Origin: Azolla caroliniana
Taxonomy: Eukaryota > Plantae > Polypodiophyta
NCBI GenBank assembly: GCA_043228905.1
Contig: JBHGNT010000008.1
Location: 1,922,001 to 1,986,000 of the forward strand
Length of the DNA: 64,000 nucleotides
Direction of reading: 5' to 3'
Under the pieces are notes generated by a model. That model saw nothing but the letters and a program-made list of their open reading frames with translations, did no database searches and was not told where the DNA came from. The position numbers and the translations under genes are program-made. Within the stretch, counting starts at the first letter, position 1; the number at the start of each line of letters is the position of its first letter. This document shows, piece after piece, positions 1 to 64,000 of this stretch.

Positions 1-315
1 TACGCGGGAGAGACAGGGAGAGAGAACACAGAAAACTCAATTCAAAATAATACTCAATCTGTACATATACCGTTCTCAGTGAGCACCTTTTATACAAGCC
101 TTGACAATAGGGCTGACACTAGTACTGACAGTACTTGACCACTCATAAATGAGCCTACTACTAGCTCCCAAAATTATTCCTTACGATGAATATCTACCCA
201 ACGGCCTCATGGTTTTCACACCGATACGGCCATGTTATGCGTACCGATTTATGCACCCAGTCTACGCACTAGGTTATGCATCATATTACGCACGAATGTT
301 GAGCTTGTCTCTCAA
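1..315 (-). repeat. Partial Ty1/copia LTR in inverted orientation (runs off the window start)
   Basis: Reverse complement of the LTR at 1372-1770 (AATGTTGAGCTTGTCTCTCAA at ~296-315 vs TTGAGAGACAAGCTCAACATT; shared GAGCACCTTTTATACAAGCC and CCCAAAATTATTCCTTACG). Confidence 0.8.
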
Positions 316-1770
316 GACTTCGTAACCTTGATCGATGACTTCACTCGGCATACCTGGGCATGTACGATCTCGAAAAAGAGCGAAGTCTTTGCGTGTTTCC
401 TGAAGGTGAAAAGGCTTGCGGAAAGGGAAACAGGGCGTAAGATCAAGCGATCGCGTGGTGCAGTAAGAAGCAGCCGACATTAGCATTGTCAAGCACGAAG
501 GCCAAATATCGAGGGGTGACTGTCGCTACATGCGAAGTCCTTTGGCTGAAACCGCTATTACGGGATCTTCATGTGGAGGTGTCCAATCCGACGATGATCT
601 ATTGCGACAACCTCAGTAGCATCCTCCTTGAAAAAACCCTGTATTCCACACCCAGACCAAGCACATTGAGATGCACTACCATTTTGTCCGTGAGCGTGTC
701 CTTTCTGGTGAAGTCGAACTAGCGTATGTTCCGACGGGTCGGCAGATTGCCGACATCTTCACCAAGCCCCTTGGTCTCGACAAGTTGCGGCATTTCTCGG
801 GTGAGTTGGGTTTGCGTCACCTTGGCATTCCGAACTTGAGGGGGAGACAGGAACAAGAGCATGGAAGGAGCGGTAGTGACTGTGGTGTCGAGACGGGTGC
901 AAAATACGATTTCAGGCCGGCTGAAGAAGCTGAAGAAGAAAATAGGGGCCATAATCGCAAGGAAGAGCCGAAGAAAGCCAAACAAAGGGGAAATACAGCC
1001 AAGAAGGGAGTAAAGGCCAAGGCCAAGACGTGGTCTAAGGTTGTCAAGGGCTTGAAACAAAAGACGAATTGGAGACAGCCAATTCGGGCGAAAGTGGAAT
1101 TGAATCGGAAGTGATCGATTCAATCGAAATGTTCAATTCGAACATTACGAATCGATTGAGGGCCAAGCGTAGGAAAGGGCAGCGAAAGAGGCGCCAACAC
1201 CATGATAGCAAGGGAGCTGAGAAGAGCCACATGAGCAGACAAGCCGACCAGAAGGGTCGAAGCGCGTGGAATCGAACGGGTCGAGGAGCGCGAGTGAGGC
1301 GTGAAGCCACGAGAGGCTGGAGTGAAGATCCGGAAAAGCAGATGGAACCTCAAGTTGAGCTTGAGGGGGAGTGTTGAGAGACAAGCTCAACATTGGGTGC
1401 GTAACCTAGTGCGTAGATTGGGTGCGTAAAACCATACGCACAATATGGCCGTAGCAGTGTGTAAACCAAGAGGCCATTAGAATGTTATTCCTCGTAAGGA
1501 ATAATTTTGGGAGTAAGTGGAGGATGCTCATTTATGAACGGTCAAGTACTGTAAGTACTTGTGTCAACCCAATAGTCATGGCTTGTATAAAAGGTGCTCA
1601 CTAAGCACGAAGTATGTACAAAGTGTTATTTTTTCTCGTATAGAATTCTTATCTGCTCTCTCTCTCTCTTTCTCATTTTCTCTGTGTTCTCTATGTTTAC
1701 CGAATTGTCATATTCCCGATCTGCATACTCTGTTTTGTGTCTTACGCATACACTTCCGCACATGCACACA
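316..1770 (+). mobile_element. Internally deleted Ty1/copia remnant: integrase fragment joined to RNase H, charged 3' extension, PPT and 3' LTR
   Basis: FVTLIDDFTRHTW...SEVF (INT) joined at ~448 to AWCSKKQPTLALSSTKAKY...IYCDN...HFVRE...QIADIFTKPL (RNase H). RT is absent. PPT TTGAGGGGGAG at 1361-1371 is followed by TG. Confidence 0.85.
1372..1770 (+). repeat. 3' LTR of the copia remnant (end approximate)
   Basis: Starts TGTTGAGAG right after the PPT, contains TATAAAA, and ends near CTTCCGCACA...CA like the related LTR at 7648. Confidence 0.75.
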
Positions 1771-2063
1771 CACACGTATTCTTTTACATGATTTTAGGTA
1801 GTTTTCAGAAACTTGATACAACAGTATCACATGTTTTAAATAACATATAGAATTTGCTAATTTTTTGAGATTTAATAAGTGTCAAAATGATAATTTCTAA
1901 AATTGAATAGTGTTTCAATAAATGTTTAAATGTTGACAAACTACAGATATGAAATGTAGTTAACTTAAAGAAACTCACAATGGTAATCGCCATTGGGAAT
2001 ACCATTTAAAAAACATGCAACAACACATTTCTCACTCGTAACTCCTGATTTTTGCATTAGGGT

Positions 2064-2432
2064 CTAAGCATGATGCACATAATCCTCGAGAGGGGTAAAT
2101 GGCTTACTCAATAACGTGATCAAGTGTTGCGCTTGTTCAGTTTGAGAAAGTGGTTGCAAGAACTGTTTCTTGAAAACATCGACGAAACCTTCCCAAGTTG
2201 TGGGTAAGTTCTTTGCAGTCCTTAGGCCACGCCACCAAGCAACAACTTGGCCACCTAACTCAGGACTGACATAACCAATGTTTACAGCATCTGGCTTGGG
2301 ATGAAGGTCAAAGTGAGACGCCCAACGACCAACCCAAATGTTAATGGCCTCCTTGGTTCTTTCTTTCTTATCTCCCTTGAATGGCATGACTACAAAAGAA
2401 GGCTCACCTTCTTTCGTGGACTCAATAGTCAA
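2064..2432 (-). pseudogene. Retrotransposon gag (capsid-like) fragment
   Basis: ...LGGQVVAWWRG...PTTWEGFVDVFKKQFL... resembles the Ty3/gypsy Retrotrans_gag pattern. No flanking LTR or pol recognised. Confidence 0.55.
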
Positions 2433-3087
2433 TTCTTGGAATTTTTTTCCAAAGCCATATTGGCTTGCCTCATTTCGGCCAGTTATTTCAAGGTAGTTGT
2501 CAACAATTGCTCAATCGTGATCTCAGCTTGTGTGCGAGATGCGGATTGGAGTTAAAAGGCCTCGGTCGGAGCTACCGCTCCAACACTGTTCAAAACTTGT
2601 TCCATGATGCAAGCCATGTGTACGCAATATAAATAAGGACGTTCAGAAAATATGCAAGCAAAATGAATGCTTGAAATTTTGATTGGAAGAACTTTATCCA
2701 AGAAAGCATCTCACGTCTTTACCCCTCTAGCCATATGAGATGTAATTCGAGATCGGATAACTATGGTAACACTATGGTGTTTTAAAAACCATGGAGGAAA
2801 ACATAGCTAAGATGTCTTTCTCGAATCTTTATCTTGAATAATCATGGTGGCTCCCCAAGGTTCAACCATGGTTCCTCGCTGTTGCGACTCCGACGCTTGT
2901 TGACCCGTCGGTTCCTTCGTGTTGACATCGACTTCCACTGCATCCGTGTCCACTTGGCCTTTAGTTGATCCGGCTTCTCCGAATCTTGAACTGAATTAGT
3001 TTCTTTTGATTCGTTCCAGCTCTTGTCTGAGTCGGTGTTCACCAACTCGTCTTCTGGTCTTAGACCCTTCACCACACCGGACCACGT

Positions 3088-6000
3088 CTAGGTCTTGGCC
3101 ATTTTCTTCCGATCGGCTCTGTCCTTGTTGACGCTGTCGCCGATGCCGCTTGTTCTGACCTTTTCAGATGTGCCGACTCCTTCGGTCGGCTCGGCTTCCT
3201 TTTCCCTCTTGTCTCCCCCTTTGTTGGTTCTTTCTTCCTCTCCGACTCCTTCTCCGGTGCCATCCGTTCCCTTTCCTTTTCTCCCCCTCAAATGCGGCAC
3301 GTCGAGATGCTGAACACCAAGCATTTCGGTGAAGTGCTGCAACTTGTCCGATCTGAGCGGTTTGGTGAAGATATCGGCAATTTGTCGATCCGTCTGAACA
3401 TACCAAAGTTCAACGTCACCGCTACAAAACCCGCTCACGCACGAAGTGATAGTGCACTTCTATGTGCTTCGTCTGAGCATGAAACACGGGGTTCTTGGCG
3501 AGCTAAATGCTCCTCATGTTGTCACAATAGATCAGGATCGGGGTCAAGACCTCAATCCGCAGGTCTTGCAGCAGTCGCCGAAGCCAGATGGCTTCACAGG
3601 TGGCATTGGTAGCGCCCCGATATTCAACCTCAGTGCTCGACAGAGCCACTGTTGGCTGCTTTTTGCTGCTCCACGCAACAACCGCGCTACCCAGAGAAAA
3701 CATTTAACCAAAGGTGGATCGGCGATCCGATGCATCATCGGCCTAGTCGGCATCTGTATGTCCGACTAGTTCTTCGATTATACCATGCCAGTATAATAGT
3801 CCCCAGTCCTTCGTGCCGCTCACATACCGGAGTATCCGATGTGCGCACTGAAGGTGCCCGACGGTCGGCTTCTACATGAACTGGCTAATCACTCCGACTG
3901 GGTAACTGAGGTCGGGTCGAGTGATTGTCAAGTATATCAGACTTCCGACGATTTGTCGAAACCATTTCTCATCGCAGGCCGGTCCGGAGTTGGGATAGAG
4001 CTTTTGGTTTCGGTCCAGGGGTGTAGAGACAAGTTGGCACTCCGTCATACCGAACTTCTACAACATATTCAACACATAGTGTCGTTGTGAGAGCTATATG
4101 CCGTCGGGGGTTCGGATCACCTCGATCCCAAGAAAATAATGAAGGTCCCCCAGGTCCTTCTTTTCAAATGCGTTCAACAGCTGGGACTTTACTCAGGCGA
4201 TTTCATTGAGTCTGGGTCCGGTGATGACTAAATCATCAACATAAAGTAGGATGCAAACCGGACCATCCGGACCTTGCCGGATGAACAACGACGAGTCGGA
4301 TTTAGAGGTCACAAACCCCATCTTATGCAACTAGTGCATGATGTTCGCATTCCAAGCTCGGGGGGCTTGTTTCAGACCGTAAAGCGACTTCTTGAGCCGG
4401 CACACCGCCAACTTGTTCATCTCCGACTGAAAACCGGGAGGTTGGATCATATAGACCCGTTCTTCAAGGTCACCTTGAAGAAACGCATTCTTCTTCTAGT
4501 GAAGATGCCACCCCCTTGCCGCAACAACCGCCAATACCACACGAACCGTCGTCATCTTCACTACCGAGGCGAAGGTCTCATCGTAATCGATTCCCTGGGT
4601 CTGTGTGAATCCCTTCGCCACTAACCGGGCCTTGTACTAGTTAACCGAACCGTCGGCATTGTACTTTACCTTGTACCCCCATTTGCAACCGATCGGTTTA
4701 CAGTGTCGGGGAGGGTCAACGAGGTCCCAAGTGTCATTGGCATCTAATGCCCGCATTTCTTGCTCCATAGAGGCACGCCAATTTGCGTCCTTTGTCGCTT
4801 CTCCATAGCTCTCCGGCTCACGCACTTCCGCCACCTTAGTCATGAACGCATAATGATGCGCCATGTACTCATTGTACCCGTACCGCGTAACGGGGTTCTT
4901 CAAGCGGGAAGACCAGCGTAACTTGGTATTACCCAGTTTGGGGCCCTTCTTGGCCAGGTGAGACTTCGTTCCCGGAGATCCGCCATCATCCTTTCCGGAG
5001 TCGGATGCGCTCCGATCCGACTCAACATTGACGGTTTCGTATTCTGGCATCTTCTTCTTCCCCTTCTCTTTGCGTGTGAACCGTCTCCTCGGTTCCTTGC
5101 ACGGGGAGAGCACGGCAGAGTCTCCACTACTCGCCGGTTCCTAACCCGACTGGTCATCCCGACTCAGTCGCTCATTCGGTCCACTTAGCCGGAATGAGAT
5201 CAAACTCTCTTCTAGAGTGCCGAAGTCTTCATCTTCTACCTGGATCTCCTCGGGCTCACTAGCCTCAGCTTCCGGAATCAGTTCTTCGTTGGGAGTTGGA
5301 GTCAGTAAGGAGTACCATGATGCCGTCTCATCAAACTCGACATCTCGGCTTACTCGGACCTCCTTAGTCTGGGGGTTATAGCACTTATACCCCTTTTGCT
5401 CATGCGAGTAACTAACTAGAATGCACTTCTCCGACCTCGGATCCAGCTTCCTTCGCTTCTCATCCGGTACATGCACATATGCTATGCTACCGAATATCCG
5501 AAGGTGTCTCAAATTTGGCTTTCGCCCGAAATACAACTCATGTGTTGACACCTTGTCACCGATCCGGTTTTGGATGTAGACGGTCGTCCAGACCACCTCA
5601 ACCCAGCATTGCCCTTGCCGCGTCGACAATCGATTGGTTCTTCCTTTCGGCCACACCGTTTTGCTCCAGTGTGTACATGCAACTAGATTCTCTCTAAATT
5701 CCGTTCTGCTGCAGATAACTGTTGAATTGGCCAGAAAATTATTCTTTCCCGCCATCCGACCGGAGGCACTTGATCTTCCTCTCCATTTCCCGTTCAACCA
5801 AGCTTTGAAGGTTCTGGAAACACTCGAAGACTTCGCTCTTCCTCTCGATGAGGTAGATCCACGTGTGTCGGATGTAGTCGTCGATGAAGGAAACGAAATA
5901 CCGACTCCTACCAAGACTAACGTTTTGTGACGGTCCCCATACATCCGAATGAATTAAATCGAGCTTGTTATGGCTCCGGTTTCGATCGGTAGGGAATGGA

Positions 6001-7553
6001 AGCTGGTGTTGCTTCCCGAGTTGGCAGGCTTCACAAATTTCGGCCTTCCGGCCACTAAATTTTGGCAAACCGAAAACGACTTGTTTCGATTGCAGGTCTT
6101 GAAGCCTCTGATAATTGACGTGGCCGATCCGCTTGTGCCACAGGTCGATGTCCAATTGGACCTTCTGCCCTTTCGCAAACATAGTTGTGCCGACATCATT
6201 AGTGTTGAGGATGAACATCCTCCCGTCTCTACGCCCTTGCACAATTATCCAGCCCTCTTCTTCAATGAAGCACCCTAGGTGCGTAAACCACACCTGCATC
6301 CCCTGGTTGACGATTTGCCCAACTGATACCAAGTTCTTTGTGATAGTCGGAACATGTAGTACGTTCATCAGCTTCCCCTTTTGTCCGACATGGCTTAAAG
6401 GGACTTCTCTGACATGCACAATCGGGTGACGGGTGTCGTCTCCGATTTCGACAATCCCCGGTTGTTCTGGTTTCTCCAAAAAAGAGAACCACTCTTCATG
6501 GCTCGTCATGTGGTTGGACGCACCGGAATCAACGTACCATACTTCCTCCGATCCAGAAGTAGTCTTCTTCATCGAGTTAGCCTTGTGCTTCATCACGAAG
6601 GATGACCCTTTACCGGTTTTCCTGGTTCCGGATCCTTCTGATCCTTCCGCATAGTGCAAGCTTTCCCGGTTCTCCCAACCGGTTTTGTCGGATCCGGATT
6701 TGTACAAATCGGCGTGCTTCTTCCAGCACTCGCTTTCCCTATGGCCCTTTTTGCCACATTACCAGCATTCCGTGTCGGCCTTTCCTTGCCTGTTCCCGGC
6801 GCCGCTTTGACTCCCCCTGCTTGTGGAGGGTCTGGAACTATTGTCGGCACAACCTCTGTGCCTCCGGTCCTGCTCTTGTCGGCCGCCTCCATTGCGTGTT
6901 GAACCACCTCATCCACCAGGTCCATGGGGCCGATCTGTCTCTATGTATAGCATCCGGCCGTCCGATTGAGTGGTCCTTGACCCACTCGCGTGATTTTTCT
7001 CAACCATCAGCAACAATTGCAAGTCGAAGGACGGTGGTTTCTCCCGGGTGCAGATAGCTGTCCGGATTGGCCCGTACCTTTGCGCTAGACCACTAAGGCA
7101 GATTTGTACCATCTCGTCTTCGTCCATCGTCACGTTGATGGACCCGAGTGCATCGCAAATCTCCTTTATCTTGGTGGTGTAATCTGTAACCGACATGTCT
7201 CTTTGCCGGATGTTCTTTAGCTCTTGCCGGAGCTGCAACTTACGAGCTGTGGTACTTGTGGTAAAAATTTTCCATAGATTTTCCCAAGCCTCCTTCGGCG
7301 TCTTTGGATCCTTGATGTAGCTGAGCATTTGATCATGCACACTGGACGCGAGACAGTACAGTACCCGACTCCCTCATTGCTCCCATACCGAGAAGTCTTT
7401 GTGTGACGGATCCGATGCTACTTCATTTGTTCCTTCCACGAAGCTCCAATATCCATGCCCCAGCAGGTACTGGTGCATTTTATATGACCAGGATGCGTAG
7501 TTGCTCTAGTCAAGCTTCTCTGTTGGAAGTGAACTCGCCATTCCTCTATCCAT
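3088..7553 (-). pseudogene. Copia gag-pol pseudogene (multiple stops and frameshifts)
   Basis: gag (NYASWSYKMHQYL, zinc knuckle CWxCGKKGHRESEC), PR (WYVDSGASNHM), HHCC (LWHKRIGH...CEACQLGK), INT (IHSDVWGP, FIDDY), RT (PIGCKWGYKVK, LYVDD), RH (SKKQPTVALSSTE, IADIFTKPL). Confidence 0.9.
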
Positions 7554-7635
7554 ATCTTCTCTCTGTCAATTGTTGTCGGGTTCTAGGGTTCGTCTACGAA
7601 AGCAAGTGTCGGCTGCAGAGGTTCTCAACCCTCGC

Positions 7636-7647
7636 GCTCTGATACCA
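7636..7647 (-). promoter_or_regulatory. Primer-binding site, tRNA-iMet
   Basis: TGGTATCAGAGC on the minus strand immediately after the LTR end ...CATTCACA. Confidence 0.9.
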
Positions 7648-7887
7648 TGTGAATGTTAATGTGCGGAAGCGTCAGACAGAACTGGCTCAGCCAAATAGCA
7701 GCAAAAAATGAGATGAAGGTTTAATGGAAAAGCTTCAAACATAGAGGAGACAGAGAGAGCAGAACATAAAACTATATTCAAAAAATAACTCTGAAACTCT
7801 GTACATACAACGTGCTAAACAACACTATTTATACAAGTCCATAAAGGACTAACAGAAGTACTGACAGGTACTTCAATGCTCACACGT
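7648..7887 (-). repeat. Copia 5' LTR, 3' part (interrupted)
   Basis: Abuts the PBS, resembles the LTRs at 1-315 and 1372-1770, and ends in the TSD ACGT (7884-7887). Confidence 0.85.
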
Positions 7888-8533
7888 TGTCGAGGTATTC
7901 CTCGCGGATGCGTGGAATGAGGCGGGACCTCGGGGGTCCTGTACCAAAGAGCAAGAGAGGAGGGGAAGAATCCCTCTACGTGCGAGCGTAGATCCACAGG
8001 GACACGGCCCTTCGACGCAAAGACGCAAGTGGGACAACGACACAGAAAGACACGAATGTATGTATGTATTGACAAAGACAAACAACAAGAACACGAAGAC
8101 AACAAAACACGAAGTCGGTTACAACCGAACAGGCCGGCGAACAGATGCCGATACCTGTTCGTAAACGCACAGAAAGACAGGAACAGGTTGGAGGTGCTGC
8201 CGGAAGCACTCGGGCATTCCTCAGAGCAGCGCGAGCCTCCCGAAACCTGCACAGAAGGAAGCTATGGAGTTTGAGAACCAGAGAGAGAGAGAGAGAGAAG
8301 CCTTCGCACGCAAAACCGACAGCACTCCGTCCTCGACTCTCCGCGATCCCTTCCTCCTCCTCGTCTCCCTCCTTTTATAGGCAAGGAAGGAGTTGTTTCC
8401 CCCTTTACTTCCCCACCTACCGAATCTGCCTGCATAGGATCTTCTATGTACAGCATAAGGCGCACGTGCATGAAGAGCCGGTTCCTAAGCTCCGGTGCAC
8501 CGATTCCGCTTGTGGACGGTTTTCTTCACGACA
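7888..8533 (-). repeat. 3' LTR of the Trp-primed gypsy
   Basis: Direct repeat of 23470-24113 with about 8 substitutions by eye plus a (GA)n length change. Confidence 0.93.
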
Positions 8534-8606
8534 TCCGCCCCCACGTAACCGCGCATCCACCGGCATGCACCAAATTGAGTTGGGATGGAGAAAACCGGTC
8601 CAGCCT

Positions 8607-9672
8607 TTATTCCCCGCTCGTCGGTTCTTCCTCGGTTTCGGATCGTTCATCGTCGCGGTCCAAGTCAACCGGATCCGGCTCGTCGTCGTGACGCTTCTTG
8701 AACGCTTTGATCCGCTTCCCAACTACCGGTATCGCCATTCTCGTACCGTCGAGTTCCGCCAGATGGTACGTCCCGTTGTCGTTGGCACTTTGTACCACGT
8801 AAGGCCCGAACCACCTTCTTGCGAACTTCCGTGTCGCTCGGTGCTGGTTGTCAAGGCTGTTGTCGTAGACTAGCACCCAGTCGCCTTCCTCGATCTTCTT
8901 TGGTCGGAGCCGGTGCGTCCGGTCGAACCGGGCTTTGTTCTTCATCCTTGCCTCCCGAAGCTTTTCCGCAGCCTGCTCCACGTCCTCCGGTCTTCGCTCG
9001 AGCTGTCGTATACGCGCCGCCAGCAGTTCCTCCCGGCTCATCTCGTCTCTCCAGTCCATGGTTGCCCACGAGGAGATCGTTCGTTCCATCGGCATGACCG
9101 GCTTCTGCCCAAACATGAGTTCTGCCGGCATGAATCCGGTTACCGAGCTGTGCGTAGTTCGGTCCGCCCACAACGCGTAAGGCAACAGCCGCGGCCAGTT
9201 CCCGACATGACCTCCGCATGCCCGAACTAACGCCTTGACGATCGGTCCGTGTCCGCTCTCTACCTTCCCATTCGCCTCTGGATTGTATGCAGTGGTAAGC
9301 GAGAGCTTGACTCCTAGCCGGTCGAACAGCTCCTCGGCCTCTTCGGCGTCCAACTCCCCGCGATCAGCCATGATCTTCCCGACGCACCCGTACCGGCATA
9401 TCACGTCCTCGATCAGGAACCGACATACGGCCGTGGTCGTTTTGTTCTGAAGGGCCCGGCCTTCCACCTGGTTTGTCAGATCTTCCCGAGCCAGGACCAG
9501 ATACCGCATCTGTCCGACGCCCATCGGCATCGTCACCAGATCTACCATCCATTTGAAGTGGACGGTCGGAGGGTACGTAGGGTGAAGCTCGTCCCGATGC
9601 CGGACTATGGAGTGCATCTGACAGCTCTCGCAAGTTGTCACGAACTGATGCACGTCACGGTACAGTCCCGGC
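8607..9672 (-). pseudogene. Gypsy integrase, C-terminal part (cut in the HHCC zinc finger by the chromovirus)
   Basis: KYWWPG|LYRDVHQFVTTCESCQ is rejoined across the insertion; WMVDLV, MADRGE, YNPEANGKVE, RWFGPY. Confidence 0.88.
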
Positions 9673-9783
9673 TGTCATGAACAGTACTGAGACAGAGAAG
9701 GAATTAGTACTAAACGAAGGATTAGTACTATGAGAGGTGTGGAACTTCTTCGAGAGAAGGAAGAAGTGAGCGAGACAGAGAGA

Positions 9784-9814
<31 letters not shown>

Positions 9815-10112
9815 TGATGATAAGAAAGATATTTATTATATGAAGAGAATATACAACGGTGGCTAAAAGGCTTAAGACTGGCGTTGAACCAATTTGGTTC
9901 AACATAATGCCTAGTGCCCTCTTTTATAGTGTTTTCAGGAGTAATCCTGAAGCTTCTAGAATGTTCCAGAGAAATCTGGAATATACACTAATTTCCTATA
10001 ATAAAATGTAAATGAAAATAATATCCTACGTATTACAATAGATGGTCTAATGGTCAAGAGCTCGACCCATATAACCTAAGGTCATGGGTTTGAGTCTTGC
10101 CATATCATGACA
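9673..10112 (-). repeat. Chromovirus 3' LTR
   Basis: Near-identical to 18433-18868 (2 substitutions seen outside the GA microsatellite); adjoins the PPT. Confidence 0.93.
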
Positions 10113-13100
10113 CTATCCCCCCTTTAAAACGACGAGTGTCACGAGTCGTCTTGGATTGAGGACCCGGTTTGTGTGGATATTGACGATGGAAGTCTTCAAG
10201 AAGAGCACGAGCATTGGTTACATTCTCGATCGGTTCCCAAGTACGTTCGCTGGGACTATAGCCTAGCCAATCGACTAGATAGTAGAGCTTTTTGCGAACA
10301 ATCTTGGAATCAAGAATGGCGGCAACCTCGTACTCCGGCCCATCTTCAAGCTCGATTGGGGGTGGAGGTTGGATAAGACGTTCTGGGATGGTGCTCTCGT
10401 GGTAGGGTTCGAAGAGAGAACTATGAAACACCGGATGTATCCGAAGTTGAGGAGGTAGATCGAGACGAAAAGCAACATCATTAATCTTTCCAATAATACG
10501 GAAAGGACCTAATCGCCGATAATCCAACTTCTCACATGGGCGAGTAGTCTTGATGTGTCGTCGTAGCAACCACACCCGATCTCCAATATTAAAACTAGAT
10601 GGAAGTCGATGACGATCCGCGTAGACCTTGTGTGTTTGTTGAGCTTGCTGGAGATGAGTAGATAAATCCGCTTGTATCTTGCGTAACCGCTCCAAACGAT
10701 CCTCCGCGCACGGATTTGTGGACACCCCTGGGGTTTCAAGTACACTCCACCGGGGGTGACATCCCGTATAAGCATAAAATGGCGTAACTTTAGTGGATGC
10801 GTGGATAGAGTTGTTATAGGCAAATTCGGCGAAGTGGAGAATATCTGCCCAGTCGTCCTGATGATAGCTGAGAAAGCACCGCAGATACTGTTCCAACGTT
10901 TGATTTGTTCGTTCAGCTTGGCCGTCAGTTTGTGGGTGCTAGCCGGAAGAGAGGTTACAAGTGACCTTGAGCATGTTAAAAAGGTGCTTCCAGAATTTTG
11001 ACACGAACTGGGGTCCACGGTCGCTGATGATACTATCGGGGAGTCCATGATGCCGACATACTTCACGCATGACAATTTCGGCAGTGTCTTCACTGGAGAT
11101 CTCCTTAGTACATGGCAAGAAATGAGCCATCTTCGTATATCGATCGACCACCGTTAGAATCGCATTGAACCCCTTAGAGACTGGAAGATCTGTGATGAAG
11201 TCTAGAGCAATGGATTGCCACGGCTTGCTTGGAATTGATAATGGTTCTAATAAACCATATGGATGATGCCTTGGCATTTTCGCTCTGCAACATGTATCAC
11301 AAGTCCGAACAAAATCCTCGACAAATTGTCGCATACAGGGCCACCAGAATGATCGTTGTACTAAATGTAATGTTTTAGTACTACCAAAATGCCCAGCTGT
11401 ATATGTGTCATGACAGTTTTGTACTACTCGAAGGCGGCAAGAACCATTAGGAACATACAAAAGTTCTTTAAAGAAGAGTAATCCATCATGGTATTTGAAT
11501 TGCCGATAGTCCGTACCTGGTGGTTGCGACTGTGAACACAACGCTCGAGAGGGATCAATTTGTGCTAGTATAGCTTGGGCGAACGCATCTGTCTTCAAGT
11601 CTTCACGTATGGTATCGATAATGCGGGAATCCATAGGCATGTCAAAGATTTGTGTTGCTTGTAATCGTGCCGGTCCCAAGATGACTTGTTTTTGGTTATC
11701 GAAAGCTGGCTTGCCGGGACGGGGTGCTAGATACGAACGCCGTGATAATGCATCTGCCTTCCCTTGGTGCCTCCCCGGACGATATGTAATTTTGAAGTCG
11801 AAACGCGTGAGGAAGTGGGCCCACCGAGCTTGACGTCGATTCAACACACGAGCATCCTGAAAGTAGGCAAGATTCTTGTGGTCACTAAATACGGTGACTG
11901 GATGAGAGGATCCCTCCAGAAAATGCCTCCATTGCATAAAAGAATCCACTATTGCCAATAGCTCCTTATCATGGATTTTGTAGTTGATTTCGGCGGCATC
12001 AAACTTGCGTGAGTGAAAAGCCACAGGATGTAGCTTTTCATCATTCCCCTGTTGTGACAGAATGCTCCCCAATGCAAAATCCGATGCGTCAGCTTCGATA
12101 ATGAATGGTTTCTCCGGATCGACATGAGCTAGAATTGGAGCCGATGTAAATGCTTTTTTAAGACTCTCGAAAGCCATGTCCGTTTCTTCAGACCAGGTGA
12201 ACGGTTGTCCCTTCCTGGTAAGTTGTGTGAGAGGTAGAACGATCTTTGAGTAATCCTGTATGAACTTCCGGTAAAAATTGGCAAAGCCTAAGAAGCATTG
12301 CACATCCCGTACCGAACGCGGAGTCTGCCATTCTACCACCGTTCTAACCTTAGCTGGGTCCATGGAGATGCCTTCTGACGAAATGATGTAGCCAAGAAAT
12401 TCCACTTGGTTGCACCCGAAACTACATTTTTCTAGCTTTGCATACAAACCATGTTCTCGAAGTCATTTTAGTACTAATAGTACATGAGAATCATGTTCTT
12501 CTTGGGTCTTTGAATAAACCAGTAGATCATCCAAATAGATGATCAAACAATCATCCAATAGATCTCGGAATATATCATTAGCCATGTGCTGGAAGACTGC
12601 CGGCGCATTAGTGAGGCCGAACGGCATGACAGTATACTCGAAGTGCCCATATCTGGTGCAAAATGCGGTCTTCCATTCGTCTCCTGGTCGGATCCGTACG
12701 AGGTTATATGCTCCCCGTAAGTCGATCTTCGTGAAGAACCTGGCACCATTGATCCGTTCTAAAAGACTTGAGATAAGGGGAAGAGCATACCTATTCCTGA
12801 TTGTAACCTTATTCAAGCCACGGTAATCTACAACGAGACGAAGCGATCCATCTTTTTTCTTGACGAAGAAAATGGGCGCACCGGCTGGAGATTTCGAATG
12901 CCGAATGAAACCATTTTCCAAATTCTCCTCTATATAGGCCCGAAGGACTTCCAGCTCGGTTGGTGACAAATTGTAGATCGGTCCCCATGGCGGCTCTTTT
13001 CCCGGTTGTAAATCGATGGGGCAATCGTACGGTCGATGATGAGGAAGTGTGTTGGCTTGTACTTTATCGAACACATCGGTGTAATGGCGATACTTCTCGG

Positions 13101-13701
13101 GAAGTTGAACGGTGGATTCTTCTTTAGTGGTGTTGGAGGGGTTTACTGATATTGCAAAGAGGAACATTTCCTCCTTGTGCCCTTCTTTACGCAACTGACG
13201 TAGCGAAATGGTTGCCATCTTCTGAGTTGACCCTTGGGTTTGTCGACACCGGATTTCTCTTGTTCTCCAATCTATGTCAGGGTTATGTAACTCGAACCAC
13301 GGTAGTCCTAAAACTATAGGATGTTCTGGGATACTAATAATATTAAATGATACTACACATACTAAGTTATCTAGGACAATATTAATGGGCTCTGACTCTT
13401 CTAGGATATTTCCGGAAGCAATGGGACGTCCATCAATGACTACTACAGAGGCTGGACACTGGAGTTTTCTTAGGGATATCTTATGAGCTTGAGCAAATTT
13501 CTTATCCATAAAGCAAGAGTTAGCTCCGGAATCTAGGAGTGCTAGGACATGTACTGGAGGGGTACTTTTAGTACTAACTATTACTTGGGCTACGAACACA
13601 TCACTAACTTGCTTAGAGGGAATGGAACCACTAATGGGCTGCACAGATCTAGGGCTGTCCAACCAAACGGCCCCTATTTTGGCTGGACTTAGTCGTTTAA
13701 C
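10105..13701 (-). pseudogene. Chromovirus pol (PR-RT-RH-INT-chromodomain), one frame with two premature stops
   Basis: LLDSGANSCF; KIDLRGAYN...YLDDLLV; EADASDFALG; HHCC and D-D-E region; EYEVAAILDSK...YLVDWLGY...TWEP. In-frame stops at ~12463 and ~10939. Confidence 0.92.
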
Positions 13702-14307
13702 TCTTCTTCTAACTGACTAAGGACATCAAATTTGTTTGCTAGATCTGGGATATTAGTACTATTAGGACTATCAGATATCCCTACTGAAATAGGTTCGGAT
13801 TTAGTACAATTAGAACTAGCGACTATTTGGTTTACCTGTCTTCTTGGCCTATGGGGGCAATTTATTGCGATATGTCCTGGTCCACCGCAGTAAAGACATA
13901 GTCGATTTGTACGGCGTCGCTGCTTTTCTTCTTCGGATAATGGCCCTCGACGACGTGTAGTGTCAATCTCCATCGGAGTCGGAGTATTCGCTGGAGACGC
14001 ATTATATGACTCCCTCGGAAAAGGTCTTGCTACCACTGAGGCGTAGGTGGGCTCTGATCTTGCCCTCGGCATCTGTAGCTGTCGTTCCGAACGTTGCTCA
14101 AAGAGGCGGTTTTCACATCTCACCGCGCGACTGATTGCTTCTGTTAAGGACTTTGGCTCTTCGGGGAAGGTCAAGAGTAAATCCTTGACGTCGTTGCGTA
14201 AACCATAACGGAATTGCTCCATCAACGCTTGATCATCCCAAGGGATATCGGCGGCGAGTAGACGAAAATCTGCAGCGTATGCGGAGGCTGGACGGTCACC
14301 TTGGCGT

Positions 14308-15035
14308 TGTCGTAGTGTATTTTGTACACTACGTGAAAAACGTATATAGTATTAGATTCAATAAAAAATGAAGAAATAGAAGAAAATAGCAAAATAAATG
14401 GAACATGCATAGGGCAAGATTCGAACCTTGCACCTCCATGTTAATAATGTAATGTCTTACCATTACACTAGCATTTCATTAGTGTTAAAGCATAGATGTC
14501 CCACATAGAAAGGTAAATTCACGCTAGGATAAACATTAGAAAAACGCATAACAAAAGAAAAAGCTACACATACACATCTAGCGTGCATGATAAAAAACGC
14601 ACAAGTTAGAAAAAAGCATGATCACTTTAGATAAAGCATATAGTCTATCTATAGGAAAAGCATGGGGTCTATAGTTAGAGAAAAAGCATGGATTACTAAG
14701 ACTTCCTCATCACTACATAAGGATGGGGAGCACAATGTAATTGTGTGTGAAAAATATTTGGAAACTGGATATGTTTCTAAAAAACACCAATTAATAAACT
14801 ATACTCGTGGGATTCACGAGAATTCTATATCATTCTCTTTCAACCGAAGTTTATATTCTTATATTCATATTGATTAATCTAATACAATACACTCGTGGGA
14901 TTCACGAGTTTGCTATAACTCTTTCTTACAACATATTTATATTCTTATTAGCCTTAAAACTCTCCTCTTCCTAGTCCAAAACCCCAGCGGTTCCCACCCG
15001 ACTCACGCAACGATCTGGCGCCGAAAGGCACGACA
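14308..15035 (+). repeat. 5' LTR of the non-autonomous element
   Basis: TG...CA direct repeat of 17095-17822 (offset 2787). Confidence 0.93.
14405..14477 (-). ncRNA. tRNA-like Pol III cassette in the LTR (second copy at ~17192-17264)
   Basis: Minus strand: A-box TAGTGTAATGG (14460-14470), B-box GGTTCGAATC (14418-14427) within hairpin GCAAG-GTTCGAAT-CTTGC, followed by T4 and T6 runs. Expression unknown. Confidence 0.6.
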
Positions 15036-15039
15036 CAGT

Positions 15040-15057
15040 TGGTGAACCCGACGTGAA
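15040..15057 (+). promoter_or_regulatory. Primer-binding site, tRNA-Trp
   Basis: TGGTGAACCCGACGTGAA, complementary to the 3' end of plant tRNA-Trp (...TTCACGTCGGGTTCACCA). Confidence 0.85.
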
Positions 15058-15073
15058 GACGGGTGGCAAGGAG

Positions 15074-17084
15074 ATGGAGAATCAACAAGAGGCGATGAAC
15101 ATGATGATGATAATGTTTGAGCGGATGCAACAAGAACAACATGCGATGTCGGAGATGAAGGCGGCAGTAGAGCGGCTTCTGCGACGAAACGGGGAATTCA
15201 ACGGTAAGGGTGTGTCACGCTACCTACGTGAATATAAGGCGGAGATGATGCAATATCGGATACCGGAAGGATTGCAAGTGATATCCTTTAGTCGGGTGGC
15301 CTCGGACGAACTACAAGAGAGAATCCACAAGATACAACAACAAAACTCGACATGGGAGTCCTTTGAAGAAGCTTTACGGGAGGCATATGACTATGAGAGA
15401 TGGACGGGACGAGATCGACGAGAATTCGACGAATGGGTGGCGTCGGAGAAGACTCACCGAAGTGCAACGCAAGCGTTCCTAGAGTTCGAGCATCGTTTGC
15501 TCGACTCTCGGAGCGGGAACGAAGATTGGTGGGAGAAGATAAAGTCTTAATGTTCGTAAGATCGATCGATCGGAAAGAAAGGATGGACATCGGGATCGAA
15601 CTCGAAGATGATGACGGTGCGAACGGTCTTACCGAGGATTGGGCCAAAGTCGAAAGGGTATGCCGAAGACATGATGAAAGGAAGCTGAGAATCTCGTCAA
15701 CAACGACATGGCCCATGAAGGATGGTCGATTGAGGAAAAACGATGAAGCCGATATGAAGGCCGAAATACAACATGATGGTGCGACGGAAGAGGGTGTAAA
15801 ACAAGCTACCCTCTTGTCTTGTGAAAGAACGATGGCGAAGGATAAGGCCGATAATTCAAGTGTAGAAGGAAATTTCGGGATACAAGTGCCCGAGACATCG
15901 GGTCAAAAAGGGGTAAGCATAATAGATTTTGCATAATTGATGCAGATAAAGAGTGTGAAGCGGATGTGATTAAGGAGGTAGCCACAAAAGACGAAATCAA
16001 ATCGGAGGTGGCTATGGACGAATCAATGGCGGATTGCCATATCGAGACTTCCCCACCACTGATTCCAGAGACTCCGGCGGTTGCGATCGAAAGGCAACGT
16101 GAGACCGAAGAGACGGAAGGTGGCGGAGAGAAAACGAATGTCGAAGCCGACGAATACGATGAAGAGATAGCCGAGAAGAATGCTAAGGGTGAAACTACGA
16201 AAGAAGGTAATACCGAGGATTCATGCCAACAATATCTAGAGACTTCGGCGGTTGTGTCCGAGAACCAACGTGAGACCGGAGAGACGGGAGATGGCGGCGA
16301 GGAAGGTAAAGTCGGAAGTCGGTTCGGATGGAAAATGATCCATCCGAAATTCCAATCTAAAAGAAAGTGCGACAATGCGGAGGTCGGGTCTACGACGGGA
16401 GAAGTGCGTAATACAGAGCACGCTCTACGGCGAATAAAGAAACGCGTGTTATGGCGAATAAAGAAGCACGCGCTATGGCGAGAAAAGAAGCATGCATTAC
16501 AACCACACGAGGACCGAACAACGAGCACATATCGGAGGACCTACGTAGCGAACAACGGAAAGAAGTGCCGAAAGTCGAACCGGACAAGGCAGGTGAAAAC
16601 GAAGAAAAGAAAGCAAATCCGGACGAAAAGAAAAGAAAAGAAACCGACCCGAAAGAGCATTGAATCGGTAAAAACCGACCAACCGAGTCCGGATCGACCG
16701 AATACAAATCGGAAAGGAAGCCGAACTAAACGAAAGACGATCCGACGAGACCGAATCGGAAGTAAGCTAATACGACTAAACCGAAAATCCGAAAAGAAGT
16801 CGAGATTGATGAAGAAAAGAAAGAGGGCAAGAAAAGATACTACCGCGGATGACAAGGACCAAGCGGGCCATGCAAAAAGCGAACGAAGACTATGGTGGAT
16901 CGGATGTCGACAATGGTTTGGGTGGAAAGAATGGATGTGCTCCAAATGGAGAGACAAAGTCAACATAACAAGAGAAGTCGAGGGTACTACGAGCCGGCAA
17001 CGAAACCAATCGGGTAGAGACCGAACGGAGGAGACTAACAAACACCAACAACTTCGGCACATACCGGAGGATGTGCGGGTTTGA
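15074..17084 (+). pseudogene. Frameshifted gag plus acidic/basic low-complexity ORF of the non-autonomous element
   Basis: GEFNGKGVSRYLREYKAEM...TWESFEEALREAY and KVLMFVRSIDRKER...GLTEDWAKVERVC align by eye to the outer gypsy gag (GRFSGKDATKYLASYGAEM...TWEEFEGRLLERY; RVLLFVKSVDERDR...GLTTDWAAVKRVC). Confidence 0.75.
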
Positions 17085-17094
17085 AGGGGGTGAG

Positions 17095-17822
17095 TGTCGT
17101 AGTGTATTTTGTACACTACGTGAAAAACGTATATAGTATTAGATTCAATAAAAAATGAAGAAATAGAAGAAAATAGCAAAATAAATGGAACATGCATAGG
17201 GCAAGATTCGAACCTTGCACCTCCATGTTAATAATGTAATGTCTTACCATTACACTAGCATTTCATTAGTGTTAAAGCATAGATGTCCCACATAGAAAGG
17301 TAAATTCACGCTAGGATAAACATTAGAAAAACGCATAACAAAAGAAAAAGCTACACATACACATCTAGCGTGCATGATAAAAAACGCACAAGTTAGAAAA
17401 AAGCATGATCACTTTAGATAAAGCATATAGTCTATCTATAGGAAAAGCATGGGGTCTATAGTTAGAGAAAAAGCATGGATTACTAAGACTTCCTCATCAC
17501 TACATAAGGATGGGGAGCACAATGTAATTGTGTGTGAAAAATATTTGGAAACTGGATATGTTTCTAAAAAACACCAATTAATAAACTATACTCGTGGGAT
17601 TCACGAGAATTCTATATCATTCTCTTTCAACCGAAGTTTATATTCTTATATTCATATTGATTAATCTAATACAATACACTCGTGGGATTCACGAGTTTGC
17701 TATAACTCTTTCTTACAACATATTTATATTCTTATTAGCCTTAAAACTCTCCTCTTCCTAGTCCAAAACCCCAGCGGTTCCCACCCGACTCACGCAACGA
17801 TCTGGCGCCGAAAGGCACGACA
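17095..17822 (+). repeat. 3' LTR of the non-autonomous element
   Basis: Follows the PPT; apparently identical to 14308-15035. Confidence 0.93.
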
Positions 17823-18418
17823 GCGTAATCGCCGGATTTTGTTGATTGCGGTCCTGATGCAGTCAGTATCTCCGAAACATGCTTTAAACTCACCTAGAAA
17901 CTCTTCAAAATTGTTGAGTAACGGAGATTCCTTTTCTACTAGTGGAGCGAACCATGACAACGCTGAGCCACTTAACAAAGTGCCTACTAAACCCACTCGT
18001 GATGCATCGGTGGGATATCGGGAAGGATGCATTTGAATAACTAATCGTACCTGGTTAAGGAACCCTCTAAACTGCGATCGCGTTCCATCGAACTTCGTGG
18101 GAAGGCCAATCTTAGGTTCTTTATGAATCCCTTGTGTTCCGGGCCCATGTTGTTGCATCGCTACGATGGTGGCTTCGAGTTGTTGCACGCGTAACGCAAG
18201 TTCCCCATGTTGTTGTTGCGTTTGCTGCTTTTCTAAGGAGATTTGCTGAAGATCCCCCAGCAACCGTTGGTTTTCTTGTTCCAAAGCATGGAACTTCTCC
18301 TTCAAGCATTGGAATTCCGAGAAAACATATTGATATTCTTCAGCGCTAACAGTGGCCATGGGATGAAAGAAAAGAGGAATAAAAGATTAGTAGGAAATGA
18401 GAGAGACAGAAGGTAGGG

Positions 18419-18430
18419 AAATTGGTTCAA
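18419..18430 (-). promoter_or_regulatory. Self-priming PBS (complementary to the element's own predicted transcript 5' end)
   Basis: Minus-strand TTGAACCAATTT, 2 nt after the 5' LTR, is complementary to AAATTGGTTCAA at 18640-18651, which lies 33 nt downstream of TATAAAA (18678-18684). Confidence 0.75.
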
Positions 18431-18432
18431 AC

Positions 18433-18868
18433 TGTCATGAACAGTACTGAGACAGAGAAGGAATTAGTACTAAACGAAGGATTAGTACTATGAGAGGTGT
18501 GGAACTTCTTCGAGAGAAGGAAGAAGTGAGCGAGACAGAGAGAAAGAGAGAGAGAGAGAGAGAGAGTGTGTGATGATAAGAAAGATATTTATTATATGAA
18601 GAGAATATACAACGGTGGCTAAAAGGCTTAAGACTGGCGTTGAACCAATTTGGTTCAACATAATGCCTAGTGCCCTCTTTTATAGTGTTTTCAGGAGTAA
18701 TCCTGAAGCTTCTAGAATGTTCCAGAGAAATCTGGAATATACACTAATTTCCTATAATAAAATGTAAATGAAAATAATATCCTACGTATTACAATAGATG
18801 GTCTAATGGTCAAGAGCTCGACCCATATAACCTAAGGTCATGGGTTCGAGTCTTGCTATATCATGACA
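18433..18868 (-). repeat. Chromovirus 5' LTR
   Basis: Direct repeat of 9673-10112; flanked by the TSD CCGGC. Confidence 0.93.
18792..18861 (+). ncRNA. tRNA-like Pol III cassette at the chromovirus LTR terminus (second copy at ~10036-10105)
   Basis: A-box TGGTCTAATGG (from 18799) and B-box GGTTCGAGTC (from 18843) at tRNA spacing. The 3' LTR copy has GGTTTGAGTC. Confidence 0.6.
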
Positions 18869-18873
18869 CCGGC

Positions 18874-21309
18874 CACCAGTACTTCCCCTTTATTTTCTCG
18901 AACGTGGCCCACATTCCACGGTGTCCAGCCCAAGGGCTGTCGTGGTAGGCCGTCAGCAGCTCCTCCTATTCTTCCTTCATCGCCACCACCCGGAGCGGGA
19001 CGCCGTTCCTCTTCTTCGGGTGCTTCCATAAGTATCCGTCCCGGAGAAAGAATCGGTATGCTTTCTTCCGGATCCGGTTGGCCTCGTCCTTCGTCCATGA
19101 CGCATCCAGCGTCATTGTCCTCAAAAATCCACCGATCTGGAGCCACTCGCCGTCGTACTTGCTCTCGTCGAAGTCGTTAAGTGCCGGAGTGCTCGTCCCA
19201 TCGGTCGTCACGTACGCTGTCTCGAAGAAGTCCACGCCGACTTCTTCGTCCTCCGAAACCATGCCGCCCTCGTCATCAAACCTCGCCCTCGAAAGCATGT
19301 CGGCCATGGCGTTGTCCTTTCCGGAAATGTGCCGTATTTCCGGGTCCAGGGACTTGATGTACGCTATCCACCGGAGCATCGCCAGGTCCGGTGTCGCGCA
19401 TCCGGAAACCATGCCGAGAATCGGCAGGCAATCCGTCTCGATAACCACTTCTGTCCCGATCAAGTAGTCTTTGTCGGCCTTTACTGCCGAAACGATACCC
19501 CAGAGTTCGCGTTTAACCTGGGCGTACCCTCGCTGTCGTTCACTGAGGACATTCGCGCCGAATAGGATCGGGAACCGAATGCCGTCCTTGTCTTCTTGGT
19601 TGACGACCCATCCGATCCCGGTCGGGCTCGTATCCACCGTTATGTATACTAGGGTACCTTTCTCGTAGACAGCCTTCCGGATCGCCGGTGCTGCCGTAAG
19701 AGCTTCCTTCAGCTTCCGGACCGACTCCGTGTGCTCGTCTCGCCACTCGAATTTTCGCCCTTTCTTCAGCAACCCGTATAGCGGCTCCGCAACGTGGGCA
19801 TAATGAGGGATCCATATGTGGTAGAACGCGCATGCCCCCAGGAACCTCCGAACTTCCGTAACCGAGCTACAATCGGTCTTCATCGCGGAGATGGCTTCTA
19901 CCTTTGCCGGAGACGGCTTCCGGCCATAAGGTCCACATAGGTGTCCAACCACCAGGATTTCCGATTGCCCGATGGCCGATTTCTCCCCAGAGAAGGTGAG
20001 CCTCGCATCCTGTAGCCTCTGTAGCACCTTCTCGCAGTCGTCGGTGTGTCGCCACGAATCGCCGACATCCGTCCGGCCCGACTATCTCGTCCTTCTCCTC
20101 CACCGGCCACCCCTTGATTGGGATGTCGTCTAGAAACGGCATGGTGATGTCCGGGATGCAATCCCTTAGTACCTTGTTCATTCCGTTCACCATGTGGGCC
20201 ACCGAGTTGGTCCCTCCTTGTGGCAGGGTACACATCCGCACTAGGCCGAGGGGAGTTCGCATCGTCGTGATGTCTCTGCTCTCCATGGCTGGCTGGAACT
20301 GGTCGTACCCCGAGTATAGATCACCGACCGAGTAAATCGACCTTCCGGCGAAGGCCTCTGTGAACTCGTCTATGGTCGGTCCGATTCCTGCGTTCCGAAT
20401 GGTCACTCTGTTGACCGGCTGCAGGTCTTGAATGAAGCGCATCGTCCCGTTTTTCTTTGGTACGGTAAACCATCGGTTCGAGTATGGGGCACTCGACGGT
20501 TCGAGAATACCCATATCTACTTTCTGCCTCAATAGCTCCATCAACTTCGGGATGTGAGCTCTCGGTACCGGAATCGGCTTGAGATTCCACGGCACATGCA
20601 GTACCGTGAATATGACCATCGGCTCCACGATCGTCGGGTCTACGCACTCGATCTCTTCCGGTGAGAATGCGAAGGCTTTCCCGTGCCTTCCGAGCATTCT
20701 CCAAAACCGGTCTTCCTCCGCCGGCAGTAGGAACCCGCCCCCACCGATCTTGAGCTCCCGGAGCGTCCTGTCGGTGAAGGTGTGTCCTATGCAGGCCGGA
20801 TCTCGTAAACTGGGGTCCGACGCAACCCCTCTGATTCGGGACTCGCTGCCCTCAGGTAAGGGTGCCGCGACGGGCCTTACCTTCCGATCCACAGTCTTGT
20901 ACTTCGTGCTAACTCGGGCCATCCGATCCGACTTGAGCCCCTGACTGAAGTCAGCGATGACTTCGTACATTTCTTCGGAACATACCGGTATCGTCCGGTC
21001 TTCGTTAAGGTCTTCTCCGGCTACCTTCCTCAGCATCCCCAAGGTGTCGTCGAAGGAGACCGCCTCCACGGCTCCGCTGATTTCCTCGTCCGGGCCGAGA
21101 ACTCCGCACGCTCGAAGTCGCTCCTCCGCCCTTGCCCTTTCTCGGCCAACGATGCCGACTATCATACATCCTCCGTCGTCAGAGAAGCAAAATTTCCTGC
21201 CTATCGTACAAGGTTTCTTCGGTTTCGGTTCTATCGTACAGCTGTGGGGTCTTTCCCGAGTCTCCGGACTGTCTCGGCCCCACGCCTCGGCAGCCCTCTC
21301 TAAAAATCC
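18874..21309 (-). pseudogene. Trp-primed gypsy RT-RNase H-start of INT (frameshift at ~20040, stop at 18966)
   Basis: WFTVPKKNG...FIQDLQPVN...VGDLYSGYDQ...PQG...FLDDIPI; ITVDTSPTGIG...ELWGIV...ETDCLP...NAMADMLSR; AYHDSPWAGHRG. Confidence 0.88.
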
Positions 21310-23425
21310 TCCCGGTTCTCGCCACCGAGGGATTCGCAGTTTCGTTCGTGGTTCGGTCTCACGGTCAGAAATTGGACCGAATGGCGCCCGTCCTGGCTTT
21401 TGACCCTTGCGTAGACCGAACCGTTGTCTAGCACCTTGGTCTCCATTCGCGCCGCCGTGATGTATGGTTCCCCTAATATGACCGGGTGCGAGGACATCTC
21501 CTGTACGAAGAAGTGTTGGTCAATCTCGACGTCGCCGATCTTGACTCGCACGTTCGGGCAGGCCCCATGCAGTTCCTCGGTGGCGCGCGTCGCCGCCCGT
21601 ATCTTCCACCCGTGCTTGGTGTTGATCGGCCACTTCCCCTTCTTATAGAAGTCCATGGACATCAGGTTTATTTCCGAACCGTGGTCCACCAACGCCACCA
21701 CCAGTTCCTGAACATCTCCGATCTTCACCGGGGTCTCCGTGGTCGCTCGGGCCCAGTGTGGCCTCGAATAGTGGCTCTCCGCCCACTCATCTGCCAGCGC
21801 CGAGTCGTCGATGTGCGTCGTCCGCACCTCTACCGGTCTTTCCGGATCCGTCTCCGTCGAGAGCCTCTTCCGTTTCACCAAGTCTACAATGGAGTCATGG
21901 AACTCCTTCTTGGCGATCCCTAGCACCTCCCGCAATGACAGCTCCACCTTGCTGTCGAGGATCCGTTCCTCTAGGACCTTTCGTAGGTCCGTGGTCCTTT
22001 CTATTTCCGTCCCCAGTCGGTATCCGCCCTTCTTGGGGTTGTCTTGCGCGCTGGGCCTGCCAGCATCGTTCCGTCGTTGCCCGAATCGGGTCTCGTACCG
22101 TTGTGAAGGCCCAGCCTCTCCGGCTTTCCCCACTCGTTTGTCTTCTACCAAAGCCTCGTAGTTCCGGCAGGCGGCTTCCACGAAGCCCGTCTTCTCCTCG
22201 ACCGGATCGCTCCACCCGGTTATTTCCCGGACCCGTCTCTCAGCGCAGTCCGTTTCATCCTTCTTCAACCGTGCGCCGGCAAGACCTTCCAGCATCGCCG
22301 ACCAGAATCCGTCTTTGCCCTCCTTTCGGGCCTCGCTGCCCCCGACCCGAATGCCGGCCGACACCGAGTAGTGGATGGCCTCCACGTGTCGGGTCGCTGC
22401 CTCCTCCATCAGTCTCTTCATACCTCCTCGTCCGTCGTTTCGGTTTAGGGCCCTTCTGGTGTCGTCGGCGTGCACCCGGCCTTCCCACAGGTACACCACC
22501 CGGTTCCTCAACGCTTTCGCGAAATCGCCGCAGTCCTTCCGGATGTGGCCGACCTCGTCGCACCACATGCACCTGTTCCCTATTGCCGGCCGTAGGTCAC
22601 GAGCCGGTTCGCCGCCTTCCCTTCGAGTTTGGGCGATCTGGAGTTCCTTTATCGCCCGCGTCAACTCCTCCAGCGTTGCTCCTCCGGACGAGCCACTGAC
22701 CATGCCGGTCGAAGCCGGACTGGTTTCGAGCCATTCCCGGGTTTCTTCCCTTCACCCTGCGGTGCCGGTTCAAGCCTCCTTGCTGTGACAGACCCCGCAC
22801 CGGTCACCCCATTATCAGCCCATTCTCGTCGTTTGTCGAACCGGCCACAGACCCTCTTAACCGCAGCCCAGTCAGTCGTCAGCCCGTCTTCGGTTTCCAG
22901 CAAGGAGCCGACTTGATCCCGGTCCCGCTCGTCCACCGACTTGACGAACAGTAGGACCCGGCTCGTATCCAGAACGGTTCGGTCAAGCGCCGAAAGGCGC
23001 GCAAAGCGTTCTTCGAACTCCCGGAGGAGTGCCAACGCGTTTCTTCCCTTGCCGGGGGACTCCACCCATTCCATGAAATCTCGTTTCGAAAGCCGGAGCG
23101 CGTCGTCCAGCCCGTATCTTTCCAGGAGTCGGCCTTCAAACTCCTCCCAGGTACGGCTCTCCGCCCGCACCTCGAGCACCTCCGCGTGGATGCTCGGCAT
23201 CGCCACTCGAGGAAACCCGGCAAGACGCCTCTCTTCCAGAATGTCCCGCATCAGCATTTCTGCCCCGTAGGATGCCAAATACTTCGTGGCGTCCTTTCCG
23301 CTGAACCGGCCGATCGTACCGACGACCGCCTCGATGGCTCTGTCGAGGGCGCCGGAGCCCTCGCGTGCGCTCAATATCCGATCCACGGCCGAAGCCATGG
23401 CCTCTGCAAGATCCGCCCCTTTCAT
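21300..23425 (-). pseudogene. Trp-primed gypsy gag-protease ORF1 (one frameshift at ~22750)
   Basis: Capsid-like N-terminus, zinc knuckle CMWCDEVGHIRKDC, aspartic protease LVDHGSEINLM...VILGEPY. Confidence 0.85.
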
Positions 23426-23447
23426 CTTCTGCTCTTCTGCCGCCTCT

Positions 23448-23465
23448 TTCACGTCGGGTTCACCA
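23448..23465 (-). promoter_or_regulatory. Primer-binding site, tRNA-Trp
   Basis: Minus-strand TGGTGAACCCGACGTGAA, 4 nt after the 5' LTR; same sequence and spacing as at 15040. Confidence 0.85.
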
Positions 23466-23469
23466 AAGA

Positions 23470-24113
23470 TGTCGAGGTATTCCTCGCGGATGCGTGGAAT
23501 GAGGCGAGACCTCGGGGGTCCTGTACCAAAGAGCAAGAGAGGAGGGGAAGAATCCCTCTACGTGCGAGCGTAGATCCACAGGGACACGGCCCTTCAACGC
23601 AAAGACGCAAGTGGGACAACGACACAGAAAGACACGAATGTATGTATGTATTGACAAAGACAAACAACAAGAACACGAAGACAACAAAACACGAAGTCGG
23701 TTACAACCGAACAGGCCGGCGAACAGATGCCGATACCTGTTCGTAAACGCACAGAAAGACAGGAACAGGTTGGAGGTGCTGCCGGAAGCACTCGGGCATT
23801 CCTCAGAGCAGCGCGAGCCTCCCGAAACCTGCACAGAAGGAAGCTATGGAGTTTGAGAACCAGAGAGAGAGAGAGAGAAGCCTTTGCACGCAAAACCGAC
23901 AGCACTCCGTCCTCGACTCTCCGCGATCCCTTCCTCCTCCTCGTCTCCCTCCTTTTATAGGCAAGGAAGGAGCCGTTTCCCCCTTTACTTCCCCACCTAC
24001 CGAATCTGCCTGCATAGGATCTCTTATGTACAGCATAAGGCGCACGTGCATGAAGAGCCGGTTCCTAAGCTCCGATGCACCGATTCCGCTTGTGGACGGT
24101 TTTCTTCACGACA
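23470..24113 (-). repeat. 5' LTR of the Trp-primed gypsy
   Basis: Direct repeat of 7888-8533; adjacent to the PBS. Confidence 0.93.
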
Positions 24114-24117
24114 ACGT

Positions 24118-24286
24118 GCGACTGACACTAACTGCAAGACAATGATTACCTAGTAGTCTAGGCTACTACTAGGCTTCCAGTTCCCACTCGAATCCGGCTC
24201 TCCGATCCGGCCGGTTGTTTCCAGATACCGATCCGGCTCAGGCTTATTCAGCCGATCCGGATCCGGTTGAGCTTGCTCACTCAACA
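24118..24286 (-). repeat. Copia 5' LTR, 5' part (continuation of 7648-7887)
   Basis: Ends GTTGAGCTTGCTCACTCAACA, i.e. minus-strand TGTTGAGTGAGCAAGCTCAAC, matching the family LTR start TGTTGAGAGACAAGCTCAAC. Confidence 0.8.
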
Positions 24287-24852
24287 AAAAATAAGTCACT
24301 ACCTATAAGAGTGAAGCAGTGACGAAAATAAGGTTCAAAAAACCATGACAGTGTTACCTACTAAAATAAACGCCACAAATAAATGGATGGTGCGAAGTAA
24401 TTGTAATTTGCATAATTGTGACATAAGCCACACATTGATACAAATGGTGGTGGTGTTGTGCGCAAAGATGTTGTACTCAAATCTATGAGTAAAACATCAA
24501 TATGGGAACTCATGTGTTTTTAATCGAGTTCTAAGGCTCAATTACATGAGTTAAACTTAGAGGACTCTTTGGAAAAAATATTTAAAACGCGAAATGATGC
24601 CCACTCAATACGAAAAAAATAGTCTACACAAAATCATTACCCAATAGGGAAACACACGTAAATAGTGTAGATGAACATAAAAATTAAGGCTAAAAAAACA
24701 ATGAAGTGTGGGTGGGTAGATGACAATCATAAGAAAATCTTAAGAAAGGGAAAAGACAAAGACAAATTGTGTAATTAGAAAATACTTAGGATAATAATCA
24801 AATAGGTGTATGAAACATTAAGCATGCCTTAAGGTAAGAAACCCTAGGGTAG

Positions 24853-25090
24853 TCGACATGCGCCTGCTCAAGACCACAACATTCCATAGAATCAACCAAG
24901 TGATGTCTCAAGAGAGACTAGAGTGGCATAGGTAGGGGACATACACCTCGTCAAGACCACCACATCCCATAAAATCGGCTAAGTGGTAGCCCAAGAGAGA
25001 ATAAAGTGGCATAGTTAGGCGACATACACCTCGTCAAGACCACAACATCCCATAAAATCAGCCAAGTGATGGCTCAATAGAGAGTAGAGT
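24853..25090. repeat. Tandem repeat, about 3 x 83 bp
   Basis: TCAAGACCAC...CCATA.AATC..C.AAGTG recurs at 24868, 24951 and 25034. Confidence 0.8.
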
Positions 25091-27259
25091 AATCGAGATT
25101 AAATTCATCCTAAGACCTAACATTGGCATTGTAGGCTTTGAAGCACTTTACAACTACTTCCACCCACATCACTAGCAATAGGGTAGATGACAATTTGGTC
25201 CTGCATCACCACCACGGTAAGGAGGTATAACACCAACCAAGAATAAGATGTGCCCTCGATGCTACACAATTGTCGAAACCCATGCCTCATTGGCATCTCC
25301 CAAGTCAAGAATCAACCATTGTAAATTGTGCAATACCCATTATGACTCTACTAGAACTTAAGCATATGAAAGGAGTACATAGGCTTCCTACTAAGTCCTT
25401 CAAAGAAAAATCAAGCATCCTTTAAAACCTTACGATATTCCAATGCTTGGAGTTTCCGTTTTCTACAACATTATCATGGCATTATATTTATGGGAACCAA
25501 TTTCTCATTATGTTCTATTTTCATGTTGACATACCATGGAGTACATGCATCGATGACAATAAGAGTCTAGGTGCATGTTCTATTTTCAAAAAGGTCATGG
25601 CTATGAGGAATGTAAAGAGGTTGGCCCTTCAAATACTCTAGCAAGGGTAACTATTTTTTAATGTGTAAATGGTTGACATATAACTAGTAAATCATATCCT
25701 ATAAGAGAAGTCAATGGATGCCATAAAAGTATGTGCCACCAAAATAGTGCCTAAGATCATCGGTGCTCATTTTAAATATGCCAAATGTCTAAGGCATCAC
25801 CACATTACACTAGGCTCAAAGTCATAAGGTACCCCATGAATATATCTTTGTTATAATTTCAAAGTTTGATATCACAAAATGTCTTTGCTAACATTGTCAT
25901 GTGAGATATCATTAAAGAGATGTCATTATCTTGCCAAACTTAAAAATATTGATGAAATACCCCACAATGTTGCAACAACTTGCACAAGGCATGATTATCT
26001 TGTCGTCCCTCAAAAGGTTACAAGCACTCTTATGACCATTGGCGATGTCCTCAATAACCCCACGACACTCAAAAAATATATTGCAATAAGGATCAAGTAA
26101 CGTTTTTATAATGGTTCGCTTATGAGCCTTCATTAGATGTGTCATCTTTGTATATTGATGAACCACCAATTTCAAGATAGAATCAAAACACAAGGTGGGA
26201 AATCCCATCGCCTAGTTCTTAACCGTATGTGTTGAGAAGCTATGATAATATATTCTACCTTCTCCCTTTGTTATCTCTTCAAATTCGCCACTAATCCATT
26301 GACAAGTACACATTCATTTTAAAACTCGAGATTTCTCAAGGATTGGGTATATTATGATCTTTTGAAGATTCCCTACATGGACCTCAAAGTTAATTTCCAT
26401 TGCAAAGAACCCAAAAATTGAAAAACCATAGGACATGATTGATTATCTTTAACAACCTAGAACATGAAAACTTGGTTGACACGCCAACTTCCAAAACAGG
26501 TTTGCAATGTTGATAACGATTTATTAGAGCCTTCAAGAGGTTTCTTTTGATTCCATGATAAAATCTTCTTTCAATATAAAACTAACAAGCAAGACAACCA
26601 AGGATAGCATAGCCTTCCACGAAGACGCTATATAGATTTCAATATAACAACAATCATTCGCTCACTTAGGTATCTACTACTCTTGATAATATTTGAGCCC
26701 CATGGAAACATCATCTTTGCATATACAATAAATGCTAGAATCCCAACTTTTGATCAAGAGGAAATTTGGTTCTTTAATGCTGCATATGCCATTGATACAG
26801 CTCCTTAGCTCTTGGAAATATGCTCAATCTCAGTCTCACCATTCTCATTTTCAATTTTGAGTGGATGGTCGTGGCTGTAGTTTTACAGAATAACTTATCA
26901 TGTGGTTAAGATCCTTTTTTAGGTCTTGCTAATCATAAATCCATCTTTTACAACATGATCTTTATACACAAAAAGAACAAATGATATCATCTTAAAACAA
27001 AATCATACAGATAATCAATCACAAGGACACTCTTTACACGAAATAACAAACAATATTTCATTAGAATGAAATGATGAAGATCATCACAAGAAAGTATATG
27101 AGGAGACTGAAGTGAATCCTCTGGATATGTCAATCCTTATTGCTATATACAAAGAGAGGACACTCTTTATTGTATTTGAAATCTATTGTGCACACCAATT
27201 GAAAAGAAACTTAGCATAGTACATAGGACGCTTATCATAAAAGATTAGTTTGTAGCCCC

Positions 27260-28184
27260 TTAGCATCGGCAAGGATTGCATGAGCAGCTGCTTCCACAGC
27301 TGCACCCATGCTGGCTCGTGGCCTGAGCATTGGATTCACATCCGCAAGAGCTTCCACACCCGCAGTTGGATCCACACCCGCAAGACTCACCGGAGACGGT
27401 CACCTCCACCTCCAACTCCATCCTGCTTCATCCATGTTTGCTTAAAAATCTTAGAACCTTTGGCAAAAATATCTTTTACATACATACATACATACATATA
27501 AAATGTGTCTATTGCTTATGTTACATTAAGTATGAAGACATGGCTACGATGATGATTGTCCCATGTTGGCCTCGCCATCACGTCATACATATAGAATACA
27601 TGGCGACAATCTTGTCCCATATTGACCTCACCATCATATCAACACACAAATACATACATACATACATACATACATACATACATACATACATAAGACATGG
27701 CTCTTGCGACATGACGTATTCATTACATAGAAGCTATGTAATGAATCGATGCATCTTTTTGTGTGGTAGAACCATAAGGATGTAAAATAAAAGCAAAAGA
27801 GGAAGGTAAAAAAGACCAAAGGAAAAGTTTTGGAAAGCCTCATCCATGATTCTTGCATATATATGAATGCATTTTCCATGTGACAGAAACAGTAGGAGGT
27901 TAAAAACAAATTAATCGGGAATATGGAAGCCTTTTCATGTGGCAAATCCAACAGCATGTCAAAGAAAAGGTATTTAAGGCAAGAAGCAAAAGAATTGGAA
28001 ACCTTTTTCCCAAATCAATTGTAAAAAAGCAGAAAAAAAAGAAAAAAAAAATAGCAACAAAAGCGATCATGGAACCATTTTCATGTGGCAATAGGATGCA
28101 AAAACAAGAGCAAAACAAATAAACAGGGGGAAGTCAAGTGAAGAAGCTCTAACATCACCTGGATACATTGTCACTGGAAGACAT
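27260..28184 (-). CDS. MT: Metallothionein, two Cys domains, 62 aa; exons 28184-28159 and 27422-27260
   Basis: [62 protein letters not shown]. Phase-compatible GT-AG intron, ACCATG context, TATA box upstream. Confidence 0.75.
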
Positions 28185-28348
28185 GGTGGTATTGCTTTGT
28201 TTCTGATTAGAAATGTATGAGTTTGTTTTGATTAAAAGGAAGGATATGGATGTGTCTTAGATATGTCTTTTTGCTCTGTTCCTGTCTGTGTCTCTGTTTT
28301 TGTCTTTGGTAAATGATAATGGAGACCTTGGTGCTACCTTTTGGTGCC

Positions 28349-28356
28349 TATTTATA
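28349..28356 (-). promoter_or_regulatory. TATA box of the minus-strand MT
   Basis: Minus-strand GCTATAAATAG, same context as in the paralog. Confidence 0.7.
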
Positions 28357-31300
28357 GCACTACATTAGGCCCAAGCCCATAACCTTTTTTTCTTCTTCTT
28401 TTGAAATTTATTTATTGTTATAATCAAATATTTTGATTCTCATCCCTTATCTCATTCTTCATTCCTCTGGGATGATACTCCACCATCTCCGGGTCCTCGG
28501 AGGGAGAGATCATGGAGGTCCTACCATACCTAGGGTTTGCTCGTTTGTCCCCACACATACATTCTTGATTGGTGATGGAAAGATTCGGTATCAATTCCAT
28601 GAAAAAAAATGGTATTGAATTCTTCATCAAGATTGGTAGACTTTACTCATCACCCTCACATATTGATTTGGTAACACGATATCGGATCAGAGTTTATTTG
28701 TCATCCTCGGTTATTGGTTTCCACTCAATTGTATCGACACGACTTTTATTGCTACCTTCGAATGTCAATTTGATTACAATAGATAACCCTTTATTTGGTA
28801 CCCTCAGACATCGATTCAATAACAGGATTCAAATGTCAAAATCAGACGTATGGAATCAAAGAAATAAAAAACCCAAAAAAAAGGGCAAACGTGACATAGT
28901 CTAGAACCCATTATGTTGAATTGGAATAGATTATGACATTGTGAATTTTATCATTCATCCGAAATTGATGATGTTGTAGCCGTGAGGACTTTTAAGACCA
29001 AGCAAACAAACGTGGTAATCACTCCCATTAGAGTGGTGTGAAGTGGGGAATGGGAACATTGTTCGAAAACAATGTTAAAAAGGTTATTTTATGTCTAGCT
29101 CATTCTTTAGAGCGTCTCCCTCACGAATGTATTCTTTTAATATGATATTATCAAGTTTGTGCGTGACAAACACACGCCATTGAGTGGTACCCACTCCTTG
29201 AGTACTATAAATTAGCATGTGTAAGCTTGTCGTCACAAGTACCAAATCAATTGGCCCACATCCTTGAATATGGACGATTTTTCTTGTTTAGTTAGTGCAT
29301 GTTCTTGATTGAGAGCATAATTAGCTAATGAAAATATTCCCTTACTATAGCTAAAGGATTTGCCAACCCTGTCATTTTAGCTTCATTCACACATGCATCA
29401 TATCATAATGAAGCAGTGCTTATACATATTATTAGATGGATATAGATCTAGATACGACGTGCATGTTAAGCATCTTATTATATATTTAAATAAGCAATCA
29501 ATGATAAAACTCAATCTTAAACTAACATTCTTTGTATATCTAACTTGGAAATCAATTGATGAAGTGAATTGTAAACAACAATACATTATTGACATATTGT
29601 GGGTGCAATGATAGGCATTGTGGGCTTCCCTTGCATATTATTTTTCACAACGTATACATTTGTAATTGCATGTGTTTGCGTCTAACCAAAACAAAAAACA
29701 GGTACCATGATTGAAGTATTTGTTATGGAACGGTCTAAAGAACAAGAACAACAACTTGCGCAAAAGATCCACATGATTTTCTCATCAACACATGATCTCA
29801 AGCACAAATATAAAGTGAATCCTTTGGTTGTGACAAAGATTTGACTCTTGTGTAACTTTGCCACCATGTGCTTGCATCCACAAATCTAAGTGAATCTTTA
29901 TCTGAGAGTTGTGACAAATTTTTCACTCATTCATTGGAATCTAGGGACACTAGAACGTACCAATTTCCAACTTGTCCATATGTTGACCATTATTCCCATC
30001 CATGTAAAACTTTGCCCATTAAAGAAAATGTATCATTCATAACACTTTTGTATTACACATTGTGAGGCATTAAGTCAATAATGTGACATATGGCAGATAT
30101 GTCGTGTCATACAAGCCTGGGAAAAGTCCTCACTTTTGAGAGAGGATATATGTCTTCTTGAGGGATCTACAAGTGTTACATGTAGTACACATGTAGAGAA
30201 GAGAGATTGGTGCGCCTGATTTGATTTTAGCCAAGAGTTTGATGAATGATTCATACCCATAAAATGGTCAAAAATAAAGTAGAAACATGGATCAATGTGA
30301 GTAAATGTGGATAATCACTTTAGGTAATGTGATTCTAATAACCATGCTATAAACAATTAAGTCAATATAGGTTGAGGGGCCAACAAATAATACTTAAGAA
30401 GATGATGTGATTTAAGTCAAAATATGCATCTATTTAAGACATGTGCATCTATATAATAAACTATTGTTAGGGTTTAGGATAAGGCATAGGATGACCTTAT
30501 TTATGCTAATAAGGTTAGGGTAACATTATACATGATTTGAATAATATGCAAGGATTGGAAAGAATATTGGGTTTCTATGGTGATATTTCCTAAATCATTA
30601 TGGTTATTTGACACATTGATAATAATATTCATTTGGTGTTGTTTAGTTTAATGGTATATTATATATATGATCACGAGCTTATCAATTATGTGTGGAAATT
30701 TGCAATTAAAAATAACCCATTGTATGGGGTCCCAAGGTTAGACGCGGCCTTTCTATCTAGAGGAGACACCACTTGAATGCATGTTTTGTCACAAGTATTG
30801 TATTTATATGAAGCCGAAAAGGAGCCCAAAAAGTAAACAAATGCAATATATCAATGTGAATGCATTGCCTTATAGATCACACACAAAGCCTTAATAGGAC
30901 TATCCACGTCCTCACATGTGACCCTCAGTGAACTACACATAAAGATTGCGAGAATGTGCCTATGGAATCAAAATCAAAGAAAATATTGTTTTTGGTATGA
31001 TAATCATACTACTCACGGATAAAATAGTAAAACGAAAGTTCGGATTGTATTCGAGAGTGTTTGATCATTAGGGATTGAAAAAATCATCACGAATATGGGG
31101 TTTACATGATCTTCTCTTGTATCATATCCATTTATTTATTGCGAGGGAATTAGTGATTGTGCACACACAAGTGTGAGATGATTGAATTCAATTACAATTC
31201 ACGTTGAGCAATAGGTATATCTTTGTCAGTGAACAAATAAAGATCAATATATCAAAATGCAATAGTTCACTCCGCATAGTTACGTAGAATAGATGAACAG

Positions 31301-33639
31301 TTTATGCAATCATTTTCTTCAATGTGAACAAATTGGTATGAAATGTCAAAGAAATATTGTGTGTATGTGATTTCACTTCATCATATTAGATCTTTCTAGA
31401 ATTATGTATAGTAGTCGTGTGGATGTGAGGTGCAATTAACATAGACATGAGAAACTTTATGTACATACAAAATCAAGAAATGAGATTCGAAGACATGACG
31501 ACATGTTGACAGTTGTATCACTCAACCTCATGAAGTCACATTGGGTGACACTTGTTATGCCAATAGTCATCGCATTCTATCGTTAAGTACTTGGCAAAAG
31601 AAATCTAAAAGGCGATGTTTATAGATTGTGTGGTTTAATTTCTTGGCAAGTCATGAATTTTGTTAGTAAGCACATGATTGTTAGCTATTCGTCCATGGAT
31701 TGTTTTGTCAAGTGACGAACATTATCACATGTGGGGCCCAAACTTTTGCACACTTTAGAAAGATGAAAAAGTAAATCAATATTTTGTTTACAAAGGTGTC
31801 ACGGTTATTTATATATCTTGTCATTCAATTAATTATAGTAAATTCATATACACATATATAGGAAAAATTACAAGACTATGCTAGAAACTCCGAACGTATG
31901 GTGTGATTTGCACGTACAACGTTTCACGCCATGTTTGGTTACATGTATGACGACATAAAAGGCAAAGAATAAAACCAAGGCTTACGAATTGTGAGATGGT
32001 CCACACACATCCCACATAATGTCAACATCTTTAATCAAATACAACTAGAAATATTAGGAGGTTTTCATGTCTATGTTCATACACCACGCACATTTCAACA
32101 CGCAAACTGTGCCCATTGCTCTCTTATAACCACATTAAAGTAATGAGCCGACTCCTCAAAGGTTGATGTTCACGAAGTTTTTTGTACTAATTCCAATGGC
32201 CCAAGTAGGGGTCGGTATCATGATCGTTCGCCCATTTTACAAAGCAACACATTCTCTACCTATATTCAAGTGCCATCAATTTCGAGAAAATCATAAACTT
32301 CACATTAACACGATAGATTAAGTTGACAAAAAAGTGCATACGTTCATCTAGATTGTTCTTTTGGATAAGGAAGGAATACAAAGAACTCTCATGGGATGAA
32401 GAAGGAAACAATATGTGAGACCGAATATATTAATGAAGAAATACAACGAAGAAGAAAAGAACATTTTTTTCTTCGTTTTTTTCACCTCAGAGGCCTACAA
32501 TTTTTGCCCACGGTTAACATTGATAGAAATTTCTTTTAAGGTAGGGAAGGCAAACTCAAAAGGCAAAGGTTTTAATCCCCATCATTTCTAAACAATCCAA
32601 TCAATCGAAGGGCATCTTGATGGATACAATGCCAAATGGGTTGTCCCAAAGGAATTCTCCATTTTCTGAAATTATGTAGTGAAAGTTGGTTGTTCTTCCC
32701 TTCACACCATAGTTATTTCGGTGGATTTCTTTTGAATAAGCCTAATTAACATAAAGGAACAATCAAGAGTGGCAACCCCCCCACTTCACGACCTCGAACG
32801 AGATCCGCGAATAAAAGCCCAATATTCTCTCATAATAGATGGGACAAATTTCGATATACAACTGGGTTGACATGAGCCAACTTACCTATCGTGACATCGA
32901 ATTTGCCAACAAGCCCCCTCCCCTCCTAAAGAAAGAGACAGCAGATGAGCGAAAGGGACATTTCACACCCGCAGGGGGGGCAACTCCAATCAAGTCAGAG
33001 CACCCAATGGGTGCGAAACCGGTATTTGTGTATGTGTATGTGTATGTGTTTTGTGTCTGTGCATGCGTGTTTACCAATATGGGTTGACACCTATCCATTA
33101 GAGGGTATCGTGGCACTATTTCGGGTGTCTAGTTGGTGTCTGTGTGTGTATGTATGCGCATGCCGGCCAAAATGGTGGGCATAATATGATGACATAAAGG
33201 GGTGTTGGGTGGGAATCAAATGAATACAATGTCTTCATCCTCAATCAATAATACACAAAACAAAAAAAGATGTTTTACTCAAACCCATATTTTCTATATA
33301 TTTTCTGCCAATTAAAATAAACAAAATGAATATGCATTTTCTATTGTTGTTCACACAAAGAAGAATCTATTTTGTTGTGATCAGCAAAAAAAATCCATCT
33401 GTTTTTATTCAAATAAATAGATGCAAAAAGCCAGAAATTTTTTTTTAAAAAAAAACAGTATGCTCTCTTTAATTTGATTTTAATAAATTTAAAGTCTAAC
33501 TAAATTTCTATTTAATGTATTCATTTATTTTATTTCAAATAAATAGATGCAAAAAAGCAAACACAAAACCAGTCTTCTCTCTTTAATTTGATTTAAATAA
33601 AATTTAAAAGTAAAAATTTTAGAGATCCTTTTTTTCTGC

Positions 33640-33647
33640 TATAAATA
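33640..33647 (+). promoter_or_regulatory. TATA box of the plus-strand MT
   Basis: GCTATAAATAG about 140 nt upstream of the ATG at 33782. Confidence 0.7.
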
Positions 33648-33781
33648 GCTGCCCTTGGGAGGTCTCAAAACAGAGCATTCCAATTGAAGAAAGAAACAGA
33701 GCAAAATACAGACCAACACATTCCTTCCTTTCCATTCTTCTTATTCTTCATCAAGCTAAAAAATCATCCCAAAACATCACC

Positions 33782-34612
33782 ATGTCTTGCACCTGTGGAT
33801 CTAACTGTGGTTGTGGCAGTGGATGCAGGTGATGATGAATGAATCTCTGTCTTATCAACAGATATATAAATTCAACAACAATAATACCTGTTTTTTTTAC
33901 TTCCATTCTCTGCTCTTTTCTTGTGATCTCATATTGTTTTGTCCTTGGGCAACAGGTGTGGCAAGAGGAGCTTTGATGACACCGCCTTTGATGCCCCGTA
34001 AGTCTTCGATGATTCCTTTCATAAAAAATAAAAGCCTTCATGTTTGTAGAAAGCAAGGCAATTTCTAGTCTCATTTCCTGCAAATTTTCAGAGGCCTTTT
34101 TCTCATCATTCCCTGATATTGTTTTGTGCATGGAAACTAAATTCCCACAGTTAATGGCTATGGGTAGGCTTCTTAGTCTCCCAAAGAAAGCATACACACC
34201 ATACACATACACATATATACATACATACATACATATTGTTTTGTGCATGGAAACTAAATTCCCACAGTTATGGCTATGGGTGGGCTTCTTAGTTTCCCAA
34301 AGAAAGCATACATACACATATACACACCATACCATATCATACCATACCATACACACATACATACATACATACATATGTGTATATATACATGTAGCATACA
34401 TAGAGGTGCTGCTTTCTGCCCCTTATTGACATTGTAAACGAAATGAATGAAGCAGGATGGAGGTGGAGGTGACTGTCTCCGGTGAATCTTGCGGGTGTGG
34501 ATCCAACTGCCAGTGTGGAAGCTCTTGCGGATGTGAATCCGATGCCCAGGTCTCGAGCCAGAATGGTTGCAGCTGTGGAAGCAACTGCTCATGCAATCCT
34601 TGCCGATGCTAA
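33782..34612 (+). CDS. MT: Metallothionein with three Cys-rich domains, 81 aa; exons 33782-33828, 33956-33997, 34456-34612
   Basis: [81 protein letters not shown]; canonical GT-AG introns keep the frame. Confidence 0.88.
34116..34330. repeat. Tandem duplication (~117-bp unit) in MT intron 2
   Basis: ATATTGTTTTGTGCATGGAAACTAAATTCCCACAGTTA...CCCAAAGAAAGCATAC occurs twice, each followed by CATA repeats. Confidence 0.8.
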
Positions 34613-35829
34613 ATAACTGCAAAAATCATATTGTAATAACAGCCTTTTTATGCTAAAGAACTGCAATATCATGTTGTAATACCGGCCTTTTGACAACATG
34701 GCTGTCTGGCCGGCTCAGTTTATTTTCAGAATAAACTTGTCAATCCTTTCATGACAAATAAAAGTATATGTTCATGATGTTTTTCCTGTGTAAACTTCTT
34801 CTTTTTTTTTAATGGTGGTTGAACTTCTTTCTTTCTTTTAATGAGATGTGTCTTCACAATTTCTAAGTTTAGCATGAATGACATGAAATTGATCCAGATG
34901 TGGACATGATACTACTTTGCCTCTAATGGTCAGAGTGAATCTGAGCCAAGCTTGTGTCAAATTATGTCGCCCATGATTCCATTCACAGTTCGGGCAACTC
35001 CAGTACAACATTAAAATGTTCCGAAAATAAATTTATTTCCCTAATTGCCTTTCACCGGTTGCCCATGGAATCTTTGGGTTTACCCTCAATTCACTTTTGA
35101 TCAATCCTTGAAAGAGATGAAATGGGACGAATTGACCATTTAATTGCTCAAACTGCACACATAATTGATAAAATAGGGAAGGAAAGGCTATGCATACAAT
35201 AGCCCAAATAATACATAAATTTAGGCTGGAAGTTATGGTGAGGACTTGCCCAAATATTTGGGAAAGTGAGTTCGGTGCAAATTAAAGGGCATATGGGCAT
35301 TGGAGATTTTCCTTAAAATGTGTTCCCATCACATCTCATTTACTCTGCAAATGAGGTAAACGCTTAAAACAGATAAAAACGAGCTCTTGAACATTGCTCC
35401 CATAACTCTGAAATTTATGTACTCCACTGTGTTTTTCTAAGGTATACTCAACTTTGTTAACATACTAACCATTATCTGTTAATGAGCAAGCCTAGAAGAC
35501 CTTGAAAGTCATTTAAGTAAACACTTCAAACATAGAAAACAGATATGAATATATACACATTGAATGGAATAATTTTTCATAAGCAATGAACTTGTAAACC
35601 TCAGATATATATAGTTTTTGCCGAAGCACCAAACTTAACAAACCTCATGTGTTTTTTGGATAAATAAAGAGCATACAAACTCCATCAGTTTCAACATCAA
35701 AATAAACATCTAATATGCAACTTGTACTCGACACCACTATATGAAAATTGATAGGCCAAGCATCTTTGCTATTCCCTATGTGTAGAAAAGCTTTTCTCTT
35801 ATGCCTCTTTACCTTAGCCCACATGGCTA

Positions 35830-38800
35830 TTACTCATCTTCCGATTCTTCATCCTCGGAGCTTTGTTTTGATCCTTTCTTTGTATCTTCCTTTCCGGACT
35901 TTTCCTCTTGTTCTTCTTCACTATATTCACTCTCATAGTCTTCACCATATTCTATCTCCTCTTCATGATCATCTTCCACCATAGCACCATCCTCAGTCAC
36001 CATAGACCTTGTTCCAGCACGGCTTCTCTTCATTACTTTTACCTTCAAGTTCACTTTCTTATCACAGCCTATCCAAGTGTCTGATAGACAAAAAGCCGTC
36101 AGGTTATAGCTTCCTTCCACAGGAGCTTGGAACTTAACTACAACAAGTCGAGATCCCCCCTTTACTCTCATTACCGCTTCTTTCACAGCTACATTTACCT
36201 CCTTATCACTAGCACCGGTGCCTTCCATAGACTCTTGTACTGACTTCGATGCTGCCAGCACGGCCGCTGATTCATCCAAGAAAGAGACCCTATGAGAAAC
36301 CCATACGAAGTTCTTGGTTGTATCGGCTAGAAGGACCCAATATGCCTCATCTTTGTGATATGGGAAGTAAGGCGCATGAGGGTGGCCTACTACTAGTCCA
36401 TTTCCTCTACTTAGAGAGACCCACGCTTTCATCGTTACAATATCACCCTCCTGTATGCCTTCCTCACCCTCAGTTTCACATGTAACGTCTAATGACATAA
36501 CTGGCATCATCTGTAATACAGCCTCGACATCTGCGGCTTCAGCATCTGTGAACTCTCCTTTAGAGATCAATAATTCCCTACGCTCCTCGATACTGAGGTC
36601 TCGCAACTCTTGCAATGTTCTTACTTTCTGCAAACGCATGGTGTTGGAGCTTTAGTAAAATGAGAGTAAGGTAAGCTATGCCCCACTAAATTTTAAACAA
36701 ATTCAAATCTAGTGCAAAATATTGTCTCACACTTGTTTTCAGGGTTTTAAAAACTAAAACATTTCAGAAAAACCTGGATTTCTCATGAGTATTATGGATT
36801 TGAAAAGCATCTAATTTCTCAAGATTCCAAATAAAAAGTAAGACTATTTTAATCTGTTTTGTCTTTTGTATCTTAAATTTAAAGTTGTGTGGGGGACAAT
36901 TAGCAACATCGCATCATTTTCTTAAATACTGGTACAAAATCTTTAGTGGGAAATGTTTCTGAACCTCCCAAAAAAACATGTGAACCTCTTATTGACTGGT
37001 AAACGAGAATAAGATCTCTCTAAACCTACTAACTTACATTATTATGAATATCATGTAAGAGAATCTAAACAAAATCTCTACGAACTTTAAAGAGGATTTT
37101 AAGAGAATATTATGGGATAAGCTTGGAGACAAGAATCTAATATCTCATATTTGTCTTTCATTATTCTTTTTGGGGGGACCTGGCTCTAAAACTTCTTTTG
37201 AAACAAAATCATATAAAAACAGTATATCGACTAGTTAAAAGAAATGGAGAAGAGGATCCCGTACCTTGCGTCCGATCTTTTTTACAACCTGTTCTGAAAA
37301 GTGAGGGAGTTGTAAAAATGCCGCAATCCCTTCAACCCCAGCAGCACCTTTCCTCGCACTCTGTGGTACTGCCTGCAAAAGAACTCACACAAAATGCTGC
37401 TAAAATTATTCATGCCCCCTATCAATTGTTCAAATAGTCATGGCTGAACATATTAAAATTAAACACAGCCATCCTCACATAATAGATCTAGATTCCCAAT
37501 CTACCGGAATTTCGTTTGTCCAACTGATTTTGTACGAGTAAAACAGGGAAATGTATAGAGAGATTTTTTTCTGAATATTTATATATTCATGTAAATTCAA
37601 TTTTTATATAAACCTATTTAAATTTTAAAAGCTCTCTTTTTTAGGGGTAGGTCTAACAAAGTATGATAATTTTTGTCAATTGCCAGCGTAGTCGCTTCAA
37701 TAACAAAATATATCTTTTTTGGTTGTTATATTTTTGTAAACAAGATTGTTTCATTCCTTCAGAAGCTTTTGACAGATCAAATCAACCAAAGAAAAAATGC
37801 CTGTTAGGAACGAAAAAACTCATAAAAATTCTCTACTATGCCCAACCTGAATGATATTTTGGGAAAGCTCCATAACTCCAAGTGCAGGGCATAGCCATCC
37901 ATATCCTTCAGCATTCCTTGCTGCAACAGCCATCTGTTCACTTAAATTGTTAACCTTTAAATACAAGCAATGTATAGATAGCCAAGCCTTTGGATGTAAA
38001 AGAAAAGAATTTAAATTTTTTATTCCAGCTGAATAAAATAGATAAATGATACCTTCATAAGTTCGTCAATCAATCGGGGTGCCAGCCGAAGAATGTGTGC
38101 AAAATCTGCCTGAAGAGCAAGGGGTACATTTGATGGCTCCCTACTTAATTGGGCTAACAGCAGAAGCTCTGTCTGCATAAGTCAAATTGTTCCAGCATGA
38201 TTTGACTGAGTTAAGCATGTTCAATGGCAGTAAAAAATATAATGCTGAAAACCATAGGTAAGCATATGGTTTCAATAGAAATGCTCACGTCAACAATAGC
38301 ATTTTCTTTATCATGAGTATGGATAATCTCATAGATGATCTTGTAGAAGTGTTTTATTGACAATGCATTTGTAGAAGCGACAATCCATAAATTGATTCTT
38401 GTTATTTTCGCATGCAGAAGCCCAGATTAGATTCCTCTCTACATTTTTGATATGGTGCACCTGCCATACTCTGCTTAGATCCTTATATCCTTGTGGCTTT
38501 CTCTAATTGGATGTTTAATCACTTTTTGCTAACTTCAACAGACAAACCATCATTTCATGTACTGTTTCATTTCATTTCATAGGTTATAATCTGTATTGAA
38601 CCCCATAAGTCAACCATTTGGTTGGGTCCTAGTCAGGAAGTTATTTCCCTCGATTTATCATGTCCAAAACTCAGGCTGTTAGTACGTTATATGCAGACAA
38701 AAAAATTTAACTAGAATTGAAGGTGGTACGAATGTTCCTTTCTAAATTTCCGCCATTCCCGCTAAGCTGTGGACAAACTCAAACGCCTTTAAATGGCAGA

Positions 38801-41800
38801 GTTTTCAACTTATGGGAAATCCATTTTCTTAACCTGAATGTATATTTGTGTGTGTGTATGTATGTGTGTTTTTGTGTAGTTCATATATGTATATGTGCAA
38901 ATATTCATGTAAATGTACATATATGATCCATTTCTAATAGGAATGTTATAGGCATTCTTCATTAGGAGTGAAAGGAGTTTGCCTGAAGGCTGGTCTTTTG
39001 CAGAGACAACTTTCCAACTTGAAGCTTGTTTATATCACTATAAAGGCACTCTGCATACTTAGAAAATAAGTGTATTTCTTCCAAAAATGTACTCACTGAT
39101 AAGTTTCGGCCCCATGGTTCACATAACAAATGGTATTTCAATATGATGTAGGTTTCGAAGTTTTTTAAGCCAAGGATCTAGCCCTCTTTGAAGAGGCCAT
39201 TCTTACAAAGACTTTTTCGCACTCATTTGTTGATTGTTTGTGAACAGTGTGGTTTTGGTTTCAATTGTTTATGGTATTTTCTTATATACCTTTCATAAAT
39301 ATAAATGTCAGCTTACGTAAAACTAATGAATGATTTAATGCAATTAATAGATGCGTATTTGATTCTCTAATACCTTGTGATAATAGATCGTAGGTGCTTT
39401 CTATATATGTGGGATGAAACGAAGACAGATTGACCAATTCTATTGAAGGACAAATCACTATGCGAAAAAAACTCAAATAATGAGCCTTTGCAGAATATTG
39501 TTCCAAGGCAAGTACCTTCACAAGTGCAGGATGTTGCTTCCAAAACTTAGCTTGATCTTGCTTTAAGCTTTTTGGATTGAGATTCAGCTCGCTGCGCACA
39601 ACTATGAATAGCTTTTGTAGGGGTTCTTCATCACTGCGCCGAACTGGAATCTCAATATATTCTGCTGCCTTAATAAAAACGTCCATCACTTTACTGCACA
39701 TTGCAAAGTTTTAGTTAAGACAAAACAAATCCTGAATAAAAAATCATAAAAACAAAGATTTTTTTGAAGTATTTGAGAACCAACAAATATAGGTTTCATA
39801 TAGTTGATATTGGCACCAATAAAATAAATTTATATTTATAGCAAGAATAACCCATGAAATTGATCTCTACCTACAAGCTTCCCCTCTCCCTTTATCAATA
39901 CATTAATAATTGTCAGCACTAAGTACTTGGTAAGACCGCTTCAGAAAGATTGCTCATTCGATTTCTTTCGTTGTTCTCATAGATGAAGGGAACATTTCCA
40001 TCTGTAACCTCTTGTTCGGTCTGCTAGGGATTTTTGGTCATTTTGGAGACATTAACATTCCTTTCTTTCCTCTGTGTACATATGTGTGGTGTGTATGCAT
40101 AAATTACTTGACTGAATGCGATGGATATAAGATGAAAGAGGCACAAAAGTTTAGTAAACACTACATGAGGAATTTATGTCCAGGAATGAACATTTAAACT
40201 ATCATCAAGTAATGAAATTGAACACTAACTGAAGAATAATGCATACCTTGAAGCGAGTGAAGGCTTAAGGAGATGGTAGTAATTATATAATGTTTGATGC
40301 ATTACATAGTTCCCGGTATATTTTGATGATCGTGAGAGGTAAACCACCGCAACCAGTAGGGGAAGCAGAATACCTAAACCCACTAAACCAAGTAGGAGAA
40401 TCCCAGAAGCGGTCCCTCCATTCTTGTTAAGTAGAAATGAAGGAAGTGCAATACCCATTTGCCATCCCTACCAAAAAGAAAGAAATATGGTTTTCCAGTT
40501 CTCTTTTCATATTATCAAATTTCATATAAATGTTCATAAAATTCACTCACTTCACTATATGTGAAATGTGTAAAAGAACTCAACAAAAATCTTGGATTAA
40601 AACAAGAAGAAACCTGTCTGCCATCCGGATGACCATACTTCTCATAATTCTCCCTTGAAGCAGGATCAGTAAGAGCTTGGTAAGCTTTAGAGATAAACTC
40701 GACAAAATATCTATTTGCCTCTGTAGAATAAGTTTAAGAAACTCTGAATTTTCCATTCAACAATCACACACAGACCGTCTTTAAATACAAAACGAGGATA
40801 AGAAAAATACTCACAGACCTGGATCTGGATTTTTGTCTGGATGATACTGAATAGATAACTTCCTATATGCCTTTTTTATCTCTCCATCAGTTGCACCTGG
40901 CTCCACACCTAATATTGAAAATGGCTCGAAAGGCTGAATCTGCTATGAATTTAAGATAAACTTGATCTTTTTAATAACAGTAATAATATCAAAATAGTAC
41001 GTACAATTTTAAATGTGAAATAAATCTCGTATATATTGCCAAAGATATCCATAACCCTGAGCAGTCTAAAATGCATCAATCGTAAGCTCACTTATATCAG
41101 TTACAGTATACATATTTTTATTTCCGTCTCCCTCTCATGTCTTAATAAAACAAAAATACAAAAATTGTACGGGTCTTTTCTTGATTGCTGTACAACCTTT
41201 CTAATCAGAATTTACTTGTTTTTAAGCAGCAGCATCATGTCATATATATGCCTACTGATAAAAGAGCAATTTATAAGGTCATTCATTCAGTGCATGAGAT
41301 ACGCATACATTCATTCGCACATATCCATACATACATATATGCATGCATTGTTTTCGAAAGGTATCACAGAGTTGTATTGCATTAAATTAATAATGTAATC
41401 AAATGTGGGTGTTAGTAGTGTTACCTCTCTGGTCATCAGTTTGATATAGTAAACTAAGACGGCCATGATCACCCACATGCATATCAGTGTCACATTGCTA
41501 CAAGTTGAGAATTTTGTTACCTGTAGGAGGCCCAGAATGTCATTTCAAACATCTTATCTCCCATCAATCACGAGACTAAGAATGAAAAACATTTTCTCTC
41601 TTAAAATCAAAACAATTAACAAACGTGCAGGAACCTTTCTGATAAAAGACGTTCTATACTTGGCAGATCTGACGCAAAGAGAGCAAAGGCAGTGAATGCT
41701 CTTTTTCTTCTGCTCCACGGCCTTAATTAATGTATAGATAGTCCAAGGTATAACAAAAAGACCCAAAACTGATAAAATGAAGATAGGAAAAAGAGAGCTC

Positions 41801-41823
41801 ATTTCTTCAGCAGCAGCAGCCAT
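35830..41823 (-). CDS. ERDJ2: DnaJ protein ERDJ2 / Sec63 translocon subunit; 10 exons: 41823-41635, 41520-41425, 40939-40819, 40720-40614, 40467-40247, 39693-39516, 38172-38053, 37933-37847, 37372-37265, 36627-35830
   Basis: [23 protein letters not shown]-terminus, J-domain FEPFSILG...QYHPDKNPD...KAYQALTDP...KYGHPDG, transmembrane segments, Sec63 domain, acidic tail. All introns are GT-AG and in phase. Confidence 0.93.
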
Positions 41824-43653
41824 GGTTTCAGCCTGAAAAACAAGTATGACAAAAAAAGGGGATGGAAATTAGAATAATCAAGAAGAAACTAATCAGCAGT
41901 GGCCTGATCGATAGAATGGAACTCTTTTCTACACAAATCCACTAGTTTAAGAATTGAAAATGGTTAGGGAGAAAGAATTACCTCCCGATTAGATCTGAGA
42001 GTTTCCTGGGGTGGATTAATCCATCAAAATCTCTGAGCAAAATAAGAAGCTCTTGCAGGAGGCCTTTCACAACAGAGGAAGGACATTTGCAATATTTGGG
42101 CGCTTTCACATTATTGGAGAGAGCCACACCACGAAACCAAAAATGTTCTACATTTTTACGAGGGAAACCCGCCACAATTTTTCCGAGGAACATCATCGAA
42201 CAAACAGCAGAATGCGTTCGATCCGACAAAATATTTGTTCCTCAATTAACTCACGAATATTTATGAGAGACAAGGGCTTGGGACGGTCTGTCGTTGAAAA
42301 AGGCCATCCAGTCACTTGTCTCCTGTAAACCATCCGGGTGAATTTGTTCCTTTACAAGAGATTAGGGCTTCAGATGCCTTCTCGTTGAAACATCCATCCA
42401 ATCACTCTTGTAAGCCATCTAGGTGAATTTAACGTTTGGCTTTGGATTATGATACAAGTAGGTGTTGTTCAGACAACTATGCTAAGGGTGTATGCATGAC
42501 GAGCGGAATTAGATACTTTGGAGGAGTGTATCATCTATTTTAGGGGTGATTTGATCATAAAACACCATGAATAGCAAGGTGCTAAAGTCCAAGATTCAAA
42601 GTGAAATTCTTCATTTGCATATTAGTGATTTGTTCGAGATCATACATTTTCAAACAAATCACTTTCCATATGTTGAAAATGATAGCATTGCGATACAATG
42701 CAAGACTAAAAATGGTCAAAACAAGATAGAGATCAATGCCTACAATGAATAGCTATTTCTCTAAAATGGCAATCAAATAATTGATAAGATGATAAGTTTG
42801 TATTATGACATATGTATCACTTGGAAAGGTGTAGATGATTAGTATGGGGAGTGCCTTACCATTATGAAAGCATCTTATAAGTTTTTGCTAGATCAATTAC
42901 AACTTGGCTTCATCGCCAAAAGCCCTTGTAAATACATCACCTTTAGTCCATCTTTCAAAAGATAGGTCAATATTATTCATTCGTATCTATATTGACCCTC
43001 ATGTAATTCTACTAATATAAAAATTAAGTGTCTCTAATTATTGCACGCAATAATCCTTTTATTCGCTAATAAATCTCGTAACTAATCATTGAACACCATA
43101 ACTATAACACTAAAATTGATTAATCTACAATGTTTTTACTTGTATTGCCATGAATATTTCATAGTACAGATTTGAAGGGTATTTTCTCGTGCAGACATGC
43201 ATCAAAGGTGACATATATATATGCAAGTTGAAAGTCTAGAGCTTATTTGGAGCTACCCTAAAAGTGAAAGAGATATCCACAAAACATTACTTTTAAGCAT
43301 TCGAGGAGTCAAGGAAAACCATCTAAGCCCAACCTAAAATTGAAAAGATAGGTACCGGTAAGCCAATAACGAATAACTTGCATAGTCCAATGTAGAATAA
43401 ATCAATACAAGTTTGCATCCTATAGACGTAGTAGCATTAAGACAAATTAATCCTTGGAGCTCTAAAGTTTTGAAAACCAGTTGGATGTTGAGAGCGAAAC
43501 TTTAGGTGTATATTTGACGATACTAAATATAAAAGGAATTTAGACATGATACGAGGCGTTTGGAGAAATGAAGACAAAGAGGGAGGAGCATTTGGAGAGA
43601 ATAAGATAGAATAGAAAGAATAATTCTACTTAAAAAGCTAAAGATCTCATCGG

Positions 43654-43735
43654 GTCGCTTTGGCCGAGTGGTTAAGGCGTGTGCCTGCTAAGTACATGGG
43701 GTTTCCCCGCGAGAGTTCGAATCTCTCAGGCGACG
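43654..43735 (+). tRNA. tRNA-Ser(GCT): tRNA-Ser (GCT)
   Basis: 82-nt cloverleaf GTCGCTTTGGCCGAGTGGTTAAGGC...CTGCTAA...GTTCGAATCTCTCAGGCGACG with a long variable arm; T-run terminator at ~43751. Confidence 0.96.
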
Positions 43736-45392
43736 CGACCGTTAGAAAGCTTTTTGGTTTTTTTACTTAACTTCATTCCTAGCTCTAGGTTTTGCTAAAA
43801 TCGTCCTACATGCTTGGAATAATCTCTATAATGCACCTTGGCAAAGAGCAAAGGACAATGCAAATGCATTAGTCCAATAAGTTATATATGTTCTTTTCAT
43901 TCGAGATGCATCAAGTTGACTTGAATATTGTGATTAAATTATAGTTCATTTGCTATACTTTGTTCGAATCAATAATGCAAATTTACTACCCAAAGTTAAA
44001 AATACAACTTCATGCTTGTGTTTCTTATTAGAATTTCAGCTTCTATTATTTGACTTGACTTGGTTCGTGAATTTTCTTTTGGTTCTTCAAATTCTTTCTC
44101 CTGGCTTCATTGACCATTGATATACATCAAGTTCGCTCTTATATATCGTGTTCTGATCCGTCTAGATGTTCATTGCTTGTAAAGGCAAGTGGCATGACCA
44201 TCTGTAAATATTGAACAAGTTGACAATGTTTCTTGATTAAGAGATGATATTGAGTGACAAAATTGTTCAAAGTCATGGAGGCTTTCCATCTTTGTCATGA
44301 AGGTAAACCATTCTTGTGTTTTTCTTATAGACTTCTTCACCTTCTTTATGTTTAGACCATAAAGAGACAAATGCTCAACATATTAGAGGCAACTGATGAG
44401 TTGCATCTGTAACACTAATATAATGATGATAGGATGTGGAAAAACTTCATTGACAGATCAAGATGACATTTTGGGAGGGGACTTGGAAAACAAAATTAGT
44501 TTAAACACCCTGAAGAGGTTCTGGAATAAGTTCAGCCACAAAGGATTTAAGAAGTAAAAATTAACTTCACATTAGTGCCCTTGCAATTTTCTGTGTGTAG
44601 AGTAATCCGTGCATATTAAAATCTTCACTCTCAAAGAAGGAAAAAAATGTAGTAACTCTGAAACACCACTTATATCCCAAGTCCAGTCCCACAACCATCC
44701 AGCATCATCTAGTTCCAATATATATGATGAAAACATATGCCAAGAAGCAAAGAGGGTCCATTTCAATTGATATATTATGGATACACCGTTTCTCTTCGGC
44801 TCGGGAGCAAAAAGCTTTAGCAACTAGTTACAAAATATTTTCAAAATTACTATGCATTTGGCGGGGAAATGAATTACATGATGATGTGTTGATAGATAAA
44901 GCATGCATCTAATAAGATGATGATTAATCACAAAATGTGAATGAGTTGATAGTAAAACATGAATCTCATATGAGACTGAAAGGGCAAAGATATCCTCTAA
45001 ACATCTTCTGCTTAACCACAGTATCTTCATGCACCATTTCAGCTAAACCCCAGTTCAAACTGCAGAATAATTCTGGTGAGTTCGAATGAATCCACGGTTT
45101 GCATCTTAAGAGAATATTGGAGCGCGCCATTTGGTACCAAATTTGTAACTGTAAGTGTCAGAAAACTTTAGGGTTCACAGTATTCTTAGCATGAAACTAA
45201 GCATACTGTACTACTGATCTTTCCTCCTATCATCAAAACTGCAGCGCGAGAGAGACAGACCCTCGGCTTCAAAACATTTCTTTATACTTCAATGAGACAG
45301 CATATGCCCATGAAAATCATGGATACTGCACTGATATTTCCTCCCGTGCTGACACAGAAGATACAAATGTCGCCAGGGACAAAAGAAAACCC

Positions 45393-47346
45393 TCAACTCC
45401 AAGAAGACATCAGCAATGAGGATTTATCACAAAAAACATGATTTGTGCCATAACTTATTGCTTGTAAGGACACATCTGATAAATTTGTAGTCCACAGCTG
45501 AGGGCCTCCTCCATATATGCTGTGTATATTGTATGCATATGATGGGTATCTACCTTTGCATGGATCAGACGGCTGCCTTCTCAGCATCCTTAGAGTTCTC
45601 TCCATAACAATCAAACTCGAAAACGTAGAAAAGCTATTACCTATGAAAATATCAGCTCTCAAGCACACTTCATAGTCTAGAGCAGACTGGATAAGGTATG
45701 GATATCTCTTGTAAAGTTCCATAAATCCCAGTCTCTTCTTTTCAAAGGGAATGAGACCATCTTCCCATCCTTCTAAGAGAGAATTATCCTCGAGAAGCGC
45801 ATCTGCAACCGCGAGATAAAGTACAGAAGGTCTTTTCAATTTCGGTATGTGGCCTACATTCTCCATGATTTCTTGCTTGCTACTGCATATGTTGACTGCC
45901 TCCCCTTGATTCTTTTTAATCCTTTCTTCAGTCTTCTTGCAGTGTATCATCCAGTCTTTCTCAATTCTCATGTGCACAGCTACATAACCAGCTGATGTTG
46001 GCAAGCCACGAGATCTGTTACCATGGTCCTTGGCATCATATCTGCTTATCTCACCTTCAAGATCTTGGCCATCATCTGCATCACATTCAATGGATCTATC
46101 ACAGAACATTCTCTCACTACAACTAATGATTTCAAATCTGAATCATAAATTAAAACAGCTTATTTCATAATATTGATCTTCCACAAAGTGAATGATATAA
46201 AAAAATTGTCTTTCACAAGAATGGCTGACTTCTCTCACTAAGAATACTGATTCCTGTCTTCTACTAAATCAACTGTTTTCAAAATATTGTTTGGTCTTTT
46301 AAAAGAACTATTGGTTGATTGCAAACCTTGATCTTTCAAATTTAGCTCTTTTACTAAAAAAACTGATTTCGATATTTGTCCTTTTTCTAAAACAATTGAT
46401 CTTGTGGCGATTATGCATCCAATTAAACACCTGTTAATCATTCACTAAAATGGCTGCTTTCAAAACTATATCTTTCATCAAATGACCAATTTCAACATTT
46501 GATCTTTCACCAAAACTATAGAAACCTTCTCTGAAACAACTGATTTCATCCCAATGGTCTTTCACTAAAACAATCCAAAAACCTTTACAACAACAAAGAG
46601 TGCACCAGCATACCTTGTTTCACTGCGGAGATCTGGAGGCTTTTCTGTTTGAGATTGGAAACGATACGATTCACCTCTGCAGATATGTTTTGCACAAGAA
46701 CAAGACACTGGAAAACTCTGGCATAGTCTTGCACAGACCAGTGGTCCTGCCACAAGAAAGGATTCTTTCCTGAAATCCTAATAACGGGATATCTGTCCAT
46801 ATCTGTTTTTTGGAGCTTAAAAAGCTGCTCTAAATCCCTTTCTTTAGTCCATCTCCTTCCCGAACCCTTAGAAACGTTAAATACTGTGGTTTCTTGAAGA
46901 AATTTGTCAGAAGGTTTGGCTATCGTAACGAAACCTTTGCACCGGGAGTTGAAACGTGCAAGGGAGAAGAGACGATCAAAAGGCAGAGGTTGAACGTTGG
47001 AGGTATCTTTGTAAGTTAAAGAGGAGGAGAGGGAAGGAAGGATGAGAGAGCGATTGAGGAAGCGAGCGGTTAAGAGAGCTCTAGCTATGGCGATCTTCTG
47101 GTTGTTGAGACCCCATGCAATCTGTGGGACCTGAAGGAGACGAGATCTCCGCTGATGAGCAAATGCGGCAGAAGAACGAACGAAGGGAAGCGTCGCTGAA
47201 GAAACAGCATTGATGGACGAAGAGGAGGAGAACAGAGAGAGGGCGGAGTAGAGAGCAATGCAGATAATAGAAGAAAGCAGGAGCCAGATCCAGAGCCAGA
47301 GCCATCGCAAGCTCAGGCGTCTCTGGAGGGCCTTCTCGGCAACCAT
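45393..47346 (-). CDS. O-fucosyltransferase-family (POFUT/DUF246-like) type II membrane glycosyltransferase, ~471 aa; exons 47346-46614 and 46075-45393
   Basis: N-terminal TM segment, WGLNNQKIAIARALLTARFLNRSLILP, YVAVHMRIEKDW, LYLAV, SALDYEVCLRADIFIGNSFSTFS. The acceptor was chosen as the phase-compatible TGCAG. Confidence 0.85.
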
Positions 47347-47455
47347 GGCAGAGAAAAAGCTACGGTCTTGACCACACTGATCAGCGATTCTTTCCCGTTC
47401 CCGTTTTTCTTGACTCTTTCTCTCCTGACGTCTCCTGCGTCACGTTGACTGGACT

Positions 47456-47760
47456 GAACTGTCTGACTGTCTGATCAAACGGAAGAGATGGGAGCGTAGC
47501 AGAGGCGGGAAATGCAGGCCATGGAGGGAGAGCGCAGTGATGGCCGCCATCGCCATCGCTTCCTCGACTGTGTCAGATCTTCTTCGTTTTCATTTCAGTC
47601 TTCAGACGGAGCGTAGCAGAGGCGGGAAATGCAGGCCATGGAGGAAGAGCACAGTGAAGGTAGCCATCGCCATCGCCATCGCCATCGCCATCGATTCCTC
47701 GAATGTGTCAGATCTTCTTCGTTTTCATTTCATTCTTCAGACAGTCAAGTCAGACAGTTC
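47456..47760. repeat. Tandem duplication (~117-134-bp unit) bracketed by short inverted repeats
   Basis: GGAGCGTAGCAGAGGCGGGAAATGCAGGCCATGGAGG...TCAGATCTTCTTCGTTTTCATTTCA occurs twice; flanked by GAACTGTCTGACTGTCTGA and TCAGACAGTCAAGTCAGACAGTTC. Confidence 0.75.
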
Positions 47761-48279
47761 TGAACTGAACTGAAAAATAGAACTAACTACTGCAGGCTTA
47801 CGTGGCCTTCTCCTATTGGTGGAGACCAAACCCTAAATGCCAGGCTGGCGGACACGTAGGCAAAGAGAGAGCGAGAGAGGAGGGCTATGCCACGTGTTAG
47901 AGGCCATTCCCACGCACACCCCCTAGATCTCTAGAAATAAAAACACCCCGGGCTGGCTTCTCCGTAGCCGTAGCCGTCACGCACGCTTCGAGCCCTGGAA
48001 ACAATGTCCGCCCGGACGTATCAGACCTCGGGATGTCCGCCCACAAACTGTTGCCGGCCGGCATGTTTGCCTATCGGGACCGGATACCGCCCTCCTCGCC
48101 TCGCCTCCCCGCCCCTTGTAAATGTGTCACTCACGTGTTCTAGTAGATCGATCGACGAAAAAACCCGATAAAAAACACATTGTATGATTTGAATTCTAAG
48201 CACTTTGACGGCACATACCGTGCATGGCACGACAAATGCAACCCTGACAACATTCTATATTCGATTATGACAAATAAGT

Positions 48280-48830
48280 GGCTAACAATCGACAATGGTT
48301 TGGTTTGAAGTTTGAATTGAATAGAACCACAACTTAATGGCTTCACGGTTTAAACGGTTCGGTTCAGGTTCAGGTTTTTGTAAACAATTCGCTTTTCAGT
48401 TTGGGGATTTACTGGTTTGGTTTGGTTCGAGCCTTTATTAGTTTAACAATTTTTGGCGGTTTGACAATTTAGGATTGACACTTCATAATTTTCTTAAATG
48501 TTTTTTTGAACATTTAAAGCCTGATTCTGATATTTTAAGAAAAATCTTTAAATTTTGAAAAAATAAATTTGAAATATTGAAAATTTTTAAAATGTGAATA
48601 TTTGAATTTTGACCTAACTTGAAAACCAAAATTGAACCACAAAACCGTGATTTTAACAGTTTAAAGCTTTGAAAGTCTCTAATATCGTTTGGTTTGAGCC
48701 TGAATTTTTGTAACGTTTCGTGGTTTGGTTTGGTTCAATTTAAGTTTCTATTTTTTAAAGTGTTTGATTTAAAACGGTTTGAATTTGACACTCCGAACCG
48801 AACCGTTTTCAATTACTACTATTGACGGCC
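48280..48830. repeat. AT-rich MITE-like / non-autonomous DNA transposon remnant
   Basis: Clustered GGTTT(G)/AACCG(A) subterminal-type motifs around an AT-rich core. Termini not resolved. Confidence 0.4.
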
Positions 48831-49912
48831 TCACAAATGTAGGTCATTGATGATTACCGTGCATAATAAGAGATTGGTTATCATCTAGTTATTTACAACC
48901 CAAATGCAATGAACTTTTGAAAGCTTCCCCCTTTGTTGTTCATGACAATTGTTTCTCCCTTTTTTTCTATCCACTGTTATAATTGCTTGAGGAAAGGTTT
49001 TAAAATGAGAGGAGATCCAAGGGAAGGATTTGTGTTATTGTCATCGAGAGATGACGGATCAATGCTCGAGATGAACCAACCACATAAATGAGTTACCAAA
49101 GGGAAGACAATAGTACCTATTATTGCAAAGTTGATAACACTTGTACATGAGTATGCCATCTTTTTTTTGTTCTAGTGTTCATGAGAGAGATTGGGGTTCA
49201 ACCCACTACAATAATCAATAATAAGAAGCAAACATAACTTGAATTTGCATATATGGATGGTGATTATGGGATGCTATTACAAATTTTACGATGACCTCAC
49301 ATTGACATTGGATAGTCTATCATTACCCTCGCCTTAATTAATGGTTGCAACTCATTGTTTGTGTCAACAACAAAGTTGTGGCACATTAGCGTTTACGCTC
49401 ATGCCTTCTTCTTCTAAATCGGCAATCAGAGTTCACTATTAAAAAAGTTACTACCCCACTTAGCTTATTTCAATTCTTACGACAGTTCTTCTTGAGCCAC
49501 TACTAGAATTTCCGAACCCTATCATTCATTGCCTTTTCACATGGACAACCGAGTATTGCTCAATTTTCTTTACTTTTCTACCACCGCAGCATGTTAACAT
49601 CACAAAAGAGCAAATACAAGTGCACTCAACTCTTGCGCAATTGCGCTTCATTGAGGAAGTAAAGCATCGCTCGATTTGTTCTACTTCTTCCCATGACCAT
49701 CGGCTGCTAGCCAGTACAAGGGTATTACTATTTACACACGAGCATCGGCTAAGAATACAAGCCACAAAAGTGAGAAGCTGAGCCTGATCGGAAAACGGAG
49801 ACACAATAGGTTAGACTCGATTGGTTGGATCAATGAAGAGGTGAACTAACTAATCCACACCGAAGGCGAGACAAAGCTCGTACAGAGCCAGGATAGGGGG
49901 TGTCGAGAGTAT

Positions 49913-49982
49913 TTAACTAACTAACTAACTAACTAACTAACGAATTAACGAATTAGCTAACTAACTGCCTGACTAACTAATT
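49913..49982. repeat. (AACT)n microsatellite
   Basis: TAACTAACTAAC... imperfect run upstream of TLP18.3. Confidence 0.8.
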
Positions 49983-50189
49983 AGAATTTAAATGTTAAAT
50001 AAATAAATAAATAGTCAATTATTTTGAGACATTATCCGGATGATGATTTCATGGAACCCCATCCATCCATGAATGAAATAGAAGAAACAGAGATGAGATA
50101 GATCCCATGAAGAAACCAAGAAGAAGCAGAAGAAGAAGAAGAAGAAGAAGAAGAAGAAGAAGAACAGAAACAGAGCTCTAGCAGCTTCC

Positions 50190-52823
50190 ATGGAGACCTT
50201 GCTCCCCCTCTCCTTCACTTCCTCATCCTCCTCTTCTTCTTCTCCTTCTCCTTCTCCTTCCCCTTCTTCTTCCACACTCTCTTCCTCCTTCCTCCCCACC
50301 CACCGCAGTCTCAAGCTCGGATTCGCCAGTAACAGACTCAAACGATCCTCCCCTGCCCCTTCTGTTCGAGCTTCTGCTTCGAAGCAGGAATCAGGGCCCC
50401 TCTCCCTCGCAAGCAAAGGCCTTGCTGCTCTCGCTCTCTCCGCTGCTCTCCAGTTCGCCCCTTCTCCTTCTCCTTCTCCTTCGCCATTTCTCTTCCTTCC
50501 TCAGCAGCAGCAAGCAAGCGCCTCGGAGTTCAACCTTCTCAGCGATGGCCCCCCCAAGAGTACCTATGTCGTGGATGATGCTGGGGTCCTGAACAGAGTC
50601 ACGCGCACAGATCTCAGGAACTTGCTCTCCGAACTGGAAGAAGTCAAAGGTTTCCACATCGATTTTGTCACGCTCAGGAAACTTACTGTGAGTTATTCAG
50701 TTCCTCTGCAAGAGAGAGAGAGAGCTCATTTCTTTCATTTTGGTGGTGCCTTGATGCCTTCTAGGGGCTAGATTTCCATTGTTTCTGTCATCAAATTGCT
50801 CATTCGAAGGACTATGAGGTATATATTTATACCTGTTTAGAAATGCATCAGAATCTTCATCAGACAGGTAGTGCTGTTAGTTCTAAGGAGAAACATTGGA
50901 GGAAGGAAATGGGTCTTTGAGAGTGAGGGAGAAGGGCATGTATCTTTGCAAATCGTTGATCGGAAAAATTCATTAATCATGTAGGAGCTAGATTTTTATA
51001 GCTCCTCTAGAATGAATGGGAGCAAGACAGATTTCTGTATACATGTGCCAACATATCCATTATGCAACCAGACCGCTTGGTTCATTTGGTATTTCTTCAT
51101 ACCATCGGTATAGTCCATAATGATTATCTTTGTATAACTTGTTGATAATTGATGAGGCAAATTTGGACTTGGATGTGATGTTGAAGTCTTTCCGAAAACA
51201 TTGCTCATTTGAATCACCGAATGATTCTACTCTGTTCTTGATCTCACCGATATTTGCCAAATAGAATAGCCCTTTGAATGAAGACCGGTTTTTTGAAATA
51301 TGAACAAGAGAACTTTTTATAGACTGCAATATTTTGGATCATCTGCTATTCCATCTGGAAGATTTCAGAGGCCATTCATTTGGTTTAGCCTTGGGCTAAG
51401 TTTTAAAGAATGCATATATGTTCTTCTCATTCAAGCTCTTATTGTTTGTCTTCAACAGATAGAAGACAAGCTTAGTTTTGTACTAATATTTTCAGCTGAG
51501 AGGCTTCCTAATTCAAAGACTAAGGATATCCTAATTCCATGTGATTTGGGATGGATTCAGGCTAGATAAGGTCCACTACTTATTCGATAGCCTTTGTGTT
51601 TGTTAACCCCTGATAATGTAGTTACACATATGCTTAGAAAATCATATAAGATTCCGATTTTTTGGAGTAATAAACAGGGCAGAGGTCAGTTGTTATTTGT
51701 TACACATTATAGTGGAAATCTGAAAGAAAGTGGTGACTTATACATTGATACTATTTCAATTATTTTAATGTGCTTAAATTAGGTCTAGTTGGAATAATGT
51801 AGCAGATAAACCAATTGTGCTAGAGATTCTGAAATCCTTACATTAATATTCTCTCTATTATGCTTTTCTTTTGCAGACGAAGGCTGATATATTTGAGTTT
51901 GCTGATCAATTACTTGAGAAGTGGTACCCAAGCCTAGAGGAAGGAAATAACAAGGGATTGGTCCTCCTGGTCACAACCCAAAAGGAAGGCGCAGTCACAG
52001 GAGGCCCTGCATTTATCAAAGCTGTTGGCGACAAGGTCTTAGAAGGTGTTGTTGCAGAAAATTTGCCCGGTATGTGATTAAAATACATCATCAAACCAAG
52101 TACTTGGTTTAGTATGCTAAAATAGATGCTGCATAAACTAGATAATTTGCACAGTGTGCTATATTAGATACCTCAAAAATCATCTATTTTCCTCATATGT
52201 TATCTGATACCTCATGAAAGCAGCTAATTTCCCTATTACGATATTCGCGACCTCAATAAGCTACTTATTTTCCTGATATACTATTAAAGCATATCACAGA
52301 AATACATATTATCATGCATAAAATGTGGCTTAATTTTGACATGCATCGAGCATGCATTTACTATGTTTAAACTTGCATTTCTTATGTTTGAAGTCATTAT
52401 CTCTCAGTCTCCATAATTAACCTTGTACAAACAGCCAAGCTGTTTGCTATATTATTAAATATACCTCACAGCTACTTGTCATGCACATGACCACACATTT
52501 GATATGTTGCAACTTGCATTCAACTTTGCATAAGTTAGATCTGGTCATCACACATACCTTCTTATATTACTGCAGTCCTAGCCACTGATGAGAAGTACAA
52601 TGAGGCCTTATATAGCAGTGCGAGAAGGCTTGTTGCAGCTATCGAGGGATTGGAAGATGCTGGTGGTCCAAAGTTTCAAGAGAATAAGAGGGAATCAAAT
52701 TTCAAAACAAAAGAAGAAACCGAGGAGAAGCGAGGCCAGTTCACAACTGTCGTTGGAGGCTTGCTTGTTATTGCGTTTGTGGTGCCAATGGCCCAATACT
52801 ATGCATATGTTTCAAAGAAGTGA
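50190..52823 (+). CDS. TLP18.3: Thylakoid lumen protein TLP18.3 / Psb32 (UPF0603, TPM domain), 312 aa; exons 50190-50687, 51877-52069, 52576-52823
   Basis: Ser-rich transit peptide, hydrophobic lumen signal ending ASA, then SEFNLLSDGPPKSTYVVDDAGVL...KADIFEFADQLLEKWYP...LATDEKYNEA...VVGGLLVIAFVVPMAQYYAYVSKK. Confidence 0.93.
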
Positions 52824-52943
52824 ATTTACGTTTGCCTCGTAACATCACCCTTATAATATCATTGTATATTGCAATGTTTTTCGTTGCATACTGCAATCTA
52901 TGGCAATATATTTTTTCATTTAACACCAACTTGTCTGTTGGAG

Positions 52944-53023
52944 TTTAGGAATACCTCAGGCTACTAATCTTCTATACCCATGATTTAGGAATACCTTGGG
53001 CAACTAATCTTCTATACCCATGA
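52944..53023. repeat. 2 x 40-bp tandem duplication in the 3' flank
   Basis: TTTAGGAATACCT..GGC.ACTAATCTTCTATACCCATGA occurs twice. Confidence 0.8.
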
Positions 53024-53828
53024 TCGTTAAAAAATTGGGACTTGGCTGACCAGGAATTGGTTCACAATCTAGTAATTGAATCCTTAGATGATTGTGATGA
53101 TGGCAGATGCCTATATTAGTGAAATGATGATGAAGCAATCTCTATAGATATCCCAACCACCCATCCTAATATCAAACGTCAACCTTATATTAGCACTAAC
53201 GTGTGATGCAAAGCCAATGAAGGGCTTCTCGAGAGACCACCTTCAAAGCTTCAAGCATTTCAAGCCATTCTAAATGAAAGAGGGTTACAAGGATTTCTCT
53301 CCTTGAACTTGAATCGAATCAAAATCTTGTAAATATCTAGCACTATCTTTGTAGAATCTATGAGAAGTAAGAAGAGAACGTTTTTACCCAAATGGAGGAT
53401 ACTAAAAGAATATGTCATAGCAATTAGAAGGTAGTCATGCTTTATTTTGGAATTTCATTTGTGGTTTGATTATGATAATGCTCTAATCTTGCGCACCAAT
53501 TAAGGTCAATTAGAGGTTATTCAATTAGAAACTTCCTTGTATCTTATGTGAATTGAAAATTAGGGCAAGGTTTTCTGGAAGCTTTGATGGATGAATACCA
53601 TGAACTCCAATTCAATCAATTCATAGGTTTCTTCACATAATTTGATTGGTTATAGTATGAATTTGTTTACTAATTATTCAAGCATGGTACTATTGGTTGA
53701 ATTTAGAATCTTGATTCTCTGATTTAGTTTGTATTATAATTGAGAAGCTAAGAACCTAATAAGATTAGCAATGCCACCAAGATTCATAGTTAATCAACTA
53801 GTTTCATTATAATGTAAGATGTTCGAAA

Positions 53829-54734
53829 CATTGGACTAACTAGGGTGTCTAAACTTTGCATTTGAAAACCTATTGGAGATGGATATGGTCATTCAAGGGG
53901 CCAACTAAATTGATTCTCTTCAGATGGCTATTAGTGCATGTGGCATTACCAATAGGTCATTCATTGAAAGGGAATGTAACATCCAAGCTTAGGCAATGTG
54001 GTTTTTGCTATGCACTACAAGAGACTACCAAGCATGCCCTCTAGTCTTGTCCCTTGGCTCAACTAGTATGGAATAAAGTCCTTTATTTATTCCTAATGAT
54101 CAATATCGGTTGTCTCTTTTCATGAGGAGCGGCGATGTGGGAAGTTTTACATTCTAGCTTGATGTTGTGTAAGGCAGACGATGTTCACGAGGCCATGATG
54201 GTACATAATAGAAGATTGATATCAGTTAGTCCCTTTCGGCAACCTCGAAAGAAGGTGCGATCTGTCTAGGTCTTGAAAACAATGACTATGATAACGATAT
54301 GGGCATTATGGAAATGTTGCAGCAGATCTTTGTCTCTCAGATGTGTACTACTCAAGATATGGGAGAACATGTTGGCAGTAGTTCGTGGTTAGTATGACAA
54401 TATGCATGCTTCTCCAGAGAATGTTAATAAGAGAAGGAAGAAGCTTCTTCACTTATGGAGAAAATTGCCCCTCTTTGCAATGTCAGATCAAGGGCCGAGT
54501 CCATGGAACTATCGACTTCCATGGACCCTTTCTTGAATATCAGTACATCATGGCAGTGCACGTCAACAAATTTCAACACCCTTTACAATTTCCTATATTT
54601 GGCCTTAGGATTACTATACATCATTGTACATAAAAAAGTTGTAAGCTTCGGGGCAGATAAATCCAAGTTGTAGCCTTCACTGTTTTTTTCTTAATAATAT
54701 TGAAGCAAATCTCTCAAAAAAAATAAAAAATAAA
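53829..54734 (+). mobile_element. 5'-truncated L1-clade LINE with A-rich tail and 18-bp TSD
   Basis: zf-RVT (WIWSFKGPTKLILFRW...CGFC...ETTKHAL.SC); A-rich tail at ~54716-54734; TSD AATGTAAGATGTTCGAAA at 53811-53828 and 54735-54752. Confidence 0.88.
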
Positions 54735-54896
54735 AATGTAAGATGTTCGAAAATGAGGGTAGAAATTGAAGCAAAGATCATGCTCATGAAATTGTTTCAG
54801 TGTGCATGGAGAAATAGAGAAGCGAGAAATTTGGGTCTTGAACCCAAGATGCAGAGTTAGTTATTAGGTTGACAACTTATCACTAGGTAAGGTAAT

Positions 54897-55165
54897 TGTC
54901 ACAGACACACCAATTGCGAACTTGGATAGAGCACGTATGATGGGGCTATGAGCATGGAACTTAAGAAGCTAGGAATGACACAAAACCCTAAACCCTAAAC
55001 CCTAAACCCTAAACCCTAAACCCTAAACCCTGCTAGACTATATAATACTAAACCTTTATATACAAATGCATGCTTATATCAAAATGGTTGAGCATGACAT
55101 CTTGTTGATTTAAGGTTGTCGGTTCAATCCTCACCAACTATGTATTATGTCATTGTGTCGTGACA
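54897..55165. mobile_element. Solo-LTR-like unit with inverted termini, telomeric tract and tRNA-like cassette
   Basis: Termini TGTCACAGACACA / TGTGTCGTGACA; no clear TSD. Confidence 0.45.
54983..55031 (-). repeat. Interstitial telomeric repeat (TTTAGGG)7
   Basis: Seven perfect AAACCCT units. Confidence 0.92.
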
Positions 55166-55190
55166 ATCATTGCAATTTGAGAGAGAGAGA

Positions 55191-56904
55191 TTTGGACTGT
55201 TTAGGATGGCAAGGATCCGTGGTGAAGCAAGGCTCTATTTTTTCGACACTTGGGGTATCCATTGAGAATGAATGTTATGTCAAATGGTCAATTGATTGAA
55301 TGGATGTCTAGTAAGTTAAGCGATAAGTTCATGTATTGGAAGTCATAATCTTGGTCGTTTCATGTACGCTTGAAGGTTGTACAATGTATTATGGAACCCA
55401 TGATAAATTATATTACTTGCCATTATTGCCATGGACAAAGAAGGCTTTGCATTTTGCTTTGCAACCACCTCTTTGATATTTGTTGTGGAAGAAGAGGGAT
55501 AAGATAGGAATCACATGGGTTGTGTGGAATCATCTACCAACCCCCAAGCGCTTGGGGGGAGTTAGAATATTGGACTTATCAATGCATTTGATGGCTCGTA
55601 TATTTTCATTATTACAAGGCACGTGTTCAGACTCACAACCATGGATATCTATTATTCAATATTTCATTGAGAACAAGAGTTTAACACATGGAAGGACAAC
55701 GATTAAGACTTCATGGTGGCAATTACTGAAAGGATGTATTTCACTTAAGATTCCAGGCTCTTCATGTGTTCAACGCTTAGTTATCTCATGGCAAGAAGCC
55801 CTCTTGTTATGTGTATGGAAACCATCACCTAGTAGAGAACATTGTAATTCTTTACAAGAGGGTGAAAGCACATTACGGTGTACCAAATAAGAGTTACTTG
55901 TGTCTTCTCGATTATAATTATGTTGGCCAGGAAATGAGAGATTGTGCTCTCTATTTAATTATTTGTTTCATTTGGGGGTCAAAGAGGTGGGAGATATAGT
56001 TGAGGCTCCATCTCAAAGAATTTTGGAGTTTGTCTAAGTGCCTAATTCTTACTCATCCCGCCTAATTATTACTCATTTTTTCTTAATAATATTGCATTGA
56101 TGCAAGGTCCTTTACCTCTACAAACAGGAGAGCAATCATGGATTGATTGGTGTTAATGGGGTCAGATGTCGTTGTTGCAAGTTACGACTAAGTTTTTGTA
56201 TCATTGCTTCATTAAGTCTCTTGGATGACTATCATCTAAGGCAGAATAAGAATGGAAAATACACAATTTAATCTAATCATGGGTGGTGGCGGATCTTAAA
56301 ACGTACTTGATATTCTAAATTGCCACTTATAGCAAAGGTCTTCATTTAGAGACTTTTTATTGGGGGATTGCCTCTAGAATTAACTCTAAAGTGTCGTGGA
56401 CTAGTAACTACTAATTGCATCTTTTGCACTATTCAAATGGAAGATAGTACTCATCATTTTATACAATGTTTGATTGCTTGTTTGTGGAGTCACATTTCTC
56501 AAATTTGGCAAGTTTTATCATGGCGTTATTTGATGCCTAGACAATGGGTGTTGCACAATTTACACACATTGACTCAAAATGAGAGATGGAGATCGTTTTC
56601 CTATTTCTGAGATATTGGGGATTACGTCATAATTGGGATATGGGCAATGTTTTTGTATTTGATGATAGGCATGGAGTGAAAGCATATCTGCGAAAGTTGA
56701 AGGTAGTTCTAATGTGATCATTTTCTTTATTGGAGCAAGTGGAAATTCTTTCCTCAGTGGAGTGTTCGTCTTGCTTATTGGCAATTCAATATGTTACACT
56801 ACTATTGTAGTGTAGTTAGTGGGTGATCATACTCCATTGTGACACCCATTGTAAGTAGTGTTTTTCACACACTTTTATTAATATAATTGTGTGTTTTCAC
56901 CAAA
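55191..56904 (+). mobile_element. Decayed L1-clade LINE 3' fragment between (GA)n tracts
   Basis: WVVWNHLPTPKRLGGVRILDL (post-RT motif) and zf-RVT CIFC...EDSTHHFIQC; many stops. Confidence 0.75.
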
Positions 56905-56924
56905 GAGAGAGAGAGAGAGCACAA

Positions 56925-56995
56925 ATGGATGCAGCTCAGTTGGTAAGGTTGCCCAATGGTTTCCCAGAGGCCATGGGTTTAACCCTTACATTCCA
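56925..56995 (+). other. Degenerate tRNA-derived sequence (SINE head or tRNA pseudogene)
   Basis: A-box CAGCTCAGTTGG and decayed B-box GGTTTAACC at tRNA spacing. Confidence 0.45.
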
Positions 56996-57279
56996 CAATG
57001 AGTTCTTGAGGTATTGGGGGCAATGGTTCAATTGGAATACGCGGAATGCCTTCATTTTTTATTTGCAAGTTGGGGTGAGAAAACATGTGGCAATTGACGG
57101 TGCTAGAGAAGTCACGAAATCTCAACTAGGAAGAGAGAGAACTCTGCAAGGTTACGTATCATCATATTCGCCATTTGAATTGGTGTGTAGGGTGGCATTG
57201 AGTTTGGAGTCGTAGTAATCTTTAGATCCCTAGATAGATAGAAGGGTTCTATACTTTTGTAGTAAGTTAGTCATGGTGG

Positions 57280-57900
57280 TGTTGTTGCAATCAAGAGTGC
57301 ACATTGTGGTTTTACGATAAATTCGTGCAAGGATTGGGCTTGGTTGAAGATGTGTGGAAAGCATGGCCAAATATGATCAAAAGTAGAACATTGTATCAAA
57401 GTATGATACTCATGCTTTCAAACTTGTTTAGGGCAAAGTGTGTATAGTTGATCACTCTCATTACTTGTGCCCCAATGCCCCGTCTCACATCGCAATGCAT
57501 GTGAACTAAGTCGCATGGAAGCAATGGTTCGAATGGTAGACAACGGGATGAGCTCTAACATGTATTGATGTGTACGGTTTCTTGTTCTGTGAAGAATATG
57601 GTTTTGTAGTTAGGTGCAACATGTGTAGTATAATTTGTAAAGCGTGAGCCTCCAGATTTGTCCCATGTCATTATACATTGGTGTTGCACAAAGGCCTCAC
57701 TAATAGAGGAATCTAGTGATGCATCATGAAGCAAGTGTGTTGCATCCCATCTAGCAAACCATTTTTCCATATCTTGTACCAACCGAAACACAAAATTTTG
57801 CTTTTATGCGTTTTTTGGAACTTTTTGCTTGCTTCTCGGGCGGTTATAATTCCTAGAGCTTACAATAAATTTGAGGGGGAATCAAAACAAGGTAGAATAG
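57280..57900 (-). mobile_element. Decayed non-L1 LINE (L2/RTE-X-like) 3' fragment
   Basis: IASMRLSSHALRCETGHW...LYTLCP...EYHTLIQC, resembling the C-terminal zinc-finger motif of such LINEs. Edges approximate. Confidence 0.6.
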
Positions 57901-60900
57901 GTTATTTACTATCATTAAGCCTTTTACATAAGGCATGAGAAGTGGAAATATGGGCACTTGAATTCCAAAAACAATGAACTCTCTTGCTCATTTTATACCA
58001 TGAAGCACTCTCTAAAGCTCCTTGTCGGATATAAATAATAATGCCTCTTTTAGCGCGACACCGCTTTTTCGTTTAGCATGCACTTGATCTTATCCTTTTA
58101 CGGACACCAATTGCTAGTAAAATGCTCGCTAACATACTCACATTTATTGTTAGATTCATTACCATCACATATGCATTATTGTCATTTCCCTTCTATTGCC
58201 CATAACAAGGTTCTAACTCTTGACCTTATTGTCCAAGTGATTAACTCTTATCTCCTTCCAACTATATCAAGAACCTTAACCTATAGTAAACTTGGCATTC
58301 AACCACTTTTCTTCCTTTGCACGCGCCACATCACAACACCATGACACAACCTTGATAGAGAGATAGAACTTTGACCAAGAGCTATGTGTGTGCTCAATGC
58401 AGTGCGTGTAATTTTGAGGTTGCATTGATATTGTGATGGGTAGCAACAATAAGAAGGACCATTTATTCATAGCATGATACTTGCTAATTACATATAATAA
58501 TAATTCTCCTTGGGATGGTTTAGCTTAAAGACCATTTCTTTAATTCCAACCTAGTAAGCATAATCTAACGATTGCCATGTGAGGTTTAAAAAGAGAAACT
58601 TGTAAGATTGTAACAATTAAAATCTAGAAAGAGCTCTTACAATCATTGCACATTTGTTTCATGGTTTGAGTTCCAAATAGTTTGTGTTTGCCATCGAAAC
58701 CAATAAAAGGATGGCTTGCCTATTCATATTATTAAGAAATGTTGAGAGGTTATTCATGATATGGAAGGATTTATTAATGTAATAGTAGCTTTCAATATCT
58801 TAATACTTCGGGATTGATGGATGATGCAGTAAAGTAGATGTGTAGACTGTTACGTTTAGAGGTGAGATATAATTTTATATTATAGTGGGAGGCAACTTGG
58901 TTATCTAGTTTTCGTTTTTCCACAATGAAGTACTGAACATTTGTGAATCACATGCATCCCATTGGAGTAAATACCACTACTTGTAACACCTTTCACATCA
59001 TCAAATATTCACCCTTATATCAACAATCTTCTTCATTAGAGTTAGGATTATCTTCTTGTATCTTTAGCACTTTGGCCCTTTACTTTTTTATAGGTATTTC
59101 TATGTACACAACTAGGTCCCTTTCACACTCATATTTCCCAACATTTGTGGAATTCTACGCTTCCTCTTATGTCTTCCTATCATGTAAACGCTAGACAAAC
59201 TTGTTATCGATTGTGATTTAGGTGCACAAGAGAGTTGTTTTTGCGTTCAATCATTGCATCATAATGAGCTTCTTGTTCTTCTAGTTCATGATGGAGGTGT
59301 GCATGTGTATCATTATTGCCCTTGCTATTTGTAAACTTTTGTCTAATTTGGTTTCCATACATGTCTTATAGTGATCCATTGTTTGTATGCTTCAGCCTAC
59401 CCATATTTACAAAGATGATCTACTTACCCTTTTAAAGAACGGTTGTTCACACAGAGAACACTTTCTGGCAGTGTTCGACATCCTTCTTTAACATCTGGTC
59501 ATAGCTTTTTAACGGTATAATAAGTGATAACTCCTATACAATGCCTATTTTTGTGTTCTCATTGATTATCTAGCTTCCCTATAGTAGATAGGTATAACAC
59601 TCGATGTATTGCCATGTACCTTTCCATATTCATGCTAATCGTGTGGCATTATACATGTTTGCATTATCCATAATATTCGTTTAAGAAAAGGACAGAAACC
59701 AACAATTTTTTCATGATTACCTCACGATTAAACAATATGTACACATCTTTACCTTTGCACGAGTAAATTCCAACTACCCCATGTACTAGATAATGTTCAA
59801 TGTTTTCTTAGCCTCTTTATATGCTACAATGATATTTTATAATGGCATAAGAAAACAAAGTTTGTCATGAGTTTGTGCATTGCATAGTTTTCTATGCAAT
59901 ATCTATAATTGTGATAATTTTGATGGTCATTCATAACCTTAGTTAGCATCAAGAATAACAATAGTCCTTGAGAATCCTATGTCACCTTAAGAAAGGGAAT
60001 GCATCCCAATGAGCTTGTGCAAGTTTAGACTTTTCAAACAATTCTAGTTGTTACAAAGTTTTATTTGTTTAGTATGGTTTACACACATTTCATATTAAGT
60101 ATAGTATTTAGTTGAAAGAGTTAGTTGTTCTCTTCGGAACGTCTCTAACTTATATGTCTAAGGATGTTATTGTATATGTGGTCATAGGCCAACTAGAGTA
60201 TGTTGAGGAAACTATAACACAAAATACTATATTATTCATGTCGTAAAATGTCAATAAAAGTATTGTTGCCTTCATAGATTAGGTCATTAGTGAGTAATCT
60301 TCGTTTTCACTTATCTTAAATTGAATGTGGATGTGCATTGCATGGGTGATATGGAAAAAGTATCCATCTATCTCTACTTGGTAGATAGATAAGATACATC
60401 TAATAGACATCGTGGCAAGTTTTGATTTGAGTTTTTTCCCTAGAACAGTAATCCGCAAATTTGTCAAATATGCATTATCCTTTACTTTTGTCTATCCTGA
60501 TAAGGGCCTAAGGAGTGAAGTTCAAATGTCTCACTAAAAACACCCCTCAAGAGTTTTTTGACAACAAAAAAACATTGCGATAGAAAGTAATAAGTAAGGT
60601 GCAACTTGTATATATATTTTAGAACTTAATGTTCAATCAATCTATATGATGATAATTAATCTTATGCATGGAAATATTTCATTTTAATAGACCATCAATC
60701 ACCCTTGTTTTGTTATAAATGTGTAAAACGTATAATATAGAATCTTTAGAAGGGTGATCATAGTATTGTAACATAGCGAGACATTTTAGGGTTTGTTATG
60801 CACCTTCGTTTTGTTTGAATCAATTAAAAAGGATATCAAAGACAATAAAAATGCATACATAGTTTGGGAGAAACTATTTGAGTTGTTAAGCATCCTTTTA

Positions 60901-62519
60901 GGGCAAGCTCTTTTCAGTTACATTTTCGTCTTCAATGATGATTTGATTATTAACTTATCAGGCCTCATATTTAGTAAATAATGTAACAAAATTGATTTGA
61001 TTCATAACTTATGTAAATATATGAATATCGTGTGTTTTAAGTGCATAGAGAGAAAATGTGCATGTGGACAACTTGCCAAGGGATAAATTGTGTCACGGTG
61101 TTTGATACTTAAATCATGTTTGGATAAGACATTTCAGTATATGAGGGTTTAAATATGCCACTTCGGTTCAATAGGAATTAGATAATATGGATTGTTTGAG
61201 TACATGTTGAAACTTGTTCGTGAATATAATACAATCCAAAATAGATAGCAAGGTTAATGCACAAAACTTAATGTCTTGTTATTTTGCCTCTTGGTGGAAA
61301 AGGTCGGCTAAACGACTATATCTCAATGGAAGTATGAAAATATGTATTGGTAAGTCAATTTCTAGTGCGAGTGTAGGATTTTCTAGTTCCCCGAGTCTAC
61401 AAGTAGTGGTGCCAATAACTTATGGGAAGTAGATCTTTTGTTTGTCTATGGTTTCCTAAAAGTGTTTCTAGAGGAGCAATATGTCTTGACTCATGCCATG
61501 CCAATCAAAGCATTTCATGATATCCATGATATCTTTAAGGATAGGATTTAAAGTATGGAGTCTTTAGTAAGTCCATTGACTTGTAGCATAATATCTTTGT
61601 GAATTATTCCATGTTGAAATCATTCACAACATTTAGAGTGCATCTATGCTAGCAGGAAGCGAAAAAGGTGAATGGTTTTATATGCGGAGATGTTGGGTAT
61701 TTAAAAAATGTCGTTGTCTAAAATGTTAAGTGAAGATCTAAAGCTATCTAAAGGATTGTCATGTATGTGATAAGGTTCAATTGTTCATGAAACATGTCCT
61801 TAGGCGTATTACAAAAATGAATGGTTTTCCTTCAGTCAAACAAGAGATACTTACACTTTTTTTGTCTCACATTATTATTCTTATTGACAGAATAGACACA
61901 ATCCATGGGCACACGCATAGGTTTTCTAATGGTTGCTCTACACATTATCAAAGAAGATTAATACTAACACGAGTAGATTTTGTATGCAACATATAATGTT
62001 GTCTTGGGAGAAATTGAGATGATGATTATCTTTGGATTATAATCATATTATATACCACAAATGAGGTTCGACTTACATCATCTCTCATGTGGAAATACTT
62101 TTGACACATAGCATTGATCTCATGACTCTCATAAAAGCTGAGAAATAGACCATTTAAACATCCGATGTACTCTATTTCTTTGAGTTGAAATTTGAGAATC
62201 TTTATTGGAACTTGGGAAATATTGTATCTCAACTCACTGACTATTAATCGACTTCATTGTTGGGCTTATTTTTAATTCCTTATTACCATCTCCATTGACT
62301 CAGTTAAATTTCCATTTCTTTCCTCAATTACAATTGACGATGTTTTAGATAGATGAATGGTTTGAGTTTTCAAAGTCTGATAATAAAGCTCTAGCATGCA
62401 CTACATTTCTGAATGCTCCACTTTTTATAGGATATTTACTACTTAGAGGCGGAGGCCAAGTGTAACCTATGAAACCAAGAGTGAAACATCTTCATGCAAT
62501 ATGTGTGGAATTAAATATG

Positions 62520-63050
62520 GACTCTTAATGTTCAAGAGTTTTTCTAATGAAAGTTGCAATTGGGTGGGCTCATTCTATGTGGGATCAAACCAAATTAACA
62601 ATGTGTGGAAAGCAAACTTGGAAGTGATTAAAGTCAAAGCATTATTGCAGAATGTCATAGACTCCTGAACTATTCAAGGCAATTTGTGCATAATCAACTG
62701 AGATTCCTCATGTGTGCCCCAATGTCCCGGCTCACATCCAGTAAGTTGAGTTGTATGTAATTAATGATCTGGATGGTGTACAAAAGGATGGACTCTATCA
62801 TGCATGAGTGAAGAAGAAGAGGGTTTGGTAGTTGATGCAACAAATGTAATATGATGTGTAAAATCTAACCTTTCATATCTATCCCAACCCATGATATATA
62901 ATTGTTCCAAAAAAAACTAATCTACTAAGGAATCTATTGACACAATCATGAAGCAAGTGTAATGCATCCCATCTTCCAAACAATTGTCTTCCTATCTTTC
63001 ATCCATCCAAAACTCAAGAATTTTCGTTTTCATGTGTCATTTTAATATTT
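62520..63050 (-). mobile_element. Second, more decayed copy of the same LINE family (may extend further right)
   Basis: Shares TGTGCCCCAATG.CCCG.CTCACATC and CATGAAGCAAGTGT..TGCATCCCATCT with 57466-57760; encodes GCEPGHWGTH...LCTNC. Confidence 0.55.
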
Positions 63051-64000
63051 ATACTCGTTTCCCATTCAAGCATATGAAGTTTATGTGAAGGGTTTTGGCA
63101 TATTTGCACCTTTGGCTTGTACTCACTAACCTTGCCCATGCCCACGATCTCAATAGAGAATAAATGAATGAATGTGTGTGGTGTTTGCTCACACATATGT
63201 TATATGGACATAATAATAGGCCCCTACACAACTCACATGTTATTGGAATGAACAGTTGCACAACATTCCTTAGCACACGTTTTATCATCCTGGTAATTGA
63301 AATGAAACATCTATGGTCGTCATCCATCTTACACTAGAACTATGTTTAATGGGTCAACACTTTTCTTTCGATTTCATTTGGTATAAAAAGAGGTTGATAA
63401 TCTTGTGAAGATGTAAAGTTAGGAGAAATTTAAATGTATTTAGCTTTTTTGAGCTAATCCACTTGCCATTTTGCTCCAATATTTTCCAAGACTTACATTG
63501 TGCACCACCACACCTCTAGAATCAAACGATAACTACATGATTCTGGAAATTTTGGTGCGATAAATAGTAGAAGAAAGAAGCCTTACATAGAAGGAATTGC
63601 AAATGATTAAAAGTTATCATCTTATACCCATTGGTATGCCAAACTCATTTCACAACTCTAGATCATTTGAATTATGAATGTCATACAATACACTGATAGA
63701 TATCTCTAGGGTCAAGTAAAATGTCCATTATGGTTCAATTAGAAAGGAACCAGCTTTTATATTGGGGTGTATTTGTTCATAATTTGTTTTCACAATCTCG
63801 GGTCAAATGGTGTAACAACTTTGACATAAAAGAATGCGTAGTTAGAGTAAATCATTTCATGCATTCATTGAATCCGACTTTGCTTTTCTTAAATATTGAA
63901 AGTAGAGATTTTACTTGTGATCTTATGTTTAGTAGACATCATTTCACTTCCGGTACATCCTTATTCACTTTTTGGTTTCCTAAAGGCTCTAGATTGTGTT

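Follow-up and report, generated by a model that had tools for sequence, protein, structure and literature searches.

Antisense tRNA-derived promoter modules in the LTRs of Tcn1-type and Phygy-type retrotransposons of Azolla caroliniana as putative TFIIIC/TFIIIB sites

INTRODUCTION

The closest described relatives of the arrangement reported here are the Helenus and Cassandra retrotransposons. For Helenus, insertion of a SINE was proposed as the origin of the tRNA-derived part (Kojima 2024, PMC10886601). In the portions drawn on here, the same paper remarks that tRNA-like parts are present in "not a few LTRs" of Repbase, its analysis covering elements of <1,000 bp and its sole plant case coming from Selaginella. 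The genomic RNA of Cassandra is transcribed from the element's own 5S-derived promoter (PMC10886601, same portions). According to the part of PMC2040200 used here, tRNA genes of fission yeast serve as barriers to heterochromatin when their A box is intact. In Physcomitrium patens, RLG1, an element with a chromodomain, is transcribed and occupies heterochromatic islands (PMC7466625, in the excerpt used).

Here we analyzed 64,000 nucleotides of A. caroliniana contig JBHGNT010000008.1 (the window). An earlier note on this DNA had pointed to antisense tRNA-like cassettes in the U3 of two LTR retrotransposon families.

RESULTS AND DISCUSSION

Nested elements of the window

The following elements carry or surround the cassettes.

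7888..24113, minus strand: host Phygy element, LTRs 7888-8533 and 23470-24113, TSD ACGT, Trp PBS
9673..10112, minus strand: 3' LTR of the Tcn1-type chromovirus
10105..14307, minus strand: 3' part of chromovirus gag, protease, RT, RNase H, integrase and chromodomain, with in-frame stops
14308..15035, plus strand: 5' LTR of the gag-only Phygy-type element, 4-bp TSD GCGT
15036..17094, plus strand: gag-only internal region, broken Phygy-type gag, no pol
15040..15056, plus strand: PBS of the gag-only element, complementary to the tRNA-Trp(CCA) 3' end
17095..17822, plus strand: 3' LTR of the gag-only element
17823..18386, minus strand: 5' part of chromovirus gag, split off by the nested element
18419..18431, minus strand: self-priming site of the chromovirus, by complementarity, no tRNA PBS
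18433..18868, minus strand: 5' LTR of the chromovirus, TGTCA...TGACA, TSD CCGGC
54897..55165, minus strand: solo LTR with an antisense cassette, from a third Tcn1-type family that is non-coding and self-primed

The earlier note had described the chromovirus as a full gag-pol element. All domains are present, including a chromodomain after the integrase (PF00385, E 5.7e-15), but the coding region is broken by in-frame stops and by the nested insertion. Its two LTRs differ by 4 mismatches and 4 gap columns. Assignment to Tcn1 is based on the chromodomain and the self-priming site, the RT tree having had no reference rows. The complementarity found at that site predicts that the element primes itself instead of using a tRNA PBS; self-priming of Tcn1 was likewise predicted in the part of PMC6317226 available to us.

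The gag-only element, 3.5 kb in total length, is nested inside the chromovirus; there are 0 mismatches between its LTRs, and its gag is 31% identical to that of the host element. Both it and the host element have 4-bp NCGN TSDs (GCGT and ACGT, respectively) and a tRNA-Trp PBS, and their assignment to Phygy is based on these two features rather than on placement among reference Phygy sequences. In line with the earlier reading, the cassettes are not the priming tRNA: a tRNA PBS is absent from the chromovirus, and that of the gag-only element matches tRNA-Trp(CCA) of this genome. No cassette was found in the host Phygy LTRs. The feature is nevertheless wider than had been noted, since the third LTR family of the window also carries it, with the A box at 55077 and the B box at about 55121-55130 on the plus strand.

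Position and orientation of the cassettes

Sequence reading together with box scans confirmed four cassettes in the window, each antisense to its own element. These and the neighboring features of the chromovirus 5' LTR are as follows.

18792..18863, plus strand: tRNA-derived cassette of the chromovirus 5' LTR, antisense to the element; A box 18799-18809, B box 18843-18852
10036..10107, plus strand: second chromovirus cassette, 3' LTR; A box 10043-10053, B box 10087-10096
14407..14477, minus strand: cassette of the gag-only 5' LTR; A box 14470-14460, B box 14427-14418
17194..17264, minus strand: copy in the gag-only 3' LTR; boxes span 17257-17205
18744..18793, plus strand: AT-rich (80%) stretch upstream of the chromovirus A box, predicted TFIIIB site
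18705..18722, no strand assigned: nGAAn array, presumably heat-shock-element-like, between cassette and TATA box
18677..18685, minus strand: TATA box for Pol II in the chromovirus LTR; distance to the A box 114 nt, on its inner side
18639..18659, minus strand: palindrome about 25-30 nt past the TATA box, predicted transcript start and self-primer

The A-to-B box spacings of 44 nt (chromovirus) and 43 nt (gag-only element) are in the range of class I tRNA genes. The chromovirus 5' LTR cassette has kept AGGT (tRNA positions 44-47), and its B box ends 16 nt from the LTR edge; in the 3' LTR cassette, C56 of the B box has changed to T (position 10091). The first T4 run after the cassette of the gag-only 5' LTR lies 23 nt downstream, within the LTR. 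Among 19 related LTRs, the chromovirus TATA box and the nGAAn array show divergences of 0.018 and 0.035, respectively, and the palindrome is complementary to the sequence after the chromovirus 5' LTR. The TFIIIB site in the AT-rich stretch is predicted by analogy with the role described in the part of PMC3395662 used here.

The earlier note had placed the cassettes near the U3 start, antisense and pointing outward. Antisense orientation held for all four. Proximity to the U3 start held for the window copies, but in one autonomous Phygy family the cassette is about 520 nt into the LTR. The cassettes point outward in the 5' LTRs, whereas the 3' LTR copy faces the PPT and the internal region. Convergent capture, as then proposed, is plausible, as the two spacers of the window cassettes share 11/30 nt and belong to different groups; a whole-LTR alignment of the two window LTRs did not exceed shuffles (126/300). 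One ancient origin followed by LTR exchange may also account for the cassettes of different families.

Ty3 is a retroelement tied to TFIIIB and TFIIIC that inserts beside host tRNA genes. By analogy with Ty3 and TRE5-A, TFIIIC/TFIIIB on the cassettes could tether the element or its cDNA to a nuclear compartment or provide landing sites for nested insertions. TRE5-A is drawn to isolated B boxes (PMC3159450) and ETC sites determine position in the nucleus (PMC3395662), according to the excerpts used, and at one locus (L102) an insertion lies about 10 nt upstream of the A box. However, about 980 nt separate the nested insertion of the window from the A box, the sequences upstream of the listed cassettes are nearly all uninterrupted, and Tcn1 already has a chromodomain for targeting. 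This analysis found no support for the targeting aid suggested earlier, and we regard such a role as decidedly unlikely.

Distribution across the genome

The box pattern had 3,186 matches in the genome versus 0 for the reversed control pattern, and such a box pair arose in 0/1,200 shuffled LTR starts. The chromovirus and the gag-only element each have tRNA-type A and B boxes in both of their LTRs. A free SINE accounted for 2 of 30 matches to the pattern, and the other 28 fell within LTR families. In samples drawn independently of the boxes, Tcn1 chromovirus LTRs carried an antisense cassette in 28/30 cases and a sense cassette in 0/30, a non-random orientation. Phygy LTRs had a cassette in 4/30 and lacked one in 26/30, with the host family among the latter; the commonest Phygy family is without it, and none was found in 30 sampled Met-primed elements. 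As a general rule, antisense orientation fits the Tcn1 sample but not two Phygy families, which add a sense cassette in the inner LTR half.

The earlier expectation of cassettes in autonomous gag-pol elements was borne out by autonomous families. Tcn1 carrier families have RNase H-integrase proteins down to 62-69% identity with that of the window, and autonomous carriers were found in Phygy (L091 and L309). Two distant chromoviruses with a readable LTR (L213 and L216) had no cassette, nor did the Selaginella SM-Tcn1 LTR, read by eye in the published portion at hand. Two apparent sense matches in Phygy loci were rejected, one (L174) being a neighbor's cassette and the other (L176) lying outside the LTR. 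A further apparent sense match in the Phygy sample (L198) has 2 mismatches and a spacing of 45.

The cassettes are a family feature, as the earlier note held: 25/30 and 30/30 near-identical LTR copies pass the box pattern. A copy-specific SINE insertion with its own target duplication and tail was therefore rejected, the cassette being present across copies and families. The sequence might instead be a signal of the cDNA end or RNA (integrase attachment, strand transfer, packaging) that is tRNA-derived merely by chance. As such a signal might, the B box of the main Tcn1 family lies close to the LTR edge (11-16 nt) and forms a hairpin with the spacer. This hairpin is specific to one family, however, and the B box stands 6-63 nt from the LTR edge in Tcn1 elements and 110 to about 520 nt from it in Phygy elements, which makes such a signal very improbable.

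Conservation of the boxes

Positions T8, G18, G53, T54, T55, C56 and A58 had a pairwise identity of 1.0 across 20 family representatives, compared with 0.35 in the spacer (44-47 excepted) and 0.37 and 0.33 in the upstream and downstream flanks, respectively, the box conservation of five of the Phygy representatives being partly by construction, as these five were chosen by a box pattern. G46-T47, which fall within the Dictyostelium B-box consensus (PMC3159450, in the part used), were kept as well. The invariant box positions are also tRNA elbow positions. Among the 19 related LTRs, divergence was 0.068 in the B box versus 0.115-0.163 in its surroundings, which agrees with the earlier expectation that the boxes would be more conserved than the adjoining U3. 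The whole A box of the main family was not conserved above background (0.153), its changes falling mostly at positions 9, 10 and 12. The 50 nt upstream of the A box were more AT-rich than the next 150 nt in 19/20.

In single copies of the window family, C56T was seen 208 times and G57A 104 times. Although common in single copies, C56T was fixed in none of the sampled families. On a parsimony reading of the Tcn1 tree, position 57 changed about 3 times and C56 in no family; the CpG test is based on these about 3 events (chance about 0.04). The internal B-box C is required for TFIIIC binding in yeast, according to the part of PMC3395662 used. Judged from sequence conservation, the boxes are very probably under selection for TFIIIC binding.

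The cassettes could also be neutral relics, old SINE or tRNA insertions hitchhiking in successful LTR lineages, the orientation bias then arising because harmful insertions in sense were lost. This genome contains a SINE with a tRNA head and a target duplication of 17 bp (L093), most Phygy and all sampled Met-primed elements are without a cassette, and descent suffices for intact spacing. In addition, C56T occurs in reads of a related organism that cover the LTR of the gag-only element (10/12 and 29/29 reads, which seem to come from one or two read-through loci; in one contig set, a depth of 22.9 out of 51.1). Against this stand the invariance of box positions beside a spacer and flanks near background, the failure of the commonest mutation to become fixed in any sampled family, and retention in nearly all sampled Tcn1 LTRs. 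Neutral persistence thus appears quite unlikely.

Loss of the tRNA fold

ARAGORN and Rfam scans called none of the window cassettes a tRNA, the sole call in the window being a tRNA-Ser at 43654; the gag-only cassette reached 13.4 bits in Rfam against a 29-bit cut-off. As to the T-arm-like hairpin described earlier, the T-arm is out of tRNA register, and the acceptor and anticodon stems are lost too. Stem pairing was not above that of column-shuffled partners for the D (32 versus 29.9), anticodon (26 versus 25.7), T (23 versus 23.5) or acceptor stem (42 versus 35.4; 208 of 2,000). With no caller match, stems lost and no stem covariation, a functional tRNA gene with a paired cloverleaf was rejected. 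No isotype stood out as parent among 14 (best 14-18/30) in an incomplete panel that included organelle-type genes.

An antisense Pol III gene with a meaningful RNA, as entertained earlier, could act by pairing with the U3/PPT end of the genomic RNA, by feeding small-RNA self-control or in reverse transcription. The A box, B box and AT-rich upstream stretch are all kept, like a full promoter, the window cassettes fold well (z of -3.0 and -4.0), and in several Phygy families a T4 run occurs 22-37 nt past the B box. However, mean fold z was -1.2 for cassettes versus -1.5 for upstream controls, and an RNA fold shared across cassettes was rejected for want of a common fold and stem covariation. Spacers are 35% identical between families. 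A T4 run after the B box and inside the LTR was absent in 8/9 Tcn1 representatives with a located LTR edge; as most Tcn1 LTRs have no internal terminator, transcripts of the 5' LTR would end in copy-specific flanks. Poly(A) RNA of another organism gave 22, 56 and 61 reads, none 99% alike, and poly(A) runs are uninformative for Pol III RNA. The missing shared fold and terminator weaken the RNA-gene proposal, and we consider it unlikely.

A possible barrier beside the Pol II promoter

The reading we favor, with middling confidence, is that the cassettes are type-2 Pol III promoter modules of tRNA origin that have become fixed in the U3 region of Tcn1 LTRs and of some Phygy LTRs, serving as putative DNA sites for TFIIIC/TFIIIB. 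A tRNA-derived SINE head or retrocopy would have entered the U3 of a 3' LTR and been copied into both LTRs, probably at least two separate times. TFIIIC would bind the A and B boxes. Given the outward orientation of the module in the 5' LTR, TFIIIB would occupy the AT-rich 50 nt at the module's inner end, in a back-to-back arrangement with the heat-shock-like array and the TATA box 100-200 nt off, and transcription by Pol III would lead away from the Pol II promoter. Silencing from the flank would be limited by the complex, an effect that would matter most for chromodomain elements inserting into heterochromatin, and any cassette RNA would be a by-product.

The cassettes have the sequence features of tDNA/TFIIIC barriers, namely, intact A and B boxes and an AT-rich upstream region, and we consider a barrier or chromatin-opening role beside the Pol II promoter about evenly balanced. 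Yeast barrier activity is independent of orientation (PMC2040200, in the part used), so a barrier alone leaves the antisense bias unexplained. Also counting against this role are the 26/30 Phygy LTRs and 30/30 Met-primed elements that do without a cassette, the C56T reads of the relative and the added sense cassettes of two Phygy families. Tentatively, LTR elements of two gypsy lineages may have repeatedly recruited tRNA-gene promoters as portable barriers shielding their Pol II promoter in heterochromatin, some bracketing the promoter, with thousands of copies seeding Pol III sites.

Comparison with known systems

Statements on published systems refer to the portions of the cited papers used here. 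The descriptions of Tcn1 and Phygy (Neumann 2019, PMC6317226; Novikova 2010, PMC2864245) make, in those portions, no mention of Pol III boxes in LTRs. The elements of the window share self-priming, a chromodomain and a 5-bp TSD with Tcn1 chromoviruses (PMC6317226, PMC2864245) and a 4-bp NCGN TSD and tRNA priming with Phygy (PMC6317226). No description of an antisense tRNA-promoter cassette in LTRs was found in the literature searched; Repbase and subscription papers were outside its scope, so a prior remark is possible.

Like TRE5-A of Dictyostelium, the cassette elements would be tied to TFIIIB/TFIIIC, but TRE5-A inserts beside host tRNA genes (PMC3159450), whereas the elements here carry boxes in their own LTR. 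Yeast tDNA and ETC/COC barriers likewise place TFIIIC sites beside silent chromatin, the action proposed here (PMC2040200, PMC3395662), but they are host loci rather than transposon-borne, and at ETC sites the B box is extended and Pol III is absent (PMC3395662). Cassandra and Ajax TRIMs have also captured and conserved a Pol III promoter in the LTR; theirs is 5S-derived (A, IE and C boxes) in non-coding elements (PMC10886601), whereas the boxes here are of the tRNA type, and Rfam scans gave no 5S match for the window.

Helenus TRIMs share most with the present elements: tRNA-derived A and B boxes in both LTRs, no working tRNA and no role as primer (PMC10886601). Helenus and TRIMp3, however, are short and non-coding (311-1263 bp), whereas the carriers here include a gag-pol-chromo element, a 3.5-kb gag-only element and autonomous Phygy elements. 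In five Helenus LTRs, the cassette is in sense and is the presumed element promoter (PMC10886601); here it is antisense, upstream of a separate, conserved Pol II TATA box, and no sampled Tcn1 LTR has it in sense. Antisense orientation and autonomous carriers thus set these cassettes apart from Helenus and Cassandra. If the favored reading is true, capture of small-RNA genes in LTRs extends beyond miniature elements that use them as promoters to autonomous elements unable to do so, this genome gains at least 3,000 candidate TFIIIC sites, and plants provide a case of tDNA-type boundaries. A Pol III barrier carried by the element itself would offer a simple explanation for the continued expression of retrotransposons that target heterochromatin.

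Elements of the window and their cassettes

The cassettes of the window sit in a triple nest of three LTR elements, and the same antisense module is found in a solo LTR of a third family.

7888-24113, minus strand: Phygy-type host element (TSD ACGT)
9673-18868, minus strand: chromovirus, within the Phygy-type host (TSD CCGGC)
14308-17822, plus strand: gag-only element, within the chromovirus gag (TSD GCGT)
54897-55165: solo LTR of the third family, non-coding and self-primed, with the antisense module

A scan of the window for A and B boxes recovered the four cassettes described in the earlier note, all antisense to their element, with A-to-B spacings of 44 and 43 nt. The 3' copy in the chromovirus carries C56T, and the host LTR has no cassette. 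None of the window cassettes was called as a tRNA gene by ARAGORN or Rfam; an ordinary nuclear tRNA-Ser(GCT) gene lies at 43654-43736.

The lineage names Tcn1 and Phygy were assigned by element features, the TSDs above and the primer sites, not by a tree with reference sequences. The primer site common to the host and the gag-only element fits the tRNA-Trp(CCA) of this genome. In the chromovirus, which lacks a primer site for any tRNA, a palindrome immediately following the TATA is complementary to the sequence that comes next after the 5' LTR, the same self-priming layout as that predicted for Tcn1 (excerpt of PMC6317226). This layout is clear in the Tcn1 elements of this genome (in the window, 18419-18431 with 18639-18659). 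It is also clear in a 1.4-kb non-coding partner family (L286), whose primer site and LTR start site show joint differences relative to the window family.

Close to the 3' end of the gag-only LTR, still within it, is a primer-site-like TGGCGCCG motif (15015-15030, 17802-17817), and gag-only LTRs recurring five times, about every 2.79 kb, form a tandem array of the element on contig C17 (11.94-11.95 Mb). The window also contains an inverted repeat of 166 nt whose two copies are separated by 7 kb (27249-27414 and 34458-34623), an 83-nt tandem repeat in three copies (24848-25096), and a run of plant telomere-like repeats in the inner part of the solo LTR.

Distribution of the cassettes

The box pattern had 3,186 matches in the genome searched (523 Mb), and the reversed control had none. 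Among the first 30 matches listed, 28 were in five LTR families and two in a free tRNA-headed SINE; the cassettes are features of LTR families and not copy-specific SINE insertions. To avoid circularity, LTRs were chosen by features other than the boxes, and each search contributed its first 30 loci, all on contig C1. For Tcn1 (PPT-LTR junction search; 1,614 matches versus 14 for the control), an antisense A and B pair with at most two mismatches and a spacing of 43-44 was present in 28 of 30 loci and a sense pair in 0 of 30, bearing out the claimed non-random orientation; none of 1,200 single-base shuffles contained the pair. Of the two loci without the antisense pair, L142 has a deletion and L170 is degenerate. 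Trp-primed Phygy elements carried the cassette in 4 of 30 sampled loci (4,722 matches in total) and Met-primed elements in 0 of 30 (12,853 matches). Carriers include autonomous Tcn1 elements, whose RNase H-integrase is 62-94% identical to that of the window chromovirus, autonomous Phygy elements (L091, L309) and gag-only families.

Metagenome loci were examined in 44 of 50 cases, omitting six in which the match ended short of the protein end. Fifteen close relatives (protein 61-97% alike) had the antisense pair at spacing 42-46 with at most three mismatches; a sixteenth match (L219) was rejected as a mis-pairing. None of the distant metagenome loci, among which only L213 and L216 have a readable LTR, had the antisense pair, and no B box was seen by eye in Selaginella SM-Tcn1.

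Conservation of boxes and folds

To assess conservation, 20 family representatives were picked by hand (10 Tcn1, 8 Phygy antisense and 2 Phygy sense), with one further degenerate cassette dropped and the window family represented by its intact 5' copy. T8, G18, G53, T54, T55, C56 and A58 were invariant, A14, G19 and C61 were at 0.9, and tRNA positions 44-47 were at 0.9-1.0, versus 0.35 for the remaining spacer and 0.33-0.37 for the flanks. No tRNA stem in these representatives scored above partners taken from other families. Fold energies of the cassettes equaled those of upstream controls on average; unlike this average, both window cassettes form strong family-specific hairpins.

Within a set of 19 related Tcn1 LTRs, the expectation that the boxes are better conserved than adjacent U3 held for the B box but not for the entire A box. 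Divergence was 0.068 in the B box, 0.035 in the nGAAn array and 0.018 in the TATA, versus 0.115-0.163 in neighboring sequence; the A box reached 0.153, with changes mostly at positions 9, 10 and 12. The nGAAn arrays, which we take to be heat-shock-element-like, lie between cassette and TATA in Tcn1 U3 (window 18705-18722 and 9949-9966; L146, L156, L159, L167) and have grown to many TTCTAGAA repeats in divergent Tcn1 families.

The B-box CpG offers a suggestive internal test of constraint. In single copies of the window family, C56T was counted 208 times and G57A 104 times, and C56T occurs in 4 of 30 junction copies. Between families on the Tcn1 tree, read by parsimony, position 57 switches about three times and C56 never, a pattern with a chance of about 0.04 given the 2:1 mutation bias. 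In other samples, three contig sets have C56 at 98-100% of Tcn1 depth. Only three parts of the gag-only LTR, the start, the B-box region and the end, are matched by reads of a related organism, with an A box coming next in an unchanged register; these reads carry C56T, which speaks against a strict need for C56.

Origin of the cassettes

The earlier note proposed convergent capture. The spacers of the two window cassettes have 11 of 30 nt in common; Tcn1 spacers form one group (11-28) and five Phygy types group with the gag-only element (13-24), making at least two separate captures likely from sequence comparison. The Phygy T6 spacer is closer to those of Tcn1. A single old origin with LTR exchange is less likely. 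In the Phygy tree the host family, which has no cassette, stands between carriers, so that loss or LTR swapping has happened. Comparison with tRNA isotypes named no parent tRNA. The free SINE (L093, ~4705-5046; L094) is tRNA-headed and ~340 bp long; its target duplication measures 17 bp, and its head folds strongly (z -5.0). It was ruled out as the direct donor (9-16 of 30), although its presence shows that donors of such a kind exist. Tandem arrays of tRNA-Lys, tRNA-Trp-like and tRNA-Ile genes occur in this genome (C5, 17.99 Mb; C8, 17.80-17.82 Mb; C16, 4.99-5.11 Mb; C2, 20.11 Mb), and the tRNA-Trp 3' end has 64 genome matches.

Predicted role

From its edge, the Tcn1 LTR comprises the attachment site, B box, A box, an AT-rich 50 nt, the nGAAn array, TATA and start. 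In yeast, TFIIIC binds the boxes, requiring the internal C, and TFIIIB is placed on an AT-rich 50 bp upstream (excerpt of PMC3395662); tRNA genes with an intact A box stop heterochromatin spread (excerpt of PMC2040200). By analogy, the cassette may be a site where Pol III assembles, placed with its back to the Pol II promoter and facing the flank, whose predicted binding would keep that promoter accessible. Its RNA seems secondary, as the cassettes share no fold and most Tcn1 LTRs contain no terminator. The antisense bias could reflect avoidance of transcription through the Pol II promoter. Two Phygy families have an added sense cassette 55-70 nt past a TATA-like motif (assigned by eye); in this arrangement the promoter would have a module on either side, each pointing outward. 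Two or three cassettes per LTR, the antisense ones in U3 and the sense ones past the TATA-like motif, occur in the Phygy LTRs of L309/L180 and L310/L197, with a remnant in L175.

Comparison with known systems

No published analysis of antisense tRNA-type cassettes in such LTRs was found in the literature searched. Kojima states that many Repbase LTRs contain tRNA-like parts (excerpt of PMC10886601), so the bare observation may already be known to curators. Helenus, Ajax and Cassandra, the known elements with small-RNA promoters within their LTRs, are all miniature and non-coding, as described in that excerpt. The Helenus LTRs compared here carry the cassette in sense, whereas it is antisense in the present elements, which also differ from Helenus in size and coding. 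The cassettes are real, conserved and lineage-wide, with a function that we infer, and they extend the known class of small-RNA promoters in LTRs as a variant.
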